Made by a program: the position numbers and the translations under genes
Assembly (NCBI GenBank): GCA_028749105.1
Contig: JAQUQF010000002.1
Location: 1-33,810 of the forward strand
Direction: 5' to 3'
DNA: 33,810 nucleotides
DNA from: Acidobacteriota bacterium
GTDB taxonomy: Bacteria > Acidobacteriota > Aminicenantia > UBA2199
Shown here: positions 1 to 33,810 of the stretch, in pieces
Position numbering within the stretch: position 1 is the first letter of the stretch
Layout: each line of letters begins with the position of its first letter
Notes under the pieces: model-generated
What the model was told of the DNA's origin: nothing
The model's input: the letters and a program-made list of their open reading frames with translations, nothing else
Database searches by the model: none

Positions 1-28
1 AAAGAAGGAATTCGCCAAACCGAAGAGC

Positions 29-277
29 ATGATAACGAGCACCGTCCTGTTGTTGACCATGGCCGGATTCACCTTCCTCATGGGCATCTATTTCATGTGC
101 ATCGACTTGCTGCGTCCCGGCATGCCGGAAGCCGTCGTCCTGGAACTGAAGATGGTCGGTTATCACTGCTTCGCCCTCGGCTTCGGTTTCCTGTGCTACC
201 TGAAGCTGGTTTTCGACAAATACAAGCTGTATTTATCACGGCCTGAAGAGGATCGGGGCGGCGACAAGGAAACGTAA
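29..277 (+). CDS. Small hydrophobic (membrane) protein, possibly the C-terminal end of a longer ORF entering from the left edge
   Basis: The frame is open back to nt 2 with no upstream stop. TM-like segments are present (VLLLTMAGFTFLMGIYFMCI, CFALGFGFLCYL). No family recognised. Confidence 0.3.
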   Translation: MITSTVLLLTMAGFTFLMGIYFMCIDLLRPGMPEAVVLELKMVGYHCFALGFGFLCYLKLVFDKYKLYLSRPEEDRGGDKET

Positions 278-411
278 CCCGGACCGTCAGCCCCGCAGGC
301 GCAGCAGCCGCTCGGCCTTGGAAAAAACGCAGCCGCAATAGTCCTGGTGGCGGATTCCCATTCAATAGATGTCCGGTCGCTGGGTTTCAATTAATAAGGG
401 ATTGCATCCGC

Positions 412-440
412 TTGCACCCCGGTGGCGATTGCCTTATAAT
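412..440 (+). promoter_or_regulatory. Sigma70-like promoter upstream of the methyltransferase
   Basis: TTGCAC (412-417), 17-nt spacer, perfect TATAAT (435-440). Confidence 0.4.
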
Positions 441-481
441 TTGTGAAGCGAGCTATCTGACCTTGTGGAACGAAGGAGAAT

Positions 482-1189
482 ATGCCATTGCTGGAATTTA
501 AAATAAAATCAATCCGGCGGATCGGGCGCCCTCGGTCGATAGGCAATCGGGTTGGCTCGTTTTTTTTGTTTCGATTGGGTTCCATGGCGTCCAAGTGGAC
601 TCATATTTACCGCAATTACGGCTATGGAGGAAAACGGTTTGGTTGGGGTTCCGGGTCTGATTTGACGCAAACGGCTGTCATAAGGGAAGAAATTCCGAGA
701 ATAATAGAGGAATTGGGTATAAAAGTGCTGCTGGATTGTCCATGCGGAGATCTCAATTGGATGCAGCATGTCGATTTGAAATTGGACAAGTATATTGGAG
801 TGGATATTGTCAAGGAGATGATCGAGTTGAACAGGCACAAGTTCAAAAAGCCGGGTTATTCATTCCATGAACTGGATATGACGAAGGACGTTTTGCCGAA
901 GGCGGATATGATCCTGTGCCGCGACTGCCTGGTTCATTTTTCATTCCGGGATGCCGACGCCGCCTTGAATCGATTCAGGGAGAGCGGGGCCCGTTATATT
1001 TTAACAACGACTTTCCCAAAGCGCGTTAATAACTCAGATACAATGACCGGGGTATGGCGCCCGATCAACCTGCAATTGGCCCCATTCAATTTTCCAGACC
1101 CGGTCAAAATGATCAATGAGAATTGCAGCCAGGCCGAGGGCTTGTACAAGGATAAAAGCCTGGGCTTGTGGCGGTTGGAAGACGTATAA
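482..1189 (+). CDS. Class I SAM-dependent methyltransferase
   Basis: Motif-I-like VLLDCPCGDLNW and post-I/II ILCRDCLVHF. AAGGAG at 473-478 sits just before ATG 482. An alternative start at ATG 584 (MASKWTHIYRNYGYGG...) would fit a ~200 aa enzyme. Confidence 0.75.
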   Translation: MPLLEFKIKSIRRIGRPRSIGNRVGSFFLFRLGSMASKWTHIYRNYGYGGKRFGWGSGSDLTQTAVIREEIPRIIEELGIKVLLDCPCGDLNWMQHVDLKLDKYIGVDIVKEMIELNRHKFKKPGYSFHELDMTKDVLPKADMILCRDCLVHFSFRDADAALNRFRESGARYILTTTFPKRVNNSDTMTGVWRPINLQLAPFNFPDPVKMINENCSQAEGLYKDKSLGLWRLEDV

Positions 1190-1273
1190 AACCCGCTGCT
1201 TGGATCGAGGCAGTACCGCTGCGATAAGAAATAAAGCAAGCTTTTATTCGCGGCCATGAGACGCTGCGCTTCC

Positions 1274-1302
1274 TTGACATTCCCGACATATTCCAGTTAA
1301 AT
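1274..1302 (+). promoter_or_regulatory. Sigma70-like promoter upstream of the radical SAM gene
   Basis: TTGACA (1274-1279), 17-nt spacer, TTAAAT (1297-1302). Confidence 0.35.
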
Positions 1303-1433
1303 ACCAATTGCGCATAGGAGTAAAAAGCCTGCATTGGATCATCATGTCACGTGAAGAGAGGATCAAGATTCGATCGTCGTTCACTCTGTGTTTCGGGTTA
1401 AAAACCAACCCGGGCAACCCATAAGAGGGGGAA

Positions 1434-2702
1434 GTGCATAAATCCAAGCGGGTACTCCTGATGACCCCCCCGCAACCGCCCCTGGGAACCTCGCCCATGC
1501 ATTATGGTGACGGCAGGCCCATGCTGGGTCTCGGTTTTTTGGCGGCGTACATTGAGAAATTCGGCCATCGCGCGCGAATCATTGATAATTTCATTGAGCC
1601 ACACGATACAGAACAGGAGATCAGCCGGTTTCAGCCGGATTTTATCGGCCTCTATGTCAATACCACCAGTTACATGATGGCGCTCAAGCTGATCCGCGAG
1701 ATCAGGAAAACCACCCAAATTCCCATCATATGCGGCGGCCCGCACGCCTCCATCCTGCCAGACACGCTTGTCGATTTCGCAGACTATGTGGTGGTCGGGG
1801 AAGGCGAGCGTGCTTTGAAGGCAATCATCGAGACTGCACCAAAAGAGAAAATTATCCGCTATGCTTTTATAAAGGATCTGGATATGCTTCCCTGGCCGGA
1901 CTACAGCCATTTCATCGACAATCCGCATAATTGGAAATTGACGCTATTCAACGATGAAGCCGAACCGGTGCTGACCATGAACACCAGCCGGGGATGTCCT
2001 TATCGCTGCACCTTCTGTTCCGTTGAGGCCGTTTGGGGGAAATCATACCGGGTATTTTCTGCATCCAGGATTGTGGAGGAGATCGAGCATCTCATGGCTC
2101 AATATGGCGCAAAAGGCATTTATTTCCGCGAGGATAATTTTACTGCCCATCGCAAGCGTCTTGCCGAGTTCTGCGGCTTGATCGAGCAAAAAAAGCTGCA
2201 GTTTGTCTGGACATGTGAAACCAGGGCCGATCTGGAGGATCACTTCATCGAGCGCATGGCGAAAACGGGATGCCATGGAGTTTATGTCGGGTTGGAAAAC
2301 GGCTGCCAGCGAATCCTTGACCTGATGAATAAAAATATTTCGCTGGGTCAGATCAGGAAATTCTTCAAGCGCTGCCGGAAAGCGGGGATCAAAACCTATG
2401 CGTCCGTCTGCTACGGTATCCCCGGGGAAACGGAGAACGACCGGAAAATTTCCGAGGAGTTCCTTCTGGAAGTTGCTCCGGACGCATTGGATCGCTTCGT
2501 GTACACCGGTCTGCCGGGCAGCCCGCTCTACAAGTATATCAAGGAAAACAAGCTATATTACCACATCGACGAGAGCCGATTCCTTTACACCGATAGTTTT
2601 AAGGAGTTGATACCGCGATACTGCCCGGCGACAGACAACCGGGTGAATTTTTTAAGGCGCCAGGATCGTTCTCTGAAGATGCGCCGAAGGAAAGTCAAGT
2701 GA
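1434..2702 (+). CDS. B12-binding-domain radical SAM enzyme
   Basis: The N-terminal Rossmann-like part (KRVLLMTPP, IPIICGGPHAS) is followed by SRGCPYRCTFCS, a CX3CX2C radical SAM motif. GTG start after a purine-rich GAGGGGG. Confidence 0.85.
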   Translation: MHKSKRVLLMTPPQPPLGTSPMHYGDGRPMLGLGFLAAYIEKFGHRARIIDNFIEPHDTEQEISRFQPDFIGLYVNTTSYMMALKLIREIRKTTQIPIICGGPHASILPDTLVDFADYVVVGEGERALKAIIETAPKEKIIRYAFIKDLDMLPWPDYSHFIDNPHNWKLTLFNDEAEPVLTMNTSRGCPYRCTFCSVEAVWGKSYRVFSASRIVEEIEHLMAQYGAKGIYFREDNFTAHRKRLAEFCGLIEQKKLQFVWTCETRADLEDHFIERMAKTGCHGVYVGLENGCQRILDLMNKNISLGQIRKFFKRCRKAGIKTYASVCYGIPGETENDRKISEEFLLEVAPDALDRFVYTGLPGSPLYKYIKENKLYYHIDESRFLYTDSFKELIPRYCPATDNRVNFLRRQDRSLKMRRRKVK

Positions 2703-3808
2703 CCCAGCCTACCAAATCTGACCTGCTCAAAGCCGAGCGCAAGTTACCGGGAGAAACAGTCTCGTTTTCCATAGGCGATAAAGCGATCGGCAAGGACTCC
2801 CCCACTTTCATCGTGGCCGAAGGTGCGAACAATCATCTCGGCGATCTTGCTATCGCCAAAAAGATGGTCGATGCCGCAGCGCAAAATGGCGCCGATGCCA
2901 TCAAGTTCCAGACTTTTAAGGCGGAGCGTCTGGTTGTAAAGGATGCGCCGATTTTCTGGAAAATGCCCGGCGTTAAGACCCAGCTTGATTTTTACAAGAC
3001 GATAGACAAATTCGGCAAAAAGGAATTCCGGGACCTGTTCCGTCATGCAAAAAAAAGAGGAATCATTTGTTTTTCGACGCCATTTGACTGCGCGAGCGCC
3101 GACATGCTGCTCGAGCTGGATATGCCGGCGTTTAAGATCGCTTCTTGCGATATCCCCGACCTTCGCCTGATCCGGCATGTGGCAAGGTTTGGCAAGCCAC
3201 TTTTTATTTCAACGGGCGCCTCTGAACTCGAAGAGATCCGGCGCGTTGTCGAAACCGCGTACGCGCAGGGCAATTTTAAGATCGCCCTTTTATGCTGCAC
3301 CTTAAGCTACCCGACCCAAGTGGCTGACATGAACCTGTCGCGCTTGACGACATTCAGTAAAATGTTTCCTGGCGTGATCATCGGGCTTTCTGACCATAGT
3401 GAACCGGATGCGCAGATGGTATTGCCCTCTCTTGCCGTCGCGCTCGGCGCAAAAGTGATCGAGAAGCATTTCACCCTGAGCAGAAAAATGGCCGGAGTCG
3501 GGCATCGCTTTTGTGTCGAGCCGTCCGATTTAAAAAAGATGGTTGAAAACATTCGCTTAACCGAGAAAGCGATGGGTTGCCGGGAAATTAAAGTTTATGC
3601 CGCTGAAGAGAATTCGCGTCAAAACGCCCGGCGCAGCCTCGTGGCGAACAGAAGGATCAAAAAGGGTGAAAAATTATCCAGCGCGATGATCGGCATCAAG
3701 CGGCCCGGCACGGGAATTTCTCCGAGCGATATCGACAACGTGCTGGGAAAGATCGCCAGGTTTGATATTGAGCACGACCACCAGATCACCTGGAAGCTAC
3801 TGAAATGA
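2699..3808 (+). CDS. NeuB/PseI/SpsE-family sugar-PEP condensing synthase (nonulosonic-acid-synthase-like) with C-terminal SAF domain
   Basis: FIVAEGANNHLGDLAIAKKMVDAAAQNGADAIKFQTF, GLSDHS, and a SAF-like ARRSLVANRRIKKGEKL..IKRPGTGISP. The GTG start overlaps the upstream stop as GTGA (2699-2702). Confidence 0.85.
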   Translation: MTQPTKSDLLKAERKLPGETVSFSIGDKAIGKDSPTFIVAEGANNHLGDLAIAKKMVDAAAQNGADAIKFQTFKAERLVVKDAPIFWKMPGVKTQLDFYKTIDKFGKKEFRDLFRHAKKRGIICFSTPFDCASADMLLELDMPAFKIASCDIPDLRLIRHVARFGKPLFISTGASELEEIRRVVETAYAQGNFKIALLCCTLSYPTQVADMNLSRLTTFSKMFPGVIIGLSDHSEPDAQMVLPSLAVALGAKVIEKHFTLSRKMAGVGHRFCVEPSDLKKMVENIRLTEKAMGCREIKVYAAEENSRQNARRSLVANRRIKKGEKLSSAMIGIKRPGTGISPSDIDNVLGKIARFDIEHDHQITWKLLK

Positions 3809-3874
3809 GCGACCGTAGGGTCATTCATTGTTTTTCCGCTGGGAAATGAAAAGTCCAAGATCTTTCAACATTTT

Positions 3875-4999
3875 TTAATCGTTTTTTCTATTGTTAATTA
3901 TCCGGTTTAATATTTTTTCAGCGATGATTTTGTTACCGTTTGGAGATACATGCATGTTGTCAATGTAGATATGTTCATTACCATCAAAAGCGGCTGTCAG
4001 GTCAACAATTCCTTTGGACAAATCACGATATTTGGGTTCATTCAACATTCGTGCAATTTCTGCGTATAATGCCTGAAACTTAGGTCCTACATTTTCATCA
4101 ATATGCAAATAATCCTTCTTGGGATGACCCAGATAGATAGTTGGCTGAAGAATACCAATAAACTCAGCACCAATTTTGTCCGCAAGATCTTTGCTTGATT
4201 GCCAGCTTTCAAGTAAACCTGATGCTACTTGCTTAACACGTTCGCTTTCCATTTTATTGTCATTGCCGAATGTTTTTTTATTCCCTTGCTTTAATCTTAC
4301 CAACATCTTGAGCTTGTCGATAAATATTTTTAAAGGCCGGATAAAAAAATACCTGAAAGACATGACTTCATTTCTGTCCATTCCTTGCATCGCTTCATTA
4401 ATCTGTCTTTCCCGGATATGGCTGAACGGCTTTACGGCAAGATCCAATGCTGTTATCTCATTAATGCCATCATAGCAAACAATAATATCGGGTTTCAAAC
4501 CTTCAATAGTTTTTATTTTAAGGAAGAGATACCCCTGAAAAGCATTATAACTTGTTTCTGCCAAGTTAAGGACACGATAAGTGCCATTGGCCAATGCCGC
4601 AAATTGCGCCGGGATTGTATTGATGTCATTAGATCCGGTACCCCACATTGTCGAACCACCCAGAAATGCAACCAATTTGGAAGTATCATTAACCTTTTCT
4701 GATTGTGGCGTAACTCTCAGGCCATTATCATCAATATTGATTGTTTCGCCTTTAAAAGGAAGCCTTCTCCAGCCAACATAAGATTTGTATTCAGTTGGTA
4801 GGTTTGCAAATTCCTTAAAGTGTTTTGTGGCCCAAGCAGTATTTTTATAATTAGGCAGATTCATCCTGATCTCACTGCTTGGTTTTATCATTGAATATCC
4901 TTGAAATATCAGTATTGCCGCAAAATTCAAGGACAGCAACAGCCCCAGAAAAACCAGGATATTAATGAAGATAAGTTTCAACAACTTTTTCATAAACAC
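3875..4999 (-). CDS. Membrane-anchored or exported SGNH/GDSL-type hydrolase (esterase or O-acyltransferase-like)
   Basis: N-terminal signal anchor KLLKLIFINILVFLGLLLSL. SGNH blocks are present: FLGGSTMWG (block I Ser), YDGINE (block III), IDNMHVS (DxxH block V). The gene is markedly AT-rich. Confidence 0.7.
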   Translation of the reverse strand: MFMKKLLKLIFINILVFLGLLLSLNFAAILIFQGYSMIKPSSEIRMNLPNYKNTAWATKHFKEFANLPTEYKSYVGWRRLPFKGETINIDDNGLRVTPQSEKVNDTSKLVAFLGGSTMWGTGSNDINTIPAQFAALANGTYRVLNLAETSYNAFQGYLFLKIKTIEGLKPDIIVCYDGINEITALDLAVKPFSHIRERQINEAMQGMDRNEVMSFRYFFIRPLKIFIDKLKMLVRLKQGNKKTFGNDNKMESERVKQVASGLLESWQSSKDLADKIGAEFIGILQPTIYLGHPKKDYLHIDENVGPKFQALYAEIARMLNEPKYRDLSKGIVDLTAAFDGNEHIYIDNMHVSPNGNKIIAEKILNRIINNRKND

Positions 5000-5034
5000 G
5001 AACTAACAGGAAAATTAATTCTCTCCATGATGGG

Positions 5035-5063
5035 ATTTTAGAGTAGTTTTATTGAAATAACAA
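5035..5063 (-). promoter_or_regulatory. Sigma70-like promoter for the SGNH gene
   Basis: On the minus strand: TTGTTA (5063-5058), 17-nt spacer, TAAAAT (5040-5035). Confidence 0.3.
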
Positions 5064-5094
5064 TAAGCAGGCGATAAACCATATTCCTTAAGCC

Positions 5095-6234
5095 CTATAC
5101 CGATTTCAAAAACTTCTTGAAAATTCTTTTCCTTTTGTGCTGGACGGGATTGAAATACTTCCACTGCGCCTGGATCTTGTTGTTGGTTTCCAGCTCCTGG
5201 TTGCTCTCGGTGAAGCGGAAACCTTTGGCCACTGCCGCACGCGCAATATTCACCACCATCAGCAGGTCAACCCCCATGCCGCGGTACGACTTTTTGATGC
5301 CGGCCAGATAGAAGTCCAGGACGTCGTTGTTCTTAAAGGCGCGCAGCAAATGCCACCAACCCAGGGGGAATAGGCGGCCGTTGGCTTTTTGGAAAGCAAG
5401 GGAGAGGCTGGGCATGGCGATCATGAAGCCGATCATCTCGTCCTTTTCATTGACCACGGCCTGGATCAGGTCCTTGTCCACAAACGAAAAATATTTCTTT
5501 ATGTAATACTGGATCTGCCTTTCGGTCAGGGGGACGGAGCCGTAGATCTCGTCGAAGGCCTCGTCCAGGAGGTGGAACAGCTCCACCGCACGGCCAAGGA
5601 TATCCTTTTTCTTCTCGAACTTGATCAGGCGCAGATTGCCGCGCTCCAGGATGCGGTCGGCCAGGCGCAGCAGCTTCTCGGGAAAAGCCGACATCTCTTT
5701 GGGCACCTGGGCGCGGAATTCAACATAGTCGATCTCCTTGACATAGCCGAGGCCCTCCACCAGTTTCTGGTAGTAGGGGAAATTGTAGTAGCCGGCGATC
5801 GTCGGCAGCTGATCGAAACCTTCGACCAGCATGCCCTGGGGGTCAAGGTCGCAGAAGCCGTGGGGGCCGGAGAGCGTTTCCAGGCCCAATTCCCTTGCCC
5901 ACCCCTCGACGGCCTGAAACAGAGCGGCGGCGACCTCGGGGTTGTTGATGCTGTCGAACCAGCCGAAGCGCAGGTTCTTCGTGCCGTATTTTTCGTTGGC
6001 GGCGCGGTTGTGAATGGCGGCGATGCGGCCGACGGGCCGGCCGTCCTGATAGGCCAAAAAGAGCCGCGAATCGGAGTAATCGAAGGCCGGGTTCTTCTCC
6101 CTGTCGAAGATCTCCATATCGTCGCGGATGAGCTGGGGGACCCACATGGGGTCGTCCTTATAAAGGGTGAAGGGAAGCGTTACAAATGTTTTAAGATATT
6201 TTTTATCCAGTACTTCCTTGATAGACACGGCCAT
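5095..6234 (-). CDS. GNAT-superfamily N-acyltransferase-like protein (~380 aa two-lobed type)
   Basis: The N-terminal region LPFTLYKDDPMWVPQL..DREKNPAF and RPVGRIAAI.. resembles conserved GNAT-like proteins. A C-terminal acyl-CoA-binding-like stretch is YLAGIKKSYRGMGVDLLM. Confidence 0.65.
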   Translation of the reverse strand: MAVSIKEVLDKKYLKTFVTLPFTLYKDDPMWVPQLIRDDMEIFDREKNPAFDYSDSRLFLAYQDGRPVGRIAAIHNRAANEKYGTKNLRFGWFDSINNPEVAAALFQAVEGWARELGLETLSGPHGFCDLDPQGMLVEGFDQLPTIAGYYNFPYYQKLVEGLGYVKEIDYVEFRAQVPKEMSAFPEKLLRLADRILERGNLRLIKFEKKKDILGRAVELFHLLDEAFDEIYGSVPLTERQIQYYIKKYFSFVDKDLIQAVVNEKDEMIGFMIAMPSLSLAFQKANGRLFPLGWWHLLRAFKNNDVLDFYLAGIKKSYRGMGVDLLMVVNIARAAVAKGFRFTESNQELETNNKIQAQWKYFNPVQHKRKRIFKKFLKSV

Positions 6235-6316
6235 GGGATCACCTCAGGGGCGATTATAGCAAAGAGGAGACTTTTTTACAAAAGCAAACAGCCGTAACAC
6301 GCAATGAATGGATCGG

Positions 6317-7054
6317 CTAGATCTTGGAAATATCAATGCTCCCGTTCACAGTCTCGACATTCACCTTGTACTTGCCGCCATCGTTGACCTTGCCGCTGAA
6401 CGAGCTGCCGACTAGGTGCTTTTCAACCTTGATGCCGAACTCGTTGTCGATGGAGCCGTTGATCGTGCGCCCCTCGACCCAGAAGGCCGACTTGCGGTTG
6501 AGCTCGATGGTGATGGCGCCGTTGACCGTTTCGACGTCCAGGTCGCCGCTCAAAAGGGGCTCCTGGGAGAGCGCGATGGCGCCGTTGACCGTCTTGAAGG
6601 AGCCGGCACGGAACTCGCCGTCAAAATCGATCCTGCCGTTCACGGTCTTGAGCTTCAGGTCGGAGAACTTGCCGGAGCAGTCAAGCGTGCCGTTCACCGA
6701 CTTGAATTCGGCCCTGGCCAGCTTTTCGGGGAGGGAGACAACGAAGTCGACCTTGGCCTTGGCGTTGCGCTTGTTGTACTTCACCTTGACCCGCAGCGCG
6801 TCGCCTGTTTGATCAAAGACCACCTCGACATTCTCTATTTCCCCTTTATGGTCGGACTTCTTGATGGCCTTGATCTCGACGGTTTCGCCGCCGCTGGACG
6901 TGATGTCGATCGTGCCGTTGATGTTCGCCAGCTCCATGCTCCCTCCGGCCGGCAGCTTGAAGCTTTTGTTAATCTTCTGCTCATGGTTTTCGGCGAAAAG
7001 GCCAGTGAATGCCAGCAACAGAACCAGCAGCGCATAATTCAGTTTTTTGACCAT
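6317..7054 (-). CDS. Secreted DUF4097-like repeat protein (putative adhesin/beta-helix)
   Basis: Signal peptide MVKKLNYALLVLLLAFTGLFA. Repeated (I/V)NG(S/T/A)I(D) units: INGTIDI, VNGTLD, VNGRIDF, VNGAIAL, VNGAITI, INGSIDN, VNGSIDI. Start trimmed to ATG 7054. Confidence 0.7.
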   Translation of the reverse strand: MVKKLNYALLVLLLAFTGLFAENHEQKINKSFKLPAGGSMELANINGTIDITSSGGETVEIKAIKKSDHKGEIENVEVVFDQTGDALRVKVKYNKRNAKAKVDFVVSLPEKLARAEFKSVNGTLDCSGKFSDLKLKTVNGRIDFDGEFRAGSFKTVNGAIALSQEPLLSGDLDVETVNGAITIELNRKSAFWVEGRTINGSIDNEFGIKVEKHLVGSSFSGKVNDGGKYKVNVETVNGSIDISKI

Positions 7055-7154
7055 GGTGCACCTCCATCTGGCATACAAACGCAAGAGAACTAGGCAAAGT
7101 TCGTGACTCCAAAGAATTTAAAGGGGAAACAAATGAACTTCCCTGTTCTTCCCT

Positions 7155-7478
7155 TTATACAGTCGCTTTATGGATATTCCTCTTCTGTCTGTGAATCTGG
7201 CGATGGCAGTAGCTGATCTGCTTTTTGTCCTTGGCGGCGATGGCGGCGGCAAGCTTCTCCTTCATGCGCCGGATATTGGCCTTGACCTGGGCCCTGTTCA
7301 GCCCAACCACCTGGTGGTGTTCGCGCATGTCGATGTTCAGGGCCTTGCAGAGGGCGACCAGAAGGTGCTCCTTGTTCATTTGCGAATGGCCCTTCACCGC
7401 ATCGTTTTCAATCGTGGCGGCGATTTCGCGCAGCTCGGCAACGGTCTTTTTCTTGAGATCAGCGTGAGTGTAGGTCAT
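7155..7478 (-). CDS. Small Rho_N (SAP-like) domain protein with basic C-terminal tail
   Basis: LKKKTVAELREIAATI matches the Rho N-terminal helix-extended-helix motif. GGAGGCA lies upstream of ATG 7478. Confidence 0.55.
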   Translation of the reverse strand: MTYTHADLKKKTVAELREIAATIENDAVKGHSQMNKEHLLVALCKALNIDMREHHQVVGLNRAQVKANIRRMKEKLAAAIAAKDKKQISYCHRQIHRQKRNIHKATV

Positions 7479-7583
7479 AGTGCCTCCATAGTTAGTAGTT
7501 GCCTGGATTGTAAAAAATATCCTGTAAAAATTCAAGGGGAAGGTGGTTGAATGAAACCCGGTTTGTGGTGCAACTGGATTTCA

Positions 7584-8318
7584 TCAATTTTTTGGCTTTT
7601 CCCCGAAAAACGTCTCGGACAGCTTCTCGAAGTGAATGAAATTGCCGATGTTTTTCAAGGCCAGCAAGGCGGCCTCTTGCTCGGCTTCCCGCCTGTTGCG
7701 GCCGGTGCCGCTGCCGATCTCGTTCCCCTCCAGGAAAACGGCCACGCGGAAAACGGTGTCGGGCGGCTTGCCGCTCTCCCCTGTCACCTTGTAGGAGGGC
7801 AGGATGTTGCGGTGCTTCTGGATCAGCTCCTGCAGCTCCGACTTGTAGTCGTTAATGCGCAGCTCGTCGCCGATCAGCCCGTCCAGGATCTCGCGGAACA
7901 GCTCGCCGACGACGCCCGAGACAACAATAAAGTCGGAATCGATGTACAGGGCGCCGATCAGGGCCTCGAGGCAGGAGGAGACGATTTTGCTGTTGCGCCT
8001 GCCGTCGTTCTTCTCCTCGCCGCGGCCGAGCAGCAGGTGGCCGCCCAGTCCCAGCGACTTGGCCACGCGAAACAGCACCTTGCTCGAAACCAGGTGGGCC
8101 CGCAGCTTGGCCAGGTCGCCCTCGCGCAGGTCGCGGCAGCGGCGGTAAATGGCGTCGGTGATGGCCAGGCCGATGACCGAGTCGCCCAGGAACTCCAGTC
8201 GCTCGTTGTCCAGGCCGTGGTTGCGCCCCCCCTCGTTGTACGACTTATGGGTCAGGGCGGTGCGCAGGAGCTCGCGGTCCTTGAAGCGATAGCCCAGCCT
8301 TTTTTCCAGATCGTCCAT
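7584..8318 (-). CDS. rnc: Ribonuclease III
   Basis: RNase III signature ERLEFLGDSV and a C-terminal dsRBD (GESGKPPDTVFRVAVFL..GTGRNRREAEQEAA). Confidence 0.95.
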   Translation of the reverse strand: MDDLEKRLGYRFKDRELLRTALTHKSYNEGGRNHGLDNERLEFLGDSVIGLAITDAIYRRCRDLREGDLAKLRAHLVSSKVLFRVAKSLGLGGHLLLGRGEEKNDGRRNSKIVSSCLEALIGALYIDSDFIVVSGVVGELFREILDGLIGDELRINDYKSELQELIQKHRNILPSYKVTGESGKPPDTVFRVAVFLEGNEIGSGTGRNRREAEQEAALLALKNIGNFIHFEKLSETFFGEKPKN

Positions 8319-8319
8319 C

Positions 8320-10368
8320 TCAGCGGACCTTCATGACCACGAAGGTCAGGTCGTCGGCATTGGCACGGCCGGCGGAGAACTCGATGGCCCTGGCCAGGAT
8401 CTTCTCCTTGATTTCCAGCGCCGACAGCGCGGCGTTGGCGCACAGCATCGCCTTCAGCTCGCTGACGCCCAGCATCTTCTCCTCGCTGTCCATTATCTCC
8501 GACAACCCGTCGGAGAAGAAGAAGAGGATGTCTCCGGGGCTGTAGGGCAGCCGCAGTTCCTCGATCCCCTCCTGGGTGAAGCTGTTCAGCCCCAGGGCCA
8601 TGCCGCGCGGCGACAGCTCCAGGCACTCCCCCTTCCCCGCCTGGTAGAAAAGGGCCGGGGTGTGGCCGGAGCGCGAGAAGATCAGGTTCCTGGCCTGCAG
8701 GTCGAAGCGCACCAGGTTGACGGTGATGAACGTGACCTTCTCAAAGGAGCCCTGCAGGCTGAGGTTGCATTCGTTGAGGATGGCCGCCGGCTCCTTGCCG
8801 GTCTTCTGCAGGCAGTTCATGATGCCCTTCAGCTCGGCCATGTAAAAAGCGGCCTGGGCCCCCTTGCCCGAGACATCGGCCACCAGCACCGAAAGGAAAG
8901 TGCCCGGGGAGTGAAAGTAGTCGAAATAGTCGCCGGCGATCTCGGTGGCCGGGATGTTGACGGCGGCAATGTCGAACTCGGGGCAGGCGAAATGGTCGGG
9001 GGGCAGCAGCTTCAGCTGGATGCCGCGGGCGATGCGCAGCTCCTCCTCCAGGCGCTGCTTCTCCTTCTCCTCGGTCAGCAGGCGGCCGATGCCCGAGGCC
9101 ATGTCGTTGAACGACTCGGCCAAAAAATGCATCTGCTCGCGCGACTTGATGCGGATGCGGTAGGAGAAATCGCCGCGGCGGATCTTCTCGGTCCCCCTGG
9201 TCAGCTCGTTCACGGCGCGGGTGATGACGCGTACCATTTGGAAGCCGATGAAGAACGAGACGATGATGAAGAAGCCGAACAGGACAAGCATGAAGCGCAC
9301 CAGCGTCGCAATGGGAAAAACCGAAGACTGGCTGTCGCTCTTCTGCAGCACCTGCCGCTCCTTCTGCAGCTCGTCCAACTGCTGGCTCTTGGCCAGGAGC
9401 TCGGATTGACTGCCGCCGGCCTGGATCTCCTTTTCCAGCTTTTTGGCCTGCGCCTGCAGCACGGCGGAGCGGTCGGAGGTCTTCAGTTTCTGCAGGATCT
9501 TCGAGTAGTCGTTGATCAGCAGGAACATGTTGAACTTGAGCACAGGCTTGCCAGCCTTCATTTCGTCGAAGTCCCAGTAGCGGAAGGTGAATGGGAAGGG
9601 GAAATGGTATTTTTCAAAGGCGGCCGCATCATTCTCTTCCAGGCGCACCGTCATCTGCTGCGGCGAGGAGCGGCGGACGGCCGTGCCGCCGGCGCCCATG
9701 AACATCACCCGGAAGTCGCCGATGGGCGGCATGGCGTCGAAAGTTTCCTGGTTCAGGGTCTCCAGGATCAGTGCCGCGTAGACTCCCCGGCGCTGCTGAA
9801 CGCCATGGTACAATACGCCCCCGGCCTTGAGAAAGCCCGACGTGAACGTGGCCAGCGCCCCATTGGGGTCCAGGACCTTCAGGGAGAGGTCTTCGGGATA
9901 CGTGAAGAAGGGCTCGAGCCGGCCGTCCTTCTCCTTGAAAAAGGCCAGGTTCAGGAAGCGCGGCCGGCGACGGCGGTAACGCTCCACTTCCTGGACGATC
10001 CGCTTCTCATCGGCCATATCCAGATAGTAGCCGGCGCTGTCCTCGAAGCCCTTGATGTCATTTTGCAGCAGGTTATCGAAGATGGCCGTATTGTACTGGT
10101 AGATGATGATGTTGGTGATCAGGTAGTAGAAGACCGAGATCAGCACGATGGGGGTGACGATGAAGAACAGCGAGGCGATGATCAGGCGGTTGCGGATCTT
10201 CCACAACAGGCGGCGGCGGACAATGCCCAGCAGGCGTACCACGCCAAGGATGATGGTCAGCCACAGAAAGAAGGTGAACGTGCCGGGCTTGAAAAAGACA
10301 TACGAGACAATGGTCCACAGGGCGAGGAGAATGATCGCCAGATCAAGTTTGCGGAGTTTGGAGAGCAT
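8320..10368 (-). CDS. Membrane sensor PP2C-type phosphatase (HAMP + SpoIIE/RsbU domain)
   Basis: N-terminal TM segments, a large extracytoplasmic region and a coiled coil. A second TM is followed by HAMP (VNELTRGTEKIRRGDFSYRI). The PP2C/SpoIIE block is ARGIQLKLLP...GDYFDY...VADVSGKG...FFFSDGL. Confidence 0.85.
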   Translation of the reverse strand: MLSKLRKLDLAIILLALWTIVSYVFFKPGTFTFFLWLTIILGVVRLLGIVRRRLLWKIRNRLIIASLFFIVTPIVLISVFYYLITNIIIYQYNTAIFDNLLQNDIKGFEDSAGYYLDMADEKRIVQEVERYRRRRPRFLNLAFFKEKDGRLEPFFTYPEDLSLKVLDPNGALATFTSGFLKAGGVLYHGVQQRRGVYAALILETLNQETFDAMPPIGDFRVMFMGAGGTAVRRSSPQQMTVRLEENDAAAFEKYHFPFPFTFRYWDFDEMKAGKPVLKFNMFLLINDYSKILQKLKTSDRSAVLQAQAKKLEKEIQAGGSQSELLAKSQQLDELQKERQVLQKSDSQSSVFPIATLVRFMLVLFGFFIIVSFFIGFQMVRVITRAVNELTRGTEKIRRGDFSYRIRIKSREQMHFLAESFNDMASGIGRLLTEEKEKQRLEEELRIARGIQLKLLPPDHFACPEFDIAAVNIPATEIAGDYFDYFHSPGTFLSVLVADVSGKGAQAAFYMAELKGIMNCLQKTGKEPAAILNECNLSLQGSFEKVTFITVNLVRFDLQARNLIFSRSGHTPALFYQAGKGECLELSPRGMALGLNSFTQEGIEELRLPYSPGDILFFFSDGLSEIMDSEEKMLGVSELKAMLCANAALSALEIKEKILARAIEFSAGRANADDLTFVVMKVR

Positions 10369-10398
10369 GGTCTGATTATAATACGAACTTTGCCGAGA

Positions 10399-11148
10399 TT
10401 ACAATACGGAATTCAGCCCTATCTCACGCGCCAACGAACTTACGAGCGCCGTTGCGCTCCCCTGCAGGAAGACGTCGGCGATGGGGGTGAAATTGGACTC
10501 GTGGAGATTGATTTCGATCAGCCTGGCGCCTCTGGCCTTGGCCAAAGGCGGCACCTGGCAGGCGGGCTGCACCTCGCCGCTGGAGCCGATGACCAGGAAG
10601 AGGTCGGCCTGCGAAGCCTCCTGGTAGGAGCGCTGCAGCGCTTTTTCCGGGATGCCCTCGCCGAAAAAGATGAAGTCGGGCTTGAGCAGTCCCCCGCAGG
10701 CGGAGCAATACGGGGGAAGCGAGGCCAGGCGCTCCGCCAGCGCCGCCTCGCGCCTGCCGCAGCCAAGACAGACCAGCCAGCGCGAGTTGCCGTGAAACTC
10801 GATCACCTCGCGACCGCCGGCCTCCTGGTGCAGGCCGTCGATGTTCTGGGTGATGACGGCCCGGACCCGTCCCGCCTTTTCCATGGCGGCAATGCCGAAA
10901 TGGGCGGCGTTGGGCTGCGCCTTGCCGAAAAAATCGTAGAATATTTCCTTGATCTTCAGCCAGCTCTCGCGGGGTTCGGCCCGGAAACGATCGATCTCCA
11001 TGAAAGCGGGGTCGATTTGGCTCCACAGACCGCCCGGCCCGCGGAAAGGCGGGATGCCGCTCTCGACCGAGATGCCGGCACCGGTGAAAACGGTTGCATG
11101 GCGGGCTTCCCGCAGCAGGAGCGCCGCCTGTGCCATCGCCTGCGGCAT
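10399..11148 (-). CDS. cobB: NAD-dependent protein deacylase (sirtuin, CobB type)
   Basis: FTGAGISVESGIPPFRG, TQNIDGLH, a Zn ribbon (CLGCG...CSACGG) and a catalytic His in EFHGN. Confidence 0.9.
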   Translation of the reverse strand: MPQAMAQAALLLREARHATVFTGAGISVESGIPPFRGPGGLWSQIDPAFMEIDRFRAEPRESWLKIKEIFYDFFGKAQPNAAHFGIAAMEKAGRVRAVITQNIDGLHQEAGGREVIEFHGNSRWLVCLGCGRREAALAERLASLPPYCSACGGLLKPDFIFFGEGIPEKALQRSYQEASQADLFLVIGSSGEVQPACQVPPLAKARGARLIEINLHESNFTPIADVFLQGSATALVSSLAREIGLNSVL

Positions 11149-11150
11149 GC

Positions 11151-12485
11151 CTATTCCTTGAAGATGTGGCCGAAGCGATACGTCAGGGCGAGCATGAAGA
11201 CGTTGGCGCGGAAATGGGTATTCACATCTGGGCTGACCGGGAAGTAGCCGTTCTCCAGCCAGTTGGCGTGCTGCCGCTGGAACGTGATCTCCAGCAGCAG
11301 GTTGCGCGAGAATTCGCTGCCAATGCCGCAGGAATAGCCATGAACCTGGACAACCTTGTCAACGTAAGCGGCGTAGAGCTGGCGGTCGAGCGACCAGCCG
11401 CCGCGCACGCTCAGTTTCCATGAGCGGAAGGGAATGCGGGCCTCGGCGCCAAACCGCAGATTGCGGACCTGCTTCTGCCCTGTGCTCCAGGCGTCCTTCT
11501 GCGGGTACGGGAGTACGGAGGAGCCATAATAGTCCTCGATGCTGCCGTTTTCCCATTCGATACGCGAATAGTCGGCACTCACGTCAAGCCAGGCGGCCGG
11601 CCGCAGCAGGAGGCCGAGAGAGAATTGCTCCGGGATCACCACCCGGGCCTGGCTGGTCGTCTCCTCCTTGTTGATCTTGGCGCCATTGTCATCCACCCCC
11701 CAGTCCAGCAGAACGGAGTCGAGCCGGCTTTGCAGGCCGCTGTGCCAGGAGGCGCCCAGGCGTAGCCAGTCAAACGGCGAAAAGAGGGCGCCGAGGATGA
11801 CATTGCGTCCGTATATTTTTTCGGTGAGCTGGCTGAAATACTCGCCGGTCGTGACATCCCCCACCCGCTCCACCCGAACGAAGGAGAGGGCGCCGGATCC
11901 AAAGAACTGCTGCATGGTGGCGCCCACCGAGAAATAATCGGTCGCCGCGGCCGCCAGTGAAAAGGCGAGCACGTCAAAGCCCTCGCTGCCGGTGAAGGTC
12001 ACAGTCGTCTCAAGCGGGTCGAACCAGTCATAAAGGGAGGGCACCACCTCCCGGGCCTTCCCCTTGAAGCCGTAGGGGATGTAGCGATAGTAGCTCAAGG
12101 CGAAGGTGCATGGCCGCTGCAGCGCGGAAAAGGGGGCCGAAATGGCGAAAAAATCGATCTGGTTCAGCTTGCTGGCGAAGTTGAAATTGTAGAAGCGGTA
12201 CTCCTCTGCCGCCAGGGCGTTGTCCTGCAGGTCGTAGTCGTGCCATTGCCAGGAGGCCTTGTAACCCAGGTAGAACTCGGGAGTACGCAGGTTGGCCAGT
12301 CCGGCCGGGTTCCAGAAGGAGGCGGTCAGGTCGTCGGCCACGGCGGTGAAGGCGTTGCCCATGGAGAGGGCCTTGACGCCATGGGCGAAATTATAGTAGT
12401 TGTACCAGGGTTTGTACCGGGAAAATACCAGAACCGGCAGCGCCAGCAGCAGGAGCAGCAGCAGGACCCGGAGGCGTATTTTCAT
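11151..12485 (-). CDS. Outer-membrane beta-barrel protein (FadL/PorV-like)
   Basis: Signal peptide MKIRLRVLLLLLLLALPVLVF, the motif SMGNAFTAVADDLTASFWNPAGLA, and alternating aromatic beta-strand patterns to the C-terminus. Confidence 0.6.
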   Translation of the reverse strand: MKIRLRVLLLLLLLALPVLVFSRYKPWYNYYNFAHGVKALSMGNAFTAVADDLTASFWNPAGLANLRTPEFYLGYKASWQWHDYDLQDNALAAEEYRFYNFNFASKLNQIDFFAISAPFSALQRPCTFALSYYRYIPYGFKGKAREVVPSLYDWFDPLETTVTFTGSEGFDVLAFSLAAAATDYFSVGATMQQFFGSGALSFVRVERVGDVTTGEYFSQLTEKIYGRNVILGALFSPFDWLRLGASWHSGLQSRLDSVLLDWGVDDNGAKINKEETTSQARVVIPEQFSLGLLLRPAAWLDVSADYSRIEWENGSIEDYYGSSVLPYPQKDAWSTGQKQVRNLRFGAEARIPFRSWKLSVRGGWSLDRQLYAAYVDKVVQVHGYSCGIGSEFSRNLLLEITFQRQHANWLENGYFPVSPDVNTHFRANVFMLALTYRFGHIFKE

Positions 12486-12513
12486 ATCAGGTTCCTAAAA
12501 TCCCCTCGTAAAA

Positions 12514-12678
12514 CTAAAATTCCAAATCCCAAGCACCAAATTCCAAATAAATTCCAAGTTCCAAATTCCAATGACCCAACCGAAAGCCATTTCCAGCATC
12601 TTTTCTTTTTTGGTCATTGGGACATTGGTGCTTGGTGCTTGTTTGGAATTTGGTGCTTGGAACTTGGTGCTTGATTCC
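12514..12678. repeat. CCAA-heptamer inverted-repeat element, copy A
   Basis: The left arm has CCAA at 12522, 12529, 12536, 12543, 12554, 12561 and 12568 (7-nt phase with one 11-nt jump). The right arm mirrors this with TTGG. The apex stem pairs 12568-12576 (ccaatgacc) with 12612-12620 (ggtcattgg). Long identical blocks are shared with copies B and C. Confidence 0.85.
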
Positions 12679-12705
12679 TACCCGATCGCCCACCTGATAC
12701 TTCAA

Positions 12706-13422
12706 TCATTTCTTATCTTCGGCCAGGTCCTCTTCCTCGTCGTAGCCCACGCGCTCGCCCGGGTCCTCGATGACCACGCGGCCGCCGACCGTCTCCTCGT
12801 AGGAGAGGCAGCACATCAAGCGGCCGCACATGCCCGAGATCTTGACCGGGTTCATGTTCAGGTTCTGCTTCTTGGCCATCTGCAGGGTGATGGGCTCCAG
12901 GTTGCTCAGGAAGGTTTTGCAGCAGAGCTGGCGGCCGCAGATGCCCACGCCGCCGATCATCTTGGCCTCGTCGCGGATGCCGATCTGGCGCATTTCGATG
13001 CGCATGCGGAACTTCCTGGCCAGGTCCTTGACCAGGTCGCGGAAGTCGATGCGCCCCTCCGAGGTGAAATAGAAGATGGCCTTTTTCTCGCTGGTATAAA
13101 AAGTCACGCGCACCAGCTTGATGGGGATCTCACGCTCGCGGATGCGGTTCTGGCAATACTCGTAGGCGCGCCGTTCCTCGCGCTCCTTGCGGGCGAAGCT
13201 CTCGATATCGCGGTCGTCGGCCCGGCGCAGGATCGCGGGGATGTGCGGGACCCCCCTGGTGCAGCTGAAGAGCTCGCCGAAATGCCTGACCACCCGGCCC
13301 AGCTCCTCGCCGGTGATCGACTGGATGATGACGCAGTCGTCGGGCTTGATGTCCTCCTCGACGGTGCGGAAGTGGAGCAGGTCGCGGCGGTTCTCGATCT
13401 TGACCAGGATGACCTTATCCAT
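12706..13422 (-). CDS. PSP1 domain protein (RicT/YaaT family)
   Basis: PSP1 C-terminal region with a Cys-rich GICGRQLCC...GMCGRLMCC. It overlaps holB by 8 nt, the classical holB-yaaT arrangement. Confidence 0.85.
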   Translation of the reverse strand: MDKVILVKIENRRDLLHFRTVEEDIKPDDCVIIQSITGEELGRVVRHFGELFSCTRGVPHIPAILRRADDRDIESFARKEREERRAYEYCQNRIREREIPIKLVRVTFYTSEKKAIFYFTSEGRIDFRDLVKDLARKFRMRIEMRQIGIRDEAKMIGGVGICGRQLCCKTFLSNLEPITLQMAKKQNLNMNPVKISGMCGRLMCCLSYEETVGGRVVIEDPGERVGYDEEEDLAEDKK

Positions 13423-14425
13423 TGGCCGCCATGCCTTGCGGGGAGTAACTGTTGATGAATTCCAGGATCAGCACCCTCGCGTTCAGGTTGCGCTGGATGT
13501 CGCGCAGCAGGAACTCCATCTTGCGGATCAGGAAGAACGTCTTGTCTATATCGGTCAGAGCGGCCAGTTCCATCAGCTTTTCCTTGTAGTCCGAATTGAT
13601 GAGCGTCCCGCTTTCGGGATCGACCAACAACACCATTATATCGCGCAGCAGCACGGAAATCAAGTTGACCATCTCGCGGAAATAGGCGATGAAGGCCTCA
13701 CGCCCGCGGCTGCGGTCGTAGAGGTCGAGCAGGATGTCCTCGACCTCGCTCTGGCGGATGAGGCGCTCCATAATACAGAGCATGGAGCGGCGCTTCTCCT
13801 CCATCTCCTGCCAATCGGCCTCCGAGAGGTCCTCCACGCATTGGGCGCTGAAAAAAGCCATCAGTCGGGCTTTTTCCGGGTCGACGCCGCGTCGCTGCAG
13901 CTCCAGCTTCACCTCGTGGTTGGACAGGGGCATGAACTTGAGGATCTGGCAGCGCGACTGGATGGTGGGCAGGATGAGGTTGATGTTCGTTGTCAGCAGG
14001 ATGAAGACATTGCTGGGCAGGGGCTCCTCCAGGGTCTTCAGGAAGGCGTTGGCCGCCGACTCGTTCGGGCGCTGGGCGTCGCGGAGGATGAATACCCGCC
14101 TCTCGCCCTGCATGGGCCGCTGGCAGGCCGTGGCGATCAGCTCGTCCAGCTGTGCCTTGCGGTAGAATTGGCCGTCGGGCTCGAGGACCCGCACGTCGGG
14201 GTAGAGCCCGCGGTCAATGGCCAGGCAGGGTCGGCAGCGGTCGCAGGCATCGAAGTGGCTCCCCTTCTGGCATACCAGGGCCTTGGCAAAATTCATGGCG
14301 AACTGCAGCTGGTGATAGGGGTCGGAGCCGGCGAAGATCAGGCTGGATGGGACGCGCTCGTTGCGCAGGTAGCCGGCCAGCGTGGCCTTGATGCGGGTGT
14401 TGCCGATCAGTTCAGCCAATGACAT
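13415..14425 (-). CDS. holB: DNA polymerase III delta-prime subunit
   Basis: AAA+ clamp-loader-like features: Zn module CQKGSHFDACDRCRPC, SRC motif IQSRCQ and LKTLEEP. Confidence 0.85.
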   Translation of the reverse strand: MSLAELIGNTRIKATLAGYLRNERVPSSLIFAGSDPYHQLQFAMNFAKALVCQKGSHFDACDRCRPCLAIDRGLYPDVRVLEPDGQFYRKAQLDELIATACQRPMQGERRVFILRDAQRPNESAANAFLKTLEEPLPSNVFILLTTNINLILPTIQSRCQILKFMPLSNHEVKLELQRRGVDPEKARLMAFFSAQCVEDLSEADWQEMEEKRRSMLCIMERLIRQSEVEDILLDLYDRSRGREAFIAYFREMVNLISVLLRDIMVLLVDPESGTLINSDYKEKLMELAALTDIDKTFFLIRKMEFLLRDIQRNLNARVLILEFINSYSPQGMAANG

Positions 14426-14540
14426 TCGATGTAGCTCCGTAGCGCGTGTTCACGCATGAAATTCAATCAAATGGTACCACACTATCAGGGTTTGCGAAAG
14501 ACTGGGTGCATGCCAGACGGTTGAAAGTCGTAAGAATAAG

Positions 14541-14697
14541 GCACCAAGCTCCAAGCACCAAATTCCAAATAAATTCCAATTTCCAAATTCCAATGTCCAA
14601 AACGAAAGCCATTTCAGTTTCTTTTCTTCGTTCGGTTCATTTGGACATTGGTGCTTGGTGCTTGTTTGGAATTTGGTGCTTGGGATTTGGAATTTTA
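14541..14697. repeat. CCAA-heptamer inverted-repeat element, copy B
   Basis: 14551-14579 is identical to 12529-12557. 14643-14683 is identical to 12620-12660. The apex stem pairs 14590-14600 with 14641-14651. The right arm lies inside the 3-prime end of the uvrA-like ORF. Confidence 0.85.
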
Positions 14698-17219
14698 GTC
14701 TTCCTGATGCTATTTTTTGTATCTTTCTCAGCTGATTTCTTCTTCAGATACTTTCCTGTCAGCGAGTTTTTGCATTGCATCAGGCCGGCGACATCTCCTT
14801 GGTACACGACCTTGCCTCCGTGCTTGCCACCGCCGGGTCCCAGGTCGATCACGTGGTCGGCAACGCGCAGCATCTCCAGGTTGTGCTCGATGACCACCAC
14901 GGTATGGCCGCGGTCAAGCAGCGCCTGGAAGACATCGATCAGCTTGCGCACATCGTCGAAGTGGAGGCCGACGGTGGGTTCGTCCAGGATGTAGACGGTC
15001 GGGCTCCCCGAGCCGCGGGCCAGCTCCTTGGTCAGCTTGATGCGCTGCGATTCGCCGCCGGAGAGGGTTTGCGAGCCCTGGCCCAGGCGCAGGTAGCCCA
15101 AACCGACGTCGATGAGGATGCGCATCTTGCGCGCCAGCGCCGGCACGGCGGCGAACAGCTCGCTGGCCTCGCTGGCGGTCAGGTCGAGGACGTCGGCGAT
15201 GGAGCGCCCCTTGTACTTGACCTGTCGCGTCTCCGAGTTGAAGCGCTCGCCGTCACAGACCGGGCAGGTGATCTCCAGCTGGGGCAGGAAGCTCATCTGC
15301 AGTCTTTGCACGCCCAGACCCTCGCAGGCCTCGCAGCGGCCGCCGCGCACGTTGTAGCTGAAGCGCCCCGAGGCATAGCCTCTCACCTTGGCCTCGGGCA
15401 GGGCGGCGAACAACTCGCGCACCATGGCCATGACGCCGATATAGGTGGCCGGGCAGGAGCGCGAGTTCTTGCCGATGGCCGACTGGCTGACCATCAGCAC
15501 CCGCTTGACCCCGTCAAGTCCCGAAACGGCGCCGCAGGCGAGGCGCGGGCTGGGGAACGGCACACCCTCCAGCTCGCGGCGCAGGATGGGCGCCAGGGCA
15601 TCGACGACCAGGGAGCTCTTTCCCGAGCCGGAGACGCCGCTGACCACGGTCAGGCAATTGAGGGGCAGGCGCAGGTCGATCCCCTGCAGGTTGTTGAGGC
15701 GGATGCCCTCTATGGCGAGGTAGGCGGCACCCGACGTGTCGCGCGGCGGTCGGGGCGCAATGCGGCGGCGGCCGTAGACGTACTCCGAGGTCAAGGATTT
15801 CTCCGCGGCGGCAAAACCGGCGATGGGGCCGGCGTACATGATCTCCCCGCCGTGTTCCCCCGCCCCGGGGCCGATGTCGACCACATGGTCGGCGGCACGG
15901 ATGGTCTCCTCGTCGTGCTCGACCACGATGAGGGTGTTGCCCATTTCGCGCAGCCGGCGCAGGATGCGCAGCAGGTTGAGCTGCTCGGAAAAATGCATGC
16001 CGATCGAGGGCTCGTCGAGGATGTAGATGATGCCGTTCAGGCCGAAGCCGAGCTGCGAGACGAGGCGGGCGCGCTGCAGCTCGCCACCGGAGATGGTGTC
16101 GATGCGGCGATTGAGCGCAACGTAGCCCAGGTTCAGCGTGACGAAGGATTCCAGGCGCTGGATGATCTGCGGCAGAAGGGCGCGGGCCACACCGGCCTCG
16201 GCGGGGGTCGGGCGCACGTTCTTGAAGAAGGCGAGCAGGTCAATGATCTCCATCTCCCCCAGTTCAAATATGTTGCGGCCGCGGAAGTAGAAGGCGCGGC
16301 TCTCGGCGCGGAAGCCGCTGCCGCCGCAGTCGGAACAGGTGCCATCCTCTCCTGGAAGGGCGTCCAGGCGGCCATTGCCCAGACAGCGCGGGCAGGCCCC
16401 TTCGGGCGAATTGAGCGAGAAGGTCCCCGGCTGGGGCTCGGCCAGCGAGATGTCGCAGCGCGGGCAGTGCAGGCGGCCGGAGAAGAAAGCCTCCTCCGTC
16501 CCGGCCCGGACCAGAATCTCGCCGTCGCCCTCGGTCAGGGCCAGGGCGATGCTCTCGCCCAGACGTGCGGCCGCGGCGCGCGTGTCCGGCACGACATCGA
16601 CGGCATCGATCTGGACGGCGATGCGGTGGCGCACATTGCGGGCCAGGGCGGGTGGGTCGTCCAGATAATATTCCTTGCCGTCGACAAGCGCCTTGAGGAA
16701 CCCCCGCTTGCAGTACTTCTCGAACAGGGCCTGGTAACTGCCGCGGCGATAACGCACCAGCGGGCTGTAAATGCGCACCAAAGAACCGGCAAAGCGGCTC
16801 AGGACGGCCTGCTGGATCTTATCCGCCGAGTAGCGGCTGATGGCATCGCCGCAGCGTGGGCAGCGCGCCTCGCCCAGCCTGGAGAAGAGCAGCCGCAAGT
16901 AGGGGGCAACCTCGGAAACGGTCCCCACCGTGGAGTTGTAATAGAACGAGGAGTGCTTCTGGTCGATGGAGATGGTCGGGGCAATGCCCTTGATCGAGCG
17001 CACGTCGGGCCGCTCCAGCGACTTGATGTACTGGCGGGCGTAGGCGGAGAGCGATTCCAGGTATTTGCGCTGCCCTTCCTGGAAAATCGTGTCGTAGGCC
17101 AGGGTGGACTTGCCCGACCCCGAGACGCCGCAGACGACGATCAATTGTTTTTTGGGCAGCCTTAAATGCAGGTGCCTTAAATTGTGCTTATGCGCGTCAA
17201 TAATTTCGAGGTATGACAT
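14637..17219 (-). CDS. uvrA: UvrA-family ABC ATPase, shorter than canonical UvrA (apparently lacks the insertion domain)
   Basis: Two ABC modules: GVSGSGKST at aa ~31-39 and GVSGSGKSS at ~529-536, with signatures ISGGE and LSGGE. Zn modules are CPRCG, HCPRC..ACPRC and CEAC...CPVC. The last ~20 aa (KIPNPKHQIPNKHQAPMSK) are encoded by repeat copy B. Confidence 0.9.
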   Translation of the reverse strand: MSYLEIIDAHKHNLRHLHLRLPKKQLIVVCGVSGSGKSTLAYDTIFQEGQRKYLESLSAYARQYIKSLERPDVRSIKGIAPTISIDQKHSSFYYNSTVGTVSEVAPYLRLLFSRLGEARCPRCGDAISRYSADKIQQAVLSRFAGSLVRIYSPLVRYRRGSYQALFEKYCKRGFLKALVDGKEYYLDDPPALARNVRHRIAVQIDAVDVVPDTRAAAARLGESIALALTEGDGEILVRAGTEEAFFSGRLHCPRCDISLAEPQPGTFSLNSPEGACPRCLGNGRLDALPGEDGTCSDCGGSGFRAESRAFYFRGRNIFELGEMEIIDLLAFFKNVRPTPAEAGVARALLPQIIQRLESFVTLNLGYVALNRRIDTISGGELQRARLVSQLGFGLNGIIYILDEPSIGMHFSEQLNLLRILRRLREMGNTLIVVEHDEETIRAADHVVDIGPGAGEHGGEIMYAGPIAGFAAAEKSLTSEYVYGRRRIAPRPPRDTSGAAYLAIEGIRLNNLQGIDLRLPLNCLTVVSGVSGSGKSSLVVDALAPILRRELEGVPFPSPRLACGAVSGLDGVKRVLMVSQSAIGKNSRSCPATYIGVMAMVRELFAALPEAKVRGYASGRFSYNVRGGRCEACEGLGVQRLQMSFLPQLEITCPVCDGERFNSETRQVKYKGRSIADVLDLTASEASELFAAVPALARKMRILIDVGLGYLRLGQGSQTLSGGESQRIKLTKELARGSGSPTVYILDEPTVGLHFDDVRKLIDVFQALLDRGHTVVVIEHNLEMLRVADHVIDLGPGGGKHGGKVVYQGDVAGLMQCKNSLTGKYLKKKSAEKDTKNSIRKTKIPNPKHQIPNKHQAPMSK

Positions 17220-17245
17220 AGATTAGATGTTATCATAAATTTAGG

Positions 17246-17383
17246 CACTCAGTGAAAAGTGAGAGGTGAAAAGTGAAAGGTAACAGCAATGATATGTTAC
17301 CAGTGAAAAATCAGGAAATACACTCAAAGAACTCAGTGAGTGTATTTACATTTCACCTTTCACTTTTTGCTTTTCACTGAGAA
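17246..17383. repeat. GTGAAAR-heptamer inverted-repeat element
   Basis: The left arm has GTGA/GTAA at 17252, 17259, 17266, 17273 and 17280 (exact 7-nt phase). The right arm has TTAC/TCAC at 17346, 17353, 17360 and 17374. The arms 17248-17283 and 17346-17381 are about 30/36 complementary. An inner perfect 7-bp hairpin is ggtaaca-9nt-tgttacc (17279-17301). Confidence 0.8.
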
Positions 17384-17395
17384 CTGGACTTCGAA

Positions 17396-17605
17396 CTATT
17401 CTTGCGCCTTGAATCTCTTCAAATCATTGGGATTTTCCACCCACTCCTCGATATAGCCGCAATCGGTGCAAACGAAGCGGGTGACCCAGACATCGATGCT
17501 GGTCAGGTTGACCGAGATCCGGCTCCAGCTGTTGAGCACCGGCGAGCCGCGCTTGCGGCCGATGGCCTTCGAGCCGCACTTCGGACACGATTTATTGTTT
17601 TTCAT
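17396..17605 (-). CDS. Small zinc-ribbon protein
   Basis: CPKCG near the N-terminus and CTDCG near the C-terminus; 69 aa. Confidence 0.55.
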   Translation of the reverse strand: MKNNKSCPKCGSKAIGRKRGSPVLNSWSRISVNLTSIDVWVTRFVCTDCGYIEEWVENPNDLKRFKAQE

Positions 17606-17626
17606 AAGTACACCTCGTAGAGATCG

Positions 17627-17655
17627 TTTATAGCAAAAAGAAAATGAAATATCAA
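17627..17655 (-). promoter_or_regulatory. Sigma70-like promoter for the zinc-ribbon gene
   Basis: On the minus strand: TTGATA (17655-17650), 17-nt spacer, TATAAA (17632-17627). Confidence 0.35.
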
Positions 17656-17660
17656 GGCAA

Positions 17661-17784
17661 GTGCCAGTGTCTGTGACAGTGACAGCAAGAAAATTAAATC
17701 AACTATAGCCTCATTGATGGTTCAGCTGGTACCGTCACTGGCACTAGTTGTGGGTTTTGCTGACACTGACACTGTCACTGGCAC
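17661..17784. repeat. GTGNCA-hexamer inverted-repeat element between divergent promoters
   Basis: Left arm gtgcca|gtgtct|gtgaca|gtgaca (17661-17684). Right arm tgacac|tgacac|tgtcac|tggcac (17761-17784). A third partial arm, gtcactggcac, lies at 17735-17745. Confidence 0.8.
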
Positions 17785-17797
17785 TCGTTTATAGGGA

Positions 17798-17826
17798 TTG
17801 ACTACGTCGCTGAAATGTCATAAAGT
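17798..17826 (+). promoter_or_regulatory. Sigma70-like promoter for iorA
   Basis: TTGACT (17798-17803), 17-nt spacer, TAAAGT (17821-17826). GAGGAGG (17843-17849) precedes ATG 17855. Confidence 0.35.
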
Positions 17827-17854
17827 TAATCTTATAACAGAACGAGGAGGTCCT

Positions 17855-19666
17855 ATGGCCAAAGAACTTCTATCGGGCAACGAAGCCATCGCCCGCGGCG
17901 CCTGGGAGGCGGGGGTCACCTTCGCCGCCGCCTACCCCGGCACGCCCAGCACCGAGATCCTGGAGAACATCATCCGCTACAAGGACGACATCTACTCCCA
18001 GTGGGGGACGAACGAGAAGACGGCCATGGAGGAGGCCCTCGGGGCCAGCTTCACCGGCGCCCGCGCCCTGGTGACCATGAAGCACGTGGGCTTGAACGTC
18101 GCAGCCGACCCGCTGTTCTCTGCCAGCTATATCGGCGCCACCGGCGCCCTGGTGATCGTCTCGGCCGACGACCCCGGCATGCACAGCTCGCAGAACGAGC
18201 AGGACAACCGCCACTACGCCGTGGCCGCCAAGATGCCGGTGCTCGAGCCCTCCGACTCCCAGGAAGCCAAGGACATGGTCCTGGAGGCGGTGAAGATCAG
18301 CGAGGCCTACGACACGCCGGTTATGATCCGCATGACCACCCGCACGTCGCACTCGCGCTCGGCGGTTGAATTGGGCGAGCGGCATGTGCCGCCCGTGCCC
18401 GAGTACAAGAGCGACTTCCTCAAGCGCAACCTGCTGCCGGGAAACGCCCGCAAGCGCCACGCCGCCGTCGAGGAGCGCCTGAAGAAACTGGCCGTGTTCA
18501 GCGACAGTTTTGCCTACAACACCATGATCAAGGGCAGGGAGCGGGTCGGCGTCCTCGCCTCCGGCGTCTCCTACCAGTACGGCCGCGAGGTCTTCCCCGA
18601 CGCTTGGTTCCTGAAGCTGGCCATGCCCTACCCCTTCCCGATCAAGCTGTTCCAGCGCTTCGCATCCATGGTCGACAAGATCTACGTTTTGGAGGAGAAC
18701 GATCCGATCATCGAGACTTTCGCCCGCCTGGCGGCCCCGCAGAAGGAGATCGTCGGCAAGGACGTCTTCCCGCTGCTGGGAGAGTTGTCGCAGGACGTGG
18801 TCCGCGCCAGCCTGGGGCTGAAGGACATGGCCCCACGACACTCCGCGGACGGAGTTCCGGGTCGCCCCCCCTCCTTGTGCGCGGGCTGCCCGCACACCGC
18901 TTTCTTCTACAACCTGGGGATACTGAAGGTGCAATCCAAGGGCGACATCGGCTGCTATACCCTGGGGGCGCTGCGGCCGCTGAGCGCCATGGACACCTGC
19001 GTCGACATGGGAGCGAGCATCACGGTGCAATTGGGCATTGAGAAGGCCCTGGAAAAGGCGGGCAAAACGACCAAGCAGGTCGCCGTGATCGGCGATTCCA
19101 CCTTCTTCCATTCCGGCATCACCGGCCTGATCGACGTCATTTACAACCAGGGCAAGTCGACGATCGTCATCCTGGACAATTCGATCACGGCCATGACCGG
19201 CCACCAGGAGAACCCGGGCTCGGGCCGGACCCTGATGGGCCAGCCGGTCCGGCAGATCGACATCGTCAAGCTGGTGCGCGACGGCCTGGGCCTGGAGCAC
19301 ACCTACGAGGTCGACGGCTACGAGGTCAAGGCCATCCGCGAGCTGCTGAAGCGCGAGATGGCCCGGGAGGAGCCCTCGGTGATCGTCGTGCGCCGACCAT
19401 GCGTGCTGCTCTACCGCAAGGCCAAGTGGTCGCCCATGGTCGTGGACAAGTCCACATGCACCAGCTGCAAGACCTGCCTGCGCCTGGGCTGCCCGGCCAT
19501 CAGCACCGACGTCGACGGCAAGTCGCTGATCAACGTCTCCCTGTGCACCGGCTGCGGCGTTTGCGCCCAGGTCTGCCCCTACAAGGCCATCTCCTACGCT
19601 GACGAAAAAGGGATGCACATCGGCTCCATGACTCTGGAATCGTTCGCCAAGGGAGGCGGCAAATGA
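17855..19666 (+). CDS. iorA: Indolepyruvate:ferredoxin oxidoreductase alpha subunit
   Basis: 2-oxoacid:Fd oxidoreductase TPP-binding architecture (GDSTFFHSG). C-terminal 2x[4Fe-4S] motifs are CTSCKTCLRLGCP and CTGCGVCAQVCP. Start trimmed to the ATG with a strong SD. Confidence 0.9.
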   Translation: MAKELLSGNEAIARGAWEAGVTFAAAYPGTPSTEILENIIRYKDDIYSQWGTNEKTAMEEALGASFTGARALVTMKHVGLNVAADPLFSASYIGATGALVIVSADDPGMHSSQNEQDNRHYAVAAKMPVLEPSDSQEAKDMVLEAVKISEAYDTPVMIRMTTRTSHSRSAVELGERHVPPVPEYKSDFLKRNLLPGNARKRHAAVEERLKKLAVFSDSFAYNTMIKGRERVGVLASGVSYQYGREVFPDAWFLKLAMPYPFPIKLFQRFASMVDKIYVLEENDPIIETFARLAAPQKEIVGKDVFPLLGELSQDVVRASLGLKDMAPRHSADGVPGRPPSLCAGCPHTAFFYNLGILKVQSKGDIGCYTLGALRPLSAMDTCVDMGASITVQLGIEKALEKAGKTTKQVAVIGDSTFFHSGITGLIDVIYNQGKSTIVILDNSITAMTGHQENPGSGRTLMGQPVRQIDIVKLVRDGLGLEHTYEVDGYEVKAIRELLKREMAREEPSVIVVRRPCVLLYRKAKWSPMVVDKSTCTSCKTCLRLGCPAISTDVDGKSLINVSLCTGCGVCAQVCPYKAISYADEKGMHIGSMTLESFAKGGGK

Positions 19667-20247
19667 CTACAAAATCGATCCTGATCTGCGGTGTCGGCGG
19701 CCAAGGCATTCTGACCGCCAGCGACCTGCTCTCCGACGTGCTGCTGCAGGCCGGCTACCAGGTGAAGAAGAGCGAGGTGCACGGCATGAGCCAGCGCGGC
19801 GGCGACGTGATCTCCACGGTGCGCTACGGGGACCAGGTCTTTTCGCCCCTGCCCGCCCTCAAGGAGACCGACTACATCCTGGCCTTCGAGAAGCTCGAAG
19901 CCCTGCGCAACATCAACTACCTGGGCGAGAAGGGCATCGTCCTGGTCAACGATTTCGAGTGGCAGCCTCTGACCGTGGCGGCGGGCTATGAAAAATACCC
20001 CGCGGATGTGGTGCCGCGGCTGAAAAAACTGGCCGGCGAGCTTGTGCTCATCCCGGCGACGCGCCTGGCCGCCGAGCTCGGCAACGACAAGGCCTCCAAC
20101 GTCGTGCTGATCGGCCTGCTGGCCTCGCGCATGGATATCGACGAGAAGGTCTGGCTGGAGGTCGTCCGCCGCAAGGTGCCGCCGCGCTTCCTGGACTTGA
20201 ACCTGAAGGCCTTCGATGCCGGATACCGCTTCAAGGCCGGGGCCTGA
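19663..20247 (+). CDS. iorB: Indolepyruvate:ferredoxin oxidoreductase beta subunit
   Basis: Gamma-domain-like ILICGVGGQGILTASDLL...HGMSQRGG. ATGA overlap with iorA. Confidence 0.85.
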   Translation: MTTKSILICGVGGQGILTASDLLSDVLLQAGYQVKKSEVHGMSQRGGDVISTVRYGDQVFSPLPALKETDYILAFEKLEALRNINYLGEKGIVLVNDFEWQPLTVAAGYEKYPADVVPRLKKLAGELVLIPATRLAAELGNDKASNVVLIGLLASRMDIDEKVWLEVVRRKVPPRFLDLNLKAFDAGYRFKAGA

Positions 20248-20263
20248 GGCCGGGGAGAACGCC

Positions 20264-21166
20264 ATGATCCAGAACCTGAAACAGCTCGTGCAAGCCGCCA
20301 AGAAGCGAAAGGGCATCATCGCCGGAGTCCCCTGCCCCGAGGACGAAAGCACCATCCTCTCGGTCATCGAGGCCAAGAAGGAGGGTTTGGCTGACTTCGT
20401 CCTCTGTGGCGATCGGGCCAAGATTTCCCAGCTGCTCCGCCAGCTCGGCGGCGACGAGTCCGACTTCGAGGTCCACGACACCCCCGGGGCCGAGACGGCG
20501 GTAGCGCGGGTGGTGGAGCTGGGCCGCCTGGGGAAGCTGCACCTGGTCCTGAAGGGCTTCCTGCCCACGGCGGCGCTGATGAAGCCCATCCTGGACAAGG
20601 AAAAGGGGTTGCGCGGCGAGAACCTGCTCTCCGACATCCTGGTGCTGGAGAACCCGGCCTGCGAGGAGCTGCTGGGCATGAGCGACGGGGGGCTGAACAT
20701 TCTACCCGACCTCGCCCAGAAGAAGCAGATCGTGGAGAACGCCGTCGCCGTGTTCCACGGCCTGGGCTATGAGGAGCCGCGGGTGGGGATCATGGCCGCC
20801 ATCGAGGCGGTCAAGGACTCCATGCCGGCCACCCTCGATGCCAGGTCCCTGACCGAGATGAACGGACGCGGGGAGATCGCGGACTGCCAGGTCTACGGGC
20901 CGCTGGCTCTGGACATCGCCGTCTCGCGCGAAGCGGCCGAGCACAAGGGCATTTTCAACGATGTCGCCGGCCGGGCGCAGATCATGATCGTTCCCAACAT
21001 CGAGGCGGGCAATCTGCTGGGCAAGGCCTTCACCTACTACCTGAAGCTCACCGTGGCCCACGTGGTCATGGGCGCCCGCCTGCCGATCCTCATCCCCTCG
21101 CGCAACGAGAGCGACACCGACAAGTTCCATTCCCTGGCCCTGGGCGTGCTCAGCGCCCGGCCCTGA
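20264..21166 (+). CDS. ptb: Phosphate butyryl/acetyltransferase-family phosphotransacylase
   Basis: PTA_PTB fold: start MIQNLKQLVQAAKKRKGIIAGVPCPED, then GGLNILPD and VPNIEAGNLLGK. Confidence 0.8.
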   Translation: MIQNLKQLVQAAKKRKGIIAGVPCPEDESTILSVIEAKKEGLADFVLCGDRAKISQLLRQLGGDESDFEVHDTPGAETAVARVVELGRLGKLHLVLKGFLPTAALMKPILDKEKGLRGENLLSDILVLENPACEELLGMSDGGLNILPDLAQKKQIVENAVAVFHGLGYEEPRVGIMAAIEAVKDSMPATLDARSLTEMNGRGEIADCQVYGPLALDIAVSREAAEHKGIFNDVAGRAQIMIVPNIEAGNLLGKAFTYYLKLTVAHVVMGARLPILIPSRNESDTDKFHSLALGVLSARP

Positions 21167-21188
21167 GCCGCGCTTCGCCTCCCCCATC

Positions 21189-21821
21189 ATGGGAAGACGG
21201 CTGATGCTCAGCGCGCTCCTGCTGCTGGCCTCCTTGGCCACCTTTGCGGGGACGGCACCGTCACCGGCAGTGGACGTCGATTTCCTGCGCCAGGTGCGCG
21301 CCCGCATCCTCCAAAGCCAGCCCTTCCGGGCCGACTTCGTCCAAAGGGTCTATGTGGACGATGAATTGAGCATTGAGGAGAGCGGCTTCATCGTTTTCGC
21401 CAACCGCGAGCGCGTCAAATGGCAGTACCTTGTTCCGGAATACAAGACGTTCATCCTGGAGTCCGGCCGCTACAGTTTTTACGACCGCGAGAACCAGCAG
21501 CTGCTGCGCGGCCGCCTGGGCGAGCGCAGCCGCGAGCTGGTCTGGGATCTGCTGTTTTCCGACCGGCCCGGTCAGTCCTGCCGCTGGGACTCCCGCAAGC
21601 GTACGATCAGCCTCGCGCTCGCCGGGGAGAACGGCGTCGAAGAGCTGAAGATTCTCGTCGGCCCCGACCTCCTGCCCCGGCGCGTGGAGCAGTCCGCGGT
21701 CAACGATGTGACCACTGTCTATGAGTTCAGCGCCTATCGCGTCCGCACCCTCCCCGCCGCCGGAGAATTCGAACTGGACCTCCCCGCCGGCGTGGAAATC
21801 ATCGACGATCAGGCACCGTGA
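21189..21821 (+). CDS. LolA-like outer-membrane lipoprotein carrier/sorting protein
   Basis: Signal peptide, then a LolA-like pattern: FRADFVQ..ESGFIVFANRERVKWQYLVPEYKTFILESGRYSFYDRENQQL. Confidence 0.55.
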   Translation: MGRRLMLSALLLLASLATFAGTAPSPAVDVDFLRQVRARILQSQPFRADFVQRVYVDDELSIEESGFIVFANRERVKWQYLVPEYKTFILESGRYSFYDRENQQLLRGRLGERSRELVWDLLFSDRPGQSCRWDSRKRTISLALAGENGVEELKILVGPDLLPRRVEQSAVNDVTTVYEFSAYRVRTLPAAGEFELDLPAGVEIIDDQAP

Positions 21822-21847
21822 AAACCTTTGCCCGCCGGAATCCGTAG

Positions 21848-22423
21848 ATGCAATTGGACGAAGACCAGGTCCTGATCAAGAAGACGCTGCGGGGAGACCG
21901 CAAGGCGTTCGAGGAACTGATGCGCAAGTACGAGAAGAAGATTTTCAGCTTCGTGGTCCGCATGGTCCGCAACGAGGAGACGGCCGTGGACCTGACCCAG
22001 GATTTTTTCTTTAAGATCTTCACCGTCCTGGACAAGTACAACTACGAGTACAAGTTCTCCACCTGGGCCTACCGCATCTGCTACAACCTGGTCATCGACC
22101 ACATCCGCAAGAACCAGACCCAGGTCGACTCGCTCGACGATGAAGGCGTCACGTCGCACGACCTGCTTGCTTCGGACAACGTCAGCCGCGAGGACGGCTT
22201 CAAGGCCCTGGCCCGCGCCGAGACCCGGGACTACGTCTGGAACATCGTGGACCAGATCCCGCTCAAGTTCCGCGAGCTGATCCTGCTGCGCTACATCCAG
22301 GACCTCAAGTACGAAGAGATAGCCGAGATCACGGCGCTGCCTGTGGGCACCGTCAAGAACCGCATCTTCAAGGCCAAGGAGATCCTGAAAAAGGAGATGG
22401 AAAAAGATGGCATGCTTGTCTGA
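21848..22423 (+). CDS. ECF-type RNA polymerase sigma factor
   Basis: Region 2 (FSTWAYRICYNLVIDHIRK) and region 4 HTH (YEEIAEITALPVGTVKNRIFKAKEIL). Confidence 0.9.
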   Translation: MQLDEDQVLIKKTLRGDRKAFEELMRKYEKKIFSFVVRMVRNEETAVDLTQDFFFKIFTVLDKYNYEYKFSTWAYRICYNLVIDHIRKNQTQVDSLDDEGVTSHDLLASDNVSREDGFKALARAETRDYVWNIVDQIPLKFRELILLRYIQDLKYEEIAEITALPVGTVKNRIFKAKEILKKEMEKDGMLV

Positions 22424-22961
22424 CGAAACCCTGATCGCCTGCAACGAGGGGAGCCTGGGCGCCATCGAAGCGGCCCGGGTCCGCGACCATCTGCTGCTCT
22501 GCCCGGCCTGCCGGGAAACGGCCGCGCATTATCGTCTCCTCGAGCGGGCGCTGGAGCGGCCGCAGCTCGCCATGCCCCCGGCCCGGCTTGTCCCCCAGGT
22601 GATGGAGCGCCTCTTCCCCGCCGCCGCCCGCATCACGTCGATCGCGGCCGTTGCTGCCGCCAGCTTCGTCTTCCTCGTCTCCTGGATCTACATCTATTTC
22701 GATTTCTCCAGCAGCAGTCTGGTCCAGGCGCTGCGCCTGACCACCGACGGCACCACGGGCTGGCTGGCCGGCATCATCCAGGGCATCACCAGCGTATATA
22801 ACGGCGCCCAGGCAGTCCGCAAGGCTCTCGGCGCCATGCTGCGCATCCTCTTTCCCGCTCCCCTGGGCGTGGTCGCGATCGCCGTCGCCATCCTCGGGCT
22901 TTCACTCCTGCTGGCGCTGACCGTCTTCCGCCCGCGGCTTAAAAAAGCGAAGCGCACATGA
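22407..22961 (+). CDS. Anti-sigma factor (zf-HC2 type), membrane-anchored
   Basis: N-terminal H-x3-C-x2-C motif (RDHLLLCPACRE) with TM segments downstream. It overlaps the sigma gene by 17 nt. Confidence 0.7.
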   Translation: MACLSDETLIACNEGSLGAIEAARVRDHLLLCPACRETAAHYRLLERALERPQLAMPPARLVPQVMERLFPAAARITSIAAVAAASFVFLVSWIYIYFDFSSSSLVQALRLTTDGTTGWLAGIIQGITSVYNGAQAVRKALGAMLRILFPAPLGVVAIAVAILGLSLLLALTVFRPRLKKAKRT

Positions 22962-23833
22962 AAAGGATCCGCCTGCTGGTGCTCTTCCTGGCCGTTTGCG
23001 GGCTATTCCTGGCCGCCGCCGATAAAAAGGAAATCACCGTGGCTGCCGGCGAGACCCGCAGCAGCGCCATCAACGCCTTCAACGCCCGCCTGGATGTCCG
23101 CGGCAGGGTCGACGAGTCGGTCTTCCTGCTGGGCGGCAGCCTCCGCCTGGAAGGCGAAGTGACCGGCGACGTCATCTGCGTCGCTGCCGACGTGGAGATC
23201 GCCGACGGCAGCGTGATCGGCCGCGACCTGATCGTCATCGGCGGCCGGCTGCGCAAGGCGGACAACAGCCGCGTCGGCGGCAGGGTCTATGACGTGCGTT
23301 CCCGCGAGGGCATGAGGCGGGTCGCCGCCTCGGTCATGCCCCTTGTCCCGGAAGAAGGAGGAATGACCTTCTTCAAGGTCGTCAAGATATTCTTCTGGCT
23401 TCTTCTCTCGCTGCTGGCATTGGCCGTCTTCCCGGTCCCCGTCGCCCAGGCGGCGGCCATGCTCCCCCGGGAGCCGCTGCGCCACGCGGGGCGCGGCCTG
23501 CTGACGCTGCTGCTTTTTGTGCTGCTGACCCTGGTCTTCCTGCTGCTGAGCTTCGTGCTGATCGGCATCCCGCTGCTGGTCGTGCTGCTGGCCGCCTTTT
23601 TCCTCCTGCTGATCTTCGGCCGCGCCGCCGTGTTTTATTGCATCGGCGAGCGCCTCTGCCGCTTTTTCAAGCTGCAGGCCGGCCCGACACTGTTCATCGT
23701 CTTGGGCATCGCCATCTATACCCTGTTCAAATTCATCCCCTATGCAGGGGGCGTGCTGTTGGTCGCGATCGATCTGCTTGCGGTCGGAGTCGGGGTTGGA
23801 TATTTCCTCAGACGCAGGAAGTCCTTGGCGTAG
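22958..23833 (+). CDS. Membrane protein with bactofilin-like (polymer-forming) beta-helical N-terminal domain
   Basis: Signal/anchor, then repetitive V.G.V..DV units (LDVRGRVDESVFLLGGSLRLEGEVTGDVICVAADVEIADGSVIGRDLIVIGGRL). Several TM helices follow. ATGA overlap with the anti-sigma gene. Confidence 0.5.
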   Translation: MKRIRLLVLFLAVCGLFLAAADKKEITVAAGETRSSAINAFNARLDVRGRVDESVFLLGGSLRLEGEVTGDVICVAADVEIADGSVIGRDLIVIGGRLRKADNSRVGGRVYDVRSREGMRRVAASVMPLVPEEGGMTFFKVVKIFFWLLLSLLALAVFPVPVAQAAAMLPREPLRHAGRGLLTLLLFVLLTLVFLLLSFVLIGIPLLVVLLAAFFLLLIFGRAAVFYCIGERLCRFFKLQAGPTLFIVLGIAIYTLFKFIPYAGGVLLVAIDLLAVGVGVGYFLRRRKSLA

Positions 23834-23839
23834 AACCTT

Positions 23840-24046
23840 CGTGACGCGTAACGCGTGACACGGTAAATTAATTTCAAATCTCAAGTACCATTGACCCAAA
23901 AACTCAAATAAAGAGAAGAAAATTGCCGGGGTTTTCGTTTGGGACATTGGGATTTGGAACTTGGAATTTATTTGGAATTTGGTGCTTGGAACTAATTTAT
24001 TCTCTTATTAGTCGCTCAGTACTCGTCACGCGTTTCGCGTTACGTC
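23840..24046. repeat. Composite inverted-repeat element: outer GTRACGC-heptamer arms flanking an inverted, half-degenerate CCAA-type element (copy C)
   Basis: Outer arms are gtgacgc|gtaacgc|gtgacac (23841-23861) and cgtcacg|cgtttcg|cgttacg (24024-24044). Inside, 23961-23989 is the exact reverse complement of 12529-12557 and 14551-14579. Confidence 0.8.
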
Positions 24047-24604
24047 TTAATCTTCCAGGATGTGCTTCGCCTTCTCGCGCTCGAACTGGTCAATGCGCTC
24101 GCCCGTGGCGTCGACAATCTTCTGCAGGTCATCATAGGCCCGCTTCTCGTCGTCCTCGCTGATGTCCTTGTCGTCCTTCAGGGACTTGATCATATCGCGG
24201 TACTCATGGCGGACGTTGCGCACCTGGGCCTTGCGCTCCTCGGTGTACTTCTTCAGCGTCTTGATGATCTCCAGGCGGCGCTGCTGGTCCAGCGGCGGAA
24301 TGGGCAGCTTGATGACCTTGCCGTCGGAGACGGGATTGATGTTGAGGTTGGCGGCGCGGATGGCCTTGTCGATGTCATTGATGATCTTGTTGTCCCAGGG
24401 CTGGATGATGATCAGGTTGGCCTCGGGAACCCCCAGCGTCGCCAGCTGGTTGATCGGCGTGGACACGCCGTAATAGTCGATGTGAATGCCGTCCAGGATC
24501 TGGACCGACGCCCGGCCGGTGCGGAACTTGGAGATCTGCTTCTTGAAGTCGTCTTCCAGCTTCTTCAGGTCGTCCTTGGCCTGCTCCAGGATCTCTTTGG
24601 TCAT
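24047..24604 (-). CDS. frr: Ribosome recycling factor
   Basis: Full-length RRF similarity ([26 protein letters not shown]...ITPWD). Confidence 0.95.
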
Positions 24605-25338
24605 TTGTCCTCTCCCTTCAGGTCGATCAGCGTGCCGATGGCATCGCCGCAGACGGCCTTGCGGATATTGCCACGGCGGGTGATGTCGAAGATCTTGATG
24701 CAGAGACCGTTGTCCTTGCTCAGCGAGATGGCCGTGCTGTCCATGATCTTCAGCTCCTTGGCCAGCACGTCGGCATAGGATATGCGCGTGAACTTGGTGG
24801 CGTTCTTGACCTTTTTGGGATCGTCCGAATAGACGCCCTCGACCTTGGTGGCCTTGAGCAGGACATCGGCCTTGATCTCGATGGCGCGCAGCGCGGCGGC
24901 CGTGTCGGTGGTGAAGAAGGGATTGCCGGTGCCGGCGGCAAAGATCACCACCCGCCCCTTCTCCAGGTGGCGCACGGCGCGGCGCGGGATGAAGGGCTCG
25001 GCGATCTCCTGGACAGCCAGGGCTGAAATCAGGCGGCAGTGGACGCCTTTTTTTTCCAAGGCGTTCTGCAGGGCGACACCGTTGATCATGGTGGCCAGCA
25101 TGCCCATGTAGTCGGCCGAAGCGCGGTCGATGCCCAGCTCGCCGGCGCGGGCGCCGCGGAAGAAGTTGCCGCCGCCGGCGACAATGGCGATCTGCACGCC
25201 GAGGTCATGGATCTCCTTGATCTCGGACGCGATCTCACCGATGATGCCGGGGTGGATGCCGAAATGGTCGTCGCCCTGCAGGGCCTCGCCGCTCAGCTTC
25301 AGCAGGATGCGCTTGTAGGTGGCCAGGGCGGCAGCCAT
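24601..25338 (-). CDS. pyrH: UMP kinase
   Basis: [43 protein letters not shown]. Start trimmed from the over-long ORF to ATG 25338. ATGA overlap with frr. Confidence 0.95.
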
Positions 25339-25342
25339 TTTA

Positions 25343-25942
25343 TCAGAACTCTTCCCCCATCTGGTAGCGGGTGAAGCGCTTGACCACGATGTTCTCGCCG
25401 GTCTTGTGTATCTTCTCGGCGATGAGCTTCTCGATGGTGATCTTCTCGTCCTTGAAAAAACTCTGGTGCAGAAGACAGACCTCAGCATAGAACTTGCCCA
25501 GCTTGCCCTCTACGATCTTGTCGACGATAGCGGCGGGCTTGCCGCTCTTTGCCAGCTGCTCTCGGTAGATCTCCTTCTCTTTCTCCAGCACCGCCTCGGG
25601 AATGTCCTTCTCGGAGACATAGCGGGGGTTCATGGCCGCGATCTGCATGGCGATGTCTTTGATCAGCTCCTGGAAGTCCTCGTTCTTGGCTACGAAGTCG
25701 GTCTCGCAACCCAATTCCACCAGCACGCCGATCTTGCCCTTCATGTGGATGTAGGCCCCCACGGCGCCCTGGTTGGTCGCGCGCGAGGACTTGGCCTTGG
25801 CCTTCTCAAAGCCCTTCTTGCGCAGGATCTCGGCCGCCTGGGTCAGGTCGCCCTTGGCCTCCTCGATGGCCTTCTTGCACTCCAATATGCTGATGCCCGT
25901 CTGCTCGCGCAGCTTCTTGACCAGTTCCATGTCAACGGTCAT
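25343..25942 (-). CDS. tsf: Elongation factor Ts
   Basis: [37 protein letters not shown] (UBA-like N-terminus) and [16 protein letters not shown]. Start trimmed to ATG 25942, which has GGAG upstream. Confidence 0.95.
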
Positions 25943-25944
25943 GG

Positions 25945-26727
25945 TCAATTCTCCTGCCCGGCAGCGGGTGCGGCGGTTTCCGCGACAGCGGCGGCTGCCG
26001 CCTGATCGGCGGCGAGCTTCTGGGCATTGGCGCTCTCCTGGATCTTGCGGTTGCGGCCTTCGGTGACCGCCTCGCCGAACTTGCTGATGAAGAGGCGGAT
26101 GGAGCGGATGGCGTCGTCGTTGCCCGGGACGGGGAAGTGCACATCCTCGGGGTTGGCGTTGGTATCCACCACCGCCACGATGGGGATGTTCATGCGCTTG
26201 GCCTCGCATATGGCGATGTCCTCGAAAGTGGAGTCAATGACGATGACCACGCCGGGCAGGCTGGTCATGCGCCGCAGGCCCCACAGGCTGCGGTAGAGCT
26301 TCTTGTAGACCTTCTCCAGACGCGACTGCTCCTTCTTGGACTTGACCTCCCAGCGGCCGTCCTTCTTCATCTCGTCGAGCTCCAGCAGGCGGTCAATGCT
26401 CTTCTTGATCATCGGGAAATTGGTCAGCAGTCCGCCCAGCCAGCGCTTGTTCACGTAGTGCATGCCGGTCTCTTCGGCGATCTCCTCAATGATGGACTGC
26501 GCCTGCTTCTTGGTGCCGACGATCAGGGCATCCTTGCCGGCCACCATCTGGTCGGAGATGAACTGCAGGGCCGTCTTGAACATCTCGATCGAGGTCTGCA
26601 GGTCGATGATATAGATGCCGTTCTTCTTGCCGAAGATAAAGGGCTTCATCTTGGGGTTCCAGCGCCGCACCTGGTGGCCGAAGTGCACGCCTGCCTCAAG
26701 CATTTCTCTCATGTTGATCTGTACCAT
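25945..26727 (-). CDS. rpsB: 30S ribosomal protein S2
   Basis: MREMLEAGVHFGHQVRRWNPKMKPFIFG.. is canonical S2. It has an Ala/Gln-rich C-terminal tail. Confidence 0.95.
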   Translation of the reverse strand: MVQINMREMLEAGVHFGHQVRRWNPKMKPFIFGKKNGIYIIDLQTSIEMFKTALQFISDQMVAGKDALIVGTKKQAQSIIEEIAEETGMHYVNKRWLGGLLTNFPMIKKSIDRLLELDEMKKDGRWEVKSKKEQSRLEKVYKKLYRSLWGLRRMTSLPGVVIVIDSTFEDIAICEAKRMNIPIVAVVDTNANPEDVHFPVPGNDDAIRSIRLFISKFGEAVTEGRNRKIQESANAQKLAADQAAAAAVAETAAPAAGQEN

Positions 26728-26736
26728 GGCCGCCTC

Positions 26737-27141
26737 CTAGCGCTTGTGATACTGGGGCGCCTTTCGCGCTTTGAGCAGGCCGTACTTGCGGCGCTCTTTT
26801 TCGCGGGCATCCCGGGTCAATAAACCCGATTTCTTTAAGGCGGGCCTGAGTTCCGAGTTGAATTCAAGCAGGGCGCGCGCGATCCCCAAGCGGACCGCTC
26901 CGGCCTGGGAGGCGACGCTGCCACCCTCGATATCCATAAAAAAATCAAAGTTGTTCAACGTGTTGGTGATGGTCAACGGCTTGAAGATGGTGAGCTTGTG
27001 TATCTTCAAGGGGAAATAATCCTCGAACACGCGGTTGCGCTTGTTGACGGTCAGGGTAAAATTGCCGTTGCCGGGGCGAAGGTACACCCGGGCGATGCTG
27101 GTCTTACGTCTTCCGGTTCCGTAGTATTGAACAATGCTCAA
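26737..27141 (-). CDS. rpsI: 30S ribosomal protein S9
   Basis: YYGTGRRKTSIARVYL...GGSVASQAGAVRLGIARAL...TRDAREKERRKYGLLKARKAPQYHKR. Confidence 0.95.
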   Translation of the reverse strand: MSIVQYYGTGRRKTSIARVYLRPGNGNFTLTVNKRNRVFEDYFPLKIHKLTIFKPLTITNTLNNFDFFMDIEGGSVASQAGAVRLGIARALLEFNSELRPALKKSGLLTRDAREKERRKYGLLKARKAPQYHKR

Positions 27142-27599
27142 CTTTTCCCTCCTGTTATTTTAAGCACTTCGGGCTTCTGGGCGGCATGGCCGTGGCTGGC
27201 GTCCGGGTAGACCTTCAGCTTGGTCAGCAACTTGTAGCTCAACTTGTTCTTGGGCAGCATGCCCTTGACGGCGTTCAGGACCACGCGCTCGGGGTGCGTG
27301 GCCATCATGCGCTGGAAGGAGGTCTCCTTGATGCCGCCGCGGTATCCCGAATGGCGATAATAGAGCTTTTGCTCCTCCTTGCTTCCGGTCAGGCGGATCT
27401 TGCGGGCGTTGATGACCACGACATGGTCGCCGCAGTCGAAGAACGGAGTATAGCAGGGGTGGTCCTTGCCGCGTAAAACATCGGAAACCCTGGTGGCGAG
27501 GCGCCCAAGCACCAGGTCGCTGGCGTCGATCAGCCACCACTTCTTCTCCATGCCGTTTTTTTTGGGCAAATACGTGACATTGCTCTTGTTCAATTTCAT
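27138..27599 (-). CDS. rplM: 50S ribosomal protein L13
   Basis: KKWWLIDASDLVLGRLAT.VSDVLRGK..P.YTP..DCGDHVVVINA is canonical L13. ATGA overlap with rpsI. Confidence 0.95.
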   Translation of the reverse strand: MKLNKSNVTYLPKKNGMEKKWWLIDASDLVLGRLATRVSDVLRGKDHPCYTPFFDCGDHVVVINARKIRLTGSKEEQKLYYRHSGYRGGIKETSFQRMMATHPERVVLNAVKGMLPKNKLSYKLLTKLKVYPDASHGHAAQKPEVLKITGGKS

Positions 27600-27624
27600 T
27601 TTTCAACCTCGTTGGGAAGAGTTC

Positions 27625-27653
27625 AATCTATAATATTTTAGCCTATTTGTCAA
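27625..27653 (-). promoter_or_regulatory. Sigma70-like promoter for the rplM-led operon
   Basis: On the minus strand: TTGACA (27653-27648), 17-nt spacer, TAGATT (27630-27625). Confidence 0.4.
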
Positions 27654-27795
27654 GGTTTTTTGCGAAAAAATCTCGCTGACGGGGATTTTCGACCTTGGGA
27701 AGTCCGCGTCCGACAAAGGAAAGCGCCCGACAACGGCGGGGTGTAATTCCGTCGAACTATTGCGTTGGCTGACAAAATTTGTTATATTGTCATCC

Positions 27796-28074
27796 ATGAG
27801 ATTGAATAAACAGCAGATCGAGCACTTGGCCTTCCGCGTGATCAAAGGTCTGCTGGCGGAAAATCTTCTCATATCGGACAACCGGGAAAAAACCGTCATC
27901 GACGTGCAGAATATCATTACCCAGGAGCTGGAAAAAGAGGACCAGCTCGATGAAAGGGTCAAGGACATCCTGAAGGACAAGCTGAACGAGATCCGCAACT
28001 CGAACATCGATTACTACGAGATGTTCCGCATGGTCAAGAGCAAGCTGGCCGAACAGGAAAACATAATATTATGA
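27796..28074 (+). CDS. DUF507-family small protein
   Basis: MRLNKQQIEHLAFRVIKGLL...; helical, acidic. Start trimmed to ATG 27796. Confidence 0.6.
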   Translation: MRLNKQQIEHLAFRVIKGLLAENLLISDNREKTVIDVQNIITQELEKEDQLDERVKDILKDKLNEIRNSNIDYYEMFRMVKSKLAEQENIIL

Positions 28075-28361
28075 GCTTGAAACTGTCAAAGAACCGGGTG
28101 AACTACCTGACCAAGCTGATCGTGGACTACATCCAGAAGAGCGAGGACATCGATTACCTGGACGATCTGGGCAATATCCGCTTCAAAATTTACCATATCA
28201 TCCTGGACGAGCTCAAGCTGTTCGAGGACATCGAAACCGCCTCCCAGGAAAAGATCGTTTCCCAGAAGAAGAACATCCCCGAGGGCTCGCGCGAATGGGA
28301 GATCCTCTTCCGCAAGTACAGCAACGAGGAGCTGGCCAAACTCGGCCGCGTTTGGGACTAA
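28071..28361 (+). CDS. DUF507-family small protein (paralog)
   Basis: LSKNRVNYLTKLIVDYIQ... ATGA overlap with the upstream paralog. Confidence 0.6.
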   Translation: MSLKLSKNRVNYLTKLIVDYIQKSEDIDYLDDLGNIRFKIYHIILDELKLFEDIETASQEKIVSQKKNIPEGSREWEILFRKYSNEELAKLGRVWD

Positions 28362-28399
28362 TTCAAACTCAAAAAAAAGACTCGGCGTTCTGTATCTCG

Positions 28400-29068
28400 A
28401 TGAAAAACAAATCAAAGCAGGCTCTTCATGACCTCGGCGCCATTCGCCGGTTCATCGCTCCCCTCTCGCCGCCGGTCTTTGCCTTCGAGGCCAGCATCCG
28501 CTCCTCGCCGTTCCGCATCCTCATCTCGGTGCTGCTGAGCGCGCGCACGCAGGACCCGGTGACCGAAAAGGCGGCCGCCCGGCTGTTCGCTGTTGCCGAT
28601 ACGCCTGGGAAGATGGCGTGCCTGTCCGAGGCGCGGATCAGCCGCCTGATCTACCCGGTCGGATTCTTCCATACCAAGGCCAAGCACATCCTGAAGATTT
28701 GCCAGGCCCTGGAACAGGGCGGGCCGTTTCCCTCCAGCCGCGATGAGCTGCTGAAGCTGCCAGGGATCGGCCGCAAGTCGGCCAACCTGGTCATGGCCCT
28801 GGCCTTTTCCCGTCCGGCCATCGCCGTCGACACCCACGTCTTCCGCATCTCGCGCCGCCTGGGCTGGGCTTCGGGACGTGTGCCCGGCGACGTGGAAAAG
28901 GAACTGGAGCGCCTCTTTCCCCGCCGCCGCTGGACTGACGTCAACCAGGTGCTGGTCGGCTTCGGCCAGACGATATGCCGGCCTGTCCGCCCCTTGTGCG
29001 CCGCCTGCGTGCTCCACCTCAGATGCCCATCCTCATCCGTGCCGCACCGAGAAGAACAGCCTCGCTGA
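28400..29068 (+). CDS. nth: Endonuclease III (HhH-GPD DNA glycosylase with [4Fe-4S])
   Basis: HhH LPGIGRKSANLV, catalytic-region VDTHVFRISRRLG, and Fe-S loop CRPVRPLCAACVLHLRC. Start trimmed to ATG 28400. Confidence 0.9.
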   Translation: MKNKSKQALHDLGAIRRFIAPLSPPVFAFEASIRSSPFRILISVLLSARTQDPVTEKAAARLFAVADTPGKMACLSEARISRLIYPVGFFHTKAKHILKICQALEQGGPFPSSRDELLKLPGIGRKSANLVMALAFSRPAIAVDTHVFRISRRLGWASGRVPGDVEKELERLFPRRRWTDVNQVLVGFGQTICRPVRPLCAACVLHLRCPSSSVPHREEQPR

Positions 29069-29081
29069 AATCCGTTTATTG

Positions 29082-29852
29082 TTACTTTTTTTCGGCCAGG
29101 ATCCTTGCCAATTCTTCGACAATGAGCTTCCTTATCAGCTCGCTGGATTGGATTGGATCCAGGGCGGTTTCGCTGCCGGAATCTTTTGTTGAAGCAGATC
29201 TTCTTGCTGGATCCAGCCCCAATGAAGCGCGCTTTTCCAGCAATTTTGCCTTGTCCGCCGCGGGCAGGGGGAGCCAGGGGCCCATGTTCCTGGCATAGTG
29301 ATCGATCCGCAGCAGGTGCTCCAGCAATTCCATGCGCAGGAAAGCCTCCTTGACGTCACGTCCGGCAGCCAGGACTCCGTTGCCGGCCATCATCAGAAGA
29401 TCACCCTTGCCCAATGCCTCCGCAGTCAGCACCTCATTTTCATGAGCGCCAGGGAACGCATAGGGGATGACCGGAATGGAACCGCCGATGGAAACCACCG
29501 CTTCGGGGAGCCGCACGTTGAAATCACCGCCGGCCAGGCCCCTGGCCGTGGCCAGGGGCGGATGGGCATGAACCACGGCCTGGACATCGGGCCGGGCACG
29601 GTAGGCCGCCAGGTGCAGCCGGATCTCCGAGAACGGATTGCCTGAACCCTGAAGCTTGTTGCCCTCCATGTCCAGGGTGATGATCATGTCCGCGGTCACG
29701 TCGGCCTTGCTGACCGCGGTGGGCGTGGACAGCAGTATGCCTTCAAGGCGCGCCGTGACATTGCCGTCGTGGTTGGCCACCCAGCCCTTGGCCGCCACTT
29801 GATGGCAAATTCCAACGATGGCGCCAATCAGCGATTCGCGACGACTTTCCAT
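29082..29852 (-). CDS. Class II (fuculose/rhamnulose-phosphate-type) aldolase with C-terminal encapsulation-peptide-like tail
   Basis: Aldolase_II motifs NHDGNVTAR and VVHAHPPLATA. A low-complexity linker is followed by the amphipathic SSELIRKLIVEELARILAEKK. Confidence 0.85.
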   Translation of the reverse strand: MESRRESLIGAIVGICHQVAAKGWVANHDGNVTARLEGILLSTPTAVSKADVTADMIITLDMEGNKLQGSGNPFSEIRLHLAAYRARPDVQAVVHAHPPLATARGLAGGDFNVRLPEAVVSIGGSIPVIPYAFPGAHENEVLTAEALGKGDLLMMAGNGVLAAGRDVKEAFLRMELLEHLLRIDHYARNMGPWLPLPAADKAKLLEKRASLGLDPARRSASTKDSGSETALDPIQSSELIRKLIVEELARILAEKK

Positions 29853-29866
29853 TGCCGGATTGATCG

Positions 29867-30520
29867 TCAGTCCAGCTGCTTCCCGGACCTTGAACGCTTC
29901 ATCTCGTTCAGCTGCCGGAGGATCCTTGCCGCCGCCTCGGCCGCCGAATCGATCTCCGACTCGCCGCCACTGAGGACCAAACGGCCGCTGGCGCCAAAGG
30001 GCTTGATGTCGATCAGCTTGACATCGGCGGCCTTCAGTGCTTCATTGCAGGCGACCATCAGATAGGCGGCCGGGGTGACCTCCATGATAAAAACCGATTC
30101 GCCGGCAATGACCATGTTGCCCTTGGCCAGGCCGGTGAACATGATGGCGTGATCCTGCTCGATGCCGCGGATGGTTTTCTGGGTCAGGATTTCCACGGCG
30201 ACCCTGTCGTTCTCGTCCAGGGCGGTTTCGCGCAGGATGGCCCTGCCCGCTTCCTTGATCTCGCCCTGATCGCTGTGGTGCGCCAGCATCAGCCCGAACT
30301 GGCGCTCGGTGACCACGGAAGTCAGCCGCACGGCGGTCGCTTTCAGGGCAATATCGATCATGGTGTGGATCTCCATGGCCGGAGCGATCTCGATCATCAG
30401 GGCCGCATCGTATTCCTTGGGGTCATAGACACGGTTGTCCTTGGCGATGTATTGCGCCAACTGGGGCTGCAGGCTATCAATGAAAGTCAACGTCCTCAAT
30501 TCAAAACCCGATTTTGCCAT
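29867..30520 (-). CDS. BMC shell protein, tandem permuted BMC-T (EutL/PduB-like)
   Basis: 217 aa with two BMC-like halves. The C-terminal half, VTPAAYLMVACNEALKAADVKLIDIKP..SGRLVLSGGESEIDSAAEAA, resembles EutL. Confidence 0.7.
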   Translation of the reverse strand: MAKSGFELRTLTFIDSLQPQLAQYIAKDNRVYDPKEYDAALMIEIAPAMEIHTMIDIALKATAVRLTSVVTERQFGLMLAHHSDQGEIKEAGRAILRETALDENDRVAVEILTQKTIRGIEQDHAIMFTGLAKGNMVIAGESVFIMEVTPAAYLMVACNEALKAADVKLIDIKPFGASGRLVLSGGESEIDSAAEAAARILRQLNEMKRSRSGKQLD

Positions 30521-30531
30521 GCCATCCTCCT

Positions 30532-31464
30532 TTAATACGTTCCCTTTTTTGCATCCTGGCCGGTCACGATGGCCACGCTGGCGGATGCGCCGATGCGGTC
30601 GGCCCCGGCCTGTATCATTTTTTGCGCGTCCTCGCGGGTGCGTATGCCGCCAGAGGCTTTCACCTCCATGTCAGAACCCACGATGCGGCGCATCAACACG
30701 ATGTCTTCCACAGTGGCTCCGCCGCCGCCGAACCCGGTCGACGTCTTCACAAAAGCGGCGCCGGCAGTCTTGGCCAGGGCACAGGAGATCACTTTTTCCT
30801 CATCATTCAGCTGCGCGGTCTCAAGGATCACCTTCACTTTGTGGGGCTTTGAGGCTTCCACGACGGTTTTAATGTCTTCGAAAACAGTTCGATAATCCTT
30901 GGATTTCAGGGCTCCGATGTTGATCACCATGTCGATCTCCTCGGCCCCGGCGTGGATGGCTTCCCTGGCCTCAAAAGCCTTGGCCTGACTGGTGGCAGCG
31001 CCCAGAGGGAATCCCACCACGGCGATGGGTTTGACTGCACTCCCCAGCAGCTGCCTGGCCACCAGGGGGATATTGGCCGAGTTGACGCAAACGGTGGCGA
31101 AGCTGTACTGCTTGGCCTCTTCGCATATCTTCATAAGCTGCTCACGGGTGGCATCCGGCTTCAGCAGGGTGTGATCGATCATGGCCGCCATTTTGGCATC
31201 GATCGTCACGCCTAGGATGCCGCTTTTTGAGCTGATCCGTTCCGCCCCGCTTTGAATGATATTCTTTACCGCTTCGGGCTTGCGGGTAACGCAGTGGCCG
31301 CAGCCGCTGCACTCCTCACAGGGAACATCACCAGGAAGATTCTGGATTTTCTCAGTTAAAAGTCCTTTCTGCATCAACCGTTCAGTCACCCGCCTGCTGA
31401 TGATTTCAACCACCTCATCCAGGTTTTCCAATCCTTGTTGAGCCATTGGTCCCTCTCCTGCCAA
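30532..31464 (-). CDS. deoC: Deoxyribose-phosphate aldolase (DERA) with ~85 aa N-terminal extension
   Basis: DERA core: IDHTLLKPDAT, VCVN, Schiff-base region VKVILET and FVKTSTGF, plus VKASGGIR. The extension carries LDEVVEIISRRVTERLMQ and CEECSGCGHC. Confidence 0.9.
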   Translation of the reverse strand: MAGEGPMAQQGLENLDEVVEIISRRVTERLMQKGLLTEKIQNLPGDVPCEECSGCGHCVTRKPEAVKNIIQSGAERISSKSGILGVTIDAKMAAMIDHTLLKPDATREQLMKICEEAKQYSFATVCVNSANIPLVARQLLGSAVKPIAVVGFPLGAATSQAKAFEAREAIHAGAEEIDMVINIGALKSKDYRTVFEDIKTVVEASKPHKVKVILETAQLNDEEKVISCALAKTAGAAFVKTSTGFGGGGATVEDIVLMRRIVGSDMEVKASGGIRTREDAQKMIQAGADRIGASASVAIVTGQDAKKGTY

Positions 31465-31466
31465 TC

Positions 31467-31754
31467 CTAATTCTTTTCCGGTTCCCGGTCAACGGAAACC
31501 TTGTCCACGATGCCGACGATGACCGAATGAAAGGGATCGCTGCGCGTTCCCAGCAATTCGCGAGCCGTATTGCCTTCCTGCTGCACCAAGACCAGGTCGC
31601 CAGGACCGGCGTTGACCGTATCGCAGGACAAAAACGCGTGGGCGGTGTCTTCACCGTTTTCATCGACCGGTTGGACGATCAGAAGCTTATGCCCTTTGTG
31701 ACTGCCATGTTTCCTGGTCGCCACCACGTTGCCGATCACCCTGGCCAGTTTCAT
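31467..31754 (-). CDS. BMC vertex protein (BMC-P, EutN/CcmL family)
   Basis: MKLARVIGNVVATRKH...LLIVQPVD...AVDTV-type pattern. Confidence 0.85.
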   Translation of the reverse strand: MKLARVIGNVVATRKHGSHKGHKLLIVQPVDENGEDTAHAFLSCDTVNAGPGDLVLVQQEGNTARELLGTRSDPFHSVIVGIVDKVSVDREPEKN

Positions 31755-31767
31755 ATCAACGCTCCAT

Positions 31768-32079
31768 TCAGCGGTTTTTTACAAAGATCCGCTTTTTGCC
31801 GACGATTCCTTTGTCCTCAAGATTCACCTGGTCCACAATCCCGGTGATGGCCGCGTCGACCGGTGAGTTCGGGTCGGGCAGGGAAAAGGGGGCCTCCCGG
31901 GGGAGGGTATAATAGACGACCTCGCCGGGGCCGGCCTGGACGACATCCACGGCGGCGATCGCCCCGCCCACCGGTCGCATCGACTCATCCAGCGGCTGGA
32001 TCATCAGGATTTTCAAATTCTGCAATTTCTCGCTTTTTTTTGTTGCGACTACGGTCCCAATCACTTTGGCCAGCTTCAC
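31768..32079 (-). CDS. BMC vertex protein (BMC-P, EutN/CcmL family), second paralog
   Basis: MKLAKVIGTVVATKK...ILMIQPLD...IAAVDVVQAGPGEVV. Confidence 0.85.
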   Translation of the reverse strand: MKLAKVIGTVVATKKSEKLQNLKILMIQPLDESMRPVGGAIAAVDVVQAGPGEVVYYTLPREAPFSLPDPNSPVDAAITGIVDQVNLEDKGIVGKKRIFVKNR

Positions 32080-32117
32080 CGTTCACTCCTTCGCCAGTTT
32101 TCTTTTCTCATTTCATG

Positions 32118-32675
32118 TCACCAATAGATGCCTTTGGCCAGCAGATCCTTGTGCGGCGCAGGGATCAATTCGCAGGCGGCCAACATCCCTGCCTGGGCGG
32201 CAAATTCCTTTGCCGCGGCCAGCGCCCCTTCGACATCGGCCAATTCCCCGGTCATGACGAAATATCCCTTGCCGCCAAGTCCGTTGGCCAGCCTTATTTC
32301 AACCAACTGGACGGGAGTAGCCTTGACGGCGATATCGGCGGCCTGCAGGCAGGTGGCCGCGGCGAAGGTCTCCACGATGCCCAGGCTGCCGAATTTCTCG
32401 ATCCTGGCGGTCCCGGCCAGGGCCGGGATCACGTCGCGGTGCACGAAGGGGAGGAACAAATCGGCCACCACCATATCATGCCCTGTCTCCAGTCCGATCT
32501 TCATGGCTTCTTCTACTTCCGCCACGTCGCCGCAGATGATCGTGAGGTACTTGCCGGGGCAGACCGGATGGGTTTCGAGAATGCGCACCGCCGCCTTCTT
32601 CACCATGGCATCACAGGAATAGATGCCCCGGGCCACCGATTTGTATTCGATCATTCCCAGACACGGTTCATTCAT
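32118..32675 (-). CDS. BMC shell protein, tandem BMC-T (PduT-like)
   Basis: Two BMC domains: LGMIEYKSVARGIYSCDAMVKKA and LGIVETFAAATCLQAADIAVKA. Cys39 sits in HPVCPGKY, at the position of the PduT pore Fe-S ligand. Confidence 0.8.
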   Translation of the reverse strand: MNEPCLGMIEYKSVARGIYSCDAMVKKAAVRILETHPVCPGKYLTIICGDVAEVEEAMKIGLETGHDMVVADLFLPFVHRDVIPALAGTARIEKFGSLGIVETFAAATCLQAADIAVKATPVQLVEIRLANGLGGKGYFVMTGELADVEGALAAAKEFAAQAGMLAACELIPAPHKDLLAKGIYW

Positions 32676-32687
32676 GGTCTTTTCCCT

Positions 32688-33810
32688 TTATCTTCGGCAG
32701 ATTTCTATCCAGTCCGCGTTCACTTCGGTCACCATGCCGGCGATCGAGGCATGGCAAACGGCTCCCAGCTTGTCAGCCGGCGGCGCGGCGATGACATCAC
32801 CCATTTTGACTTTTTCACCCTTTTTCACGGCAGGAGTGGCAGCGGCACCGGCATGGCGGCGCAAGGGGACACGCACACGCTTCGCTTCGTGATATCCGGC
32901 AAACGGCGCTTCCACGGCATATTCGGAAATGCCCGCTTTTTTCAATACCGTCGCAACGGGAATTCTGCGGTAGGCGATTTCAGGATGCACGGCAAGCGCC
33001 GTTCGTGTATGGGGATTCTTGATGCCGCGGGCAATCAGCAGCCTTTTGTATTCGGCTAGCACCCGGCGGGGAGAAAGGAGCATGGCGTCGCAGGCCAGGA
33101 GTTCGCACACGCCGCATTGGCTGCACAAAAAAGCGGAAGTGACGTGCCCGGCCGGTTCGGACAAGCCATAATCGAGCGAGCGCATGGTGAGGTGCGGATG
33201 CAGGTCATGTCCCAGAAGGCTGCGCGGGCAAAGGTCCGTACAGCGGAAACATTGGCAGCAGGAGGCCTTTGACTTTTTCACCATCTGGGTCACGCTCGTT
33301 TGTTTCAGCCGCACGATGAAATGGTCGGCAGGCAAAGCCACGATCCCGGAAGTGGTCCTGGCTATTCCCAGGCCGGGATCATCGATCAGGTTGCCCATCA
33401 TGGGACCGCCGTCGATCAGCACATCGCCGGGCTGGCTGGTCCCGCCGGCTTCTGCGAGCAGGTCGGCATACGGTGTTCCGATGGGCGCCACCAGCACGAC
33501 AGGACTGCGCACCGAACCGGAGACGGTGACCGGCCTTTCGGTCACCGGCTTGCCACCAAGGGCACCGGCCACCTGGGAGAGCGTAAGCACGTTGCAGACC
33601 ACGACACCGACATCAAGGGGCAGGCCCCCCTCGGGAATCACCCTGCCGGTGCAATCGAAAACAGTCAGGAATTCATCGCCCACGGGGTAATAGTCTTCCA
33701 AAAGGTGAATTTTGATGGTTCCGTCGCCGGGAAGCGCTTTCCGGACCGCGGCGACCACATCGTGATAACGGCCTTTGACCGCAATGACTCCCTGCCGGGC
33801 TCCGCAAGCT
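32688..33810 (-). CDS. PduS/RnfC-like Fe-S flavoprotein (N-terminus lies outside the window)
   Basis: SLBB-like region, GGPMMG, two 4Fe-4S motifs (CCQCFRCTDLCP, CSQCGVCELLAC) and a C-terminal barrel-sandwich-hybrid-like KKGEKVKMGDVIA. The frame stays open past GTG 33758 to the window edge. Confidence 0.75.
   Translation of the reverse strand, partial: ACGARQGVIAVKGRYHDVVAAVRKALPGDGTIKIHLLEDYYPVGDEFLTVFDCTGRVIPEGGLPLDVGVVVCNVLTLSQVAGALGGKPVTERPVTVSGSVRSPVVLVAPIGTPYADLLAEAGGTSQPGDVLIDGGPMMGNLIDDPGLGIARTTSGIVALPADHFIVRLKQTSVTQMVKKSKASCCQCFRCTDLCPRSLLGHDLHPHLTMRSLDYGLSEPAGHVTSAFLCSQCGVCELLACDAMLLSPRRVLAEYKRLLIARGIKNPHTRTALAVHPEIAYRRIPVATVLKKAGISEYAVEAPFAGYHEAKRVRVPLRRHAGAAATPAVKKGEKVKMGDVIAAPPADKLGAVCHASIAGMVTEVNADWIEICRR

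Follow-up and report, generated by a model that had tools for sequence, protein, structure and literature searches.

Word-array hairpins between the genes of an Acidobacteriota bacterium: possible gene-less kin of rRNA intervening sequences

Five hairpins with arms composed of short, reiterated words lie between 12.4 and 24.1 kb in the window—the 33,810-nt stretch of Acidobacteriota contig JAQUQF010000002.1 (assembly GCA_028749105.1) analysed here. We read them, not as canonical terminators, REPs or classical MITEs, but as gene-less, IVS-like members of a widespread class of palindromic word arrays, and put the probability of this reading at roughly 55%. Heptamer arrays (STRR, long simple-sequence repeats), the intervening sequences (IVSs) of rRNA genes, and the huge four helix bundle/S23p protein family have gone without explanation for about thirty years; if they prove to be parts of one element, each of the three becomes experimentally approachable.

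Gaps between genes were defined by GC3-based gene calling and Pfam, and these calls returned the same five gaps as an earlier note on this DNA; as it claimed, every one holds an inverted repeat (Table 1). The window gaps outside this region (278-481, 1190-1433, 27600-27759 and 28075-28294) contain no such hairpin. The arms are arrays of 25-65 nt, the stems span 20-60 bp and the loops 29-165 nt. Folding energies of E1-E4 and of E5 as a whole fall 5 to 11 SD below those of dinucleotide shuffles (MFE z = -8.2 and -9.2 for E1; -10.9 and -8.1 for E3), whereas the inner hairpin of E5, taken alone, has no significant stability (z = -1.4 and -0.1). The structures are not an assembly artefact, for six independent assemblies agree essentially throughout the E3/E4 region.

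Table 1. Positions of the gaps, hairpins and hairpin parts in the window
Feature	Position	Strand	Description
Five intergenic gaps	12486-12705; 14426-14636; 17220-17395; 17606-17797/17855; 23834-24046		Inverted repeat in each
E1	12509..12681	n/a	Full CCAA/TTGG word-array hairpin
E1 parts	Left arm ~12517-12580; loop 12581-12609; right arm ~12610-12674
E2	14533..14705	n/a	Second CCAA-family copy, flip-flop isomer of E1
E2 arms	Left 14541-14601; right 14636-14702
E3	17248..17381	n/a	GTGARAR / YTYTCAC heptamer-array hairpin
E3 arms	17248-17283 and 17346-17381		83% complementary
E4	17660..17785	n/a	Hexamer-array hairpin (CAGTGN / NCACTG)
E4 arms	17660-17688 and 17757-17785		86% complementary
E5	23840..24044	n/a	Nested composite between two convergent stop codons
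E5 outer CGTRACG arms	23840-23859 and 24025-24044		90% complementary
E5 inner CCAA element	Right arm 23942-23998; left arm ~23868-23905		Right arm intact; left arm decayed

The hairpins differ in their surroundings. E1 starts ~30 nt past the stop codon of the PSP1-like gene at 12706(-) and has a T-rich tail on its 3' side in the sense strand. E3, which has two small inner hairpins within its loop, starts 15 nt past the stop codon of the Zn-ribbon gene at 17396(-). E4 is placed exactly between two divergent promoter-like sites, TTGATA-17-TATAAA (read by eye) for the Zn-ribbon gene and TTGACT-17-TAAAGT for the POR gene, and E5 is a degenerate CCAA remnant, in reverse orientation, nested within a GTRACGC hairpin. 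The description of these hairpins as intergenic holds in general, but not for the right arm of E2, which makes up the final ~21 codons, stop codon included, of the uvrA-like ORF 14637-17219(-). Searches of Rfam 15 gave no match at gathering score, only sub-threshold chance matches to plant miRNA hairpins. A pattern scan for intrinsic (Rho-independent) terminators—short GC-rich stem, 3-8-nt loop, U-tract, gene 3' end—found none of the hairpins, its sole match being a 6-bp stem in the left arm of E2.

According to the earlier note, the arms are tandem word arrays in strict register, each with a different alphabet. That they are tandem arrays is clear: TRF reports a period of 7 in the arms of E1, E2, E3 and inner E5, and of 6 in those of E4, and autocorrelation at lag 7 (lag 6 for E4, where it reaches 0.74 and 0.78) ranges from 0.54 to 0.78; in 11 of the 12 arms it exceeds that of shuffles at P<=0.004. 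Strict register is another matter, since TRF finds 11-18% indels in the CCAA arms, the CCAAATAAATTCC step for example. Nor is the alphabet different in each element; E1, E2 and inner E5 are homologous copies, with one alphabet and a 29-mer in common, of a single family of ~170-nt CCAA/TTGG elements, and E2 is 87% identical to a further locus (L039). In this family the CCAA/TTGG cores are invariant, and the 3-nt spacers vary without covariation. The arms pair mainly through their invariant, phased cores, so that slips of register still pair, in keeping with the note's suggestion that a stem could slip by one unit. Its broader point, that the design is non-random and unlike that of ordinary terminators and REP/BIME elements, is supported too.

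The design recurs throughout related MAGs, which are metagenomic and probably Aminicenantes. Arrays occur in 30 of their 32 gaps of >=100 nt, and their period-7 arrays number 106 compared with 3.2 in shuffled controls. The consensus words of opposing arms are complementary (1.35 versus 2.98 mismatches per 7, with none of 2000 permutations as low). Each genome has a few alphabets of its own, re-used at many gaps in copies with common, non-periodic loops, and at orthologous gaps the alphabet differs from one relative to another. The gap between uvrA and holB has a different alphabet in nearly every relative (HolB identity 76-95%), and in the closest (95%) it holds only a 20-nt remnant. In at least six other Acidobacteriota/Aminicenantes MAGs there are copies that align with E1 and E2 along both the arms and the loop, at a mean column identity of 71%. 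The class is not lineage-specific, as had been proposed, for an exact 19-mer of the CCAA family occurs at >119 loci in many phyla. Separate GTAG-headed, GC-rich, REP-like hairpins are present too, but in the relatives only.

Not all copies lie between genes. One CCAA hairpin is situated within the 5' domain of a 16S rRNA gene (L093), and a 63-nt array lies in frame inside leuS (L097). Others lie within one another: nesting is found in E5, L118, L119, L102 and L129 (9540-9960), with the same layout in L118 and L119 as in E5, and the outer GTGAC arms common to L127 and L130 enclose an inner CCAA element in one of the two but not in the other, a filled-versus-empty comparison. CCAA hairpins have a fixed polarity, the C-rich arm coming first in 48 loci versus none. 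The units within one array are homogenised, and in Flavobacteriia there are exact tandem runs. Neither E3 nor E4 varies among six population samples, and so slippage or movement still under way is not directly evident. Plasmid and phage collections lack the element and IMG/VR has it only rarely, and hence no vector for its spread across phyla emerges. Such hairpins distort gene calls, as the codons added to the uvrA-like gene and the in-frame array in leuS illustrate, they insert into 16S rRNA, and metagenome assemblies are likely to break at them; the alphabets specific to each genome could be used to mark strains or lineages.

Could these be RNA elements, instead, that the host selects at the boundaries of its operons—transcriptional insulators, hairpins for RNase III or mRNA stability, or terminators of an unusual sort—whose sequence is free to drift so long as a long stem stays? 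Four of the five lie directly past a stop codon or between convergent genes, E1 is followed by its T-rich tail, the words of the arms are still complementary, and the orthologous gap always has a hairpin though the sequence is replaced. We think it unlikely, nevertheless. E4 and its orthologues in the relatives lie between divergent promoters, where there is nothing to terminate; no hairpin fits the intrinsic-terminator pattern; and the same elements are found inside rRNA and coding sequence as well. Of 26 tandem gaps, 18 have the more stable fold on the antisense side, and G-U is no commoner than the A-C mismatch. The sense-strand RNA is therefore not favoured, which counts against strong selection on the RNA stem; nor is there compensatory change in the spacers, and the closest relative copes with its 20-nt remnant. 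The terminator role put forward in the earlier note gains no support from E4, from the pattern scan, or from G-U pairing, for which the sense strand has no preference.

That the hairpins are IVS-like elements, as we prefer to read them, is suggested by the company that similar arrays keep. PF05635, the protein of 23S-rRNA intervening sequences, alias S23p or ‘four helix bundle protein’, and Avd-like, is a family of at least 7989 clusters. Among 19 cassettes from about ten phyla—chosen non-randomly from BLAST/HMM hit lists, 10 of them from one subfamily of >57% identity—the PF05635 gene lies between inverted short-word arrays in 18, the inverted arrays are complementary in 18, and the G-richer array is 5' of the gene in 18. 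These arrays comprise 3 to 21 words, often 3-6, with a period of 6 to 11. Of the 19, eleven belong to Campylobacterota, Dehalococcoidia, Omnitrophota, Deferribacterota, Gammaproteobacteria, Bacteroidota and others, five are carried on plasmids (of Nostoc, Riemerella, Picosynechococcus and Azospirillum), and three are from relatives. As the proteins diverge, so to a slight degree do the words (Mantel r = 0.29, P = 0.04). In the searchable literature, there is no account of word arrays flanking PF05635 genes in general. The three relatives (L129, L131 and L136) have PF05635 genes inside word-array hairpins and, like L150, have gene-less hairpins of matching alphabet near the cassette. The window has no PF05635 gene, and so the tie to E3-E5 rests on the common design and on the relatives. 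The CCAA family (E1, E2 and inner E5) displays IVS-like behaviour only; no PF05635 cargo was seen in it, no CCAA-armed cassette was found, and its hairpins have the opposite polarity to the cassettes.

The IVSs of rRNA genes that carry an S23p ORF (Leptospira, Coxiella, Xanthomonas; PF05635) have terminal inverted repeats that form a long stem, as do E1-E5 and the cassettes, and their loop may hold the PF05635 gene. Like the elements described here, they insert at hairpin tips, are A/T-rich compared with the host, and are sporadic in distribution; the CCAA hairpin in the L093 16S rRNA gene strengthens the likeness. The window copies differ in that they lie in intergenic DNA between protein-coding genes rather than at rRNA helix tips, in that they contain no ORF, and in that their arms are explicit multi-word arrays. 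The Coxiella IVS, too, has tandem heptamers in its 5' arm: GACAGAT, repeated 2-4 times, upstream of the S23p ORF. Its 28-bp terminal stem is cut by RNase III (PMC4990558). S23p genes have been found lodged within cas operons as well (PMC3936711).

We picture the element as two inverted arrays of a 6-8-nt (sometimes 11-nt) word around a loop. Full-length members have a PF05635 gene in the loop and are, on this reading, the same kind of object as the rRNA-gene IVS; gene-less copies might derive from gene-carrying ones, or the reverse. Their sites are non-essential ones—between genes, at hairpin tips and rRNA helix tips, and occasionally at gene 3' ends—and placement at the tips of existing hairpins accounts for the nesting. 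Families multiply within a genome, as E1 and E2 and the genome-specific alphabets of the relatives illustrate, and turn over fast at a fixed site. Slipped-strand expansion and homogenisation of short units is the most likely source of the periodicity, and with the same core in every unit the arms still pair despite unequal gain or loss of units. By analogy with rRNA IVSs, RNase III, for which the window has a gene (7584-8318), would cut the long stem of a read-through transcript; the host transcript would thereby be insulated, and the S23p mRNA of full-length copies set free. Against this picture stand the lack of a sense-strand preference, the invariance of E3 and E4 among the population samples, the lack of a vector, and the lack of a definable target-site duplication or clean insertion boundary.

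Somewhat less likely than the RNA-element explanation is that the arrays are phased binding arrays, each word the putative site of a single-strand- or RNA-binding protein such as a pentameric S23p or an OB-fold of the cold-shock/S1 type, with the inverted layout presenting sites on both strands or regulating S23p. What is conserved in the CCAA family, after all, is the phased 4-nt core and not the pairing of spacers, and words are found again in one phylum after another. Crystal entries of S23p homologues (2GSC and 2RLD) contain five chains each, and arrays often have 3-6 words; the weak correlation of word with protein divergence fits as well. PMC4679880 also cites the binding of one heptamer per CspB protein. 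Words that vary in number and period as much as those of the cassettes are hard to fit to one fixed footprint, however, and there are dozens of alphabets per lineage. Binding of this kind would be compatible with the IVS-like reading.

It seems improbable that the hairpins are non-autonomous transposons of a classical kind (MITEs or REPINs), mobilised in trans by a DDE or Y1 (RAYT) transposase from elsewhere in the genome, with the arrays as its iterated binding sites in the terminal repeats. REP/BIME/REPIN elements and their RAYTs are extragenic palindromes, too, in genome-specific families, with two inverted units forming a long hairpin and an associated gene flanked by repeats. This repeat-flanked gene pattern was the logic behind the discovery of RAYTs. 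Bacterial MITEs such as Correia/NEMIS, RUP and Nezha, along with the small dispersed repeats of Nostoc, are likewise non-coding, ~100-200 nt long with inverted ends, and insert near gene ends and into one another. Our elements form dispersed families with conserved loops and conserved, A/T-rich, often TAAA/TTTA-like ends, they have inserted at the end of a gene, within rRNA and into one another, and REP-like hairpins co-occur with them in the relatives. Yet the window arms have no ~25-nt GTAG-headed REP unit, or indeed any ~20-40-nt imperfect palindrome with a GTAG head, and are internally periodic arrays rather than unique terminal inverted repeats. There is no repeat-flanked RAYT among the window ORFs. 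The window encodes no Y1/HUH or other transposase to support the link that the earlier note suggested, and none lies beside any copy seen. At the boundaries of 57 copies inspected, the flanks are A/T-rich, with no consistent duplication and no IS nearby, and neither a clean insertion boundary nor a target-site duplication can be defined. Each of the many unrelated alphabets would require an enzyme of its own, and the gene found between such arms is that of PF05635, a non-catalytic four-helix bundle, not of a transposase.

The elements also resemble the STRR heptamer repeats of Cyanobacteria, the long simple-sequence repeats (Mrazek 2007) and the TAACTGA arrays (PMC4679880): tandem, intergenic heptanucleotide arrays of many alphabets, found in Cyanobacteria and Bacteroidota, and unexplained in function. 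Descriptions of these mention direct repeats alone; in our elements, two complementary arrays are set opposite each other as a hairpin, and dispersed families of them bracket a specific gene family. The window arrays, too, consist of head-to-tail 7-nt units, intergenic and above chance. One STRR unit, TTGGTCA, is among the words of the CCAA/TTGG family. In prokaryotes no long simple-sequence repeat is commoner than the heptamer, and slippage has been proposed as the cause (Mrazek 2007, as cited in PMC4679880). That the hairpins arose purely locally, by replication slippage and template switching at quasi-palindromes, and are devoid of mobility, function or link to a gene, is nevertheless the least probable explanation of all, the exact runs in Flavobacteriia and the homogenised units notwithstanding, because copies across loci and genomes have non-periodic loops and ends in common, one 19-mer recurs across phyla, arrays bracket PF05635 genes, and polarity is fixed in CCAA hairpins and cassettes alike.

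The IVS-like reading can be taken a step further, to a possibility that we would wager against but think worth stating. The inverted word arrays might be the cis-element of the PF05635 family, the two together making up an unrecognised, pan-bacterial, mobile palindromic cassette. Gene-less copies would then be its miniature derivatives, the unexplained heptamer arrays known from Cyanobacteria (STRR), Bacteroidota, CPR bacteria, Planctomycetota and Acidobacteriota its footprints, and rRNA IVSs simply those copies whose insertion happened to be in rRNA. By recognising the words that are its own, or by recruiting a reverse transcriptase in the manner of Avd, the pentameric protein might propagate or protect the element.

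The hairpins of the window are best read as gene-less members of a class of palindromic word arrays. E3, E4 and the outer part of E5 have NGTRANN-type words and a G-first polarity, like the arms of cassettes in which a PF05635 gene (S23p or 'four helix bundle protein', Avd-like) lies between word arrays. E1, E2 and the inner part of E5 belong to a separate, C-first family, here termed CCAA, that crosses phyla, is similar to rRNA intervening sequences (IVSs) in occurring within rRNA and within hairpin loops, and has no known cargo.

Gene calls based on GC3 and Pfam, in DNA of ~60% GC and high GC3, confirm that, between 12.4 and 24.1 kb, intergenic gaps of more than 150 nt number exactly five, and a long inverted repeat is present in all five, as the earlier note had stated (see table). 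The remaining gaps of the window, outside this region, contain no hairpins of this type. Predicted folding energies of the hairpins lie 5–11 SD under those of dinucleotide shuffles, on both strands. Tandem Repeats Finder (TRF) assigns a period of 7 to the arms of E1, E2, E3 and inner E5, and of 6 to E4, and autocorrelation of the arms at lag 7 or lag 6 is 0.54–0.78 (P ≤ 0.004 in 11 of 12 arms); the arms are thus confirmed as arrays of 6–7 nt words. Their register is not strict, contrary to the earlier claim: the CCAA arms show 11–18% indels by TRF. Nor does each element have an alphabet of its own: E1, E2 and inner E5 are copies of one family with the 29-mer CCAAGCACCAAATTCCAAATAAATTCCAA in common, and in E5 the CCAA copy, now decayed, sits inside the loop of a CGTRACG hairpin. 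The right arm of E2 falls within the uvrA-like ORF, where it forms the C-terminal ~21 residues (IRKTKIPNPKHQIPNKHQAPMSK) and the stop codon. The uvrA-like protein of relatives is shorter by ~20 residues and ends a few residues after …GKYLKKKL.

Positions of the hairpins and other features in the window and in comparison loci (L-numbers)
Feature	Sequence	Position	Strand
E1, inverted-repeat arms	window	about 12517-12580 + 12610-12674	
E1, whole element	window	12509-12681	
E2, inverted-repeat arms	window	14541-14601 + 14636-14702	
E2, whole element	window	14533-14705	
E2 right arm, coding part	window	14637-14702	
E3, inverted-repeat arms	window	17248-17283 + 17346-17381	
E4, inverted-repeat arms	window	17660-17688 + 17757-17785	
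E5 outer, inverted-repeat arms	window	23840-23859 + 24025-24044	
Low-GC island	window	3809-5094	
374-aa ORF in low-GC island	window	3875-4999	minus
RNase III gene (Ribonuclease_3 + dsrm domains)	window	7584-8318	minus
Bacterial microcompartment locus	window	29867-33758	
CCAA flip-flop forms	L039	360-555 vs 3296-3480	
CCAA hairpin in 16S rRNA gene	L093	330-470	
CCAA array in leuS	L097	840-910	
GTAG-headed hairpins	L129	9620-9660, 13295-13320, 13450-13480	
GTAG-headed hairpins	L131	9585-9620, 9830-9870, 16400-16440	
GTAG-headed hairpins	L098		
14-nt palindrome pair	L129	16480-16560	
14-nt palindrome pair	L136	8640-8700	

The region that spans E3, the Zn-ribbon gene and E4 is virtually identical across six assemblies of separate samples, among them NCBI GCA_035912455.1, with no strain-level polymorphism of E3 or E4 among them, and this near-identity indicates that the hairpins are real and stable at the population level. 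Assembly artefacts are ruled out, since the structures recur in independent assemblies, and so, on sight, is CRISPR: there are no spacers, and the units are 7 nt long.

With HolB as the probe, 18 metagenomic loci with orthologues at 76–95% identity were recovered. Every locus that reaches the gap between uvrA and holB has a word-periodic hairpin there, and its alphabet changes from locus to locus: CCAA in the window, and GGTGTAA/TACACCT, GCCTTTT, AAGTGAC/GTCACTY, GAGTGAT/ATCACTC, GACGGYN/GCCGTAC or CCTTTTA in others. In the closest relative (95% HolB identity), the gap holds only a 20-nt GTGACG…CGTCAC remnant. Across 157 kb of window and relatives, TRF finds 106 arrays of period 7 versus 3.2 in block-wise dinucleotide shuffles, 30 of period 6 versus 1.4, and 31 of period 14 versus 0.6. 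Most of the arrays (119 of 155) are intergenic, and at least one occurs in 30 of the 32 gaps of 100 nt or more in the relatives. The consensus words of paired arrays in a gap are complementary, with 1.35 mismatches per 7 versus 2.98 in random pairings; a value as low as 1.35 arose in 0 of 2000 permutations. Any one genome draws repeatedly, at many loci, on a small set of its own alphabets—L136, for instance, has GTGAT words in six gaps—and non-periodic loops are common to the copies of one genome. To judge from these shared loops and re-used alphabets, word-array hairpins form dispersed families rather than independent local inventions.

The elements nest in the order outer G-first array, CCAA…TTGG hairpin and, innermost, small GC-rich hairpins. 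Loci L127 and L130 have the same outer GTGAC arms, one with and the other without an inner CCAA element. Such nesting suggests movement into hairpin tips. An 8-nt terminus suspected for G-first hairpins, CTCRGTG…CACYGAG, was rejected as a general terminal repeat, there being just 4 pairs versus 0.84 expected. A second repeat family, present in relatives and without copies in the window, comprises small GC-rich, GTAG-headed hairpins (GTAGGGGCG…CGCCCCTAC) that usually sit in the loops of word-array hairpins and look REP-like.

In the relatives L129, L131 and L136, a gene of 90–129 codons with a weak match to DGR Avd lies within a word-array hairpin ~9.6–10.2 kb from holB; the arms are GTTCGAN/CATCGAA, CGTAATG/CATTACG and GGGAAGA/TCTTCCC, respectively. 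Among unrelated organisms, the gene has homologues in cassettes of Nitrosophilus kaiyonis, Deferribacter abyssi, MAGs of Dehalococcoidia, Omnitrophota and Porticoccaceae, a JGI contig and a 'Victivallales' contig; Pseudopedobacter, a Chrysiogenia-labelled MAG and two further sources have cassettes of a second subfamily that is more distant; and plasmid cassettes occur in Nostoc PCC 7120, N. punctiforme, Riemerella anatipestifer, Picosynechococcus and Azospirillum. Taxonomic labels of MAGs could be in error, for instance those of L152 and L161, whose synteny is like that of the Acidobacteriota loci. Short-word arrays flank the gene on both sides, usually within 10–60 nt, in all 19 of 19 cassettes, a set chosen from hit lists for long contigs and named taxa, not at random, with ten from one subfamily. 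The period is mostly 7 (8 in two, 11 in two). The gene has the G-richer array on its 5' side in 18 of the 19, and in 18, too, an upstream array has its reverse complement downstream; the one that does not is the Nostoc 7120 copy, which adjoins an ISL3 transposase. Thus N. kaiyonis has CGTAAAA CGTAAAG CGTAATT CGTAAAA – gene – ATCACGA ATTATGA ATTACGA ATCACGG, and N. punctiforme has GGGTGTG ×4 – gene – ACACCCT ×5.

The cassette gene always has the same orientation as the neighbouring housekeeping genes and is tightly wedged between them, which argues that the arrays came with the gene instead of being spacer DNA already in place. In L129, L131, L136 and L150, there are hairpins or arrays without a gene near the cassette that use its alphabet, and the correlation between protein and word divergence is weak (Mantel r = 0.29, P = 0.04, n = 13). 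When six-frame ORFs of ~1 Mb of fetched loci were searched with the PF05635 HMM, just four hits were returned, all already known and none beside CCAA elements. Five PF05635 genes of one subfamily, from five phyla (L144, L145, L148, L150, L151), lie beside NAD-dependent epimerase or UDP-glucose dehydrogenase genes, neighbours that belong to sugar-nucleotide operons; the L150 epimerase has a faint LAGLIDADG (intein-like) match, and word arrays within its called ORF.

The CCAA family is not lineage-specific, contrary to what had been suggested as possible for the hairpins. The exact 19-mer CCAAGCACCAAATTCCAAA occurs at >119 loci in GTDB representative genomes: in Bacteroidota (including isolates of Maribacter, Salinimicrobium, Chitinophaga, Pricia and Aquaticitalea), Planctomycetota, Aminicenantes/Acidobacteriota, many Patescibacteria, Desulfobacterota, Omnitrophota, Nitrospirota, Chloroflexota, Verrucomicrobiota and Proteobacteria. 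At 48 of 114 scorable loci, a phased TTGG array is present no more than 400 nt downstream, and an upstream one occurs at none of the 119 matches listed; the C-rich arm thus comes first, in a fixed polarity. An alignment of ten copies, taken from eight assemblies (the window and seven Acidobacteriota/Aminicenantes MAGs), spans ~170 nt, with a mean column identity of 71%. Its columns are invariant in the phased CCAA/TTGG cores and in parts of the inner stem and loop; the 3-nt spacers switch between ATT, GCA, ATC and GCT without compensatory change, and A-C mismatches are as frequent as G-U. RNAalifold detects no covariation in these ten copies, and the stem rests on the invariant cores.

E1 and E2 are flip-flop isomers: the loop is oriented alike in both, with the distinguishable ends (ACTAAAATTCCAAATCCC… and AAGCACCAAGYTCC…) swapped, as expected if arms recombine; both forms also occur in L039. 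This suggests recombination between the inverted arms. L093 has a complete CCAA hairpin inside the 5' domain of its 16S rRNA gene (538 nt for 403 model positions), and in L097, an unclassified MAG, a 63-nt CCAA array lies in frame inside the leucyl-tRNA synthetase gene (KFQIPSTKFQTNSKFQAPNSK). In L018, L030 and L089 (Flavobacteriia/Bacteroidota), the same words (AAGCACC, AAATTCC) are repeated directly and exactly in long arrays that reach 7 or more copies; arrays of other words come next, and a complementary arm is not obvious. The vocabulary thus exists both with and without hairpins.

The earlier note's suggestion of a terminator role fares poorly. E4 and its orthologues lie between divergent promoters, a scan for intrinsic terminators and promoters found the hairpins not terminator-like, and folding does not prefer the sense strand—if anything, the reverse—all of which argues against a classical terminator and against strong selection on a sense-strand RNA helix. 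Rfam returned nothing for 12–24.5 kb but chance, sub-threshold miRNA-hairpin matches, and has no family for these hairpins. As to mobility, the window's gene calls include no transposase, and arm alignment revealed no target-site duplications, the boundaries being too fuzzy. E2 had no BLAST match in plasmid and phage collections, to which the low-complexity filter may contribute, and matches just 2 contigs in IMG/VR; these searches turned up no vector.

Slippage of short units and their homogenisation offer the simplest explanation of the periodicity, and arms made of one repeated core would stay pairable after unequal gain or loss of units. The 'slip-tolerant' stems envisaged earlier gain support, because cores are invariant and spacers variable. 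rRNA IVSs are extended stem-loops that replace a helix tip; some encode S23p, and RNase III is the enzyme known for excising their stems. Going by the IVS literature and the RNase III gene (rnc) 4 kb from the first hairpin, this enzyme would process read-through transcripts. Heptamer direct repeats in heterocystous cyanobacteria are known as STRRs. The Coxiella IVS has a 28-bp terminal stem cleaved by RNase III, with 2–4 tandem GACAGAT heptamers, variable in number among strains, upstream of the S23p ORF (Warrier et al., PMC4990558), and PF05635 genes have been found wedged inside cas operons (Zhang et al., PMC3936711). Another paper (PMC4679880) gives heptamers as the commonest long simple-sequence repeat, and TAACTGA arrays as further heptamer direct repeats. 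In searchable papers, we found nothing that describes inverted word arrays as a class of hairpins in general, nothing on word arrays around PF05635/four-helix-bundle genes in general beyond the Coxiella heptamers, and nothing on the word sequences themselves.

The window's genes are an ordinary housekeeping set, in the order FadL-like, PSP1-like, holB, uvrA paralogue, 69-aa Zn-ribbon protein, POR subunits, pta, ECF sigma factor, frr, pyrH, tsf, rpsB, rpsI/rplM and the microcompartment locus. The last comprises two BMC-domain shell genes, two EutN/CcmL vertex genes, class II and DeoC-type aldolases, and an RnfC/Nuo51-like Fe-S protein. At the position of the PF05635 cassette in L129, L131 and L136, beside the orthologue of ORF 5095-6234, the window has a low-GC island (1.3 kb, 38% GC), and hence the site looks like an insertion hot spot. 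The island's 374-aa ORF has no match in Pfam, NCBIfam or PADLOC, and by PADLOC neither it nor PF05635 nor the Zn-ribbon protein is a known defence component. L129 and L136 also share a conserved pair of 14-nt perfect palindromes (TTGCGAAATTTATT…AATAAATTTCGCAA), directly upstream of a small Cys-rich ORF (MATKKAERYVCGVCG…), that looks like an operator site.

Follow-up and report, generated by a model that had tools for sequence, protein, structure and literature searches.

What kind of organelle is encoded at the end of this Acidobacteriota contig, where two different aldolases are found among bacterial microcompartment (BMC) shell genes, and what would it metabolize? We analyzed the whole stretch of 33,810 nucleotides, referred to here as the window. 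The original prediction listed seven co-directional minus-strand genes between positions 29082 and 33810, and a profile search found all of these ORFs in place, each passing Pfam gathering thresholds. We conclude that these are most likely the seven 3'-most genes of a catabolic BMC operon of ten genes, belonging to the sugar-phosphate-utilizing (SPU) family, with SPU5 as the nearest subtype, from an uncultured Aminicenantes host.

Layout of the operon and its upstream part

The window is a complete contig, so the truncation of its outermost, PduS-like gene is an assembly end; the locus is indeed cut, as originally noted, and that gene retains its C-terminal 373 of 445 codons, with the N terminus lost. 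A contig from another assembly, L001, overlaps the window over 3,806 bp at 99.6% identity and adds the rest of the PduS-like gene, a CoA-acylating aldehyde dehydrogenase (AldDH), a third BMC-P, and one BMC-H. The three most upstream genes are thus taken from this near-identical contig and lie outside the window's own. BMC-H, aldehyde dehydrogenase, and PduL had all been expected beyond position 33810: BMC-H and an acylating AldDH were found directly upstream on L001, and PduL was absent both there and in the 10-kb flanks of orthologous loci. The features are as follows.

29082-29852, minus strand: class II (FucA/RhaD-family) aldolase, 256 aa, with a C-terminal extension (Pfam Aldolase_II PF00596, 136.6 bits)
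29085-29144, minus strand: putative C-terminal encapsulation peptide (EP) of this aldolase, aa 237-256, SSELIRKLIVEELARILAEKK (homologues keep the terminal helix motif, with a variable linker ahead of it)
29867-30520, minus strand: BMC-Tdp, 217 aa (Pfam BMC, 45.5 bits; Pfam CsoS1D_N on record for the same protein)
30532-31446, minus strand: deoxyribose-5-phosphate aldolase (DERA), 304 aa (Pfam DeoC, PF01791; TIGR00126 deoC, 271.5 bits, cut-off 117.3)
31291-31320, minus strand: Cys-rich segment of the DERA extension, C43-x2-C46-x2-C49-G-x-C52 (conservation in homologues)
31369-31431, minus strand: amphipathic helix of the DERA extension, aa 6-26, a putative N-terminal EP (AF2 helix 7-26, low pLDDT)
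31467-31754, minus strand: BMC-P pentamer (vertex), 95 aa, of a three-paralogue set (EutN_CcmL PF03319, 90.1 bits)
31768-32079, minus strand: BMC-P pentamer (vertex), 103 aa, of the same set (EutN_CcmL PF03319, 86.8 bits)
32118-32675, minus strand: PduT-type BMC-TS (BMC-TSE), 185 aa (two BMC domains, 131 bits)
32688-33810, minus strand: PduS-like flavoprotein (metabolosome NADH dehydrogenase, MNdh), cut at the contig end (Pfam Complex1_51K, SLBB, Fer4_17, and RnfC_N)
L001 4265-4570: BMC-H, 101 aa (single PF00936 domain; KAAK and PRPH interface motifs read from the sequence)
L001 4955-6424: CoA-acylating AldDH, 489 aa (447 bits to solved 5jfl)

Read 5' to 3' on the minus strand, the ten genes encode BMC-H, BMC-P, acylating AldDH, MNdh (PduS-like), BMC-TSE (PduT-like, CPGK pore), BMC-P, BMC-P, DERA, BMC-Tdp, and the class II aldolase. 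This order is kept in the related Aminicenantes contigs L085 (DERA 93% identical) and L086/87 (90%), and also in L089 (73%), where the flanks differ and TIM is present in addition. Of 80 genome loci, L005 from a "Pseudomonadota" MAG was alone in showing strong similarity: genes one to nine are kept there in unchanged order at 55 to 86% identity, without the class II aldolase. That gene is missing from L088 as well; DERA is present in every cassette compared. When clustered at 90% identity, ribosomal protein S9 of the window and the BMC-TSE each fall together with proteins named Candidatus Aminicenantes, and such proteins also occur among the named homologues of DERA and the aldolase.

The upstream part of L001 encodes no PduL, alcohol dehydrogenase, RpiB, or DeoR. 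PduL (PF06130) was likewise absent from the locus, the window, and the 10-kb flanks of orthologous loci, and an RpiB-type isomerase (PF02502) from the locus and the 10-kb flanks of L001, L085, L086, and L089, all ten genes being otherwise assigned. Neither locus nor flanks contained acetate kinase, an Ldh/Mdh-like dehydrogenase, or DeoR, and the possible feeder genes for phosphopentomutase, nucleoside phosphorylase, and deoxyribokinase were not seen within the 33,810-bp window. The BMC-domain calls hold in profile searches and BMC-H and AldDH genes do lie upstream, the two points on which the original prediction had staked itself. These searches and the L001 genes bear out its description of a metabolosome-type BMC locus in which two aldolases are the apparent cargo.

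Shell proteins and enzymes

The shell gene set comprises one BMC-H, two BMC-T types, and three BMC-P paralogues, the third of which (PF03319) is on L001. The BMC-H, present in L085 to L089 as well, has HO-5815 as its closest solved relative (152 bits; PduA, 122 bits). The 217-aa BMC-Tdp, a tandem permuted BMC domain protein, had been called EutL/PduB-like and is instead of the double-stacking CcmP/CsoS1D/HO-5816 type. It scored 175 bits against the NCBIfam CcmP model (below cut-off) and 20 bits against EutL, and its best solved relatives are 7dhq (173 bits), HO-5816 (169 bits), CcmP (149 bits), and CsoS1D (147 bits); based on these comparisons, we rejected a EutL/PduB-type identity. The Glu-Arg pair of a gated pore is retained in the motif TERQFG.

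Alignment places the BMC-TSE pore motif C39-P-G-K (32550-32561) in register with the solved PduT proteins 3nwg and 3pac, and the protein scores 126 bits against TIGR02526, below the cut-off. In PduT, this pore motif, whose general form is CP(G/S)K, ligates a [4Fe-4S] cluster. The adjoining gene encodes MNdh, with the domain order Complex1_51K, SLBB, two [4Fe-4S], and C-terminal RnfC_N, a permutation published in 2024 as the MNdh architecture; full-length 445-aa versions are encoded on L001, L003, and L085. NAD+ recycling by MNdh/BMC-TSE is backed by bioinformatics, EPR, voltammetry, and footprinting, and 361 loci have the pair without an alcohol dehydrogenase (2024). The AldDH aligns with 5jfl across its catalytic Cys motif, which is in register (DNNIICVVEKE here, DNNLPCVAEKE in 5jfl), and carries an N-terminal extension whose hydrophobic moment gave p = 0.02 against shuffles.

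Homologues support the ATG at 31446 as the start of DERA, giving 304 aa, and a TTG at 31464 was rejected as the start on this basis. The catalytic barrel spans aa 85-302; the protein matches solved 6d33 at 248 bits, with the motifs EIDMV, KVIxET, and FVKTSTGF in common, and the catalytic Asp/Lys/Lys motif residues are invariant in 59 homologues. Both aldolases were originally said to have terminal extensions, and this was confirmed: ∼84 aa precede the part of DERA that aligns to solved DERAs, ∼50 residues follow the FucA-like fold of the class II aldolase, and homologues keep both extensions as a helix with a variable linker. EPs are recognized as amphipathic helices tethered through a linker of low conservation. 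In the DERA helix, D10, V13, I16, V20, and L24 are conserved, and its hydrophobic moment (muH 0.63) was reached by 5.8% of shuffles (p = 0.06, borderline). The published description of SPU DERA extensions fits this helix (Dwyer et al. 2024).

The same extension contains the Cys-rich segment, in which C46, C49, G50, and C52 do not vary across 59 homologues and after which comes a conserved segment, PEAVxNIxxSGAxRIG. Of 40 shell-linked DERA genes, drawn from many phyla, 35 have both a Cys-rich segment and the GAxR motif. The segment had no Pfam match, and AF2 was uninformative over it.

The best solved relatives of the class II aldolase are L-fuculose-1-phosphate aldolases (FucA). Alignment to solved FucA identified the metal-site residues Glu76, His95, His97, and Asn158, the last of which aligns with FucA His155. 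A FucA is recognized by the Zn ligands His92, His94, and His155 with Glu73 and by a score over the equivalog cut-off. We rejected this identity because the His155 position is Asn and the best FucA models scored only 67 to 81 bits against cut-offs of 250 to 400; no NCBIfam equivalog cut-off was reached. Together, the missing equivalog match and the Asn at the third zinc ligand leave the substrate, metal, and even activity of the aldolase uncertain. The Glu/His/His/Asn set, with its His-to-Asn change at the third metal ligand, is invariant in the 120 best homologues. SPU5 aldolases are published as carrying a C-terminal EP (Sutter et al. 2021; Dwyer et al. 2024); the hydrophobic moment of the tail here was not significant against shuffles.

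Organelle type and proposed working

DERA is the SPU signature enzyme. Dwyer et al. (2024) define SPU by DERA and AldDH in a shell locus, and the operon encodes a deoC equivalog DERA with catalytic motifs and an N-terminal extension, along with the general BMC complement of BMC-H, BMC-P, and a CoA-acylating AldDH with catalytic cysteine. The main-text definition of Sutter et al. (2021) is an RpiB-type isomerase (PF02502) in the locus, which this operon lacks; SPU5 is itself described without RPI, which is completely absent in that subtype (Sutter et al. 2021; Dwyer et al. 2024). Published SPU5 content comprises an AldDH with N-terminal EP, no pfam02502, a pfam00596 aldolase with C-terminal EP, a BMC-P triplet, one standard BMC-H, a PduS-associated BMC-TS with pore Cys, and an optional BMC-Tdp (Sutter et al. 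2021, Supplementary Data 2). With putative EPs, the operon fits this list item by item, making SPU5 the closest type in terms of gene content and synteny only. Of the original class assignment, PVM-like/SPU, the SPU part stands, and the PVM-like part falls on the ratio of one BMC-H to three BMC-P, the PduS/PduT pair, and the lack of DeoR.

We infer every flux step from published work on the protein families. DERA, AldDH, and the class II aldolase would be directed by their extensions into a shell assembled from a single hexamer, trimers of two types, and pentamers of three paralogues. The DERA substrate, 2-deoxyribose-5-phosphate, would probably be supplied by the degradation of DNA and would enter, perhaps via the gated BMC-Tdp pore; DERA would cleave it, with glyceraldehyde-3-P leaving and acetaldehyde retained. 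The FucA-like aldolase may split some ketose-1-phosphate into DHAP and a second aldehyde, and AldDH would convert the aldehyde or aldehydes to acyl-CoA with reduction of NAD+. Because no alcohol dehydrogenase is present, we assign NADH re-oxidation to MNdh, from which electrons would pass via its two Fe-S clusters to the [4Fe-4S] cluster in the BMC-TSE pore and then to a cytosolic acceptor. Given that no PduL is encoded, acyl-CoA would leave the shell, or CoA would be recycled by some other route. The earlier view that the physiology is "essentially unknown" was overstated, as the SPU type, DERA activity, extensions, and PduS/PduT NAD+ recycling were published between 2021 and 2024; Dwyer et al. 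(2024) reported how the extensions are organized and that an SPU enzyme has DERA activity.

A speculative elaboration, to which we give little credence, is a dual-aldolase "nucleic-acid sugar" organelle whose two signature enzymes would both deviate from the standard chemistry. The Glu-His-His-Asn site of the aldolase would then serve neither fuculose-1-P nor rhamnulose-1-P but some different compound, for example ribulose-1-P or 5-deoxyribulose-1-P, and the Cys-rich module of DERA would be a metal or Fe-S site, sensing redox or wired to the MNdh/BMC-TSE path. If this were true of the Cys module, the SPU DERA "encapsulation" extension would gain a second, regulatory or redox, role, of which the cited SPU papers make no mention.

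Comparison with known systems

The operon could instead be a variant of the Haliangium ochraceum (HO) type BMC, type II, in which DERA is usually at a satellite site, although we consider this unlikely. HO-type loci of H. ochraceum and other Myxococcota share the AldDH with N-terminal EP, the BMC-P triplet, the single BMC-H, and sometimes a PF00596 aldolase, and the BMC-H and BMC-Tdp here are closest to solved HO-5815 and HO-5816. In addition, the AldDH published as most closely related to that of SPU5 is the one from HO, and Myxococcales MAGs carry similarly extended DERA genes away from shell genes. However, DERA lies inside the operon here, as do MNdh and BMC-TSE, whereas the HO BMC-TS is without the pore cysteine and PduS/T is limited to satellite sites of three HO genomes; HO also has two BMC-Tdp where this operon has one. 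Since published descriptions treat SPU5 and HO as closely related, choosing between them is in part a question of naming.

Less probable still is a PVM or PVM-like fucose/rhamnose metabolosome, whose signature enzyme would be the class II aldolase, yielding lactaldehyde from fuculose- or rhamnulose-1-phosphate, with DERA as an accessory. Like this operon, both types have BMC loci with an acylating AldDH and a PF00596 aldolase (here with an EP-like tail), the aldolase has the FucA relatives described above, and the AldDH resembles solved 4c3s (439 bits), which we take to be the AldDH of a fucose/rhamnose BMC. However, PVM loci have PduL PTAC, acetate kinase, an Ldh/Mdh-like dehydrogenase, and DeoR, all absent from this locus and its flanks. 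[quoted passage not shown] The aldolase, moreover, reaches no FucA or RhaD equivalog cut-off and is dispensable in the cassette (missing in L005 and L088), in which DERA is always kept. Neither type is described with DERA, and none of their distinguishing features was found.

Least probable of all is the condensing direction, in which toxic aldehydes from other sources would be captured as sugar phosphates by DERA and the DHAP-dependent aldolase; both aldolase reactions are reversible, and an aldehyde-condensing role has reportedly been proposed for Atribacteria BMCs. Dwyer et al. (2024) also consider that the class II aldolase might work in the synthetic direction in SPU BMCs, but in every version of the operon compared, DERA comes with an acylating AldDH and NADH-oxidizing MNdh/BMC-TSE, components that make sense only if the aldehyde is oxidized inside the shell.

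Within the preferred SPU assignment, SPU6 from Chloroflexi, whose DERA and RPI are experimentally characterized (Dwyer et al. 2024), shares DERA as the signature enzyme, with an N-terminal helix and extra segment. Unlike this operon, it has an RPI partner and no MNdh/BMC-TSE, and its AldDH carries a C-terminal EP and belongs to another branch, scoring ∼150 bits against the AldDH of the window lineage, compared with 640 for that of L005. SPU5 is closer, with an N-extended AldDH and DERA, a PF00596 aldolase with C-terminal extension, three BMC-P, one BMC-H, and neither RpiB-type isomerase nor PduL; a PduS homologue beside a BMC-TS with pore cysteine and the optional BMC-Tdp are further likenesses. 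The operon differs in combining both aldolases with BMC-Tdp, each of which is found in only about half of published SPU5 loci. Published SPU5 BMC-Tdp proteins fall in the CsoS1D clade; the one here scores near-equally to CcmP and CsoS1D (149 versus 147 bits). [quoted passage not shown] 2021). The locus is real and well formed and its organelle type is already catalogued; the addition is its occurrence in uncultured Aminicenantes (Acidobacteriota).

Gene content and conservation of the operon

Seven closely packed minus-strand ORFs appear in the ORF listing for window positions 27000-33810. Pfam and NCBIfam back every family call in the seven-gene, minus-strand bacterial microcompartment (BMC) locus that had been predicted there:

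29082-29852, minus strand: class II aldolase (Aldolase_II; Pfam, 136.6 bits)
29867-30520, minus strand: predicted BMC-Tdp protein, 217 aa (best NCBIfam model CcmP, 175 bits, below cut-off)
30532-31464, minus strand: DERA ORF (deoC equivalog, 271.5 bits versus a cut-off of 117.3)
31467-31754, minus strand: EutN/CcmL pentamer protein, BMC-P (Pfam/NCBIfam)
31768-32079, minus strand: EutN/CcmL pentamer protein, BMC-P (Pfam/NCBIfam)
32118-32675, minus strand: PduT-like tandem-BMC protein (Pfam/NCBIfam)
32688 to the window end, minus strand: Complex1_51K-SLBB-Fer4-RnfC_N flavoprotein, truncated (Pfam/NCBIfam)

Because the window is one entire 33,810-bp contig, the truncation of the last, PduS-like gene is an assembly end. 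The C-terminal position of its RnfC_N domain, seemingly odd in the Pfam output, is the published architecture of MNdh, as the PduS homologue has been renamed (Sutter et al. 2024). In an alignment, the pore motif C39-P-G-K of the PduT-like BMC-TS protein was in register with solved PduT proteins, and a CPGK-type pore motif is reported to be universal in BMC-TS genes adjoining PduS homologues (Sutter et al. 2024). The original prediction had the second BMC-T as EutL/PduB-like (BMC-Tsp), a reading that did not survive: the NCBIfam EutL and PduB models reached only ~20 bits on this 217-aa protein, its closest solved relatives are 7dhq, HO-5816, CcmP, and CsoS1D, the last two at near-equal scores (149 and 147 bits), and it has a recorded Pfam CsoS1D_N domain. 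By these sequence relationships, it is assigned to the double-stacking BMC-Tdp type. An exact-protein look-up with the 310-aa DERA ORF from its TTG start gave no match; this start was dropped, and the called start is an ATG farther downstream.

A look-up of the same kind with the PduT-like (BMC-TSE) protein led to four other contigs. Contig L001 (GCA_035915475.1) overlaps the window by 3,806 bp at 99.6% identity and reaches 6.7 kb beyond it. The PduS-like gene is complete there (445 aa), followed upstream on the same strand by genes for a 489-aa aldehyde dehydrogenase (AldDH), a third BMC-P, and a 101-aa BMC-H. The AldDH aligned with the solved CoA-acylating enzyme 5jfl (447 bits), including the catalytic Cys motif. 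The BMC-H has the Haliangium ochraceum hexamer HO-5815 as its nearest solved relative, and both standard motifs, KAAK and PRPH, are present in it. The BMC-H and AldDH genes expected beyond the window edge were thus found directly upstream, on a 99.6%-identical contig. The PduL expected with them was absent from L001 upstream of the cassette, and that stretch likewise held no alcohol dehydrogenase, RpiB, kinase, or DeoR regulator. Farther upstream are a receiver-domain-LpxC fusion, two small membrane-protein genes, and an NtrC-type sensor/regulator pair. On the other side, 3' of the aldolase in the window, lie an endonuclease-III-like gene, two DUF507 genes, and rplM-rpsI-rpsB-tsf-pyrH-frr. The gene content on both sides delimits an operon of ten genes.

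Two contigs with DERAs 93% and 90% identical to that of the window (L085 and L086/87) have the identical ten-gene order and identical flanks. Contig L089 (DERA, 73%) carries the ten genes in other genomic surroundings, with a triose-phosphate isomerase (TPI) gene after the aldolase (12510-13277, plus strand). On contig L088 (DERA, 69%), the cassette stops at DERA, and BMC-Tdp and the aldolase are missing (10918-12043). A locus in a MAG labelled Pseudomonadota (L005) keeps the first nine genes in order at 55-86% identity and lacks the aldolase (11653-11895). From the differences among these three loci, we conclude that the cassette behaves as a module whose 3' end varies (BMC-Tdp, aldolase, TPI). 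DERA, AldDH, and the PduS/PduT pair were constant across the compared cassettes. The ten-gene BMC operon is real, complete, and conserved.

We took the host taxonomy from names in 90%-identity clusters. Public data contain at least 120 distinct clusters of this kind for DERA (68-100% identical to the window protein) and at least 120 for the aldolase (54-98%); where organism names are given, they are Candidatus Aminicenantes, Acidobacteria, or "bacterium." Ribosomal protein S9 and BMC-TSE of the window also fall in 90% clusters with Aminicenantes proteins. A profile search of genome contigs with the DERA alignment returned no close Aminicenantes genome among the matches listed, the best being 63% identical.

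A histidine kinase and a sigma-54-dependent (NtrC-type) response regulator are encoded near the cassette on L001 (2-1680), L086 (1-2459), and L005 (11895-14416, minus strand). Their presence close to the cassette in Aminicenantes as well as in L005 prompted a search for a sigma-54 promoter 5' of BMC-H; none of the four loci searched had such a site (GG/GC core, <6 mismatches). The sole promoter match 5' of BMC-H was a sigma-70-like consensus, TTGCAA-17-TAGAAT, 55 nt before the start codon. In the receiver-domain fusion directly 5' of BMC-H on L001 (2796-4130, plus strand), the LpxC domain is complete (257 bits). This fusion is kept beside the BMC operon in close relatives (L085, 2494-3828; L086, 3723-5072) and is not beside the cassette in L089, L088, or L005.

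Enzymes and proposed metabolism

Over its barrel (aa 85-302), the window DERA closely resembles solved DERAs and has the Asp motif and two Lys motifs in common with them; these motifs are invariant in 59 homologues. Ahead of the barrel is an extension of ~84 residues, in which the helix is followed by a Cys-rich segment, C43-x2-C46-x2-C49-G-x-C52 (aa 43-52; window 31291-31320), and then by a conserved PEAVxNIxxSGAxRIG segment reaching to about window position 31200. C46, C49, G50, and C52 are invariant in the 59 homologues. We sampled 81 DERA genes from species-representative genomes, counting as shell linked those with shell genes within 10 kb. The GAxR motif was preceded by at least two Cys in 35 of the 40 shell-linked genes (at least three Cys in 30 of those 35), and 16 of the 41 genes without nearby shell genes lacked both the Cys-rich segment and the motif. 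In BMC-associated DERAs (loci L005-L084), the module mostly consists of 3-4 Cys followed by GAxR[ILV], with lineage-specific Cys spacing; housekeeping DERAs do not have it. The same part of the extension has been described only as two low-confidence beta strands, the word "cysteine" being used only for RPI, the RpiB-type isomerase (Dwyer et al. 2024), and the module is not discussed in the papers on SPU (sugar-phosphate-utilising) BMCs considered here. An AlphaFold2 model from the 59-sequence alignment was confident for the barrel and too low in the extension (pLDDT, 33-58) to place the cysteines, and four DERA extensions scanned against Pfam (E <= 10) had chance-level matches only. We regard this sequence pattern as a lead, not a result.

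The closest solved relatives of the window aldolase are fuculose-1-phosphate aldolases (FucA), and it scored below every NCBIfam equivalog cut-off. Three zinc ligands of FucA, Glu73, His92, and His94, are conserved in it; the position of FucA His155 is occupied by Asn158 (window 29379-29381), as it is in 120 of the 120 best homologues. Of 150 representatives (50% clustering), 30 carry Glu-His-His-Asn and 115 carry Glu-His-His-His, with terminal helices resembling encapsulation peptides (EPs) frequent in both groups; the homologues in L014 and L057, two other loci with DERA genes, have His. The invariance of Asn among the best homologues and its occurrence in 30 of 150 representatives indicate that the His-to-Asn change is a conserved subclade feature, not decay. 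Ketose-1-phosphates releasing lactaldehyde, glycolaldehyde, or acetaldehyde are all possible substrates.

As proposed in the literature, the extensions on DERA, AldDH, and the aldolase would act as EPs. Of the three, the AldDH N-terminal helix DQIKQIVDRVVENLA gave the strongest amphipathic signal in a hydrophobic-moment test and was alone supported; DERA was borderline, and the aldolase tail, which in homologue comparisons is a variable linker leading into a conserved helix, was not singled out. DERA would cleave deoxyribose-5-P to glyceraldehyde-3-P and acetaldehyde, an activity demonstrated for an SPU6 enzyme (Dwyer et al. 2024), and AldDH would then form acetyl-CoA and NADH. In this operon, which has no alcohol dehydrogenase gene, MNdh would regenerate NAD+, its electrons moving through FMN and two Fe-S clusters into a [4Fe-4S] cluster in the BMC-TSE pore. 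In a compact cassette with neither alcohol dehydrogenase nor PduL, this proposed electron export would be the sole encoded route of NAD+ recycling, which makes the locus a clean test case for the electron-export model.

Significance and other window features

Anoxic sediments and subsurface habitats harbour abundant Aminicenantes, of which no cultured representative is known to us. An SPU-type organelle that is complete and conserved offers a concrete handle on their physiology; its likely roles are scavenging of deoxyribose from DNA and handling of the resulting acetaldehyde. The locus leaves the general picture of BMCs unchanged, and only two of its features, the Asn of the aldolase and the Cys module of DERA, could lead somewhere new.

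A three-gene operon (17798-21166, plus strand) encodes a 622-aa IorA-like 2-oxoacid:ferredoxin oxidoreductase, a 194-aa IorB-like protein, and a 316-aa phosphate acetyl/butyryl-transferase (PF01515). The last is the sole phosphotransacylase near the BMC locus, 8 kb off, and nothing ties it to the BMC. Three adjoining genes at 482-3808 (plus strand), probably a sugar-modification cluster, encode a methyltransferase, a B12-binding radical SAM protein, and a NeuB-family sialic/nonulosonic acid synthase with a SAF domain. A 374-aa ORF (3875-4999, minus strand) without a Pfam match has ~38% G+C versus 50-65% around it, and this segment may be foreign DNA; the adjoining 379-aa ORF (5095-6234) also gave no significant Pfam match.

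Comparison with known microcompartment types

The original prediction of an aldolase-centred metabolosome holds in broad terms, and of its class, PVM-like/SPU, the SPU half stands. In SPU5, AldDH is always present with an N-terminal EP, pfam02502 is absent, pfam01791 occurs in half of loci, and a pfam00596 aldolase with a C-terminal EP occurs in about half; the shell comprises a BMC-P triplet, one standard BMC-H, a PduS-associated BMC-TS with a pore cysteine, and, in half of loci, BMC-Tdp (Sutter et al. 2021, Supplementary Data 2). RPI is absent from SPU5, and DERA and AldDH are the common denominators of SPU (Dwyer et al. 2024). The Aminicenantes locus shares all of these features, its EPs being putative. 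Aminicenantes were not found in the searchable catalogue files of Sutter et al. (2021) or by full-text search.

The other types fit worse. HO (Haliangium ochraceum-type) loci are closely related, but have no PduS/PduT pair within the operon, no pore cysteine, and two BMC-Tdp. [quoted passage not shown] ACI, which has a hydroxyacid dehydrogenase and a satellite AldDH, was also rejected. We therefore call the locus SPU5-like, a subtype assignment made from gene content and synteny only, which would extend this rare subtype (eight catalogued loci) to another phylum.
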